From Paecilomyces variotii (Eukaryota): a stretch of 64,000 nt of DNA. The notes beneath the pieces were generated by a model that saw only the letters and a program-made list of their open reading frames with translations, was not told where the DNA came from and did not search any database. Below, one piece after another: positions 1 through 64,000 of the stretch. Where the stretch lies: assembly GCA_004022145.1 (NCBI GenBank), contig RCNU01000005.1. One strand, 5' to 3'. Made by a program: the position numbers and the translations under genes. How positions within the stretch are numbered: position 1 is the stretch's first letter; each line of letters begins with the position of its first letter.

Positions 1-1544
1 AGCGTCCACTACTCCGTACATGGTCGTCACTACGTGCGACAGACAATAATAAGGCTGACTGACGGGCTCAGCTCCGTGATGTCTTCGATTCCAAATCTGA
101 TCCAGCAGAGCTGAGGTCGAACAGGCTGCCACTAGCCAGCGAGGACTGTCCGCGCGGAACATAGAACCATGGATACGCCCGAATAGGCAATCGATAGTTA
201 ACTACTCTGTATGGTACACCAGCTAGCCACCACGATGGATCTCTCCCAGCCACTTTCTTCTTTTCCGTTGTGGAACCTTGACAATCCACCCGGATTCCGG
301 GACTGAGTACGGAGTACGTATGGTAGAATTATTTCCTCGTACCTTGTGTCCCTTTTCGAGAAGCCTCGTTTCCGCCACATCGGAGACTCGGCAGATCCAC
401 CGTGCATGGGGCGATCCAGTGTACTCCGTATCGCGGAAGCGGCGTGGGACAGCATAGTCACGGATAGTCCGTACCATAATCGTGTGGCTGGTGGTGATCG
501 AGCCAAGTCAATAATCAACATCTCGATCCATGGTTGGGTATAAATGAGTATCAAATTTCCGTTACCGAGCTAGCAATCCCGCCGGCTGCGTATGCACGTC
601 GTAATTAACACTTGAACAATCGGAGCTGGAGCCGTGTTGCTTTTCCCCCGAGGCCATGCAGGATGGATGCGATGCGCACGTTGCGCTGTCGGGTAGGGAT
701 TCTGATATGTTTATTTTGGAGTTTCAGCTCATATACAAGGTACAGCCTGTTTGCTGTCCAGGAAACGCAGCGAGGAAGCATCGTGCTAGTCAGCCTGCGC
801 GATGCAAAGTAGATCATCTAAGACACATAACCAACTAGTTAGTCACTGTATCGCATGACACATAGGATTAGGACCACTTTGAACTGATCAATTCGCTAGT
901 GTCGACTTCCTGTATGCGATCGACATCCGACTTGGCGATCTTCTTTTTCGCGTCAACGGCAAGACCACCACACATGTCATTCACAGTATCCACTGAGAAG
1001 AATACATGTTAACAGACTATCAGATTCAATCAAGCTGGCAGCCAAGGAGCGATCCACGCAAGGAGGTGACGGAACAGAAACTGTACGGAGTATACCCGGG
1101 CCCGCAAGATACAACCCGTAGACGCGATCGATCTTGTATCCGCAAGTTCCCCCGCTTGTCTTGCCGTGCAGCCGTTCTGACTTCCCATGGAACAGTTCTC
1201 GCTGTGCAGTGTGGAGTGTCCGCAGAACAAACCCGCCTTACATGTTCTCGTAGTTCTTCCAAGCACGAAGTCGATAGAGCTGTCCCGTTTCGATAACTAT
1301 AAGCAGCACGAACCTGTCCCTTATGCAAGGAGGTTCGTGTCTTACTCGTGATGTCGCGTTTTTGTCGGCTATTATTATTGATAAAGAAGTAAACAATGCC
1401 GGGGCATTGTCGTTTCAGGTGGCAACAAGAGGATGTATTTGGATATGAAGAGGGTCAATTGTCCGCTTATCTGGGCTGCGATTATTGCTTCTATGAAAAT
1501 GAGGGCGTTCCTGGGCCGATTGTGGTCACTACCTCACTGTTACC

Positions 1545-2200
1545 CTGGTGAACAGTAGTGGTTGTTCCCGGTGGGATAGGAACCTCCAGATGCACCGTGT
1601 TGTTGGCAGCAGAGGACATCCCGTGTCTGCCATAATTTAGTAACTAGCAGGAATAGTCTCGATAAGCAGGATACTTAAGTATACTCACGTGAAGAACTTC
1701 CCCGCCATGCTCGCAACCTTTGTTTTGCGTCGAAACAAGATCTTTGCCCAAAACGATGACTGAACAGCCTAAGCGTAGAAAGAGAGATAGTGCAAAGGAC
1801 CAACTGCTGCTCTGTATACTATCCTGTAGCTGCTAGCACGGCCACATCTAAATCCACGAAGACGGCCCTGAGGATACCGACCACTCCATGTGCTAGGAAG
1901 AACTGGCCGTCCCAAACGCAAACAGAGTCTCGATGGAAGTGTTGGCGTGAGTAAAACCACCGCCAACATGAGGAGCGGCCTTGATTGCACGATAGCCTGG
2001 TTCATATGTGAGATAACGCCCTATGCCTTCTCGAAACCAAGAGGCAATAGCATCCAGAGAATAATGGTTATGTGATCCCGTTGCCTTGCCCTCTTTTGTA
2101 TACCCATCCCAGTTTTCCCATATAGTGGTTGCGCCGCTGTTGACCATGTGTAGTCATAACGGCCTCTCCTTCCTCGTGCACGTCGTTCAAGGAAGTTTAT
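1545..2200 (-). pseudogene. Remnant of GH78 alpha-L-rhamnosidase C-terminus
   Basis: ORF 1893..2147 reads GATTIWENWDG...SHNHYSLDAIASWF...PGYRAIKAAP..GGFTHANTSIET.FG, typical of the GH78 C-terminus. It hits an in-frame stop where a Trp is expected. VHLEVPIPPGTTTTV lies separately at ~1550-1600. No N-terminal domains are visible. Confidence 0.65.
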
Positions 2201-2624
2201 CAAACGACACATACTCACGTTTTGCATTCAAGAACCTTAGTTATATCTCCATAACGCTGATAAAGATTCTGGTATCATGACGCAAGAATATCGCCATCCA
2301 CATAACGAGGAGACAGATCCCAATGTACTTGGAGTCGATCCTGAATGTATGGACATCTCGTTGTTGATAATCGGGTAAATAGCCCCATATGGAAACAGCT
2401 CAACTTGCAGGTTGCGAAGAAAGCGGCGGAGTTACGCTTGAACATCCATGAAAAGAGTTTCTGACCGAGGAAAGACTCGGGTATGTCACGTTGGACAGTC
2501 CGCAGGAGTATCCAGAAAACTAGAACGCATCTCCAAATCAATGGTGTATTAACAAAGTATGAGGATAATACATGCTTTATATTCTATATATTCTTCGAAA
2601 TGAACAATTGACGCCCAGAGCATT

Positions 2625-4055
2625 TCAGTAATCAAAGAACCAAAAAGTATCTTGTAGTATACAGCCGTCATCTCGACTCGGATATGTCACATCATTGAGA
2701 TCCCACCACCTGCGAACAGCAAAATCAATCTGTTTCCTCTCACAGGCATACTCTATACTATCGTGTATTTCTTCTTCGATCAAGAAATCAATGTATATCT
2801 CGATCTGGCTTAGTCGAGGCGTATAGGTCTGTTTGTTCCTCACGAGATCTTCCAGTTGCGAGACGAGGGCATGTCCTTGGTCACCGATGCATTCAGTAAT
2901 ACACAAGGTCTCGATAGATGGAGGCAACAGACTGGTCAACCGCTGCATGGGGACTATATGGGGATGACTGGTGGTCCTGGGCGACCATGAGAAAAGGTTC
3001 GGAAGACGGATATGGAGTTTTCTCAGGCGCGAGAAATCCTGGAATGATCCAATCCAGTCATTTTCTCTTTCATAGTATGGATAGCTGTAATCACCGTAAT
3101 CTATCCAGAGCTCCTCGAGAGACCCCTTGGTAAGCGGGAGAGACCGGCGAAAGCAATCGGGACGGAAGCCAGCAGCAGGAGTGAATTCAGTATATCTAAG
3201 ATATTTTATAGCTTTGCAGGACTTTATCAGGCCTAGCAGGCCGTCTTCGCTCATACCCGAGGATATATTAAGCTTGGTAATGGGCGATGACCCGGGTTGA
3301 AGTGAAAGTTCTTGGTCCGCTCCTCCTCCATGGACTGGCGGGAATGCGATCTGATGTCCACGGAGGGTTTGCAGAGCCGGCAATTTTGCGAACTGTGTGA
3401 TATCGAATGCCACATACGAGCTATGAAAGACACCATCGCTATCATCCTCGTAATATTCGACATGCCATAGCGCCGTGATCTCGTTGAGAGTTGACAGTGG
3501 ATCCCGAGTCGTGAATGGCCGCTGTCTATTTATAGCTCTTTCTAGCATTCGTGGTATGAACCTCGTCTTTGCTGAAAATACGAAGCGAAGCGACTTCAGA
3601 TTAGACAGAGCGGGGAAAAGCAGTGCCAGCCATGCATCGCAATATCCTCCAGCGATGTCGATTTCCCATTCCTCCCGGTCCTCTGCTGAGATGGCGGCCG
3701 TATTCAAGGCCTCTCCGACGAGAACATCGTCATATTCAAGATCTGGATTTAGAGCACATGGCCCCACCCAGGTCAATTCGGTTTCCTGAAGCTCAAGGGA
3801 GAGATGGAGAACCGACCGCGCTAGGTGCGGACGTCGTAAGATTGTTTGAACAAATGATACAGCACGGCGAATCTCGCCCAGGCCGGCGTAATCGTGTGGA
3901 GCGACAGGCTCCCGATACAATTGAGGAAGCAGCAGATTATACAGATGGCGGCAAGTATATAAGAAATTAAGAAGATCATTTCGACTCCCAATGCTTTGTG
4001 AGATAAGGATGATGATCTCGGTGGGCAGCACCGATACTAGAGCCGGGGCAGCCAT
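2625..4055 (-). CDS. F-box domain protein with LRR-like C-terminal region (476 aa, single exon)
   Basis: N-terminal LPTEIIILISQSI...DLLNFLYTCRHLYNLLLPQLY F-box-like motif followed by LxxLxxLxL repeats. Confidence 0.8.
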   Translation of the reverse strand: MAAPALVSVLPTEIIILISQSIGSRNDLLNFLYTCRHLYNLLLPQLYREPVAPHDYAGLGEIRRAVSFVQTILRRPHLARSVLHLSLELQETELTWVGPCALNPDLEYDDVLVGEALNTAAISAEDREEWEIDIAGGYCDAWLALLFPALSNLKSLRFVFSAKTRFIPRMLERAINRQRPFTTRDPLSTLNEITALWHVEYYEDDSDGVFHSSYVAFDITQFAKLPALQTLRGHQIAFPPVHGGGADQELSLQPGSSPITKLNISSGMSEDGLLGLIKSCKAIKYLRYTEFTPAAGFRPDCFRRSLPLTKGSLEELWIDYGDYSYPYYERENDWIGSFQDFSRLRKLHIRLPNLFSWSPRTTSHPHIVPMQRLTSLLPPSIETLCITECIGDQGHALVSQLEDLVRNKQTYTPRLSQIEIYIDFLIEEEIHDSIEYACERKQIDFAVRRWWDLNDVTYPSRDDGCILQDTFWFFDY

Positions 4056-4637
4056 CCTGTTTTGGTAGGACGATGAGAAACGGCCAAGCGAATAGGCACC
4101 GCGCAGGTAGTACTGTCAACGCATAAACGCTAGACCACCGAGTTCGATTAGATGTTCATCTTCGTGGCCCAAGTCACATTAGTTTTCGTCTAGTCGATCC
4201 CGGTTTTAGGATGCGTCTTTGATTTGAGACTGTCCGCTCAGGCAGCGCATTATGATGACATAGATGCAAAACACGCAGCAGATCCAACACCCGGAGATGG
4301 ATAATATCGTCAATGTACATATGGCCTAAGTAGCGACAACAATATGAACGACTTTCGATTGGCTATGGAGAAGACATGCATAAGGGATTTCAATGATGTT
4401 AAGCCAAGGAATATATCATGATCATCAAGAATATCCGGGTATTTTTAGCGCCGGAAGCCGTAATATAAGTCAGGTGATCGACTACTTAGCGCGGATCGCC
4501 TGTAACCTGGAATCTAGATACACCTCTCTCTCTCTCTCACCGTTGTTCAGATTCTTTCAAAGAATATACCTTTTTATTCCCCCAGTAATACTGCCTCCAC
4601 AAGTTATACCAGAAATCCCTCTTACACTTAGGACGAA

Positions 4638-5023
4638 ATGAGTCAGGCTACTCCGGTGCGGGTAATCCTTCGATATCGCGAACAACCTTTTCAAGACCTG
4701 AACGCAATCATCAACGCTTTCTTTAAATGGCGAGATATTCAACCTCTAGACGACTACTGTACACATATATGTAGTAATTTTCATTCTTCTCGGTTATATC
4801 TCGTTCTCGATCTCTACTGCAAAACATGTCCAAATGTCAATCTCGACAAGTTAGACCTCGAAGTCTTTAAAGTCTCAGGAATTAATTCATTGTGCGTCAC
4901 CTCTTCTACGACCTAACTAAACTGACTATATTTAGTACATTTCGGGATCTCGGAGAGGTAGCTCGCAAGCAGGTTTACCAGCGATCCGTTTCTCTGGAGT
5001 GGGGGGAAGGAAACCACTCTAGT
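4638..5023 (+). CDS. Small hypothetical protein (~113 aa, 2 exons)
   Basis: ORF from ATG 4638. Intron 4892..4935 (GTGCGT...CTGAC...TAG) restores the frame to FTFRDLGEVARKQVYQRSVSLEWGEGKPL*. Confidence 0.55.
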
Positions 5024-6048
5024 CAGAGGAATTAGTCCGGTGTTGTTCCAGCACAGGGAGGACAAGATTCCGCTATATCCGTGTCTTGCCTATCGAGACT
5101 CAACGGGAGATCCCTCAGAAACCCGGAGGTAGATTGGCATGGGTCATTTGCAACCCTTCTTGCGGGTGTACAAAAGATAATGTGATCTCGATTCATGTGT
5201 TTGGGAGTACGCGTACAAGCTGCGTATATCTTGCAAGCCCATTCACACATTACCAGAGAGCGATGGAAGTCGACTAAACTTGAATAGCGCAGAGAGAACC
5301 TTCGCACAAAGCGGATCGTGATGCGAGAGACGAGCCTTCAAAGGAAAGGTAGCTCGAAAAGACGATCTATTGTCAATCAGCCGTTCACGCGTAGGCTTTT
5401 CGAGGCCCCTAATGACGAAAAATAGGTGCCTTCTCCATTCTTCTCATTCGACAAATCGTAGATTGAAAGTGCCACAGTCTCGACTTCCTTTCATCGGCTT
5501 AATGTCTTGACCATATGGCAGTCGTGCAGCGCTGTCAACGGGCCCAGAGTCGAGCTGAAATAGTCACGACTCTGCTGATATTGTTTCCATCTTCTGGATG
5601 TGCTTTCTTTGTCTGAAAATTCCCGGTGTCCCCTATCGTACCAGCTGACCGGAGCTAAAACTACCTCAAGCACATGGTCACCTGATAATCTCATTCTCTG
5701 GAAGATAAAAGACGATTAGCCCCATATAATGATAACGATGACGCATGGTCTAGGCTGATAGAACTATACCACTTATATCCTCTTCATATGAGAACTTACA
5801 GGACGATGAAAATAAGCACGAAAGGATAAAAACTTTTTACCTCTCAATTCTACGTCACTCAATAGCATCTGAAGCGGAAATGTTCCTAAGCCCCATCTGG
5901 TCGGGACTTCCTCGACTCTGCCTAACTGTTGCCTGAAAGGAGATCTTCAAAACTACTCCAAGAAAGTCAAACTTCCTCTCTTCATCTATCAGACAACACA
6001 ACATACCATCACACATTGATTGTTAAGAAAGCTCGAATCTCATCAATC

Positions 6049-6943
6049 ATGTCACAACCCACCGTCCCTGAGACTGTCCACAAGGGCGACCTTATTCTCG
6101 CCTACAAGCCCAAGGAGGCACACATGCTGCTTGTGGTGTCTGCCCCTGACGATACTAATAATACCAATATCATCCAAGACGCTTCTTCCATCATGGTGCA
6201 GAGGGTTAACTGGCATATTCCAGATTCGCCCGGCTTCTGGACCCTGTACGGCCCAGAGGTGTATTATGTCGATAAAGACGAGGAGGACGAAAAGGACGAA
6301 AGATTCCACAGGTGGTATTGTCTCTATGATGACCATTCCAAAGATCTCGAGGAGGAGTCTCTTGATCGCTTTCTCAAGTCGATGGCTGTCACCGATGCGG
6401 ATGCCAAAGATAACCACACGGGGGTTGCCCTCATCGTGAATCCTCATGGAAGGTACGTCTCCTGTCAGACGCATTTGCGCTCGTGATTCTCTACGATCTA
6501 TCATGTGGAAGGAATTTACTAAAAAAAAAAAAAAAAACCCTTGTAGGGATGTTATCAAGCATTACTTTCATGGCAGTTGCCCCCATTGCGGAAGCACGGG
6601 GTGGTTCTGCCCCGGATGCGGGGGCGTAGGTACACGGTTTCCCGATCTTTTTGGCAGCTGTGCGGTCGACCAGTCATGCCCGGTTTGCATGGGATATGAG
6701 TTTGCTCTCGAAGATAAAGGGATACTTCGAGAACTGGACCGGCTAGAATATATCCTCTACGACTACAAAGACAGTGGTAATATGTCGGGGCTATGTAAAG
6801 CACAGATGGCGAAGACAAAAACGGAGGCTCTTGAGTTGGCAGAGGAAAGATTTGCACTCATTCATGCCAGAAAGGTCGAGATGGGTCTCAATTCGGAGAA
6901 TGAGAAAAAGAGCTTACAGGATTGGAAGGACTGTTATTTGTGA
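6049..6943 (+). CDS. Hypothetical protein with Cys-rich (3x CxxC) putative zinc-binding region, 2 exons
   Basis: ATG 6049 (MSQPTVPE). Intron 6453..6546 (GTACGT...TACTAA...TAG) joins the two overlapping ORFs in frame as NPHGRDVIKHYFHGSCPHCGSTGWFCPGCGG...CPVC. Confidence 0.7.
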
Positions 6944-7834
6944 TGGTCTCGATTGCCGCAACATTGAGCGCGCTTAGAACTCACATTGACAGCGAGTATC
7001 AAAAGTCGCTATTAGGGCTAACTATTGTGTCAAAGAAAGTGCGATTTCTATGGGAAATGTTTGCTCTCGGTGTTAGGTATCTATGTTTCTCTATGGAACA
7101 ATACACAAACAAATCATAGCTTTACACATCTTGCGATCGACGTGATCTACTGAGTCATCTAACACGACCAGCCATGACAACATGTCCTCATTCTCCTTGG
7201 ATCACAGAGACATATCTAGAAACCAAAGCCATAGTGAAACCCTATGCTCCTACATGACGAGTCTACTGTAAGCACAAGTCAAATCGAGGTTCAACGAGTC
7301 TTGGTACGTTTCGCGGGGAAACATCACGTTGACTTCTCAGCGCAGAATGAATCCAGCTGCGCAATACGATCCTCTTGGAGACAGAGCGTTTCCCCCCATC
7401 CAAGGGCCGTTCATTGGTACGTGGTAGACACCACGTATTGCGACTGTGTACTTCCAGTCGAGTTCGTACCCTGGTGATGGCTGAATAACAGCTATGATAG
7501 TATGTCATTTCCGGTGCCTTGAATACCGTGCTCAGCGTTCTCCCTATCTTGGATATGCTGCTTGCGATGTGATAATCCCGAAGTAACTGTCTTGGCAATA
7601 TGATCCATGCCATATGTCATAATTTTGGGTTTGTTGGAAGATTTCTAGATTGCGGCTTCTGTTCAAACAGCAGGCAAATGTTTTACCTCAGGACTCCGGG
7701 GATAAGATATCATACTCCTTTCCAGCTCTATATGAGAGAGTATGCTAGCATGCAATCCAAACGCCAAAAGCAGATCTTTTTTTGTTTCAATGAAATCAGC
7801 AATTCTCGTGTATCGTTGCCCGATCGAGACACGC

Positions 7835-9363
7835 CTATACCGCGTGGCTGAAAAGGTACGACACTGATTCTCCGTTGTGGGTTCTCCGGATAGCCTGTAT
7901 TGACGTTAGGAACTGGCTACTGAAAATTGGGGACATGTGTGATCACTTACCTCGGCCAAAGTTCCCGACACATCGATGACCTTCAGTTTAGGGCAGCGTT
8001 CAATCTTGTCACCAACTGTTGAACATGAAATGTTAGTATTCATATGAATCGGAAAGTAGGGAAGCAACGAGAGCCATGACTGGCATCGCAGAATCGACAT
8101 CACTAGCTCAGGGCAGATCTTGAAGCTAGAAATAAGCGCTAGGGAACATACGTGGAATAGCTAAGAGAAACTGGTTAGCATTTGCACGGTTGAATGAAGT
8201 TAAGAATTATGTCGATAACGTACTGTTTGTGACGACCAGACCAGTGAGACATGACTGGTTGACGTTCTCAACGGCATTACCGCTCAAGATACCATGAGTA
8301 GCAATGGCAAAAACTTCCTTGGCACCGTGTGCCTTCACTGTCGCTGCTGCCTTCGCGAGCTGAACACCAGACAGTCAGTATGCATTGAACAGTAATCGCT
8401 TGTAGCTAATTGTCAAGACTCGAGAACATACGGTTCCGCAAGTGTCCGCCATATCATCGACGAGGATAGCAATCTTGTCCTGGACGTCACCGACAAGGAC
8501 CATGCGTCCAACAACGTTGGGTCGAGGGCGCTCCTTGTGGATAAGCGCAAATGCCGTGTTCAGTCGATCGGCAATAGAGGTTGCGCGCTTCGCACCACCA
8601 GCGTCCGGAGAAACAATGACGCAGTTTTCGACATCCAGGTTCTCTCTGACCCAGTTCAACACCGACGGCTCAGCGTAGAGGTTATCCACAGGGACGTTGA
8701 AGAATCCCTGGATCTGAGAAGCGTGCAGGTCCATGGTAATGACGTGATTCTAGAGTTCGCACCATCAGCGCCCGTTATCTTTGCTCCTAGCTCGTGGTTG
8801 AGGCCGACTTACGCAACCGGACACCTGCAGCATGTTGGCTACCAGCCTTGCGCTGATGGGAGCGCGAGACTTGTCCTATACGAATAATCAGCATGACCGG
8901 ATACACAATTCCCTAGTTCAGACGTACCTTCTTATCTTGACGGGCGTAAGGGAAGCTGGGAATAACCGCAGTGATAGAGCGCGCGGAGGCGGTGCGGCAA
9001 GCGTGAATCATGATCAACAGTTCCATCAGGCCGTCATTGACCTCGCCTGGTGCAGTAGACTGGACGACATAGACTGAGGATAGTATAAGAATACGTCACC
9101 GGCAAAATGTCGGGCAAAGTACACACCATCTTCGTCTCGAACAGACTCTCCAATAGTGACGCTCGTCTCCTGATTGGAATAGTTCAAACTGATTGTCCTT
9201 GCGACATCGATACCGAGTCTACAACGATGTCAATCCCAGTCCTATTATCCCAACAGCATTGTTTTCAGATCCAATTCGCATACCGGGCTGCGATCTTCGC
9301 GCTGAGGTCTGGATGCGAGCTTCCAGAAAGAAGCTTGATTTCATTGGGAATCTTGGCCGACAT
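7835..9363 (-). CDS. prs: Ribose-phosphate pyrophosphokinase (PRPP synthetase, Prs2/4-like), multi-exon
   Basis: [18 protein letters not shown] start; [42 protein letters not shown] motifs; ends [19 protein letters not shown]. Confidence 0.95.
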
Positions 9364-10601
9364 TTTTTCTCGAGCGTCTCAAGGAGTGCTTATCGAACGA
9401 TCGTAGAGAATCAGAAGGAAAGAGAGAAAAGAAAAACGATCGAAAGACTGGTATCCCATTGGTTAGTGCGGGGAACTTTCGTATGTTCGGGCGAAGGGTT
9501 CGGGGAAATTAGCAAGGGTCTGAGCAAGTTCTCGGTGCTGGTAGTGGTTTCTCAAACTGGAATATGAACGGAGTACTCACGATCAGATGGCTAGAGCCGT
9601 TATCGAAGGCTACTGATCGATGCGCATAGAGAATGAGAGGTGTTAGTGGACTCGAAAAAGCGCCTTCGAGATGTCCGTCAAAATTCGAGATCATGTGACT
9701 GCGTAGAAACTCTGCGCCAACTGACTTCCGATCTTGTGTCGGCAGCGACGCCGACCCATGGACCGCAGGCGAATCCAAAGCGAGTCTTCAGATGAGACTA
9801 ATCGGCGCCTATTTTGTACGGCGCGGGTCCAAAATAGGCGCCGATTACCATAGTTAGAGCGTTTATCCGGAGAGTCTGGTGTAGAAGTCCTATGAAATTT
9901 CATGTAAGTATGCACGTGCAGTAGGATAAATTCCATAGCAATGCTTCCTCAGGCCGCGATGTTCCAGCAGAGCTCAATATTTCGGAGGATAGCGCCAAAG
10001 ATCCATCCCCGCAGTGCGAGATATGACGATCAAGTACTACGCAGTAGCAATAAAGCAGTTAGCTACCTACTGATATATACCGCTCAGGTCTCATAGACAA
10101 CAATCTTAATATAGTCACCTGGCCGTGATAGTCCAGGAACAAGGCTAGAATGTATGTAGTACGATGTCATCTTTCTGCGCTGACAGCCGAGAAAATCTCT
10201 CTCAGCCGATATCATAAAAAGTCTTGGCATCTGCAACATGTAGTAAAGGAACCAGTCTGTCATTTTTGCGTCGACAGGTATGACTATAGATGGCAAGATG
10301 GTGGTCCATACTCCAGATGTGGAGATGTCAGTTCTTCTATGGAGAATCCCCGAAAATGGCGATGTTGATGCCGTGTCTAAGCCTTTCTCGGAAATCGTCG
10401 GTACCGCAAGAATGAGGCCCGTGGGTTTTCCTCGACTCACTCTGCCGGATGCCTACGGGAAACAGAAAGCTAATAGGTAATTTAAATAGCATTCAGAGAA
10501 GGAATATGATTGCCAAGATTATATTCCCTCCCAAGTACACAGCGAACGGTACTTTGTGGATCTAGATATCGGCGATTGTCGCGCATAGCTCGCCACTCAA
10601 T

Positions 10602-12071
10602 ATGAATGGCGACGTTACAAGTCGCAGCACTCCTGTCCCTCAACAGACGTCCTGTAATGCCCCTTCTATACAGTGTCAAGAGCAGAGGGCGTTAAACAAG
10701 CATGAAGTCGGTTGGAGGAGGATCGTTCGGAACTTTACCCCATCGTATGCATTATTGGATGAAGACCCCTGTATACACATGCTGACTGCCAATCAGATGG
10801 TTTTCGGTGACTATGGGTACAGGCATTGTTTCTGTACTGCTCAACAGTCTACCATACAACGGCATATGGCTGTATTGGATCGCCAATGTCATTTTTGCAC
10901 TCAATGTACTACTCTTTGTTGCAGGATGTGTGGTGTCCTTTTTGCGCTACGTTCTCTATCCGGAAATTTTCAAAGCTATGATCATGCACCCGGTACAGTC
11001 TATGTTTATGGGTACTTTCCCCATGGGTTTGGCGACAATCATCAATATGTTCTGCGCAGTTTGTGTGTCAGCCTGGGGTGAGTGGACCAGGAATTTCGTC
11101 TGGGCGCTATGGATATTCGATGCTGCAGTATCGGTCATGATTGCTCTTTCATTGCCCTTTATGCTGTAGGTTGCTAACGACCAAGAGGAGAATCGATGCT
11201 GACAATACAATCTAGTATGGCGCACCACAAACAGTCAGAGCTCTCCAGCATGACAGCTGTGTGGCTTCTACCCGTGGTTACTTGTGTTGTCGCAGCCTCA
11301 TCTGGTGGTGTAGTCGCCGATGTCCTACCAAACCCACATCATGCTCTATGGACTATCATAGTCAGCTACGTCCTATGGGGAATCGGTATGCCTCTGGCAC
11401 TGATGACCATGGTGATATACTTTATGCGTCTTACGCTATACAAGTTACCCCCGAAAACAGTGATTGTTAGCGTCTTCCTCCCCTTGGGTCCTATGGGCCA
11501 GGGAGGTTTTGCGTAAGTTCCCACCCTCACAGGAACATCCCTGTACATTTTCAGCTCCTAATCATGGTTTATCTCCTTAGCGTTATGAAACTTGGTGCAT
11601 CAGCGCAGAATATATTTCCAAAAACTCACACACTCGAGGGCAGCGCTGGTTCAACTTTCTATGCAATGGGATTCCTGACCGCACTCATCCTTTGGGGCTT
11701 TGGTCTAGTGTGGCTGTTCTTCGCATCAGCATCTATCGTGCAATGTAGGAGATTTCCATTCAACATCGGCTGGTGGGGATTCACTTTCCCTCTCGGCGTT
11801 TATGCCGCGAGTACATGTCAACTGGGACGAGAGCTGCCCTCGACTTTCTTCTCGGTACTGGGAACAGTAAGTATTCATCTGCCTTCTGCTCACTCCAGTA
11901 AGATATCTAACCATTATCCAGATTCTTTCTCTATGCGTAGTGGCTCTCTGGATTGTCGTCTCCCTTGGCACTCTGAAGCGTGCTGTCACCGGGGACATAT
12001 TTCATGCTCCCTGTCTTGCGGAGATAAAACCCAAGCAAGAAGAGGGGAGAGACGCCAGCAAAGCTGCTTGA
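10602..12071 (+). CDS. TDT/SLAC1-family transporter (Ssu1 sulfite efflux / malate permease-like), 5 exons
   Basis: WRRIVRNFTPS|WFSVTMGTGI, QSMFMGTFPMGLATI, TAVWLLPVV, FLPLGPMGQG, FNIGWWGFTFPLG motifs with canonical introns. Confidence 0.9.
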
Positions 12072-12583
12072 GTAACTTTTCCTTGAAGTATATTTCTCGT
12101 ATTTGCCATTTGGCTAAAAGTTTGTAGCGTTGTACGTGTAATATTCTACGGCTTAGCGCATATTCACCTGATCTATATATTTTGAACTACTTAATGAAAT
12201 GGTCGAATGGAGGATATCCGCGAGAATCAACCTATTTCTAAACATACAGAATAGTACATATTACAATCTACAACTCACAAAAAGACAGCCTTTGAGGATT
12301 TAGATGTGGTGTCAGGAACGTAAATCCGAAAGAAGAATGAGGTCACTGAGCACTCTTTATTCAGTGCACGGACCATATTTAACTGCTAGAATATTTCGAC
12401 TCCGCACTGGGGTCACGTCTATACACCAATATTGTCCAACGCACAGTTCCATTTGCGATTGCTAACGCCAGTGGCAAAGTCAAACCAGCAATATCACCCA
12501 GTTATCTATATGTGATTCCTGCGCTGTGATCGAATTTACTCACTCCCGCAGGCTCCTATGAGAGCTACAAGGAAGCTGGCGCC

Positions 12584-13477
12584 ATGACTTCAACAAGCAC
12601 TACCCCGCGATTCTCCATCTTGATAATTAACCCGAATACCTCGAGGCATATGACCGATGCACTGAAACCCATCGTCAACAACCTGAATTACTCTGATGTC
12701 CATTTCGATTATTTCACCGCCCCCGCATTGACGTCAGTAACAATCGAGGAAACCGGGCGCGTCGTCCCCGGCGTACCAAGCATAAACTCCGGTGAGGACT
12801 CCGCAAACTCAGCACTGCATTGCAGACCCTTCCTCGAGCCTCTAATACCAAAACATGACGCGTTCTTGGTCGCCTGCTACTCCGCGCATCCTCTCGTGGC
12901 GATGCTGAAAGAAGATATAAAGAAACTGGAGGAAAGAGAAGGGTCAACATCGAACAGCAGCAGCAGAAGGAGGAAATACGTGACTGGCATATTCGAGGCA
13001 AGCGTCTCAGTGTCCCTGTCGCTGATCAGTTCTTTTCAGCTCCTAGGGACAGACGACCTCAGAAAAGTCCAGGCAGACGAGACGTTCGGTATCGTTTCGA
13101 CTGGCAGCATATGGAAGGCGGAACTAAGCAAAGCCGTGGCTGAAATGCTTGCAGGGCCAGGAGGCAGTATTCCTGGAACCATTGCGCGATTCGCTGGCGC
13201 TGAAACAACTGGCTTGACAGCGGTTCAACTGCACGACACCCCGCCGGATGAGGTGAGAAAGAGAATAAGCGATGCGACGGAGAGGCTTATTAAGAACACT
13301 TCTTCCCCGGTAACTGTCATTTGTTTAGGATGTGCAGGAATGGCAGGCATGGAAGAAGCGGTCCGGGCAGGCTGCATAAGGGCTTACGGCGGAGAGGCTG
13401 GGGAAAGAGTGCGTATTGTTGATGGCGTAGTCGCAGGTGTTGGATTGCTTGTCAATGCCTGCAAAGCACGATTCTGA
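12584..13477 (+). CDS. Asp/Glu/hydantoin racemase family protein (Dcg1-like)
   Basis: ILIINPNTS..MT, AFLVACYSAHPL, GIFEAS, ICLGCAGMAG, IVDGV motifs, with both catalytic Cys present. Confidence 0.9.
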   Translation: MTSTSTTPRFSILIINPNTSRHMTDALKPIVNNLNYSDVHFDYFTAPALTSVTIEETGRVVPGVPSINSGEDSANSALHCRPFLEPLIPKHDAFLVACYSAHPLVAMLKEDIKKLEEREGSTSNSSSRRRKYVTGIFEASVSVSLSLISSFQLLGTDDLRKVQADETFGIVSTGSIWKAELSKAVAEMLAGPGGSIPGTIARFAGAETTGLTAVQLHDTPPDEVRKRISDATERLIKNTSSPVTVICLGCAGMAGMEEAVRAGCIRAYGGEAGERVRIVDGVVAGVGLLVNACKARF

Positions 13478-13896
13478 GCCGGGAGGAAAGGAGGTAAGTT
13501 TAAACGTTGCTTGAGCTGTACTTCTGAGATGATGGGAGCTCGTTGGGTTGCATCTGAACTTGAATCTAGTAACTAGCACGAATGGTCCTTCAATAATAAG
13601 ATAGGAATAATTCTGAAAAATAAAGAAAAAGTTAAAATAACCAAGTCCCTAAAGAACAGTTCTAGTATGCAATTATCATTGGCGAATAAATAGAAAATCG
13701 CTTTTAATCAACTTATGGCGGGTCTTGTGTTAGGCAAGCAAGGAGCGCCAGATACCCGTTTGCTAGATACCCCACAAAGCCACCGCCCACAGTGGTTAAA
13801 TCGACATCTCCGGAGCTGTCTCGGCGCGGAAAACGCGCCGCTACGCGTCCAAAGCCCAATCTCACCCACGATTTTAATGACTGCAATGAAGATAAG

Positions 13897-15958
13897 ATGC
13901 CTAGGTACGTCGCGCACCTGCTCGTCACTGACGTACATTTCACTTCTTGGCTACTTTCCAGCAACTTCCACTGAATAGCCGTGACTAACGACGTGGATCT
14001 TATTACAGGGAAATCATAACGATACAAGCCGGCCAATGCGGCAACAACGGTACGTCGTCCGCCCAGGGAATCGCATTATAATTATCGGCTATCAGAGGGC
14101 TTCTCTCTGCTCCAGCTAGAGGATATCGGGCTGGAGTCTTTGATAGGAGAAAGAAAAAAAGACTGGATTTTAGCTGACGTTACGTCCTCGATGCAGTCGG
14201 GAGCCAGTTCTGGCAACAGCTCTGTCTTGAGCATGGTATCAACCGAGATGGAAACCTAGAGGAATTCGCGACGGAGGGCGGAGATCGGAAAGATGTTTTC
14301 TTCTATCAGGTACTGAACAGACATGCCGTGTTCGATTGCTGGTTATGAAGCAAGCCGTGTGTCTGTCTGGTCTGTATGATGGCTAATCGCACTTGCGTGA
14401 ATATAGAGTGATGACACGCGATACATTCCCCGAGCGATTCTGCTCGATTTGGAACCTAGGGTATGGACCGAGATTGCGCCCCCCTTTTTGACCTTATTAT
14501 CTCTTCTCCGTCGAAGCTATGCGGCTCGTGATGTGTGAACTGAAAGACTAATTCGCCTTTTTCTTTGGATCACAGGTAATCAACAGCATCCAAAGTGGCT
14601 CTTACCGCAATATCTATAATCCAGAGAACTTCTTCATCGGCCAACAAGGTATTGGAGCGGGAAATAACTGGGCTGCCGGATATGCAGCCGGAGAGATCGT
14701 GCAGGAGGAAATATTCGATATGATCGATCGAGAAGCAGACGGAAGTGATTCATTAGAGGTGCGTGTTGGGTTGTCGTGGAGGAGTAAAATATAATACTAT
14801 GACGGGGTGGAAATTTGACGGAGGGGGACGATCCGCTGATTATAGATTGTTACATACAGGGCTTCATGCTGCTACATTCCATTGCAGGAGGTACTGGTTC
14901 CGGTCTAGGAAGTTTTATTCTCGAGCGGATGAATGATCGCTTTCCGAAGAAGTTGATTCAGACTTATTCGGTGTTTCCGGATACGCAGTCTGCAGATGTG
15001 GTTGTCAATCCTTATAACAGTTTACTGGCGATGAGACGGTTGACGCAGAATGCGGATTCTGTCGTAAGTGTCTTCATATTGAGATGAAAAAACTGTTTTA
15101 TTAAACTCACGGATTTACAGGTTGTTCTCGACAATGGTGCGCTTTCCAGGATAGTCGCAGACAGACTCCATGTTCAAGAGCCGTCATTCCAGCAGACTAA
15201 TCAGTTGGTAGGTGCCGTTATCTTATAAAATACGGAAGATTCATACTAGGATTCAGATGCTAAAAGAGCTGCTACAGGTCTCAACGGTGATGTCGGCCTC
15301 AACAACCACTCTCCGGTACCCCGGATATATGCACAACGACCTTGTCGGAATTACTGCCTCTCTCATCCCCACGCCCCGAACACACTTCCTCATCACATCC
15401 TATACTCCATTTACCGGTGACAATATCGAGCAGGCCAAAACTGTTCGAAAGACCACCGTGCTCGATGTCATGCGCCGACTTTTACAGCCCAAGAATCGCA
15501 TGGTCTCTATCACGCCAAGCAAGTCGAGCTGCTACATCAGCATTCTCAATATCATTCAAGGCGAGGCCGATCCGACGGACGTGCACAAATCCTTGCTTCG
15601 TATTCGAGAGCGTAGACTCGCGTCTTTCATCCCGTGGGGTCCAGCCAGTATACAGGTCGCTCTCAGCAAGAAGTCACCGTACATCCAGCACACGCACCGT
15701 GTCAGCGGTCTCATGCTGGCCAATCACACATCTGTCGCGACACTCTTCAAGCGAATTGTCCAACAATACGACCGTCTGCGGAAGCGAAATGCTTTCTTGG
15801 AACAGTACAAGAAAGAGGCTCCATTCGCCGATGGATTGGGCGAGTTCGACGAGGCACGAGCTGTCGTGGTCGACTTGGTCGGAGAATACGAGGCTGCAGA
15901 GAGGGAGGATTATCTGGATCCAGACGCAGGAAAAGGCCCTGGGGAGGCTGCGGCCTAA
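13897..15958 (+). CDS. mipA: Gamma-tubulin, multi-exon (first exon 8 nt)
   Basis: [15 protein letters not shown] start; [53 protein letters not shown]. Confidence 0.97.
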
Positions 15959-18900
15959 GATTCTGGATTTCCTCCCGTGTTCATTCCAATTGTGTTTTTC
16001 AGTCATTGGTCCATCATGCAGATATTCCCCCCCCCCCCCCCCCCCCCCCCTTATTTTATTTTATTTTATTATCTTGTCAACGTATGCCAATTTTTCCTTG
16101 TTGTTCTTCATCCTTTAGAAATAGGACATTCAAGTATCCCGGTATTGATCGTCGGGGTGCGAGGAAGGCGTCATATTGGTTGATTGATTCTTCGGTGTCG
16201 ATGCATGGGTTAATTACTCAGGTCAGAAACGTACACTAAGAAAGAAAGAAAAAAGACTGGAAAGAGAGGAAAAAGCAATTATAGGCTTCGTTTCCGTTTT
16301 GCGTAGCGAGCTTCCTAAGAAGTAATAAATCAATCATTCGCCGCGTTTGTTGCTCTGTCAATACTTAGTATGCGGTTCCGTGAGGGGCAGATGAACGTAA
16401 CCACTAGGTAGCAGGTGTCTACCTATGGTGAGGGGAACATTCGTCAACCATGATGAGTTAACTTAGTTAGTTAATGTTAGTTAGCCAACAGGTAGTTATT
16501 ATCGAATAGCTGATTCAGGTGTAGCCAATTTCTCTCCGGATCACACGACTTCGGGATGTTAATACAGCTCCAATTTTGGGCGGCAAGGCCGGAAATAATA
16601 CGAACGCTATTCACACGTAGCTTGTCCACTGGAATTTACATGGATTAAGTCAGTAGTTCAGTACTCCGTCGTAAGGGAGGGTTATGTGCCCGAGTATCTA
16701 GTCGGGTTTTGCGAGGCTAGCGCCCAGAGCGATGGCTGTGAGCCTTCTGGATAGCTTGCATGTCGTTAGCGAAGGTAGCTATCCCTATGGAAGTTAAGTT
16801 GATTTTTTTTTAGAACGGGCAGGGGTCTAAATAAGTATGGTACAAATCTCCATCACAGCTGTCGCGATATTTAGGCGGGATCGTGCTTTCTTATCTGGCG
16901 ATAAGCAAGCCGAGCCGTTAATTTAACCCGGCAGTAGTTCCGATATCCAGGAAACGGACCGATGTCCGGAGGGTATTTCAGGGCCTGCATGTGGTTCCAT
17001 TATTTATTAGTCCTGGAAAAAGCAATCAGTGAGCGAAGTAGTACAGATATCACCGTCAGGGTTTGTCGGGTCTCTTCAATGGCATGTAGTCGACTTCAGG
17101 TTATCATTGGCGTGGCCAGCTGCGAGCGTGTCCCAAAGAGGAAAGCAACCGGATATTTAGTTGTATATGGGACAGGTCAAACATATCTGTGCTTCTTTCC
17201 AGGATTTGGGATAGAAATACTTGTCACATTTCACACCGAATGAAGCTGTCCATGGTAACATCCCAACCGCATACGTGCGTCTCACTGTATGGTATCTCGC
17301 TGCTGTTGTGTGCAATCTCGATAGATGACAAGTCACTGTGGCTAACGGGGTCAATGCGCGTCTTAACCCTACGGAGTACAGCACGTAAGTTAGAGTAGAC
17401 CCCGGTTGGTTCGCTATCGCGTGGTCTCATATCACCTCCTTTGTGTCCCTCTGGGGACGCGATCTTGACCAGTGTCAGGTCCTCCCTTTTCGTTGCTTGT
17501 TATTAAAATGCTTGACCCTCGAATTGGCGTCCTCTGGAAGCCAGCAACCTGCGCAGTCACGCTGCAGCACCGTTTCGAATCGATCTGCGCGGGTGTGGAC
17601 GATCATCTGGATAAGGACCCCAGTCCTTCTCAGATACAGTGTTAGTGTGTACGATTTTGGCGTGGCGGCGTCTGGACGACCAAGGTAGAAAAGTACGAGT
17701 AACTCCCCAATAGCCGAATAGGCCGCTTCAGGGGAACGAAAGCAGCGTCGCAACCCATTCTCCGTATTATTAGTATTATTGAATGATGGCAAAACCTTGA
17801 TCTGCGGGGATTACACAGCACGCAAGTGCAGAAGCTATTGACGGATTGACACGGCAGTCACCAAGCTGGCGCTATCTCAAGTCGACTGGAGCTTGTGGCA
17901 GCAGCGTCGATCGAGCGCTATGGTTGGAATAGTGAACAGAGATAGCTCGAGGATCAACTTCCAGTTGAGAAAGTCTCCGGAATGCAAGGCTCAACGCTTT
18001 AACGCTGAACCTCGAGCACGGGCGTGAGGGGATGTGGCTGGCCCGAGTCCGCATCACGTGAGGCTTAGCATGCGATCGAGTCACTCTGCCTTGATAGACG
18101 GATGATGATCTCGTATGAAGACGGCATGCGCTTTCGGCGGCGTCTCGCTCCGTAGAGCAGTCAGATGAAGTTCTACTGGTATAGCTGCCAACCTGGTTGC
18201 TGGCCCTGAAGATGTCGCTATTCTCTGCTTCCTTTGCGACCCTGAGCCCGGAGTAATCTAATTAGATGATCGATCCATGGGGATCTTCTGATGCTGAGAC
18301 GTAAGCCACACCCCGAGCTCCGACACTTCGCCGGTGTCTGGAACGGGGGGAACACAGCAACGGGAACTTTGGAACTGGTTTTCTGAACGAAGGGAGAACG
18401 AAGGTTAAAACCCAAGCGAACTGGACGGATATAGCAAGTCATTTGCCCCCAACTGGTACCAATGTCTCGGGCAACGGCAGCGGCCGACCCAGTGCCGCTG
18501 AGGAAGGGGAGGTTCAACCCTGGATTGGTGTCAAAGAGGATTCCTGGGTCGTTACAAAGGTTTGGAACGTCCACGGGACAGAGAACACGCGTGAAGAAGG
18601 GATTGCTTATCAACGTAGATCCAGCGTAACTAGTTAACAGCTCCAGTGATATCTAGTAGTGGAGAGGTGATTCTCTAATGCATTGAGATACCGGCCATTA
18701 CTAAAAGGGGAAACCACGCGTACCAAGGCAGGATAAGAAGATACTACAAGTTCAGCTCTCGAGTGTACCTAAGATAGCAGGATGATTCTTAGTACCACTA
18801 CCACCGCAGCATCTCCCAGTGTAATTATATTATTATTATTATTAGTTAGATTAGATACATCAATAATACTAGACGGTTTCACCAGTATCCGGGAGCAGCA

Positions 18901-19545
18901 CTGCTGACTGCCGCCCTCTCTCGAAGCTTCTGGGATACGATCCACCCAGACTCACCCATTCGCCTCCACCGCCCCCAGTTAGCCCGTTTAGCCTTCTTCC
19001 GTCTCGATCGCTGGCACCTGCTGAGCTTGCTCATACCCCAACCTGAATCGGATCGTCGCCTCGTCGGCGCCTGGTCTCTTGGGTCCCGACTCCAGCTTCC
19101 ATAATCAACTCCTTCGCCTCAGTCCTTTAAATGGCGCCCTTACTCACGGCCACCTGGCCCTCTTCTCTCCTCTCTTTCCTCCCCTGACTCACACGATACC
19201 ATCTTCAACACCCCTCCGACGTCGACTATCTCCTCAGGACTCCTCTCCGTCTCTAGAACACTGTCGTCCGCTATCTCCAGATAAAGAGTGAGTCCGTCCG
19301 TCTTCAGCCTCACCGCCAGCAAGCTGCGGTTGGCAAGGGTTCCGCTCTCTAACAGCATATCCAGTCTCTCGCAGATCCTACAATACCAAAACCACCAAGA
19401 AATTCCTTGATCTCTCAAAGAGTTAAAATCACCGCTGCAATCGTTACTGCGTCTGCATCTCTTCAGTGAGCCGCGTGGCAGCCCTCCTTTCTCCTACTCG
19501 CCACCTGCCTCTCCTCCATACCTACCTACCTACAAGCTATCCAAC

Positions 19546-19764
19546 ATGGCGCCTCGCAAGCCTCGTTGCAACTTCAAGGACTGCAAGGAGCCCGCTCAGC
19601 GCATCATCGGAGACTGCGGCTTCTGCAATGGCCACTTCTGCCAGAAGCATCGGATGTTGGAATCTCATCTCTGCAGCGGTCTAGAAGACTGCAAACGGGA
19701 ATCCCACGCCCGAAATGCCGATAAGCTGAACAGCGAACGCACGACGGTCATCAAGGGCGTATAA
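19546..19764 (+). CDS. Small AN1-type zinc finger protein (72 aa; Tmc1/ZFAND-like)
   Basis: C-x4-C...C-x2-C-x4-C-x2-H-x5-H-x-C AN1 pattern (CNFKDC...CGFCNGHFCQKHRMLESHLC). Probable 5'UTR intron 19288..19374 (GTGAGT...CTAAC...CAG). Confidence 0.9.
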   Translation: MAPRKPRCNFKDCKEPAQRIIGDCGFCNGHFCQKHRMLESHLCSGLEDCKRESHARNADKLNSERTTVIKGV

Positions 19765-20804
19765 GTGTCTGCCCCGTTCGGCACTGGCTGGCGACGGGCC
19801 CATTTCGTTTTGTCATGATGTTGGTTTTGGACCACGGAGGAACGTCGGATTAGCCGGGTGCTTTATGCCTCCTACGTCGGGGTGGTTCTTTTTCTCACGG
19901 GCATGTTGGGGTATTATTGACGGGAAATTTCCCATTTCATATGCAAGGCGTTATTAGGAGGGATTCTCAGAGATATTTTGCATCAACTGCTGGGGTCGAT
20001 TCTACGGACGATCCCGTCTTTCTCACTTGCGACCGCTGCCTGAACGGCTATTTGGACTATGGGAGCACCACGCATACCTGCGGCATTGTTCGATAGACGG
20101 GGCTGCTTTGGATTTCGGGTGTCTGCTGCGATTATTGCTTTCCTGGCGGGCGACACAGCCACTTGGATATAGGGAACTGGACCGTTTTGGATGTGATTGG
20201 ACTACTACCTATGGAACATTTAGTTGTCGATGTGCATTATCATACCAATAGATCGCCATATTTGGTCGTTTACATATCATTTCTGTTCTAATAATTTCAT
20301 AATTTCCCTTGGCGTCTATACTCTGATACTAGTAGAGAGTGAGTAGTGAGGTACTGTGATATTGTCACGTGACTTTGTTCGGTTTGGTAGCTGGAGTAGC
20401 ACATGATTCGAGCAGTGATCTGGCTAATATCGAAGGGTCGAGGTGTTTGCGCAATTGCCACGTAGATGGAGAATATGCATTACCTAGCAAGGAATAGAGT
20501 GAAAAAAAAAAGTAAAAGAAAAAAGTTCTGATCGATGACAAAACAAGCGGCCTCGTCCGAACGTAGTTTTTTTTTCAGCAACCCGGAAATTTTACCCTGG
20601 GAACCCGCACGGCAGACGTCACCGCGGCTCCGGAACAGCAGGCACGCATCCGTCACGAGTCGTCAGAACTTTCAGCCACCGACATAAGCAAGAAGAAACT
20701 TGAGCCCATTCGCATCCGCGTACCTCCAACGATACGATATTCGAAAAAGTGCACTTGAAAAGAAATTGCATATCAAAGTGTGATAGAGAGGGCATCGTTC
20801 GGTG

Positions 20805-21819
20805 TTATCCGGGTCCAATCTTCGGCCTAGAATTGAGGACGTGTTAGTACTTGAGAATAGAATAGAGTATAAATATGGTACGTCGGGGGAAGGGTAGAGT
20901 AGATAGTGAAAGGAGGTGTTTCTGTTCTTCTCTTTTTCTCCTCGCTACCACGACCATAACCGTCGAAGTAGTAATGGTGGGGAGAGAGAGGTCCATCCAT
21001 GAAGGATTGATTGTGATTCATATGCATGCATGAAATTTCATGGATGTCCGAATGATAATCATGATATCAATGATACTTCCAGAAAACCGACCAGCAGACT
21101 TGTGGACGGGATCCCAATGAAGAACAGAACAGAATAGAACAGGGGCATAAAGGGGAAGTAAGTAAGTAAGATGAGAGGAGGAGGGGAAGCGTACATGTCA
21201 TGGTGCTCACTTAGAGTGCTCAGGTACTTGTTGAGCTCCTCGACGCGCTCCTTGTGCGTCTTGACGCCTTCTCGCTTTAGGCGGTCGTTGAGCTGTAGAT
21301 ATCATAGTTAGTATGTGATCTGGCTATGGCAGGCATGGAAGTATTGAAAAAGGGAGCAACACAGTGACTATTATTATCATTGCTTTTTCTTTTCTTTCTT
21401 GGAAACTTCGATTTATATGCGCGCAGTCCTTTTTGGAAAATGGAGCCTCAAACCCTGACAAAGAACAGAAAAATCCAATAACAGAGAAATAAAAAAAAGC
21501 TCCTAACGAATCGAAAAGGAAAAAAAAATAAATAAAAACGTACCCTCTTCCTTCTCATCTCCTCATACTTCTTCTCTGCCTCCGTCTTCTCAATAATCGG
21601 AACATCACCACCTTCCTGTTCCGCAGTCGCAGCAGCGGAAGCTTCACCACTATCCTGCTGACTCTCCGCTACAGCGGACGCTTCTCGCGACGTCTCTGCA
21701 TGTTCCTTCTTCTCTTTCTTTTTCTTCTTCTTCTCCACCCGACCGCCTTTTACCTTCAAGCCTTTCAGCTTGAGTTTCCCGGCCCCGCTGACGGCGGAGT
21801 ATTCGTCGCCCGGGGCCAT
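20805..21819 (-). CDS. FAM32A / DUF1754 family protein, 3 exons
   Basis: GKLKLKG...KKKKK...KTEAEKKYEEMRRKR | LNDRLKREGVKTHKERVEELNKYLSTLSEHHDM | PKIGPG*. Confidence 0.92.
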
Positions 21820-23689
21820 TGATAGAGATCTGGCTTTGCAGGTTCTTCTTTAGGGGAAAAAGGGGGTGTGGTTTCTCTTCTTTGTTTGGTCTGCTTTCTG
21901 TAGCAAGATATTGTCTTTAGAGAGACATGTCGGAGATCTGTTTTTTATATTTGGAGGGAGCGAGTCCCTGGTGTTGCATATGGAATTGGAGAGAAGCCTC
22001 GCCAGTCGATTTGCCGTCGGAGGCGAGACGTTGCGAGATCGACGATCGGCCAATCAGCGTGCGGAGCGCGCACTGAAAGGGCCGTGCGTATGCGATTACA
22101 TCTTTGGATACGACGATGTATGAAAAAGAAAGCATAGAGACTGATTTCTAATTAGAGTATGTTTGTCTGTGTATTTTATTACAAGCGTCTCCGGGGGCCA
22201 CACATACTGTGTGGCCTGGGCGGGTAAGAGAATTTGATGGGGGGCAGAACTTAGAACAGAAGGCAGTGAGCGTGTTAAAGTATACATTTTGGGGCGATCG
22301 CGTATTTATATATTTAACAAGGTCTTTAGCCACACATCCTATGTGGCTATCGCCCTTAATAGAAAGTAGTATTTAGCATATAGAGCTTAATAATTAGGAT
22401 AATATATTAGGACTTTAACGCTAACTACTATAGAGGCTTTAATACCTTATTTTATTTTATAGAATAGCCTATTTAAGTTCTTAATTAAAACCCTAAATAT
22501 TAGCTATTCTTTCTCTATCTCTTACCCCTAAATATAGAGTATAAGAGCTGTTAATATTCTTATACTAATAATATTTAATATCCCCTAAATCGCGATTATA
22601 ATAGACCCTAGATTTAACTCCCTAGATTTAATATATTTAATACCGACCTTAGATAATACCTGTTAGATAAATCCCTTAGATTAGAGTTTATCCCTAAACT
22701 TTATAATACTAGATAATCCTAGAGCTAGAGCTAGAGCAGCCTATTAAATTATTAACCTATTTAGATAGTAATCTATAGCTATTTTTATTTTATATAGCTA
22801 TTTTATACTTATCTACTATAAGAATTATAATTATTAACCTATATATATACTCTAGTCTAATATAGAAAGAGGTCTTTAACCCTAGCCTAAGATTAAATAT
22901 AATATATATAGATGCTAATAGCAGGAATCCCTTATACTTCTAATATTTTTTTAGCTAATATATTACCTATAATATAATAATAGTAAGCTTAATTATTAAT
23001 ATATTATATAGTAATTATAGGGCTAAATCTCTATATTAAGCTAACCCCTAATATTATACTATCTTATTTTTTTTATTCTTCTTATTTTAGAGAGTATATT
23101 AGTTAATAAATAATCCTTATTAATTAGTCTAGTAGAGCTAGGTATTTAGAAGAGATATATAGCCTAACTACTTAAAGCTAATTACTAAAAGTAAGTACTT
23201 ATTTAAACTATAAATTATTAAATCTAAAGCTATAATAACTAATTAATCTTATTCCTTAATACTCTACCTATTTTTACTTTTTTATCTTTTCCTTAAAGAT
23301 CTTTTCTGCAATAGATTTATTTATAAAATAATTATTAATATTATCTAATTAAGTGCTTTCTAAATTTAAGCCTTTATTTAAAGTCTTAGTTAAAAAGAAT
23401 AGGCCTAGATAGAATTCCTAGACTAATCTAATAGCTTAAAAGGCTAATAATACTTAGGGAGAAAGAGTATTAGCATATATAGTAGATATAAAATATATCT
23501 CTCTATTCTTAGTTAGGGTAACAGATTTTTTATAAAGGCTTAAGAAATAATTTCTTTAAACTACCTAATTTTATTATAATAAAATTATTCTTAAAGATTT
23601 TTTTAGAGTAAAATTTTAATTACTTAAAAAATTACTAGTCTTAACTGCTATTTTATAATACTTCTTCTTAATCTAGACTTATTAAATTA

Positions 23690-26020
23690 GTTAATCTTAA
23701 TTAACTTAAAAATCTTAAAAAATCTGCCTTTAGTAATAGTTTAATAAAACTATTTACTATTATATCTTATATTCTAATAAACTTAATACTAATCTTATTC
23801 TTTTAATATAGGTTATATATATAATAATATATAATATTAATATACTTTAATCTCTTATAGATATAGATATCTCTAATTAATAATAATAATACTTAATTAT
23901 CTCTATAGATTTTAACTAGAGAACTAATAATAAAAGCTTACTCTTTCCTTATTATTAGCTTAAATTTATTTAGATTAATATAATATCTATATTCTATATC
24001 TCTTAAAAGAAGGGCTAACTATTAAAACTGCTTTATTGCTTAATATATAGCTATATATTTAGCCTCTATAGTTAAAATTATAATAGACTTTTATTTCTTA
24101 TTTAATTAGCTTACTAGACTACTAGCTAATATAAAAATATTCCTTAAGATTAATATCTAATTAGTCTTATCTATTATATAATCTAAGTCTAAATATTTAA
24201 TAAATTACTAGTCTTAATTTATATTAAACTTAAGACTAAGGCATATAATTAATTATAAATATTTTATAAAAAACTTTAATATCTTAAAATACCTTTTAAA
24301 TAAATCTAATAAATATTAACTTAATCTGCCTATTATAAATATAATATCTAGTCTTATTAAAATTACTAAATAGATTAAGCTATTAATAATCCTTTAATAC
24401 TCTCTCTAGTTTATTCTTTTATTTTAAAAGCTAAATAATTTTAAAAAGTTATATCTATTTAATAAGATATTAACTAGATATATTTTCTCTTTATTTATTT
24501 TATATTATAATAAGAGTTCTTTAATATAATAAGATTAGTCTATTATTAATATTTAGTTCTTCCTATTTTAAGTAACTTAAACACTAAGAATCTTTTTTAC
24601 TTCTCTTAAGTTCTTTATCTTATATATTAATCTAAATTCTTATTTAAACTAGTAAATATTCTCTATTTATTTTATATTAATTAAAATATTATTAATATAT
24701 ACTAGGAATAAGATCTCTTTTTTTAAGTACTATAATAAGTATAGATTAGTATTAATTTATATAAAACCTATTTTCTAAAGTATTTTTATATAAGTTTAAT
24801 TCTAATCTCTTATAGCCTGCTTTAAGCTATATAGAGATTAAAGAACTTTTAATATTATTTCTAATAATATATTTATTCTTAATAGAAATACTATATAAAT
24901 CTCCTTTTTTAATATTAACTTTATAAAGATATTATTAATATCTATAATATAGTACTTATAATCCTCTATTATAATAATAGCTAGAAATACTTATAATATA
25001 TTATATTATAAGATAAGAATAAAGATATACTTAAAATTAATACTATATTTCTAAATAAACTCTTAAATAATAAGATATATCTTAAGCTTCTAAAGAGAAC
25101 TATTTAAATTATACTTTATAGCTAATACTTAATAACTAATTATAATATTAGCTCTTAATAATAGTATAACTACTTTAAAAGTTTTATTTACTTAAAGTAT
25201 ATCTATTTTAACTTTAAATATACTCCGCTATAATTTATTTTAAATAGAGTTATTAATTATAGTATAATATAAGTTTAAGATTAGAATATACTCCTTTACT
25301 ATATATATTACTATTATAATATTTAATATTTATTCTATATGCTTCTCTTAATCTATATTAATGCCTAGAGATAGGAGATTTAATATAAGCATTACTTAAT
25401 ATAATTTCTTAATATTCTGTTTATTATTTAATAACTTAACTTTCTCTCTCTTATACTTTATTATATAAGGGATCTCTATATAAGATATAACTTATCTACT
25501 TAGCAAGAATAAGGGGTTTATCTATAAATCTTTATAATTATTTAGATTATTAAAATAAAAATAATTAAATATTTCTTTTTATTCTATAATTTTATTATAA
25601 TAAAATATCTTAATTTCTTTTTAATAAAAAACTTCTTTTTCCTTTTAAAGAAAAACTAGAACTTCCTTATAACTCTTCTCCTAATTTTTAATATTATTCT
25701 TTTTTTTATTTAAGAATATATATATACTTAAAATAATAGGTTAGGTTATTAATTAACCCCTTAAATTTTTTATTAGTACTATATTTAATAATAATCTTTA
25801 GAGAATTTTAAGGTCTAAATCTCCTTTTAATTTATTCTTAAAGAACTTAGCTTAATAAATCTTAATAGTCTTTTTTATATTTAAAGCTTAAACTTTCTAC
25901 TATTTATTTATTCTCTTAATATATCTTATAAAAATATAAATTCTGCCTTAATCTATTAATTTATCTCTTTATATATCTTATAATAAAGATTCTAGATTTA
26001 TATATAATACTACCTAATTA
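23690..26020 (-). mobile_element. RIP-degraded Ty1/copia pol fragment (RT, RNase H, part of integrase)
   Basis: Minus strand reads IDINNIFIKLILKKEIYI (~24.9 kb; D.DNAF....L.EEIY), LVYIN (~24.7 kb; LVYVDD), TIEAKYIA (~24.06 kb; STEAEY.A) and IVNSFIKLL (~23.75 kb; ADGFTKPL), followed by a purine tract at ~23661-23669. Ends approximate. Confidence 0.8.
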
Positions 26021-26029
26021 TTATAGTGC

Positions 26030-29000
26030 TAGCATAGGGAATAGAATAAATAACCTACTAGCTAATGCTTACTTAATCTAGAAGAGTAAGGTTTATACTC
26101 TTTTAAATTATATAAGGAGTTATATAATCTTATAAAAATATCTTTAGCATATAGCTTAATCTAAATTTAAGTTCCTTAAGCTATATTTTATTTATTAAGC
26201 TTACTTATAATAGCCTATTTTAGTCTAAATTAGCTAGATAGAGATCTTATAGCTAGTCCTAGTATTAATTATCTTATTCTATTTATTTTAACTTATTCCT
26301 TAAGCTTATATTTTAATATTATATAGCTTCTATCTAGGAGTTAATACTATTAATAATATCTGCCTTAATTTTTTTATTCTTACTAACTATTTTAGGGGAG
26401 TTTATTAAGTATATTATTATTAGCTATAGGCTAAAATAGTATAATTATTATTATCTAGCATATAAATATATTGCTAGGGCTAAGTTATTTATAAATAAAG
26501 CTAGCTAATATATTAAATAGATTAAGGTAAAGTTTTAAAAACTCTAGTAAGAGTTTATAGCTATATAATAAAAGCTTAAATAAGAAAATATTAATCTTAA
26601 GACTATTTAGCAATATTAAGAGATATAGCTTAATAAAAAAAAATAATAATATATTTAGGCTATTTTTAAGAGAGATTAAGCTTACTATATAGCTATTTCT
26701 ACTATAAATATATTTATATTTATATTTAAATTTAAGCTTAGTATTAAGAGACTTATAGCTATTCTAGTAAAAGTATTTAAAATATTTATTATTATATTTT
26801 TCTCTGCCCCTAGATTTTTAAAGAGATTCCTTAATCTAAATAAATTTAAAGATAATTAAAAGGACCTTTAATGCTTTATAGCCTAGATTTAAGGAAAGAT
26901 AATAATTAATTAAAATTAATTCTTAACTTTTTAAAGCTATATAGCCTATATAATTAATTACTTAAAAAATACGCCCTATACTTAAATATTGCTATATATT
27001 AAAAATAAGACTTATATTCTTAATAACTATTAAGAGATTTTAAATATCTTAAAGCATATATTTAATAATCTTAATTATATAAATAATATATATAGTAAAT
27101 TATTTAACCTCTATTAAATTAATAAAGAATTTAGAATTTTTTTTACTAAGTTTTAGCGCCTAGCGCTAAAAAAAGAAATACCTAAAAAAATATTATTTAC
27201 CCTGCTTAAGTAAGTTATTAATTAAGAACTTTAAGGAATATTATTATATAGTTAGCCCTTAAATTATAAGTATTATTAATTTATTAAATTCTTATAAGAC
27301 TTTAAGAACTATTATTGCTAATATATTATAAATTAGCCCCTTATTATAAAGACTTATATTACTGTTTTAAAACTTATTTAGTATATTTAGTCTTTCTTAC
27401 TTATTTTAAGTCTTATCTTAACTATAAGATATAATAATTAGTCTTAGAAAAGCCCTATATAGAAGAGTAAATTAGCCTTAATATAGCTATATAATCTAAT
27501 AGATTTAAGTATTTTTAAATACTTAGGTAAGAGAGAGTATAGCTTATTATATTATAAAACTAGTACTTGCTTCTATTATAGCTCCCTAAAATATTATATT
27601 AAAGATTATTTATACTTAAATAACTGCTAGAAGATTTAGACTATAATTATATATAAATCTTATTCTTAAATTTCTTAGGCAATTTAATTCCTAGACTTAT
27701 ATAATCTATCTCTTAGCTAATCTTTAATAAAAGGAGTAAGCCTAGAGTAAGTTATAGCTAGGCTTAAGAATTATATATTATTTAAATCTTTACTGCTACT
27801 ATTTATAGAATTAATCTTAAAAAATATCTATAATAATTAAAATTAATAATACTATCTATAATATTAGAAAAAAAGAAAAAGAAGATTTACTTACTAATTT
27901 ATGCCCTATTTAATATTAAAACTAAAGGATAAAGATTTATAGACTAAGAATAGGCTAAAGATTAAAAATTAAAGCTTATCCCCCTAAAGAGTTTAATTAT
28001 CCTATATATATTTAATAGAAGAGAACTAAAGGATAAGAAGATTATATACTATATCTAGATAAATATAAGAATTAAAGACTATTTTAAGAAAGATACTAAG
28101 TTCTATATTATTTAACTAGCGTATTATCTTATTATTTTAGAACTTCTCTAATTAAAATACTATAACCTATATTTATAATTTATTACTTATAGTATTATTT
28201 TTAATAGTAATTATTATTAAAAGAATTATAATATACTCTTAAAGCTAATTAAAATACCTGCCCTATATAATATTTTCTTAAAGGCTTTACCCTAATACTT
28301 ACTTCTAAGACCTAAAAAATTAGAAGAGAGAAATATAGCCTTTATTTCTCTAGCTGCCTATTTTATCTATACTTAAAAAAATACTTTAATTTTTATAATT
28401 ACCTTAAAGAACCTAGATATTACTTTAAGGATTAAATAAGTTTAAGAAGAAGACTTTACTTACTTATTACCTAAGAAGTTTAAGAATTATATTAATATCT
28501 TTTCTCCTAAGAAGGCTAAGCACTTATTATTATATTATTTTTATAACTATAATATTAAGCTACTAGAAAAAAAGTTGCTTTCTTTTAGACCCCTATATAT
28601 TATATCTTAAGATAAATTAAAAGTCTTAAAAGAATAGATTAAAAAAAAACTTAAAAAAGAGATTTATTTATTTAAGCTTATTGCCTGCTATATCTCTAAT
28701 TTTATTTATTAAGAAGCCTAGTAGAGAGATATAGATTTATATAGATTATTAAGCTTTAAATATAATAATTATTAAAGACTATTAGACTAATACTCTCTGC
28801 CTTTAATTAAAGAGACTTTAAATAACCTAAAAGGAATAAAGTACTTTATAAAGATTAATATTATTTCTGTGTTTAATAACCTTTATATTAAGAAAGAATA
28901 AGAATACTTAACTATCTTCTATACTTAATTTAGTCTATTTAAATTATTAATAATACTATTTAGCTTAATAAAAGTATTAATAATATTTTAATAGTTTATT

Positions 29001-29625
29001 AATAATACTCTATAAGATTACCTTAATATCTTTTATACTATATATCTTAATAATATCTTAGTATATAGTATAACCTATTCTAAATATATTTAATATATTT
29101 ATGCTATCTTATAGAAGCTATATAAAATAAGCCTATATATAAAAATCTAGAAGTATAAGTTTATTATCTCTAAGACTAAGTTCTTAAGTATTATTATTAG
29201 CTAAGACTATATTAAGATAGATCTAGATAAGGTAAAAATAATTATTAAATAGAAGACTCTAACCTATATAATTAATATATAAGCCTTTATTAGGTTTAGT
29301 AACTTTTATTATCAGTTTATTTATAATTTTTCTAAGATAATTATACTATTTATAAACTTAACTTAAAAGGGAGTTCTCTTTAATTAGATATTTACCTATT
29401 AATCTAGTTTTAAAGCCTTAAAAAAAGCATTTATTTAAGCCCTAATCTTAAAGCTATTTAATTAGACCTATAAGGTTATAATTAAAACTAATTTATCTAA
29501 TTATATATTAGCTAAAGTTATATCCTAATATAATAATAAAGAAATCTTATATTCTATTATATTTTTCTTAAAAAAGCTCTTTACTATAAAGTATAATTAT
29601 AAGATTTATAATAAGGAATTGCTAG
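26030..29625 (+). mobile_element. RIP-degraded Ty3/gypsy element (family B): gag, protease, RT, RNase H; truncated at 29625
   Basis: Zn knuckle CFYYSSLKYYIKDY (~27570), [10 protein letters not shown] (~28790), IYLNNILVYS = YLDDILVYS (~29045), RNase H YNYKIYNKELL cut off by an LTR at 29626. Left end approximate. Confidence 0.85.
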
Positions 29626-29965
29626 TATAATAGGGAAGATTAGTATAAAGAATATAATTAGTTAAGAGATTATATGCTTTTACTTAAAGTCTTTAAAAAG
29701 TCTATAAATAAAGTAGAAGAGGAAGAATACAGTAAGAAGATAATACCTTTTAATTATTTAGAATAAAATAATTAGCTTTTTTTTTTCTATTATTATTTAA
29801 TATTAGTTCAGTATTAGATTATTATTAATTTATTATATTAGTTTATAGCTAAAGCTTTTCTTCTAGCTTTACTTTAAGCTCTAAAGCTAAATACCCTTCT
29901 CTTCCTTCTTAATACTTACTCACTTAAAGACTTTATATTAAGTCTTAATATATCTTTCTATAATA
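29626..29965 (+). repeat. 5' LTR, family A (heavily RIP-mutated)
   Basis: tataatagggaagattag...tatatctttctataata aligns to the other three LTR copies. Confidence 0.9.
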
Positions 29966-32900
29966 AATTAGAGCTAAATATAAAAAATATTAAAATATTA
30001 AGCAAAAATAAGAGAAAAAAAAATTAAAAGCTAAGGTTAAGGCTAAAGCTAAGGAAAGAAATAAAAAATAATAAAAAGATAAATAAAATAGCTAAAAAAG
30101 ATTACTACTATAAATAAAAAGAGATAAATATATCTCTTAAATTAATAGAGATAGCAAATATAATATAAGGCAAAAATATATATTAATAATAAGAGAAAAA
30201 AAAATTATTAAATATAAGAAAAAGCTTAGTAAATATAAAAGAAAAATAAAAATTTAGAAAAAATAAGAAATTATTAAGCAAGAACTATTTATTAAAAAAT
30301 AGAAGAATTTCTTATTATTATCTTTATTACTATTTCTTTAAAAAAATATAAAAAAAAGCACTAATTTTTTTAGTATTAATTAAGATAAAAGGACTTTTAA
30401 CTTCTTAATATCGCTAGGTCTAAAGATATAAATAGCTTAAGTATCTAAAAATATAAGACTACTAATAATATAATTAATCTAGATTATATTAGCTCTATAA
30501 ATACTAATACCTAGAAATCTTAGGGTATTATATTTTAAAGGGGATAATATTATTTATTACCTAAGGCTTTTTAAAAGGTTATATAAGGCAAATTAACTCT
30601 TAAAAAAAAATTAAATAATTTATAGATTATTATAGCCTATTAATATTATTATAGATAAATACTTAATCTAAATATAAAAAGAAAAATTATTTAAAATTAG
30701 TAGAAGCAATTAAATAAGAGTATACTTACTATAATAAATATTAAAGGAAATATAATATTTAATAGCTAAAAAGGTTTAAAAATATAAAATATAATAGCTT
30801 TAAAGATCTAAAAGAGTATAATTAAGAATATTAAACTATATTAAAAGCATTAATAATTTTAAATAAGTTAAGCCGATACTTATAAGAAGTTTAGTATCTT
30901 TAAGGACTTTTAGAAGAGCTTAAGTAATAAATAATTTAAGAATTAAATATAGACTATTATACTTTATTTACTATTAAATATATTAATTTTTATAAGAAGA
31001 TAATAAATAAGGTAAAAATAATTAAAACCTTTTATTATCTTAACAATAATAAACTAGAGAAAGATTAAGATATAATAATTTTAATAAAAAAAAAGGTAAT
31101 TAAAAAAAATAATATATAACTTCTTATTAAATCTAATAAAACTTACTTAAATAAAAATAAGAATAAGATTAAATAATAGAGCATTAAAATAAAGTTAATA
31201 AAGCAGTTATAAACTAATTAGTTAATAAAAAAGTTTAAGAAGTTAAAACTATATAATATATAATATATAAGGAGGCTTAATAATAGCATACTTAATGCTA
31301 GTATAAATATATAAGCTAGGGTATCTTTAGGATTTAACTTAACTAAAAGATTTAAAATATTTCTAAACTTATATAACTTTTACTGGGCTCTTAATTATAT
31401 TTAATCTTATTATTTAAAATTAAAAAGCCTCTTAAATTAAAAGCTTATTTATTAGAGAAAAGATTATAAATTTTATTTTAAGCTAAAAGAATAGAATAGA
31501 GAAGTTATTTATCTTATATAAAAGAATATATTATAAAAAGAAATTATTAAATAGAGACTAAAGGAAGAATAAAAAAATATTAGCTTAATTAAGTATAATA
31601 TTTAGTTAATTATATTAAGATAGCCTAGAGATAACTTAAGCTTTAAAAAAGAAGCTAAGGATATTATAAAAAATTACTACTCTATTAATATAATAAGATT
31701 AAATAAGCTTTAAAAAATAAAAAAAAAGATAAAGCAGGATTAAATAATTATATAAAAAAAAAACTATAAAAAGTAATTAAATAAGAATAGAGATTTCCTT
31801 TAATTAAGATAAACTAATTTAATAATTATTAGCCTTTAAATATAATTAAAAAAGTAAAGATAGTTAAAAAAAAATAAAAAATATACCTAAGCAGAATAAG
31901 GATAAAAAAATTATTAAAATAAAAGAAAAATAGAAGTTAAAGAAGTTTAAAATTATAGATAAGTTAAAAGGGACTACTAATATAATAGAGATTATAAACT
32001 AGATATTATATACTAGAGTTTAAATATTAATTTAGGACCTTATTAGTCTATCTCCTAATTTATATAAGGCCTTATTTACCTTATAACTATAGTAGGTAAT
32101 AATAAAGATAATATTTTATAATATTAAAGGAGTATAGTTTAATATCTCTATATTAAATATAGAATATATAATAAACAGTATAGATTAATATACTTATATA
32201 TTCTTATAATTTAAGCCTCTTAATAAAGATAAGGTATTATATGTAGCTATAACTCTAAAGTTACTAATTAAAATTAATAATTATAAAGAAATATAAAATA
32301 TTATAGTAAATAGTAGAGCTAAAATTAATATAATATATAGAGATATAGCAAATTACTATAAACTTATTATAAGCTAGAAATTTAGAGGTAATATAATATT
32401 AATAGATAATAAGCAGACCCCTTTATAAGTCTTTATAAAGAAATACTTATATAGATAAAATCTTTTTATTATAAGGTTTTTTTCTTTATAATAAATAATA
32501 AGATTAACTATAATTATATTCTAGGATAGCCTTTTAAGTATTAAGCATATTTATAGTATATTACTCTATTAGATAAAATAATAAAAAATATAATTTACTC
32601 TATAAACTAAAAGAATTAAGCTATTATTTAGGTATTTTTAATAAATAACTTAAGAAATAAATTAAGAGAAGAAATATTATATAATTTATTATCCCAGATA
32701 TAAGAATTATTAAACTAGAGCTAGAAAAGAATAATAGGCACTAGACTAAGAATAAAGAAGGCTTATAGGAGCTATACTTAATAAATAATATTAATTTTAA
32801 AGCAAGCGAGAAAATTAAAAGTAAAGAGATAGAAATATTTAAACCTATTAAATTAAATAAAGGAATTAAAAAATTATAAGAATATAGACTATTTAAAAGA

Positions 32901-35900
32901 TATAACCTTTTTACTATAAAAATAAAATATTTTATTAATATATAATATAAGAAGAAATATAAAAAGATTTATTTAATAAATATATTAAACAGACCTATAA
33001 TAGCTTTAAGAGGGTTATTAAAATAAAAAAAATTATTAGGGAGTATTATTATAGGAACCCTTAAAGAAGTATAAAAAAAATATATAGAGGATTTACTAAA
33101 TATATCTAGCTAAAGATATTAAATATTAGGAGAAGAATAAGATTAATATTAGACTATCTAAAGAATCTTATTATAAGTAATAATTTATAGCTAAAAGAGA
33201 AAAAACTATTAATAAAAATGCTTTTCGCCTAAAAAGTAGTCTTTATCTAAATTTTTAAAGAGATTAGATAAATGCGCCTAAAAGTTATATTTCTAATTAT
33301 TATTTAAACTATAGATTATAAACTATAGCAAATAAAAAGCTTTCTAGTATTAAAGGCACTTTATAATATAGTATAAAGAATAATAAAAAAGAGGATAAAT
33401 ATAGGGATCCTTAAATATAGTTAAAGACCCTACCAAAATCTATAATTCTTAATAAAAAAGAAAAATAATAAATATTGGCTAATTAATGCAGTTATAAAAG
33501 TTAATTAAATAATAATATAAGATATTAATCTGCCCCCTTTAGCTAATAAGTTCTTAGAAGAGTTTAGTAGAATATTAGTATCAATATTTATAGACTTGTT
33601 TTCTAGATATAATTAGTTAGAATTAGCTAAAGAATTACAGGACTTAATAGCTTTCTATATGCTAGAGATTAGTTTAATTTATTAAGCTAAATTACCCTAA
33701 GGATAGATAAATATAGTACAGGAATTTATATAAAGAATTATAAGAGTATTAGTAGATAATATTTCTAATATCTATAATATATTTCTAGATAATATGCTGA
33801 TATAAGGACCTAAGACTAATTATAGGGGGGAAGAGATACTGCTGGGAATTAGAAGATTTATATTTAAATATATTTAGAATATTAATAAGGTATTATACAG
33901 TCTTAAACTTGCAGGTTTAATAATTATTAGGGAGAAATTATAATTTATAATATTAAGAATTAAAATAGTAGGCTATATATATAATACTAAGGGGAGATAT
34001 CCTAAATTAGCTAAGATAATTAAGATTTTAGAGTAGCTACTTTATTAAAATTTATAAAAAATAAGAGGATTTCTAAGAGTTATAGCCTATTACTAAATAT
34101 AGATTAAAGAATATATTACTAAAGCTGAGCCAATATACTTAATATTAAGGAAGGGATAAGACTTCCTTTAAGGGCTAAAATAATAAAAAATAATAAATAC
34201 TTTAAAAATAGCCCTAATAATAGTACTGGCATTTAAGCCAATTAATTATAGAGAGAGAGGCATAATTATTATTAATATTAATGCTAGTAATAGTAAATAG
34301 GGGGCTTAACTTATTTAAAAAAAAAAAGGAGTTTAATAAGAGACACCCAGCTAGATATAAAAGTGGAGTATAAATATAAATAGAGAGGCAATATAATAAA
34401 GGAAAGCTAGAGTATAGGGCAGTATTAAAAATGTTTTATAAATTTTAAATATATTTATATAGTATATACTTTTAATTAGAGGTAGATATAAAAACTCTAA
34501 TAATATAATTAAATAGGATAGCTATAGACCTCCTTAAGTTAATAATTATTTAGTAGATTGCTTAGATTTAGCTATTTAACTTTAATATTATTTATATATT
34601 AGGGAAAAAAAACTTAGTTATAAATAGGTTATTTTAAAAGCTAATAATAGAGCAAGATCTAGAAGAGGCAAAAGATAATAATATAAAAAAATTCTTAGAC
34701 CTATAATTTTATATAGTTTATTATATTAGTATATAAGAGGTAGAATTAAATAGTACCCCTTAATTAATACCTATATTATATTAGTCAGAAAAGTCTTTAT
34801 TAATTATAGAATAATTATAAACTATAATAAAACTAGATAATATAAATAGAGGATAATATGCTAAGTTTAAGAAAGAGACCCTAAAATATATAGTCTAAGA
34901 TAGTGTGCTTTTTTAGAGAGTATAATAAAATCAGCCTTATTATATAGTTATTAATAATAAGAAAAAATAAAAAGAAATTCTTATAGCTTTTTATAAAAAG
35001 TATAAATATTATAAATATAAAGTAATCTATTAAAAGGTGGCTAATTAATATTAATAAAAAGGCTTATATAAATATATTATTAGATAGATAAAGATATATA
35101 ATAAATGCTAGAAAGCAGATAAAGAATATATAAAAAAAGCTTTATAATTAATATTTATTCTATTAAAAAGATTAAAGCTATATCTAGATATTTATAAGAT
35201 TATACTGCCTAATAAGAGAAAGACTTATATTATAGTATTTTAGGATAACTTTAGCTAAGTTAAATATAAAATCCTTAGCAGCCTTACTTTAGGAGCTATT
35301 GTTAAATTTTTATAAGAAGACTAGATTTATTATTAGGGAATAATAGAGACTTTTATTAATAATAAAAGACTAGAGAATAAAACTATAGTTAATATATTAA
35401 TATAGAAGTATAAGATTAATTATATTAAAGTCTTACTATATAATTTATAAATAAATAGAGCAGTTAAAGTTATATATAAATCTTTTATATATAGTATTAA
35501 AAAACTTGTAAAAAGAATAAGAATAAATTAAGTAAATTATTTACTAGTAATAATTTAAATAAATAAGAATATAGTTAAGATCTTTATAGGCTTAATATTA
35601 TTTAGAGTAATTATAGGATATAATACTATATTACTAATTAAACTAAAAATGCCTATCTAAAAGATTTTAATATAGAATAAGGTTAGGACTATAGAAGATC
35701 TTCTACTCCTTTATATATAATAGATAGAGCTCTAAGATTAAGATATAGAAAAGGCCTAATTTTATATTTAATATATAAAAAAAGCTAGTAAAGAAATCTT
35801 TAATAATAAAAAATAGCTCTGCGAAGAATAACTAATAGAAAAATAATTTATTTTATTTTATAATATAAAGCTTAAGATATTTTATTTTATAAAACTAATA

Positions 35901-36699
35901 TACTGCTAGCTTAGATTATATAAGATTAAAAAAATCTTTAAGAAAAGATCTTATAAGCTTAAGAAGTTAGATAGTATATCTTTTAGGGACCTAATTTATA
36001 AAAATTATTTAAAAGGCTATTATTTATAAGAGGATTAAAATAAAATACTAATTATAAATAATAATATAATATTTAAATAAAAAAATTAGCAATTAAGTAA
36101 TAATAATAATAATATAGACTAGATATTATCTAGATCAGAATATATAGTTATAGTCTTAATATCCTCCTTCTAAAAATATTAGCTTAAAAAGAGAGAAGTA
36201 AAAAGCTAATAATAAAATAAGTTTAATACTAAGCAAAAATACTATAATAGGAAGAAAAGGAGAATAAACTTAAGATAAGGGCGTCTTTTTTTAGGGAAAA
36301 AAAGGATTTAAAAATGCCTAAAGATAATTAAGAAAAAAGAAAAAGAGAGATAATTAAAAAATATATGATATTAGCTTAAATATCTTAAAAAAGTCTATAA
36401 ATAAAGCCAAAAACAGAAAATATTAGATAAAAAATATAAATAATAAATAAAGAATTCTTACCTTATTATAAAAACCTTATTTTTTATATTATATAATATT
36501 ATAGCAAAAATAACTAGAGACTAAATTAAGCTAAACTTAACTCTATCTTACCTTTTAAATATATCTTTTTACTCAGAAATTATTTCAAAGAATTATTTTA
36601 TAAAGATATATATTAAAAATAAAAAAAAATATATTAAAAATATAAAATATTATCTATTAAGATAAAGCTCTTTAACTTAAAATATATATATATACTATA

Positions 36700-39440
36700 G
36701 TTAGCAAAATTTATAAGCTTATAAAGGAGATAATAAATAAGGCTAATAATAAAAAAGAAAAGGTTTAGTTTATAAATAATATAGCAATAATTATTTTAAA
36801 TTTTTAAAGCAGGCATAATAAAATAGCCAGTAATTTTTATAATTTTTTAAATTAATAAGAGCTATTAAAAGAAGTAAGAAAGAAAAAAGTGCTAGCTATT
36901 AATAAGCTAAAAAAATTAAAAATATAAGCAGAAAAGAACTATAAATATATTAATAAAGATTATTATAAAGTTATAAAGAAATAGGGCTAGGAGACTATAG
37001 ATTAAGTCTTATTAATTATTAAAAAATTATACTAGATCTTAGTAACTATAAGAGGATTAGCTTTTAATATTAGAGACTAGAAAATAGCGGCTATATATCT
37101 AGCAAGAGTATAAATTAATAGACTTTATAATATTAAGAAATAAGGAATATTAACTAAAAAAAGCCTTTAATTAACTAATATTAAAAAGATAAGAGATATT
37201 TTAAGAAAAGCCCTTAGTAGAGAAGGACTAATTCTTTAAAAGCTTATTAATAAAGAGCTATAAAAGGTTAAAATAAGAGTAAAGAAAAATAATCTTTTAG
37301 AGGAAATTATAGGAGAAAAAGAAGAATATTAAATAAAAAATTTAAATAAGAGCTTATTAATAGATCTAATATTAGATAAAGGAGAGGAAAATATAAAGGA
37401 AGAGGAAAAAAAAAAAAAGAGGATTAAGAGTCTTAAAAAGCTAAAAGGGGAAAAAAAGCTTAAGATTTAAAATAAAAAGAAATAGCTAAAAAAAAGATAT
37501 AAATATAAGATTAGTATATCTATATTAATAAAAAAGGCTATTATTAATTTAGAAGGCAAAAAAGTATTAAAATTTTTAAAAAAAAAAAGGATTAAACCAG
37601 CCGCTATATATTAAGTTTATATTAAAAAAGTATAAAATATAATAGGACTAAGAAGTATAAAAAATAATATTTTTAAAAAAAGATTAAAAATACTTATAGA
37701 TAGTAATAATAATCTTAAATCTTAGAATATTAATATAAACTACTGGAAATAGTTTTAATAGAGATAGAGATTTAATACTAATCTTAAAAATTATTATTGC
37801 CTAGATAAGAAGAAAATTAAAGTATAGTCTTAGCTAAGTAAATTAAATATAAATATTAAGGAGGTTAAAGAAGTCTTATAATAGATTAATTTTAGAAAGA
37901 TTAACTTAATCTGCGAGCTTTATATATAATTATTAGCTAATATAATTAATATAAAGAAGGATATATCTATAAAAGAAGCTAGAAGAGTATTAAAAGTAAT
38001 AAGAAATATAAAGCTAGCAATAGTAAAATAATAAAAAAAGGGACTATTTAAAGTAATAACTTATCCTTATAGAAGTTTATTTAAAGAAACTAAATAATCT
38101 ATAAGTAAAACCTCTAAAGATAAATAAGTAATAAAATCTCTTAATAGAGCCTTAAAAACTAATATAAAACCCTCTTTTTCTATAATAAACCTAAAAGACC
38201 CCTTTATTAAAAAAAAAATTAAATACTTAAAAAATATGCAGAATACTAGAATTATATAGTTTAAAGATAATATAGAGGCTAAGCAGATGCCAGATATACT
38301 TAATAATAGCTAGATTAAAGGAAGAATAAAGAGTCTTATTCTAGGAAGTCCTAAAAATATAAAAGATAAAGATAATATAAAAATTAAAAAATCCTTATTT
38401 AAAGACTTTCTCCCTAAGAAATTCCTAATATTAAGAATAGTTTAACTATTTAGAGATCTTGGGTTAATTAATATAAATACTTCTAATAATATACTAAGTA
38501 GCTTATACTATAAAGTCTGAGATAATCTATATAGGGCTAAAGAGTATCCCAAATCTAAATATAGGGATAAAAAATATTTTAACCTAAGTAAAAAAGACTT
38601 CACCCTAAATAAGATATAGGACTAATATATTTAGTTAAGAATTATAATAAGGGAGAACTTTAACTATTAGGAAATAAATAGGGTTTTTTAAATTATGCCC
38701 TTTAAAAGGAAATTAGTAAAAAGAATATTATAATATACTACTATAAAAGTAAAAATAGCCCTTTATTATAAGAAGGAGGGTAAAGGAATAATAGGGTTTA
38801 AAAACTTATCTAAAAATATTCTCTAGAAGATTATTATATAAAATATCTAGATCTATTTAATCTAATTAGCGCTATATAGTTATAATAAATATAGGCTGCA
38901 GGTCTAATATTTTAGGGGATATAAGCTAAAAGTATTAAATATAGAGACTGCTATCCCTAAGGAAAGAATAGGCTAAAGCTTTATAGCCCTAAGAACTAGA
39001 CTAATTATTAGAGATAAATCCAAAAAAACTATAGGCTTAAGAGATATTATACTTAGGCAAAGAGAAATAACCTTTATTAGTAATTTATATCAGCTAATAC
39101 TAAAGAATTAGAGAATAAATCTTAATAATATCTGTTATTTTAATTATAGGGAGCAAGATAAGATAAAATCTAATTAAGGAAAATCTGGGCCTTTTAATAT
39201 TTAGGTAAATAGAGTTATAGCTATAGGTAGAGCAATACTTAATCAGCTAAATTAAAATTACTTAAAAGTTAAAATAGAGCTATACTTTATACTAAAGCAA
39301 GATATATTATTAATTTAAGATTATCTATAAAAGAAAGAAACTCAGCTTTATAAATTAGAGATTTTAAGATATATATAATACTAGAAATTAGAGTATTCCT
39401 GCTTTAAAAATAATTTATAATATTAAAAGGAGGAGATAAT
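36700..39440 (+). pseudogene. RIP-inactivated ~900-codon extra ORF (ORF3) inside the family A element
   Basis: One reading frame (+1) gives protein-like text from ~36721 to ~39440, with stops consistent with RIP of TGG/CAG/CAA/CGA codons. It lies between the end of pol (~36170) and the PPT. Confidence 0.65.
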
Positions 39441-39501
39441 ATAGACTATAATAACTAAAGAAAATAAATAGGGGTATCTACTCTTAAAGGAGAAGAGGCT
39501 A

Positions 39502-39827
39502 TATAATAGGGAGGATTAGTATAAAGAATATAATTAGTTAAGAGGTTATATATTTTTACTTAAAGTCTTTAAAAAGTCTATAAGTAAAGCAGGAGAAGAG
39601 AGATAATATCTTTTAATTATTTAGAATAAAATAATTAGCTTTTCCTTTCTATTATTATTTAATATCAGTTTAATATTAGATTATTATTAGTTTACTATAT
39701 CAGTCTATAGCTAAAGCTTCTCCTCTAGCTCTACTTTAAGCTCTAAAACTAAATACCCTTCTCTTCTTTCTCAATACCTACTCGCTTAAAGACTTTATGC
39801 TAAGTCTTAATATATCTTCCTACAACA
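39502..39827 (+). repeat. 3' LTR, family A
   Basis: tataatagggaggattag...cttcctacaaca, preceded by the PPT, with the terminal CA retained. Confidence 0.92.
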
Positions 39828-41608
39828 GTAAGACTTTAATATAGTTAATTTTATACTTTTATATTAATATATTAATTACAGCTTTATTCTCTAATCTTTT
39901 ATTATTAATAAGAGTCTCTATTACTCTTTAATAATAAATCTAATTTTTTTATAGAAACTTAGCAATAGCTCTTAAAATAAGGCTATTAAAAGTTTTATAT
40001 TTAACTTAATTAAAATTATCCTAAAGTATTATAATATAAGTCTTTCTTTTATTAGGTAGTATAATCTTATAAATATTTAAGTATAGTTTTAATCTCCTTA
40101 ATAGAATAAATATTAACTATAAAGCTTCTTTTATATATTCTTTATCTGCTTTTTAATATTTATTATATATCTTTATTTATTTAGTAATATATTTATATAG
40201 GCCTTTCTATTAATATTAATTAGCTATCTTTTAATAAATTACTTTATATTTATAATATTTATGCTCTTTATAAAGGGCTATAAGAATTTCTTTTTATTTT
40301 TTTTTATTATTAATAACTATATAGCAAAGCTGATTTTATTATACTTTTTAAAAAAGTATACTATCTTAAATTATATACTTTAAGGCCTCTTTCTTAAACT
40401 TAGCATACTATCCTTTATCTATATTATCTAATTTTATTATAATTTATAATTATTCTATAATTAATAAAGACTTTTCTAACTAATATAATATAGGTATTAA
40501 CTAAGGGATATTATTTAATTCTATCTTTTATATACTAGTATAATAAACCGCATAAAACTATAGGTCTAAGAATTCCTTTATATTATTATCTTCTATCTCT
40601 TTTAAGTCTTATTTTATTATTAGCTTCTAAGATAATCTATCTATAATTAAATTTTTTTTCTCTAATATATAGATAATATTAAAATTAAATAGCTAAATCT
40701 AAGCAATTTATTAAATAATTATTAATCTAGGGAGATTTATAACTATTCTATTTAATTATATTATTAGAGTTTTTATATCTATCTCTAGTTAAAAATATAT
40801 ATTATATAAGTATACTTAAAATTTATAAAATATCTTTAGTACTGCCCTATATTCTAGCTTTCTTTTATTATATTGCCTCTTTGCCTATATCTATACTTTA
40901 CTTTTATATTTAGCTAGGTATCTCTTATTAAACTCCTTTTCTTTTTAAATAAGTTAAGCCCCCTATTTATTGCTACTAATATTAGTATTAATAATAATTA
41001 TACCTCTCTCTCTATAGTTAATTAGCTTAAATATTAATATTATTATTAGGGCTACTTTTAAAGTATTTATTATTTCTTATTATTTTAGTCCCTAAAAAAA
41101 GTCTTATCCCTTTCTTAATATTAAATATATTAGCTTAGCTTTAATAATATATCCTTTAATCTATATTTAGTAATAGACTATAACTCCCAGAAATCCTCTT
41201 ACTTCTTATAAATTCTAATAAAATAGTTACTTTAAGATCTTAATTACCTTAACTAACTCGGGATATTTCCCCTTAGTATTATATATATAGCCTATTACTT
41301 TAATTCCTAATATTATAAATTATAATTTCTCTTTAATAATTATTAAACTTATAAATTTAAGACTATATAGTATCTTATTAATATTCTAGATATATTTAAA
41401 TATAAATCTTCTAATTTCTAGCAGTATCTCTTCCCCCCTATAATTAATCTTAGGTCCTTATATTAGCGTATTATTTAGAAATATATTATAGATATTAAGA
41501 ATATTATCTATTAATACTTTTATAATTTCTTATATAAATTCTTATACTATATTTATCTATCCTTAAGATAATCTAACTTAATAAATTAAACTAATCCCTA
41601 ATATATAG

Positions 41609-41936
41609 TGTTGTAGGAAGACGTGTTAAGACTTAGCATAGAGTCTTTAAGCAAGTAGGTATTAAGAAGGAAGAGAAGGGTATTCAGCTTTAGAGCTCAG
41701 AATAAAGCTAGAGGAGAAGCTCTAGCTATAAACTAACATAGTAAACTAGTAATAATCTAATACTAAACTAATACTAAATAATAATAGAAAGGAAAAGCTA
41801 ATTATTTCATTCTGAATAACTGAAAGGTAGTATCTCCTTACTCTCCTGCTTTACTTATAGACTTTATAAAGACTTTAAGCAAAAGCACATAACCTCTTGA
41901 CTAATTATATTCTTTACACCGATCCTCCCTACTACA
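41609..41936 (-). mobile_element. Solo LTR of family A inserted in the RT of the inverted copy, 4-bp TSD ATAG
   Basis: TGTTGTAGG...CCCTACTACA flanked by ATAG on both sides (41605-41608, 41937-41940). Removing it plus one ATAG restores colinearity with ~33640-33685. Confidence 0.93.
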
Positions 41937-44900
41937 ATAGAAAACTATTAAGTCCTATAATTCTTTAGCTAACTCTAACTAATTATACCTAGAGAATAAA
42001 TCTATAAGTATTAATACTAGTATTCTACTAAACTCTTTTAAGAACTTATTAGCTAAAAAGGGCAGATTAGCATCTTATATTATTATTTAATTAACTTCTA
42101 TAACTATATTAATTAGCTAATATTTATTATTTTTTTTTTATTAAAAATTATAAATTTTAGTAGGATTTTTAACTATATTTAAGAATCCCTATATTTATCC
42201 TCTCTTTTATTATTTCTTATACTATACTATAGAGTGCCTTTAATATTAGAAAGCTTTTTACCTATTATAGTTTATAATCTATAATTTAAATAATAATTAA
42301 AAATATAACTTCTAGGTATATTTATTTAATCTCTTTAAAGATTTAAGTAAAGACTATTTCTTAGGCAAAAAGCACTTTTATTAATAATTCTTTCTTTCTT
42401 AGCTATAAATTATTACCTATAATAAGGTTCTTTAAACAGTCCAGTGTTAATCTTATTCCTCTCTTAATATTTAATATTTTTAGCTAGATATATTCAGTAA
42501 ATCCTTTATATATTTTTTTTATATTTCTTTAGAGGTTTTTATAATAATATTCCCTAATAATTTCTTTTTATTTTAATAACCCCCCTAAAGCTATTATAAG
42601 TCTATTTAATATATTTGCTAAATAAACCTTTTTATATTTTTTCTTATACTATATATTAATAAAATATTTTATTTTTATAATAAAAAGATTATACTTTCTA
42701 GATAATTTATACTCTTATAACTTTTTAACTTCTTTATTTAATTTAATAGGTTTAAATATCCCTATCCCTTTATTTTTAATTTCTTTATTTACTCTAAAAC
42801 TAATATTATTTATTAAATATAGCTCCTATAGGCCTTTTTTATTCTTAATCTAATATTTATTATTCTTTTCTAGCTCTAGTTTAATAACTCTTATATTTAG
42901 GACAATAGATTATATAATACCTCTTCCCTTAACTTATTTCTTAGATTATTTATTAAAAATACCTAAATAATAGCTTAATTCTTTTAGTTTATAGAATAAA
43001 TTATACTCTTTATTATTCTATCTAATAAAGCAATATACTATAAATATACTTAATACTTAAAAGGCCGTCCTAGAATATAATTATAGTTAATCTTATTATT
43101 TACTATAAAAAAGGGACCTTATAATAAAAAGATTTTACTTATATAAGTACCTCTTTATAAAAACTTATAAAAGGGGTTTATCTGCTATCTGCTAATATTA
43201 TATTATTTTTAAATTTCTAGTTTATAATAAGTTTATAATAATTTGCTATATCTCTATATATTATATTAATTTTAGCTTTACTATTTACTATAATATTTTA
43301 TACCTTCTTATAACTATTAATTTTAATTGGCAATTTTAAAATTATAGCTATATATAGCACTTTATCTTTATTAAAAGGCTTAAATTATAAGAATATATAA
43401 ATACACTAATCTGCATTATTTACTATATACTCTATATTTAATATAGAGGTATTAAACTATACTCCTTTAATATTATAGAATATCGCCTTTATTATTACTT
43501 ACTGCAATTATAAAGTAAATAAGGCCTTATATAAATTAGGAGATAGACTAATAAGATTTTAAATTAATATTTAAACTCTAGTATCTAATATCTAGTTTAT
43601 AACCTCTATTATATTAATAATCCCTTTTAGCTTATTTATAACTTTAAACCTCTTTAACTTTTACTTCTCTTTTATCTTAATAACCTTTTTATCCTTACTC
43701 TATTTAGGCGTATTCTTTATTTTTTTTTTAATTATCTTTACTTTTTTAATTATACTTAGAGATTAATAATTATTAAATTAGTTTATCTTAATTAAAAAAA
43801 TCTCTATTTTTATTTAATTACTTTCTATAGCTTTTTTTTATATAATTATTTAATCTTGCTTTACCTTTTTTTTACTCCTTAAGGCTTATCTAATCTTATT
43901 ATATTAATAGAATAATAATTTTCTATAATATCCCTAGCTTCTTTCTTAAAGCTTAAATTATCCTTAGGCTATCTTAGTATAATTAACTAGATATTATACT
44001 TAATTAAACTAATATTCCTTTATTCTTCTTTTAGTCTTTATTTAATAATCTTCTTTTATAATATATTCCCCTATATAAAATAAATAACTTCTCTATTCTA
44101 TTCTTCCGGCCTAAAATAAAATTTATAATCTTCTTTTTAATAAATAAGCTTCTAATTTAAGAGGCTTTTTAAATCTAAGCAATAAAATTAAATATAATTA
44201 AAAGCCTAGTAAAAATTATATAAGTTTAAAGGTATTTTAAATCCTTTAATTAGGTTAAATCTTAAAAGCGCCCTAGCTTATATATTTAAGCTAGCATTAG
44301 GTATACTATTATTAGGCCTCCCTATATACTATATACTATATAGTTTTAACTTCTTAAACTCTTTTATTAACTAATTAATCTATAATTATTCTATTAACTT
44401 TACTTTAATACTCTATTATTTAGTCCTATTCTTATTCTTATTTAAATAGATTTTATTAAGTTTAATAAAAAGTTATATTTTATCTTCTTTAATTATCTTC
44501 TTTTTTATTAAAGCTATTATATCTTAATCTTTTTCTAATTTACTGCTGTTAAGATAGTAAAGAGTTTTAATTATTCTTACCCTATCTACTACTTTCTTAT
44601 AGAAATTAATATATTTAATAATAAATAAAATATAATAGTCTATATTTAACTCTTAAACTATTTATTATTTAAGCTCCTTTAAAAATCCTTAAAGATACTA
44701 AACTCCCTATAAATATTAGCTTAATTTATTTAAAATTACTAGCACTTCTAATATAGCTTAATATTTTTAATTATACTCCCTTAGGTCCTTAAAGCTATTA
44801 TATTTTATATTTTTAAACCTTTTTAGCTATTAAATATTATATTTCCTTTAATACTTATTATAATAAGCATATTTTTATTTAATTGCTTTTACTAGTTTTA

Positions 44901-45634
44901 AGTAATTCTTCTCTTTATATTTAGATTAAATATTTATCTATAATAATACTAATAGGCTATAATAATCTATAAATTATTTAATTTTTTTTTCTTTTAAGAG
45001 TTAATTCGCCTTATATAACCTTTTAAAAAGCCTTAAATAATAAGTAATATTATCCCCTTTAAAATATAATATCCTAAGATTTCTAGATATTAGTATTTAT
45101 AAAGCTAATATAATTTAGATTAGCTATATTATTAATAGTCCTATATTTTTAAATACTTAAGCTGTCTATATCTCTAGACCTAATAATATTAAAAAGCTAA
45201 AAGTCCTTTTATTTTAATTAGTATTAAAAAGATTAATACTTTTTTCTATATTTTTTTAAAAGAATAGTAATAAAAATAATAATAAGAAATTCTTCTATTT
45301 TTTAATAAATAGTTCTTATTTAATAATTTCTTATTCCTTTTAAATTTCTGTTTCTCTTTTATATTTATTAAGCTCTTCCTTATATTTAGTAATTCTTCCT
45401 TTCTCTTATTATTAATATATATTTTTATTCTATATTATATTTGCTGTCTCTATTAATTTAAGAGATATATTTATTTCTTTCTATTTATAGTAGTAATCTT
45501 CCTTAATTATTTTATTTATCTTTTTATTATTTTTTACCCCTTTCTTTAGCTTTAGCTTTAATCTTAGCTTCTAATTCTCCTTTCTCCCTTATTTCTATTT
45601 AATATTTTAATACCTCCTATATTTAGCTCTATTT

Positions 45635-45959
45635 TATTATAGAAAAATATATTAAGACTTAATATAGAGTCTTTAAGTAAGTAGGTATTAAAAAGAAAGA
45701 GAAGGGTATTTAACTTTAGAGCTTAAAATAAAGCTAAAAAAAAAAGCTTTAGCTATAGACTAATATAATAAACTAATAATAATCTAATGCTAAACTAATA
45801 CTAAACAATAATAAAAAAAAAGCTAATTATTTTATTCTAAATAACTAAAAAATATTATCTCCTTTCTCCTGCTTTATTTATAGATTTTTTAAAGACTTTA
45901 AGTAAAAGCATATAACCTCTTAACTAATTATATTCTTTATACTAATTCTCCCTACTACA
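45635..45959 (-). repeat. 5' LTR of the inverted family A copy
   Basis: Aligns to the solo LTR in the same orientation. Confidence 0.9.
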
Positions 45960-47100
45960 ATAGCTAGTAGCCTCTGCCTGCCTTTACTTTAGTCTCCCTA
46001 TTAAAGATTTTAACTAGCTACTAATATCTTATCTTATTATTAATTTAGCTATTAAAAGAGGAGGTAAAAAAGTATTTATAAATTTTAGGGTTAAATATTT
46101 AAAGCTATATATTTTATAATTCTTTTAATATAGCCTTATAGATTAAAGCTAATAATAGCAATATTCTATCTATATAAATAATAATAAGCATTATAATCTA
46201 TTCCCTATTCCTATCTTAAATTAATTATTTAATATATCCCTGCTTATAATAATAGTAAAAAAAGATTTTTTTAATTTTTTTTAAGACTCTAATTATAAAA
46301 CCCTTCTTATTTATATTATAGATATTATATAGCTTAATATTAAATTTCTATAGCTTTTAATCTATAAACTTAAAATATAGGGAATATTTAAATACAGAAT
46401 TAGCTTATTTGCGTAAGATATTTATAATAATACCCCAGGCTAATAGAAGGTCTTTCTTATATCTCTTTATAAAATATAGTGGCTACTACTGCCCGGGCTC
46501 CTTTTTAGAGATTTCTTTTATAAAATTTTATAATATTTTATATAAGGGAGGTAGGCTATATTCTGTAAGGCCATTAATCTATTTAATAAGTATTTTCTCT
46601 TACTAAATATTTAGGAATTATTAATTTTTATATTAGACTATTAACAGGCCCTAGACGCCCTTATATTATTATAATAGAGTTATTTAGTTTATACTATATT
46701 TTTTTACAGTTTTTATGTAATTAGGCTTTTTACTAGGCTTTAAAAACTTTAAATCTTTAAGAGCTAATAAAATAAGATCCATATTGGTAGTTTAGTGGGT
46801 GGTTAAATTAATTGGGGAATTTTTAAAAAAACAGTCGGCAGGTAGAAACAGTCATCAGATGACTAAACACAGTAATTTTAGACATCTTATCATCGAATAA
46901 GGCTGGCCAAGCTTTCATATAATAGGCCAAGTTATTCTTTCAGCTAGCCCCTAAACAGTCTGGCTGCCCGATGATTGAAAAAGAAAAGCAATACTTAAAA
47001 TCATCGAGGATGCCATTCCGCTGACGCCTCGTATGTTTTCTCTGCTCCGCTCTACGGGGCACAGAAAGCAGAGACAGCCGGGGGATCCCCCATACACGCG

Positions 47101-49001
47101 ATGGCAGGGTGGATGCTACACGCACTCTCATGGTTGTTGGGACTATTCCAACTAATCAGTGCAGCTGTCCTGCCGCGAGATGTGACCATTACTGTTCCTG
47201 ATGGAATCACATACTCCGCTGCCAAACACCTGCTCTGCGTGCCAACAACCTGGAGCGATGTTGCTTCATTCTTCCTTGGGAATTACCTATCTCACGCAGC
47301 CACTGTGGTATCTTTTCCAGGCGAGTCGAAATACGTCCTCATCATGAATATGGCGCTCGCTATTGTCTTTCCGGCAATGGGTGCAGCGCGCGGTCTGGTG
47401 GCCATCGTGAGACATGCCGCAACAATTTCAGACCCGGTTCAGCAAGCGCTTCGCTCACGCGCCCTGTGCATGGTAGTTCGCTCGCAGGATTGGAAGCCGC
47501 AGCGTGATGAAATGATGCATTCCCTGGCGTATGTCCCGAAGGAGCTACGGGAGGATGAGGACGGTTGCAATGGATATACCCTACTCGGTAAGTTATTGCT
47601 GGAGAACTTCCAGACAGTATAAGTAGCAAAGCTACAGAGACATAGCGCTGACACTGATACTAGCTAAGCATGCTCAGTCTGTCACAGAACATGAAAAGAA
47701 ACTGTGAGTGTCGGACCTTGTCCTTTTTCGAGAAATGTGCTTATAATGTGTCTCGTAGCAAGCAACATCAAATTCAGGTGGACATGAAAGTAGAGACGCC
47801 ACCATGGGTAGCATCAGCTGTCGACGATGTCCATCTAGAGGTGGTGCCACGACATTTTCAGATCTTTGGCACGTATCACTTGCCGCCGGGATATGAGCTA
47901 GCATACGTGCCCCCCACGGCCCTTGTTCGGACGTTGTCAGACATCAAATACTCCCTCTTCTCATCCTACAGCATGGGGTCGGCTGTGATCGCCATCATCC
48001 AGATCATATATGCGTCGGTGACCTTGTACAGATCTCGGGGGAACCAGGTCACTCAGTATGGGTACGCGTCGTTTGCTTTCACCGTCGTTCCATACCTGAT
48101 CATGTCGTTTATCAACATGCTCGGAAACCTGGTTACTCCGGCCTATGCTAGTATGTACATGGTGCACTCTGAGATGATGGATGAGGCATTGAATCGTGGT
48201 GGTCAGTTTCAGGGAATGGTGGGTAGATTGGAGTCTGCTCCCCCGAGTTCTTCAGAGTTCGCTGTATTTTCCGGTTCATTCGAGCAAGACAGTAAGAGTG
48301 ATGATGATGGATGGATTTTCAAACCAGAAGATGCAGAGGACCAGCTTGCCGGCGATAGTGAGACGTCCGTGATTGTTGAGCCGAAGGAAGCAACGCCAAA
48401 GAAAGAAGCACCAGAGCAGAATGATGAGTCTCCGGAAGGTACCACGACGAACCGCAAGTCTCGCACGGCAACATGGTTTGGTTCAATATTCCATTCAAAT
48501 CAGAAGCAGTCATCCTCGGAGACAGACGATAATGAGAAAAATCCCGCCACACGCGGCCTAATCATATGTCCAAGCTGCTACAAGTTCAAAGAGACAGCGA
48601 AGCGGTCTATTTTGACTGCAAACCATCCCGACCAGTACCCATTACCAGGCTATATCCTTTATCGACTCACACTCCTTGTCATTTCTGCACTTCCCCTAGC
48701 CGTCATCGGCGGCATGTCTCATTTCAAAGCAGGTCCTTCCAGCACCGTCGCGCAACGAGCTTGGACCATGTCCTGGCTAGCGGTAGGATCCGTGGTAGGA
48801 GGTTTGAATGCTTCTCATACTCTTGCGAAGAAGATGCAATTCGTCAAGGATGCACGTGTCCATGGTCACTTTTGGTCCAAATTGGCTGAAACTATCGGTT
48901 TCATACTTATTCTACTCGCGCTTGGGGCGCCGGCAATTGGCGGCTTTGTGGTCGTGGCACAAATGCTGCGCGACTATGGGTCTTGTCAACTGTTAGGATA
49001 G
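47101..49001 (+). CDS. Uncharacterised multi-pass membrane protein with N-terminal signal-like segment, 3 exons
   Basis: Two long ORFs joined by introns 47588..47663 and 47704..47758. Several hydrophobic segments; CVPTTWSDVASFFLGNY, QYGYASFAFTVVPYLIMSFIN, APAIGGFVVVAQML.DYGSC. Confidence 0.8.
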
Positions 49002-49159
49002 AATCAGCGATGTAGTTGTTGAGATTATAGGGAACTAATTACACAATACTTATACAATGTCCACCCACACCGAAAATGCCGTACGTTACATCCCCAGTCC
49101 CAGGGAAATCGTTTCCCACAAATCATGGGCGCTCGGTTTCTAAACCAAGACTAGGCATT

Positions 49160-50198
49160 TTAAGAGAGCTGCGGTCTGGTTCTCCTGGTTACCACGTCCG
49201 TGCCGGATGCTGTTCTAAACACAGAAGTCGACGAAGGCATCGGGTGCAAAGAGACCGGCTCTTGCACGTTGACGCACCGTTTCTTCGAACGCCGCTTGAT
49301 CCAAGGCGTGAGGTTATAGACAGCACCGCAAATAAATACACCGCACCACAGCGTCAGCTCAGTGGCATATATAACCATGCCGAGGATATCCATACTCGGC
49401 TCAAACACTTAATGGACATATTGTTAGTGAGCAGATTTTTTTTCTTCCATTATCAGGATGAATGCACCTACAGACAGACACGAGAGAAAACAAGTCTCCG
49501 GCAGCGTCAATTCCAACGAATATGAAGCTTATTCCTCTCACGGTTCGATGAACATAGATATCCCAGTAATGGGTCAGCACCCCTGCTGCCAGGAAAGCAG
49601 CGCTGAGAACCGCCATCAAGACAATAGGCCATCTGAGATCATTGTTTCTAGCAGCCAATAGTGCAAAGATCAGAGCTACTTCGATTCCTCCTAGAACCAT
49701 AAGAAGGGGTATAACAGCAGAGATGCATCGAAGCACCGAATATTTCTAACTCGATCTGTAAGCACATCGGAAACAAGGAATCGGTGAAATTGATCCGACC
49801 TTTCCATAATAAAGGCACTGTGCCCATGTGATCAGACTAAGCGTCGTGAGGATTTGAGGCTGAATCTTTAGAGCCACATTGAAGTCCTCTACGATATTAT
49901 AGACGCCGAGTGGCACACCGGCTGCGGCCCATAACAACATCATCGCCGGCTGCAAGCCTTCAGTATTATGGCGGCGATAGTTGATGAAAATTTGAGGCAA
50001 CAGCTATGCCATTGTCAGCTATAAGGAACCAATATGGACAAGGAACAGTATTTATGGCGTACCTGGATCGACCAACAGACCTGCGTGGTTAAGAGTCAAT
50101 GAAGAGATTAGGTACGCAAGTCAGTCATACCAATTCCGCAGAGAGATACTAACCGCGCCTATTGTTCCAAGAACGTCTGCTGCAATTGGAACGTCCAT
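49160..50198 (-). CDS. PQ-loop repeat membrane protein, multi-exon
   Basis: MDVPIAADVLGTIGA|VCWSIQ|LLPQIFINYRRHNTEGL; RGISFIFVGIDAAGDLFSLVS; 18-nt exon 50063..50080. Confidence 0.9.
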
Positions 50199-50721
50199 CT
50201 TTCCAGAGGCATAAGATATCCCTCTCCGGACAATTTCTACGATGAAGCTGAAATAATAATAGCAATGACAATAACAAGATGCGACGATTTAAGAGTTGAA
50301 GTGGAAAGAGATGAAGTGGCGAAGTTTCCTGAAATTCTGATTGGGTGTTCTTATCACAAGGATGCTTATCTGTGATCGCATTAATTTCTTGGTCACTAGC
50401 CTTTATTTTAGTAATTGTCTATATTTTCGACCCAAATGTATAGACATAAGGCTCAAGTTAAGCTCGGATGTAGTCATTATTATTGTTCGTGTCTGCGCAA
50501 TGGAACTGATTTCTGCGGCGCAGGAAACTGTCATATTGAGAATTGTGCCACTGAGAACAGAGGCCCGTTAACGGACGGTGAATAGGGACTCAGATACCTA
50601 TATGATTTAGATTCGAATAGCTCTTCATATGGATACAGCTAATAGGAAGAAAATACTTTGTTCCAATGATATCTTATTCCTGCATCGAGCGCATGCATTA
50701 AGACCGCTTGTCTCTGTAACT

Positions 50722-51878
50722 CTATCCACTGCAGCTCGATAGCCCTGGATCCACAGGGTCGCCGATAGAAATTCCAAAATAGATGAGATGGGCCAGATTG
50801 ATACCCTTCCCACCATTGCCAAGGCCGAAGCCCGGCTCAGAAAGGTTGCAATCCTGTGAAGAGTGTTATTAGTATATCATAATAAATTAAACATGTATAC
50901 AAATGTACTTCGGGGGAATAACAGCGGGCAAGCTGTACCGGAGGTTCATCTCCTTCGCACCGCACAGTATTTTCCACACTTGGTGGATCGTTTGCCCAAT
51001 ACTCTTCCTCGTGGTGTTGATATCCATCTGAAGTGCTTGGGATTTGAGGCACCCCATCATTCGCATGCGTCACACGAAACAATTTGCCTGGTTGGGAGAG
51101 TAAGGAGTCTATATACGCAGCCCATGATGGGTTCCCAGTCCGTGGCTGGCCGTATGTATAGGTGGTTAGTCGGTCATTGTCATCGGGGAATAAAGCATGG
51201 AGGGTCTGAGCAGCAAATACGGCGAGAGATGCCCCCATTGAGTGCCCCGTCACGCTAATGGTATATGTTGGATAGTCGGCTAGGGAAGATTTCACATCTT
51301 CAGTAACCACAGCAGCTACAGAGTTCCATTGTCGAAAGTAACCTCCATGAACCTATATCATAAGTAATAAGTATCTTGGGCACAGGGTTTATAAACTTGA
51401 ACAGAAAATCAACATGTGCATATGTAAACACATCATATACATACCGTACAATTTTCACATCCGGAAAATGGAACCAAGGTTTGATTGAAATCCGAGACGA
51501 AATCTTGCACGCTCGAGGTGCCGCGAAATGCGATAATCAGATCTTGGTGAGCATCATCCCGAAAAAGTGTAGCTTGCGTATCCGTAGTGTTGTTATTGAT
51601 ATATGAGACAACTGTTGCTCCTCCGGGAGGTATACGGCAGTCGGAAGAATATGCAGCTGCCGAGAAACGAGTATACCGGACTAGGCGGTTATAGATGTCC
51701 TCAGTGACTAATTGTATTATATAGAATGTCAGTCTATTTGGTCCTGGCAAGCATACTCGGAAACGAGAGAAGCACATAACAAGAACTTACTGGAAGAGGT
51801 GCTAGATAACCCCAGCTGAGCCCAAAAGAGCTGATACAGAAGTAATAAAGTAAGAATTGGAGACGATACTGCCGCCAT
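50722..51878 (-). CDS. Secreted class 3 lipase / feruloyl esterase A-like
   Basis: Signal peptide; IIAFRGTSS; VHGGY; VTGHSMGAS nucleophile elbow; TYGQPRTGN; RVTHANDGVPQIP; C-terminal His (AHLIYFG). Confidence 0.9.
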
Positions 51879-52745
51879 TATCCTGTCGGTCTATTTACTC
51901 TTGAACAAGTTTCTACCCCATCTTGAACGGCAATAGCGACAAAGGGGTTAAAAGCCGATTTAAACATCTCTGCGCACGCCTGTATAGGGGGGGGGGGAGA
52001 CGGCCAATTGTGCCAGCGCGCCCGAAAGACACGCCCTTTGCCATTGCAGATTTGGAGTGCCCTAGATATCCGGTAGATACCCTTGCTATTCACCCGAACA
52101 CGAGCACCGGTTCGGCACCCAAAGTATAGCGGCCTGTATATCCCTACACAATACCCAAGCTTAGAGGCGCGAGAAGTGCGGGGTATACTACTAGCTCTTA
52201 GCATCTTATATGCACCTAAAATCTAATAAACCCTTGGCAAGTATTAGCTCTAAGTAAAATCATAAGCCTCTTAAGCTTAGGTCTTCACTTCTCACGTTGA
52301 AGGCGTTGCATCCCAGTGATTATCGAACGACATTACGTTGTTCAATAAGTATGTCTCCAGCCATATTACGGCAACTCATCAGGACTTATTCCCATCCGCG
52401 AATCATATTCTCCTCTTCGTTTCGAGGGATTTTGTTGTTGCTAGCTTTGCGAGTCGTATGCTTCGCATTTCCATCCTGATTTCGTACTTCGTCTCGTCGC
52501 ATTTGACACGCCATACGGCTCAACCGAGGCATTTCGGCACATCCAAGTCGGTACGAAGGATTGAAAGTCAATTTCATACACTACTTAGTTAACTAACAGA
52601 GGATATTGATCAGCGGTTACGTTAACTAACTATGGTTAAGTTAGCTCACAAACCCATTAACTGGCCAACAATTGGTTATGTATGTACTTCACTCTCGTAA
52701 CTCAGGCTTGCTTCTGATATCCCTCTTATTTACAATGATGCTGGA

Positions 52746-54540
52746 TCACGCGTATGGCGCCCCCTGCCAAAAGCGACATCGTGCATTATCCGTGTTGTCG
52801 AGGGTTTCCGATATCCCTGAGTCCGAAAAGTCCATCATGGTACCCTTCTCGCCATGCTCGTTGAAGACGGGTCCAATGGAAGATTTTGGGACTCCTGTTT
52901 CGACAAAACTAGTGATGTATTGCTGCATAGCAATAGCAACCGTAGTATTCACGTCGGTGGTCGCCCCGGTGAAGAAATTCGACCCGTTGAAAAACGTGTA
53001 AGGTACATCCTGCCCATGGAGAGCAGGAGGAATAGTGAACCAATAGGCATACGTCCGGTTGTCGTAGGCACGGTTGAGATAATCTGTGCTGCACTGGAAG
53101 GCTAGATCCGAAATAGCCAAAGACAAGCGCTGCACACTTGTTGTATAACCGTACGTGCCATTGTATATGGGAGGGTAAAGCACCTCCGTTATTTCGTTCA
53201 GCACGGCAGGCGAAACATCTGGCAATGCTTGTTTCAGGTATGCTTCGAATCCGCTGTCGTTGAGACTAGAGGGAGGAGTAAACTCTAGCCCTTCATCTGC
53301 GTTGTGGCCAACCATTACTTTCACATGCTTGGCGAATCGCCCATCTTGCAAAAGCTGGCCTGGAAGAGCCGGGGCAAACGTTCTATCGACGACAGGGCCA
53401 TAGGTAAAAGTACCGTAGGGAGATTTCACCCCGACTTGGTACAGATTCGCTGCGATCAGCTTCTCTGACGGCAGGTTTCTTGCCTCCTCGAGTGTGCTGA
53501 CATTAGCAATTCGCAGGAATTGCTGCAAAGTTGCTTCCTGAACACTCTCGTTCGTCATGGGCACGAATCCAGGACTCTGGATAATGGCCTGTTTAAACGC
53601 GACTCCTTGGTCACCACCGTAAGCGGTGATCTGATGCAAAACAGACCCTCCGCCTGCCGATTCCCCCATGATAGTGATCTTTTCTGGGTCGCCTCCGAAG
53701 AGGTGGATGTATTTATGCACCCACTCTATAGCCAGTCTCTGATCAAGCAATCCAGCGTTCGACGTGCCGTCTTTCCCAATGCTGTAGCCTCCCAGAAAGC
53801 CAAAGGCTCCCAGCTGCTCAGTGTTAGCCCGCTATTTGCGTCATACTTTTCGAGGCTCTAACAGCACCACTTACCCGATAGTTCAGAGCCACATATACTA
53901 TACCATCTTTTCCACCTTCCATACTGCGATGGATTAACCCAGAAGGATCGTATTGGCTCTTGTCTCCGGTAGTGAAGCCACCACCGTACAACCAAACCAG
54001 GACAGGTACTCCAGCGAAGCCGCAGCTATTCCGGGATCTGTCAAACACGACTTGGGGAACAACTACATCCAGGAACAGGCAGTCCTCTGTCGTCCGAGGG
54101 TCTTGCGCTCCGGTCGGGTAGGATGAAGAGTTGATATTGTACGGACCGCTATATGGTAGCCCGAGCAGCTGAGTCTCAACAAAATTCGGGGCGATCTCCG
54201 TAGCCCATAGAGGCATTGCCTGTGGACAGACACGGCCGACGGTGCCGGTTTGTACCTCTGAGCGATTTATCTCAGGAGATACCGGTGCGCGGAATCGCAA
54301 GTCGCCTACAGGCGGAGCAGCATATCGGATATTGCTGAAGTTGTATAGCCCCTGTGATATCTTCATGCGGTCAGATCCTTCTTAACTCATCATAGAAATG
54401 TTTGGACAAAAAAATGTACATACGTTGATGGGGTTTGCCTGATGCAGCTCGTATCCCAAGTCAACAATGGGCAACGCCACTGCCACGCATAGAGGCGCCA
54501 GCGCTAAGCACAGCGCAGTCACACCGAGGAACAGACGCAT
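52746..54540 (-). CDS. Secreted type-B carboxylesterase / lipase, 3 exons
   Basis: MRLFLGVTALCLALA signal; NIRYAAPPVGDLRF; EDCLFLDV; WLYGGGF; FGGDPEKITIMGESAGG; ALHGQD. Confidence 0.93.
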
Positions 54541-56077
54541 TGGAGTACAATACTGGCCTCAAAGATAGGCAATCTAAAAAAGAACCAGATCTCCCATGTA
54601 GCACATGGGCCGATTTTTATGTGTCTCTTCCCCAGCGCAGCCGGCTGGACACGGCAGTGGCTCGGTGGAGATGATCCCACCGAGGCATTTTTCGAAGCCA
54701 GACACTGATCAAGGCAGGTTTCTCTGCATTGGATCCCAGCATATATGGCATGGGTTTGTGCAGCAATCTGATTATTGAGCCAACGTTGGAGTTACAATGG
54801 CAAGTTACGTTTTTCGGATCTGTGGGTAGATCCTGTCCCTTTGCGGTGCTTTGGAAGCATCCAGACTCTGGGCGCTGTTTGTTCGCGGCCAACTACTTAA
54901 TCAATACAATACCGTCACCGGCTTCTCACGGTGTCCATAAAGATATGCTTATCAGAAGCACCAAAAAAAACATGCTGGAGCTGTGAGGATACAGAGGATT
55001 TTTTTAATACACCAACTCCAAGGATGGGCGGCAGACAACAATTGGTAGGGCGACAGGCTGAACACGCGACACACGGCGGAGAATTCTCCAGATCAACTCG
55101 ATCGCAGTATGTAACTAGGTAGGTACTTACCAAACGCTTCCACACTGCATAAGCCCATAGATTACCCACTGTCCATCCACCTCTTGCACTGCAAATCCCA
55201 GATGGTCGCTCCGGATGTTCACAACAGAAGTAAAAGGGATTCCGGGTGGCTTTTCTGTAGGAGGAATTCCAGGTACCAACAGTTTGTGCACGATAAAAAT
55301 CTACATACATAGCTCATTTCGGGTCACTCTTGCCCATCATTATATTTCCAGGATAGATATTGCTATCCTGAATCAGCGCTTAATCTATCTTGTGAATGCC
55401 CTTGCATTATATATTCAAAAAGTATCAGAAATCTGTCTATCTCGGCTGACATGTGAGACCTGCAGAGATCTGTGAGGAAATGGTAAATGACAGTATCAAA
55501 GTAGCCATGCTACCTGGTTGGTTGGGCCTATGTAGCTTTGCAGTCCTTTGATGAAAGCCCAGGCCTTTCATCTTCTGAAAGAGAAGACTTCATTCTCTGA
55601 ATCTGGCCGTTACATGTGGGACTAGGCAGTCTATATATTCACACGAACTCAGCAACAAAGTAATAAAATCACGCACACTGTATGTCTCTTCCTAGGCATA
55701 AAGCTAAACAACATCGGTTGTTTGTTATTGTTATTATTTCTGTTATAACCTTTCAGTGGGACCACAAGATCAAATAAGTTGAGTATGGACAGGCATTTTC
55801 CCTTGCTGGAAAGAAGCATACTGAACAGCAGAAACATTCACTTCTCTTTATTGCCAGTTTGTGATCGATAGGAAGCCAGTTTTACACGGTCCACTTAGCT
55901 GGAGATGACACCACAACTCTCTATATCGGTCAGACGTAGATCTCATAGAATCAAAGATCCACTGCAAGGCTTCCAACTTGACAAAGAATATCCGCCTGAG
56001 ACACTCTTATCTTCCCTGATGCATCCGTAGTCCGGAAGATTTGTCTATATATCTAGTGAGCTTCCATACCATGCTGG

Positions 56078-56941
56078 ATGAATTGGCTTCTCTACAGCCC
56101 ATCTTCTGATCCTAGTCTCCCCAAAATGGAGAACGAAACATCGCTACTCACCTACTTGACAGACAATCCTCCACCGATCCCCATAATTCCTGATGCAAGC
56201 CGCCAGGGCAATATGCCTCCATATGCCCCTGGAGATCTCCCAAATCTCACGGAATGGTTAGATTTCGATCTCGAAACCATTCTCGATCGGTATGATTGGC
56301 TCTTGGAGCATACAATGCTGCCCCCGGACCCCCTCCCAGAGTCGCCTCCCCCTGCGATAATGTCTCAGAGCCACTTGCAATATCGCCTTGCTGAGCATGT
56401 GGTCCCACGGGTACGAAGAGCTCTGCGAGCGACATTCAGTTACCTCGAATCCCGACATGGGCTCAAAGGTCGAGCAGTGCTTTCTTTCGACGGTGGAGCT
56501 TACACAAGCTTTGCTGGAGCTCATGAGCCCGAATTATCATTCTATGCAGTGGAGGGAGACAGGGACAGCAGCCGTCATAGAGTCCCCGGCGCAGTGAGGC
56601 CAAGCTGGCAATGGGACAGCAGCTTCGCACTGAGACCTGATGGCCAACATGCGTATCGAGCCGGCCTCGCTACGCTGAACTGGTACATGAGCCATCGCGG
56701 CTCTCGATACGGATTCATGCTCACAGACAAAGAGCTCGTGGCTGTTCGAAGAATGGAAAACGGGGATCTACAGCTCTCAGCTTCGATACTATGGCGAACG
56801 TGGGGAACTTATCAGAATCCGGAGCTTACTCTGTTTCTGGGACTGTGGTACCTGGGCATGCTTGCTTCCCGCGATGATGAGTGGAACGTGCGTGAACAGA
56901 TGCCAGTGATCAGTCATGATGATCAAACCCTTTTCCCATAG
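56078..56941 (+). CDS. Hypothetical protein (287 aa; start may be 56126), fungal family with YM...RYGFMLTDKELV motif
   Basis: Intronless ORF with coding-like composition; function not recognised. Confidence 0.75.
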   Translation: MNWLLYSPSSDPSLPKMENETSLLTYLTDNPPPIPIIPDASRQGNMPPYAPGDLPNLTEWLDFDLETILDRYDWLLEHTMLPPDPLPESPPPAIMSQSHLQYRLAEHVVPRVRRALRATFSYLESRHGLKGRAVLSFDGGAYTSFAGAHEPELSFYAVEGDRDSSRHRVPGAVRPSWQWDSSFALRPDGQHAYRAGLATLNWYMSHRGSRYGFMLTDKELVAVRRMENGDLQLSASILWRTWGTYQNPELTLFLGLWYLGMLASRDDEWNVREQMPVISHDDQTLFP

Positions 56942-57457
56942 ATCTACCTATCTAGTATGGATTTGGCGCTTCTGGAGCGATGAACTGTTTGGAGGGTGTT
57001 TCGGTATCTGGGCGTGTTAATTTCTGCAATGGGTCAGGAGCCATCAAAATGTATTTAGCATGTAAATCAGACGAGTAAGACATACGGCCATACAGTGCAA
57101 GCATATCGGCAACTGTCAGTTGGATAATTATGTCTAAGAGAACAGAAATAGGTTTGGTGTAGAGCACGGTTAACTTACTGTAACTATGTAACTGGTTGCG
57201 GGCGGGGATTAAAAGGAACACGCGCACGGCCGCAACTTCGACCGTCGCATCGTCGCCTTCTCCACAGCTTCACAGTTGCCTTCTCTATACACAACAGCTC
57301 TTCAAGTTCTCAATTGGCTATTGAGCTTCCACCTCGGCCTCTTCTTTATCTTACCCAGGGCTCTATTAAAGCCGACTTTACCGGTACAGAGCTGCTGAAA
57401 ACACCTAGCCAGGAACTGCCAGCTTTCCCTGCGCACAACATCCAGCACGAGCACGCG

Positions 57458-58420
57458 ATGGATGCGCGCGTCCTTTCGAGCCTCGATAATCTCGAGGCTA
57501 GACTCAATAGTGTCCTTACTTCGTTGACGACGTCGCCTACTGCTGCCGGAGCACCAGCCGCAACACTCGCTCTAATCGACGCAGATGACGCGCTGTCTTC
57601 GGCGCTTGAGACTCTCCGCACACACCAAGCTAATTACGCCAAGATCCTAAAGCTTCGAGCTGAGGCGGAACAACTGGAAGAAAGGGTTAAGGGGATTGTG
57701 CGAGATATTGAAGGCGTGGGAAAGGAAATTTCTACTGTATGCGGTGACGAAGTCGAGGACGAGAGCGAGACCGACGACGACAGCGACGATGACAGCGACT
57801 ACGCGTCAGACGAAGCTGACAAGAAAGTCACATCGACCAGTCGAGGGAAAGAGGTCGACTACAAGTTACTGCTTGACTTTGCCCGTCGAATCAGCAGATA
57901 TAATCAGCAAGCAGCGGCAGACGCGGCGGCTGGAGCTCTAGTCAAGAAGAGGCTACAGGAAGAGAAGCAAGCGGATCGAGACGTGGAGATGACCGGTGTC
58001 AATGGAGACCATGCTGAAGGAGATAACGCACGGTCCGTCGGTGCAGTCACGAAGGACGCAACTGCCTGGCTAGACGAGTCCGCAAATATGGCGCGAGCGA
58101 TGTACATGATGCCTTTCCCTGCAGAAGATCGGATTCGACTGGGTCTCATGGCACAAGTCCAGCTTGCTGCGACGGATCGAGGGATAGATCCCGACCAGGA
58201 GGTGGAGAGATTGGTGCGGGAAGCTGAAGGAGTCGGCATTGCCGAACCAGTGCAGATGCAGGGTCAGAGCGAAGAAAGGAATCACGCAGCTGAGGCATCA
58301 AGGGCTGCAGAGCATGTGGGTTCGACTGCCGTGAGTAGTGCTGCACCAGCGGCTGCTCCTCCAAAGCCTAAGGCTACGCTCGATCTCGATCTATACGACC
58401 CAGAAGACGACGATATTTGA
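57458..58420 (+). CDS. med4: Mediator of RNA polymerase II transcription subunit 4
   Basis: N-terminal coiled coil (HQANYAKILKLRAE), VDYKLLLDFARRISRY, MPFPAEDRIRLG, acidic C-terminus LDLDLYDPEDDDI. Confidence 0.88.
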   Translation: MDARVLSSLDNLEARLNSVLTSLTTSPTAAGAPAATLALIDADDALSSALETLRTHQANYAKILKLRAEAEQLEERVKGIVRDIEGVGKEISTVCGDEVEDESETDDDSDDDSDYASDEADKKVTSTSRGKEVDYKLLLDFARRISRYNQQAAADAAAGALVKKRLQEEKQADRDVEMTGVNGDHAEGDNARSVGAVTKDATAWLDESANMARAMYMMPFPAEDRIRLGLMAQVQLAATDRGIDPDQEVERLVREAEGVGIAEPVQMQGQSEERNHAAEASRAAEHVGSTAVSSAAPAAAPPKPKATLDLDLYDPEDDDI

Positions 58421-58730
58421 AAAAAAGTGTCTAAGGAAGCTCTCGGTCAGGTAAAAATCTAGACCTGCACCTCTTTGCTTCTGTAAACTTTGATACTGCC
58501 TCGGTAGACGCAGGAATCATGGACGCAGTCGCATAAAATCCGGAATGATATTTGTCCAAAGACCTATGTTGACTAGCACTGCCGCGGGCCATTGTTACAA
58601 TCATGCATTGTGCTACTAGACCAGCCCGTACGGGGCAGAGATATAACCAGGATATGTTAACACAAGTATTGCCTTTCAGAGAGCGTATCATTTAAGCTTC
58701 CAGATTGAGATATCAAAGACTAGTCCAGCA

Positions 58731-60790
58731 TTACATGGTATGCACATCCGATTTCGCCGTCCACTTCCTGCACCGCTTCCCGAAGAAATAAAACACAGCA
58801 CCAAACGAACACCAGAGTACCATAAGGCACATATTGAGCATAATAGGAGGGACATATCCAGCCTCCTCAGTCCAGGGAGTGATGAACTTGCTAAACCCAT
58901 AACCCCACAGATTCTTGTTGACCGTGACTGTCACGAAGATCGAGCCGGCCACTGGTTTGTAGCTGTCGACGGCATACGTACTGGCGATCGCAGGAAGCGC
59001 CACAACTTGAATCCCGGCACATGTATAACCGACAATTACAATTACCTGCATTATCTTCTTGTTAGAATATGACAATCAGATGCTATCAGTGTATAGGACT
59101 TACCCTCCAGTCCCATTTGTATTCAGAACCAAATGCAACAATGAAATTTCCAAGAATGGAAATGATCAGATAAGGAATCATGGCAGGCAATCTCATCTCG
59201 GGCTCTCTAATACCGCGGTTTCTCTTCGTGGCGCGCATGGAGATCCAGTCTGATAGCGGACCGTTGGTAACCATGCCGATCAGAGCACCTATCCAGACGG
59301 CAAAGTTGAAGAATCCGATCGTTTGACTGGAGAAGTTATATGGAGGACCAGCGAAGGCCTGGCTCTGCGTAAGATTGATAGTCAAGTAACAACTAGCTCC
59401 CCAAGACACGATGAACGCTGCGAATTCAACGATAGGGTATAGGTGGAGCTTCCACGGGATCCAGAAATTCAACAGCAATGTCTTGATCCAGTTCCCATCG
59501 AATTGGTATATGTGAAACTGCCGTTTGGAAGGAGAACCCCGTCCCAGATATGGGTCTCTTTCCACTGTCTCTTCATGCGTGAGATTTTCCTGTGTCACCT
59601 GCGTCGGTTTCTCCAGATCGGATTCGTTGGCGTTTGACTCGTTAACAACACCGACGGATGCTTCTTGGCTGTGTTTTAGTTCATTTGGATGAGCCCGATG
59701 CCACTTCGTCTCTGGGAAGAAAAAGACCAGAAGCACGAAGACAGTTCCTAATAATCCCACATTAAACCAGAAGAAACTCCTCCAGCCAACGTGCTGGGCC
59801 ATTGCTCCAGCAATGATTGGACCGATCTAGAGAAGAGTACATAATCAGTCATTATAACTCTGTATCAAAGCTTTGGGAAGCCATCTCACCATAAGCGAAC
59901 CGAAGTATGCAGTGAAATATAGAGTGTTGTAAGCGCCTCGTTCATGCAGGAACATGATATCAGCAACAATTTCCGGTTGGGCACTCTATATATTGATGTC
60001 TCAGTCACGTTGCGGTCCACATGAGTTTTCCGCTGGAAGTACCAACCTCTGCCGGGCCTGCACCGAATCCGTTGAGGATGCAAGCTCCCATGTAGCTTCC
60101 ATATGTTGTTGCTTTCGCTCGCCATATATTACTAACACAGCATATGAGGGTGGAGAAGATAAGGACTGGTCTTCTCCCAAAGGTGGCTTGAACAGGGACC
60201 CTTTGGAAACCTTCCGGTTAGACACAGAATGTCACAAGGTAAGAGGAGGAGACTTACCAGAAAAAATTACTGAAGCCCAGGATTAGAATACATACACCTG
60301 TGAATTGGACTACATCCGCGAGACTTGCGTTAAACGACTTCATGAGGTCCGGGAACATGGGACCCAGAGCCAGAGGTCCAAGTCCTTGCGAGAATGACAC
60401 TGCTGTTGCCAGGGACATGGCGCTAAATTTCCAATATTTGTTCCAGTTCTGCAGTCTCCGTTGTCAATTCTGATTTCTCGACAGCATGAATGGAGATCAT
60501 CATACCAGAGGATCGCGGGGATCATTCGATGGCTGAGGAACTAGAACACGATCTGAGCTCCCAGATGATTTCACGAAGTGATGCGTCCCAACATCTGTCA
60601 TAATTTCTGTTCCAGGATAGATCTTCGTATCCAATTCCTCCTCCAACCTGTTACAGTGTCAGCTTTAACAACATTCAAACGGGTGAGTGTCGACGTACTG
60701 GCGAAGAGTCTATCGAGAGTTAGCATTGCAACTTGTGCAATAAACACAGAGCAGAGGATAACCTACCGCCTCGTCATAGTTCATCTCCAT
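58731..60790 (-). CDS. MFS transporter (Hol1-like), multi-exon with an 11-nt microexon
   Basis: MEMNYDEA|TLRQ|LEEELDTKIYPGTE...LVPQPSNDPRDPL|NW; FGRRPVL; GFGAGPAE; DIMFLHERG; GWRSFFW; REPEMRLP. Confidence 0.9.
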
Positions 60791-62908
60791 GCTGGGCAAA
60801 TAGCCAGCCCTCCAGCTCACGAAATCTAACCTATGCAAGAGCGCGCTCTGTTGGAGGACCACTTCTCTGACAGAAAGCACTCCAAGCGATTTACAGGGGG
60901 ACGTCCGCCCCTTAAGTATATACCGTTGCGGGGAAGCAGGATTCTGGCCATCGCTTTAAACCTCCATCTACTTCGTACTATGTCTGTCTGCCATCCTGGC
61001 CGGGGCTTGAACGCATACACCCCACAATATGCTAGCCATGCTTGGTTATCCGGGTCTCTGAGGGGCGTGAAGAATCCCCTTCTCCAGGTTGGATGTGCAT
61101 CGCAGTCCCAAACACGATCTCCCCCGGACCCGCTGTCCCCGAACCCCAAACTTCGTTAATTCTTCACGCTAGGACTACGCGTGGCGTTCTTGGCCAATTT
61201 TCGCACATCTCTCCAGTTCTCGACACGAGGATTAGACGTCAGGATGCTGAAAACCCCCCTTCTGCTCACTAGTTCATACTGGAGACGGCATTTCTCTACG
61301 CGGAATTGCCGTTCAGACCAGCAGTCAATCCATTTGCGCAAGATTTAGCGGATCAACAACTTAAGTTTCCTCATGGCTGACTCTATGGACTAGACTTCAA
61401 TAGCAAGCCTCCAACTTAGAGTCGCTGAAGTCGCTGAATAAGAAGCCAGATGGGTGACGTCTGGAGAACCTCACTTTTCTAACCTGCAGCAAGCCATCTC
61501 AAGGTCTCGGAGTCTCCGCTCGTGCATCCATCTCCAGGACCAAATAGAAACCTGAGAAAGGCCATTGTCTTCTAGATGCGCAGATATACTGGGACAGGTT
61601 ACGATACCCCTGGAGAGTTGCATGTTAGAAGCATCTCGTGATGCTAAACAGTCTGCTAACCTTCACAGCTTATGAATCATCGATTACACGTTCAATATGC
61701 GACGAAGCTTGTCTTCCGGGCGATATAAACGAGTTTAGCTTCGCCTATGAGTGACTTTTTGCTCTCTCTCTTTCTCCTACTTGGGCGAGCCCCACGGAGA
61801 TGAATCCCGCACGGGGGAGATATCCTCCCCGCGTTTGTTGCCCGCAGTGTCCATCTGGCCATGATTCGCCTCAGACTCTCCAGTCTACCAATAGAGTCGA
61901 ATTGCCGAGCCAATGACCAGTTGTTCGGCAATTTACCACGGGCTCTATGTTGGAAGCTGTTCTAGTCTGCGGGATCGCTGTCATGCTCGTCACTCACCCT
62001 TCACGCGCCACGAAGACACTCCCGGAACTTTTCCGCCCAGCTCTGACTAGGAAAGCATTAGACGAGCTTCTCATTGGGCCTCTCGACCTATCATAGTCTG
62101 TCGATTTTTATTGGATGTCCCTTTCTTGAGATCACTGATCCTTCAACTTCCTCGCGCTAAGACTGTTTGAAACGGCTACACGCAGATAAATACGACTTGG
62201 ACTCTACTGCCTAACTCATCGTCAACATACGCGCCAGCGGAGAAACAGATCTAGGCAAATGTCAGATACATTCTCTTCCAGAGATTGAGGCTACCTCTCA
62301 AATTATCAGTTCACTACAAAATGCATACAGCTAGACAATGGATAGTTTCGACAGACAGCAGTGGGGGGCTATCAGAATTGGGTATTTCTAGATTACAGAC
62401 AGAGTCGCTTTCATCCGATTTGATGCTTGGGGATGGTCTGTTGACTAGTCGATGGTCTTCATCCCAGGGCACTTCTTACCATGTCTGTCAACGCCGGGAG
62501 AGGATTGCGAACCTGTCGCTTATTCAGCTCATCGAATAAGTAAAAGCGGGATGCGGAGATATCGTGGATAGTTTAGGTGGAGCGTCCGGAGAATCACTCC
62601 ACATCGAAGGATTCAAGAAGCCCCCTGGAAACAATAATTCTAGTTGTGGCTCGTGACGTCAAAAGAACCGTCCTGCTGGGACATTCCATCCAGTGGAGAT
62701 ATCGAGACTGCAAACTATGAAATCTGGGGGTATTCTAGACCGTTTGCCTCTTTTCCCACAGGACGTTCGTGGGTCTCTATATACTCCTCGCATCATCCAC
62801 CTTCATTTTCAGTATACTCAGGATGGCCTGGTCTTAGTCGGGTCATCAGAACCATACCTTATATACCTCTCTACAATCCATATATTACGGACAAGATAAG
62901 GCCACGTT

Positions 62909-64000
62909 ATGTCACAGTCATCAATCCGCCATGCGGGACATCATTATACATCCCGGACCCGTCCAGAAGATGCGGGCAAACGAGAGGCTCCTGATGGTGC
63001 TGCTGATGGCACCGCTGATGGTGCTGCCGATGGTGCTGCCGATGGTGCTGGCCCAGGGCCAGATGGAACCGCCACTCATCAAGAGAAGTCAGAAAGACCA
63101 GACGGAAAGATCGAACTTACAGAAGAAGATTGTTGGGACAAGCTAGGTTTTGCTTTCCCAAAGTGGAAGAAATGGCTCATTATCACCATTATCTTTGCGG
63201 TCCAAGTTTCGATGAACTTCAATGCAAGTCTCTATGCCAACGTTGTCACTCCGCTGTCGTCACACTTTTCGATTTCTGAGCAGGCTGCAAGAGTGGGCCA
63301 GATGATATTCCTCGTCGCCTACGCATTTGGAAGCGAACTTTGGGCTCCATGGAGCGAGGAATTTGGACGATGGCCAATTATGCAGATGAGTTTGACTCTC
63401 GTCAATATCTGGCAAGTCCCATGCTCAGTTGCACCGAATTTCGGAACCATTATTGTATGTCGCGGTCTTGGTGGTCTGTCCTCTGCTGGCGGTTCTGTGA
63501 CACTGGGGATGGTCGCGGATATGTGGGAACCTGACGAACAACAATATGCAGTTGCTTATATTGTTCTTTCCTCCGTGGCTGGATCTGCCCTCGCCCCCAT
63601 TATTGGAGGATTTGTAACAAAATACTGCACTTGGCACTGGAACTTTTGGATACAGCTCATCCTTGGAGGCTTCGTTCAATTCCTTCACTTCTGGGTTCCG
63701 GAGACGCGATGCAGCATCCTAGTCACCCGAGAAGCTAAAAGGAGAAGGAAGCACGGCGAAAATGTCTGGAGCGCGGACGAACTCAGAGAGAAGCGCATTG
63801 GAATCAAGGATGTCATGGTCATTTGGGCACGGCCATTTGTGATGTTTGTCCGCGAGCCCATCGTCCTCTGTTTATCACTTCTTAGCGGTTTCAGTGATGC
63901 TCTTATTTTCACCTTTCTTGCATCCTACAAACTAGTCTATGAACAGTGGGGTTTTGGCCCAGTGGATACAGGTCTTGCATTTATCCCGTAAGCTCCGAAT
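62909..64000 (+). CDS. MFS drug:H+ antiporter (DHA1, Tpo-like), runs off the window end
   Basis: WAPWSEEFGRWP, GSVTLGMVADMW, PETR, RPFVMFVREPIV; an intron starts near 63988. Confidence 0.92.
62993..63052 (+). repeat. Coding minisatellite, 5 x 12 bp (GATGGTGCTGCY) encoding DGAA repeats
   Basis: Directly visible tandem units. Confidence 0.9.

Follow-up and report, generated by a model that had tools for sequence, protein, structure and literature searches.

A probable accessory third gene, inactivated by RIP, in a Ty3/gypsy retrotransposon of Paecilomyces variotii

The stretch of DNA analysed here, a 64-kb window from Paecilomyces variotii, has a landscape of blocks of about 20% GC amid DNA of about 50% GC. 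It holds a Ty3/gypsy LTR retrotransposon of about 10.2 kb, copy A, whose LTRs lie on the + strand at 29626..29965 (5') and 39502..39827 (3'). Both were delimited from direct repeats 9862-9876 bp apart, from blastn (29621-29963 against 39498-39825, 86.6% identity) and from an alignment of four LTRs, and the 5' LTR also from its border sequence, since it opens with a mutated form of TGTAGTAGGG and closes with a mutated form of CCTACAACA. Less mutated copies in the four-LTR alignment read TGTAG...CTACAACA, the TG...CA ends of a gypsy element. A polypurine tract, AAAGGAGAAGAGG (39486..39498, +), recognised in the sequence and in the alignment of LTR borders, adjoins the 3' LTR, as in gypsy elements.

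Heavily RIPped gag, protease and N-terminal reverse transcriptase (RT) occupy 29966..33499 (+). They were assigned from their likeness to a second copy of the family, copy B, from low-stop frames and from the frame-2 translation, in which a mutated RT core can be read as FLDN..GPK; Pfam found no family in this interval. The C-terminal RT, RNase H and integrase of pol (33500..36023, +) were mapped by tblastn with a gypsy pol fragment, P0025 (Pfam content PF17919, PF17917 and PF17921), which is colinear with 33500-36023 in the RT - RNase H - integrase order of gypsy elements: its residues 1-261 match 33500-34288 in frame 2, and residues 253-839 match 34278-36023 in frame 3. The frameshift near 34280 is found in copy A only, the same junction being unbroken in copy B. 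Pfam is nearly blind on such RIP-mutated DNA, and on the element's frames read with X it returned RT_RNaseH alone, weakly (E 0.009). A word-indexed protein search with the integrase region gave a single match, 26% identical, and recovered no intact pol of copy A's family. The end of pol and a non-coding spacer follow at 36024..36618 (+), as judged from stop counts and sequence, with all frames stop-rich over 36301-36600.

Beyond the spacer, about 600 bp 3' of the mapped integrase and on the sense strand of the element, lies ORF3 (36619..39444, +), a RIP-inactivated gene of 941 codons identified by BLASTP, tblastn and a codon test. Its coding limits are 36619-39441; the start codon has changed from ATG to ATA at 36619, and the native TAG stop is retained at 39442-39444, with the polypurine tract beginning 41 bp past it. 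A preliminary description of this DNA had proposed a large cargo ORF of about 900 codons between the integrase and the 3' LTR, in some 3.3 kb left between pol and the LTR, and both proposals hold, with the integrase mapped to 36023, the polypurine tract at 39486-39498 and the LTR from 39502. Frame +1 contains 3-9 stops per 100 codons in each 300-nt bin of 36601-39300, against 12-21 in the other two + frames. Its translation (P0004, with X at stops) aligns by BLASTP, without a gap, to P0019, an intact 941-aa hypothetical protein of P. variotii (483/941 identical, 51%; 683/941 positives, 73%; E 0.0). As had been described, the frame reads as protein throughout, and the C-terminal strings quoted in that description are present in it. 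With P0019 as query, tblastn finds one match only in the window, 36619-39441.

When the window is compared with P0019 codon by codon, 483 codons are the same, 457 can be reached by C>T/G>A changes alone and 1 of the 941 is unexplained, while a shuffled reference gives means of 53, 137 and 752, respectively. Codons that are the same or differ only by C>T/G>A thus number 940/941 with P0019 versus about 190/941 with the shuffled reference. The internal stops, 63 in all, stand in place of Q in 26 cases, of R in 23 and of W in 14, which bears out the earlier suggestion that they are of the RIP type. Repeat-induced point mutation (RIP) targets repeated DNA, and the C>T/G>A changes in ORF3 carry its signature. 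The RIP load of ORF3 (GC 20.6%, TpA/ApT 1.36, (CpA+TpG)/(ApC+GpT) 0.33) is as heavy as that of gag-pol (1.31 and 0.38 for the same two ratios in pol), with 0.74 and 1.29 in the flank. The window copy of ORF3 is inert because RIP has removed its start codon and introduced the 63 stops.

Copy B was found by blastn in inverted orientation at 39828..45964 (-), from its 5' LTR through the integrase. Two segments match copy A: 29621-33658 equals 45964-41937 (87.7%) and 33655-35437 equals 41608-39827 (88.2%). A solo LTR is nested in copy B at 41611-41943, with CTAT on both sides. An alignment shows that the sequence 3' of the 5' LTR is common to both copies. Copy B ends at the point equal to position 35437 of copy A, where it abuts the 3' LTR of the latter, and nothing remains of its ORF3 region; as it is the sole other copy of the family in the window, no second pol-ORF3-LTR arrangement is seen there. 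No matching target-site duplication flanks copy A (GCTAG before, GTAAG after), and copy B does not continue in the DNA 5' of copy A (transition-blind score 35, against a shuffle mean of 37.6 and a positive control of 1776). Because the duplication is absent and the flank does not continue copy B, the ends of copy A probably come from two insertions joined by recombination. We read the missing duplication as probably the mark of a recombinant of two copies, and not as evidence against the Ty3/gypsy class.

ORF3 exists in more than one copy. A protein search of 1.84 billion representatives returned 14 matches, all of them fragments of 42-340 aa; P0019 alone is full-length. In the segment from residue 439 to 492 of P0019, five versions are available (the window, P0007, P0009, P0013 and P0019), no two of them alike; relative to the window, every mutated fragment shows 8 changes of its own, and the window in turn has 3-16 that a given fragment does not. 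To these come P0005 and P0015, which are lightly mutated. ORF3 is multi-copy, since the protein libraries contain no fewer than five versions of a single segment that differ in their mutations, in addition to diverged paralogues. Where the alignment is good, identity between the paralogues and P0019 is 44-60%, and both CxC...CxxH patterns described below are conserved among them, together with C-terminal blocks; the identities leave out the short fragments P0012, P0014, P0016 and P0024, which MAFFT misplaced in the alignment used (A2). Genome annotations of the reference strain and of others list paralogues as genes, for example P0017 and P0020, which have RefSeq and UniRef entries. P0017 aligns to P0019 in two blocks that lie apart, and the sequence between them and beyond the second is unrelated, a pattern to be expected when gene models are drawn over decayed copies.

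No full-length relative was found outside P. variotii in searches of proteins, metagenomes and viral contigs. The word-indexed search returned nothing of 'longer' length with P0005, and with P0019 none of the 7999 scored at 'near' lengths, a range outside which the 239-aa representative of its cluster falls. A metagenome scan with P0019 gave 138 pattern matches, 0 of them confirmed; a scan of metagenome contigs for the LTR motif gave 0 matches, and none came from viral contigs. Sampled words of the sequence were present in sequencing runs at fractions of 0.56-0.68 in 5 runs labelled organism A and of 0.17-0.22 in food-fermentation and grain metagenomes, values that form the basis for no habitat or strain claim.

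The ORF3 protein is ordered as a helical N-terminus, a lysine-rich stretch resembling a nuclear localisation signal, two CxC...CxxH modules, a disordered linker and a C-terminal domain of about 330 aa. The lysine-rich linker of the preliminary description is there, and its repeated CxC...CxxH units prove to be two, with RYKYK...IYXVY and NYYC...ICELY as their mutated forms. Both were located by motif search and string comparison. The first, CxC-x34-CxxH (37498..37620, +; P0019 residues 294-334), has all three Cys and the His changed to Tyr in the window copy; the second, CxC-x37-CxxH (37792..37923, +; residues 392-435), still has two Cys. The first pattern is kept in paralogue P0012 and the second in P0016. 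As an internal repeat, the pair scores 46 (z 3.6), a value equalled in 6/500 shuffles, so its significance is modest. Kyte-Doolittle windows of 19 residues reveal no transmembrane segment, their means peaking at 1.27, and the protein begins with an acidic, helical region. The protein is thus not env-like, as had been stated, and a retroviral or errantiviral env was rejected for want of any segment resembling a signal peptide or transmembrane helix.

Judging by the searches we made, the ORF3 protein resembles no known protein. In Pfam, P0019 matches nothing at E up to 10 apart from DUF6874 (E 0.17, below its cut-off), ten ORF3 fragments match no family, and P0019, P0012 and P0016 match none of the known zinc-finger families (THAP, SWIM, BED, CxC of KDZ transposases). 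The C-terminus had been likened to PhyH/2OG-Fe(II) dioxygenases; this likeness found no support, as no profile matches P0019 or the ten fragments and the only C-terminal HxD has its H653 replaced by Leu in paralogue P0008. Sequence and profile searches against the PDB were empty or below cut-off. The fold prediction that had been recommended was of little help: AlphaFold2 models reached a mean pLDDT of 37.0 without and 43.4 with an alignment of 7 rows, with about 70 only in the helices at residues ~30-170, and Foldseek, queried with so poor a model, found 0 PDB matches at E <= 0.001. An Atlas search with P0017 gave no usable feature match, every structure row having TM <= 0.30.

The spacer ahead of ORF3 repeats part of the LTR. 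An 18-nt LTR motif containing TATAAATA recurs exactly at 36389..36406 (+), 213 bp upstream of the ORF3 start, as seen by motif search, blastn and alignment. It is exact at 29696 in the 5' LTR and at 36389, has 1 mismatch at 39572 and 45872(-), and gives 0 matches in 100 shuffles; around it, 36362-36406 is 86.7% identical to LTR positions 29671-29713 (blastn). The repeated motif is a candidate internal promoter, and ORF3 would probably have been transcribed on its own, either from this spacer promoter or as a spliced subgenomic RNA. A sigma-70 promoter scan of the sequence was set aside as inapplicable to a fungus.

We infer that 36619-39444 is probably the dead, RIP-mutated third gene of a P. 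variotii Ty3/gypsy element, and that ORF3 is a regular accessory gene of the element lineage rather than an accident of copy A. Within the LTRs of copy A it is separate from gag-pol; its other versions are known from protein sequences alone. ORF3 could instead be irregular in the gypsy family: a host gene or foreign segment captured beside the 3' LTR by one lineage or by a single chimeric copy, or part of a non-autonomous relative made of ORF3 and these LTRs, in which case copy A would be the product of its recombination with an autonomous copy. The probably recombinant nature of copy A is in keeping with this, as are the lack of a second pol-ORF3 junction in the window and the size of the possibly related P. 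variotii element Tn123, which, in the extracts of its description, spans 7,091 bp, less than 10.2 kb (Urquhart et al. 2018, PMC6300479). However, ORF3 ends immediately ahead of the family's own polypurine tract and has pol upstream on the same strand, it is found in several independently mutated versions, RIP is equally heavy in ORF3 and pol, and no intact host-gene relative of about 900 aa is found among the 1.84 billion representatives or in the word-indexed search. An irregular origin is, in our view, rather unlikely.

Alternatively, the 3.3-kb segment might be an independent mobile element that inserted into the gypsy element, with ORF3 as its own gene. Nesting is common in this block, as shown by the solo LTR inside copy B and by the junction of copy A with copy B, but the segment has no bounding repeats, terminal inverted repeats or second LTR pair, and P0019 has no transposase, RT or other Pfam match. 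With 41 bp between the ORF3 stop and the polypurine tract, and the LTR next, a nested element would have no space for its ends; we consider this reading very improbable. Equally improbable is a P. variotii host gene family, whose annotated paralogues would be real members and whose window copy would have reached a transposon by accident. Gene annotations of P0017 and P0020 speak for it; against it, 14/14 matches are fragments, P0019 is the sole full-length form and P0017 looks like a gene model over a decayed copy. Finally, the low-stop frame might be a chance effect of purine-rich, AT-rich composition and never have been a gene, given that antisense frame r1 is likewise stop-poor over 37201-38400 and that Pfam finds nothing here on the window DNA. 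This reading is refuted by the alignment to P0019, an intact protein of 941 aa, over its full length without a gap, and by the comparison of codons with a shuffled reference.

How a regular ORF3 would serve the element can be sketched tentatively. The protein would oligomerise via its helical N-terminus, enter the nucleus via the KKRTKSPKKPKGEKK stretch, bind nucleic acid or chromatin through two putative zinc-holding CxC...CxxH modules, and so help the element's RNA handling, its integration or its escape from host silencing. Such a mode of action, a nuclear and oligomeric binder of nucleic acid or chromatin, is possible, if on the doubtful side. More speculative, and unlikely as a whole, is that ORF3 founds a new family of ascomycete retrotransposon accessory proteins, nuclear and oligomeric, with a new double CxC...CxxH zinc module and its own promoter, that would be needed for replication or for blunting genome defences such as repeat silencing, as a counterpart of the accessory genes of complex retroviruses. 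Those genes lie at the 3' end of the genome. ORF3 is like them in standing between pol and the 3' LTR, in its predicted nuclear signal and in probably having a transcript of its own; unlike them, it is far larger and has no sequence or fold relation to them, and its mechanism is putative.

Zinc modules derived from transposons include the C2CH of THAP and the CxCxnCxH of SWIM. In ORF3, as in them, two Cys are separated by a long spacer from a Cys and a His, and the protein is the product of a mobile element. Its own pattern differs: CxC-x34/37-CxxH lies in a helix-rich context and has no Pfam zinc-finger match at E up to 10; it is not a member of either family on present evidence. Descriptions of fungal Ty3/gypsy elements usually credit them with gag and pol and nothing more. 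In 2011, Zhao and colleagues reportedly described brtn, a gene of the Boty-like (BcGypsy1) elements of Botrytis cinerea that is antisense by the title. By description only, ORF3 is likewise a gene beyond gag-pol in a fungal gypsy element, but in sense orientation and with 941 codons. Extracts of Porquier et al. 2021 (PMC8365987) mention further additional ORFs in BcGypsy classes of B. cinerea. Literature searches for an ORF3 or additional ORFs in fungal gypsy elements yielded the Botrytis cases alone, and no description of the P. variotii ORF. Tn123 is a putative Tf2-type retrotransposon of P. variotii CBS 144490 whose RIPped copies form blocks of ~20% GC between DNA of ~50% GC, according to the same extracts (PMC6300479). 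Copy A belongs to the same species, is of Ty3/gypsy type and sits in the same GC landscape; unlike Tn123, for which those extracts mention no extra ORF, it carries ORF3, a comparison by description. A parallel in position comes from plants, whose Ty3/gypsy elements of Tat/Ogre/Athila type contain additional ORFs (aORFs) after pol in sense orientation, of mostly unknown function as far as extracts of a review go (PMC7264820). Like these, ORF3 is extra to gag-pol, inside the LTRs, 3' of the integrase and 5' of the polypurine tract; unlike them, it has an ascomycete host, belongs to no Pfam family and is not env-like, and the likeness is one of description, not of sequence.

With a sense ORF of 941 codons and unknown fold, intact in some strains and conserved in diverged paralogues, a fungal retrotransposon would gain an accessory gene, and a concrete protein would be at hand for asking whether retrotransposition, or the contest with RIP and silencing, involves it. 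The ORF also bears on annotation: several short P. variotii 'hypothetical proteins' (P0005, P0008, P0017, P0018 and P0020) are, to all appearances, pieces of this transposon gene and not host genes.

ORF3, a decayed frame of 941 codons (36619-39444, plus strand) lying between the integrase and the 3' LTR of a Ty3/gypsy element, was delimited by BLASTP, tblastn and a codon test against P0019, an intact 941-aa protein of P. variotii. The preliminary description had held that frame +1 reads as protein here and that its stops are of the kind made by RIP, and both statements stand. Between 36601 and 39300 every 300-nt bin of this frame contains stops at 3-9 per 100 codons, against 12-21 in the other plus-strand frames. 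A phmmer search of 1.84 billion representative proteins with this frame read as X at its stops (P0004) yielded 14 matches at E <= 0.001 (nine at <= 1e-10, three at <= 1e-30), every one a fragment of 42-340 aa. In a cluster look-up, all matches with a source name were P. variotii hypothetical proteins, those without one originated in contigs of Logan, ENA or JGI/IMG, and one cluster included P0019 itself (KAJ9246654.1, KAJ9396751.1). P0004 aligns with P0019 without a gap over residues 1-941 (BLASTP; 483/941 identities, 683/941 positives), and tblastn places P0019 only once on the window, at 36619-39441. In the codon test, 483 positions agree with P0019, 457 of the 458 differences are reachable by C>T/G>A changes alone, and one (T790 against GCC) is unexplained; a shuffled reference gave on average 53 identical, 137 reachable and 752 unexplained positions. 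Each of the 63 internal stops stands where P0019 has Q (26), R (23) or W (14). ATA has taken the place of the initiating ATG, and the native TAG stop is found at 39442-39444. The window copy of ORF3 is an inert RIP relic.

The element bearing ORF3 (copy A) spans about 10.2 kb and was delimited by a direct-repeat search and a self-blastn, with a 5' LTR at 29626-29965 and a 3' LTR at 39502-39827 (both plus strand), which are 86.6% identical; the polypurine tract AAAGGAGAAGAGG (39486-39498, plus strand) lies just 5' of the latter. Self-blastn also revealed an inverted copy of the same gypsy family on the minus strand (copy B, 39828-45964), which shows 88% identity to 29621-35437 of copy A, is truncated at the exact end of copy A's 3' LTR, and contains a nested solo LTR (41611-41943) with CTAT on either side. 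About 12% of sites differ between 33655-35437 of A and 39828-41608 of B, and since a comparison of these segments by purine and pyrimidine only scores 1776 over 1783 bases, their divergence consists almost entirely of transitions, as expected of RIP. Pfam was almost blind on the mutated element DNA (RT_RNaseH at E 0.009 only), and a search of the protein library with the X-read integrase frame, aimed at an intact pol of copy A's family, gave only a distant match, the gypsy pol fragment P0025 (26% identity, E 2e-28), which carries PF17919, PF17917 and PF17921. Pol was mapped with this fragment. On copy A, P0025 aligns colinearly on the plus strand, its upstream part to 33500-34288 in frame 2 and its downstream part to 34278-36023 in frame 3; on copy B the alignment runs unbroken across the junction of RT/RNase H with RNase H/integrase, so the frameshift near 34280 is private to copy A. 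This frameshift is the sole non-RIP defect that we noticed in the element.

We consider it probable that ORF3 is a regular accessory gene of this gypsy lineage. ORF3 and pol share a strand; the ORF begins about 596 bp downstream of where the mapped integrase ends, and its stop codon is about 41 bp from the polypurine tract and about 57 bp from the LTR, which leaves no space for a nested element's ends. Neither a direct-repeat search nor self-blastn found repeats bounding the segment. Its RIP load equals that of pol, which implies that ORF3 was itself repeated when RIP acted. The protein library also holds several versions with differing mutation patterns: over residues 439-492 of P0019 the window, P0007, P0009, P0013 and P0019 are mutually different, the three mutated versions P0007, P0009 and P0013 having 8 changes each that are absent from the window, which in turn has 16, 6 and 3 absent from them. 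P0005 and P0015 are versions with light mutation.

These same observations on strand, spacing, RIP load and number of versions make it unlikely that ORF3 is a copy- or lineage-specific capture, or a chimera, an explanation that draws on the state of the two copies. Copy B ends before ORF3, so the window contains no second pol-ORF3 junction, and metagenome and viral scans for the surroundings of ORF3 found nothing. The sides of copy A disagree as a target-site duplication (GCTAG at 29621-29625, GTAAG at 39828-39832), and the 2 kb upstream of its 5' LTR (27601-29625) are not the part that copy B lacks: a comparison that ignored transitions scored 35 against a shuffle mean of 37.6, and 1776 for its positive control. 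Because of this mismatch and of the unrelated flank, copy A probably arose by a recombination that joined two insertions, or else a deletion took the 3' part of copy B.

The layout of the ORF3 protein is legible in P0019, where the helical N-terminus, lysine-rich linker and C-terminal domain that had been read through the mutations were all found. Residues 1-250 are acidic and helical (helices at about 30-170 in the second AlphaFold2 model, pLDDT ~70-78), and residues 251-292, including KKRTKSPKKPKGEKK, are one third lysine. Residues 293-475 hold the repeated units foreseen in the preliminary description, two CxC-x34/37-CxxH units at 294-334 and 392-435, of which RYKYK/IY*VY and NYYC/ICELY are mutated forms; in the window copy the Cys/His of both have mostly become Tyr. 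The units align with each other with a score of 46 (z 3.6), attained in 6 of 500 shuffles, and diverged paralogues retain the pattern (unit 1 in P0012, unit 2 in P0016, the CEPH part in P0014/P0024). A Ser/Glu/Thr/Pro-rich part (476-610) aligns poorly among paralogues, and the C-terminal part (611-941) shares with P0008, P0010, P0011, P0017 and P0018 the conserved blocks NLSRSILQK..QD...YLI.LAL.G.GEH and F.Y.E...IR.DQGG.GPFD....GVTAIG.

No 19-residue Kyte-Doolittle window of P0019 exceeds 1.27, so ORF3 has no membrane anchor and env is rejected, in agreement with the first reading. The likeness to a PhyH/2OG-Fe(II) dioxygenase put forward at that time did not survive: there is no profile match, and H653 of the sole C-terminal HxD is Leu in P0008. 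Pfam assigned no family to P0019 (DUF6874 only, E 0.17, below its cut-off) or to 10 ORF3 fragments, the best PDB sequence match of P0019 had E 0.18, and a profile search was empty. The structural route suggested for finding relatives did not yield any: the AlphaFold2 models of P0019 have mean pLDDT 37.0 and 43.4, and Foldseek with the better one gave zero matches at E <= 0.001. An Atlas search with P0017 returned no usable neighbour. Because it combines a helical N-terminus, a basic stretch and paired Cys/His modules, we tentatively propose from sequence and model features that the ORF3 product may be an oligomeric, nuclear protein that would bind nucleic acid or chromatin to the element's advantage. 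As for its expression, the pol-ORF3 spacer contains, 213 bp 5' of the ORF3 start (36389-36406), an exact copy of an 18-nt motif including TATAAATA that is elsewhere confined to LTRs (0 expected by chance). If this motif is the LTR core promoter, it would be a candidate internal promoter and ORF3 could have a transcript of its own; alternatively, ORF3 might be expressed from a spliced subgenomic RNA.

In animals, LTR retrotransposons with extra ORFs are well established. Boty of Botrytis reportedly carries an antisense gene, brtn, said to have been described by Zhao et al. in 2011, whereas ORF3 of copy A is in sense. Passages of PMC7264820 present extra ORFs as established in plants, and passages of Porquier et al., 2021 (PMC8365987) mention further additional ORFs of BcGypsy classes in Botrytis. 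Our literature search on extra ORFs of fungal gypsy elements found only the Botrytis cases, and found no paper describing this P. variotii ORF. Copy A would thus be a variation on known cases, a gypsy element of a fungus whose putative accessory ORF is large, runs in sense and matches no Pfam family.

The element sits in a 25-kb block (about 22,500-47,000) of 16-24% GC flanked by DNA of 43-54% GC, with zero open ORFs >= 60 aa between 28,000 and 42,000. RIP indices in the block are extreme, TpA/ApT being 1.31-1.36 against 0.74 in the flank and (CpA+TpG)/(ApC+GpT) 0.33-0.38 against 1.29. This landscape matches the two-part genome described in the consulted sections of Urquhart et al., 2018 (PMC6300479), where DNA of ~50% GC is interrupted by regions of ~20% GC ascribed to RIP of retrotransposons. 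A further ~7 kb at 16-20% GC (22500-29620) gave only short AT-rich blastn matches to copies A and B, being otherwise unrelated, and zero tblastn matches with five queries (P0019, P0008, P0012, P0017, P0025); it presumably consists of relics of other repeat families.

Five short 'hypothetical proteins' annotated in P. variotii (P0005, P0008, P0017, P0018 and P0020, NCBI/UniRef entries from several strains) derive from ORF3 or its diverged paralogues, either as fragments or as chimeric gene models, and likely represent transposon remains that received gene annotations.
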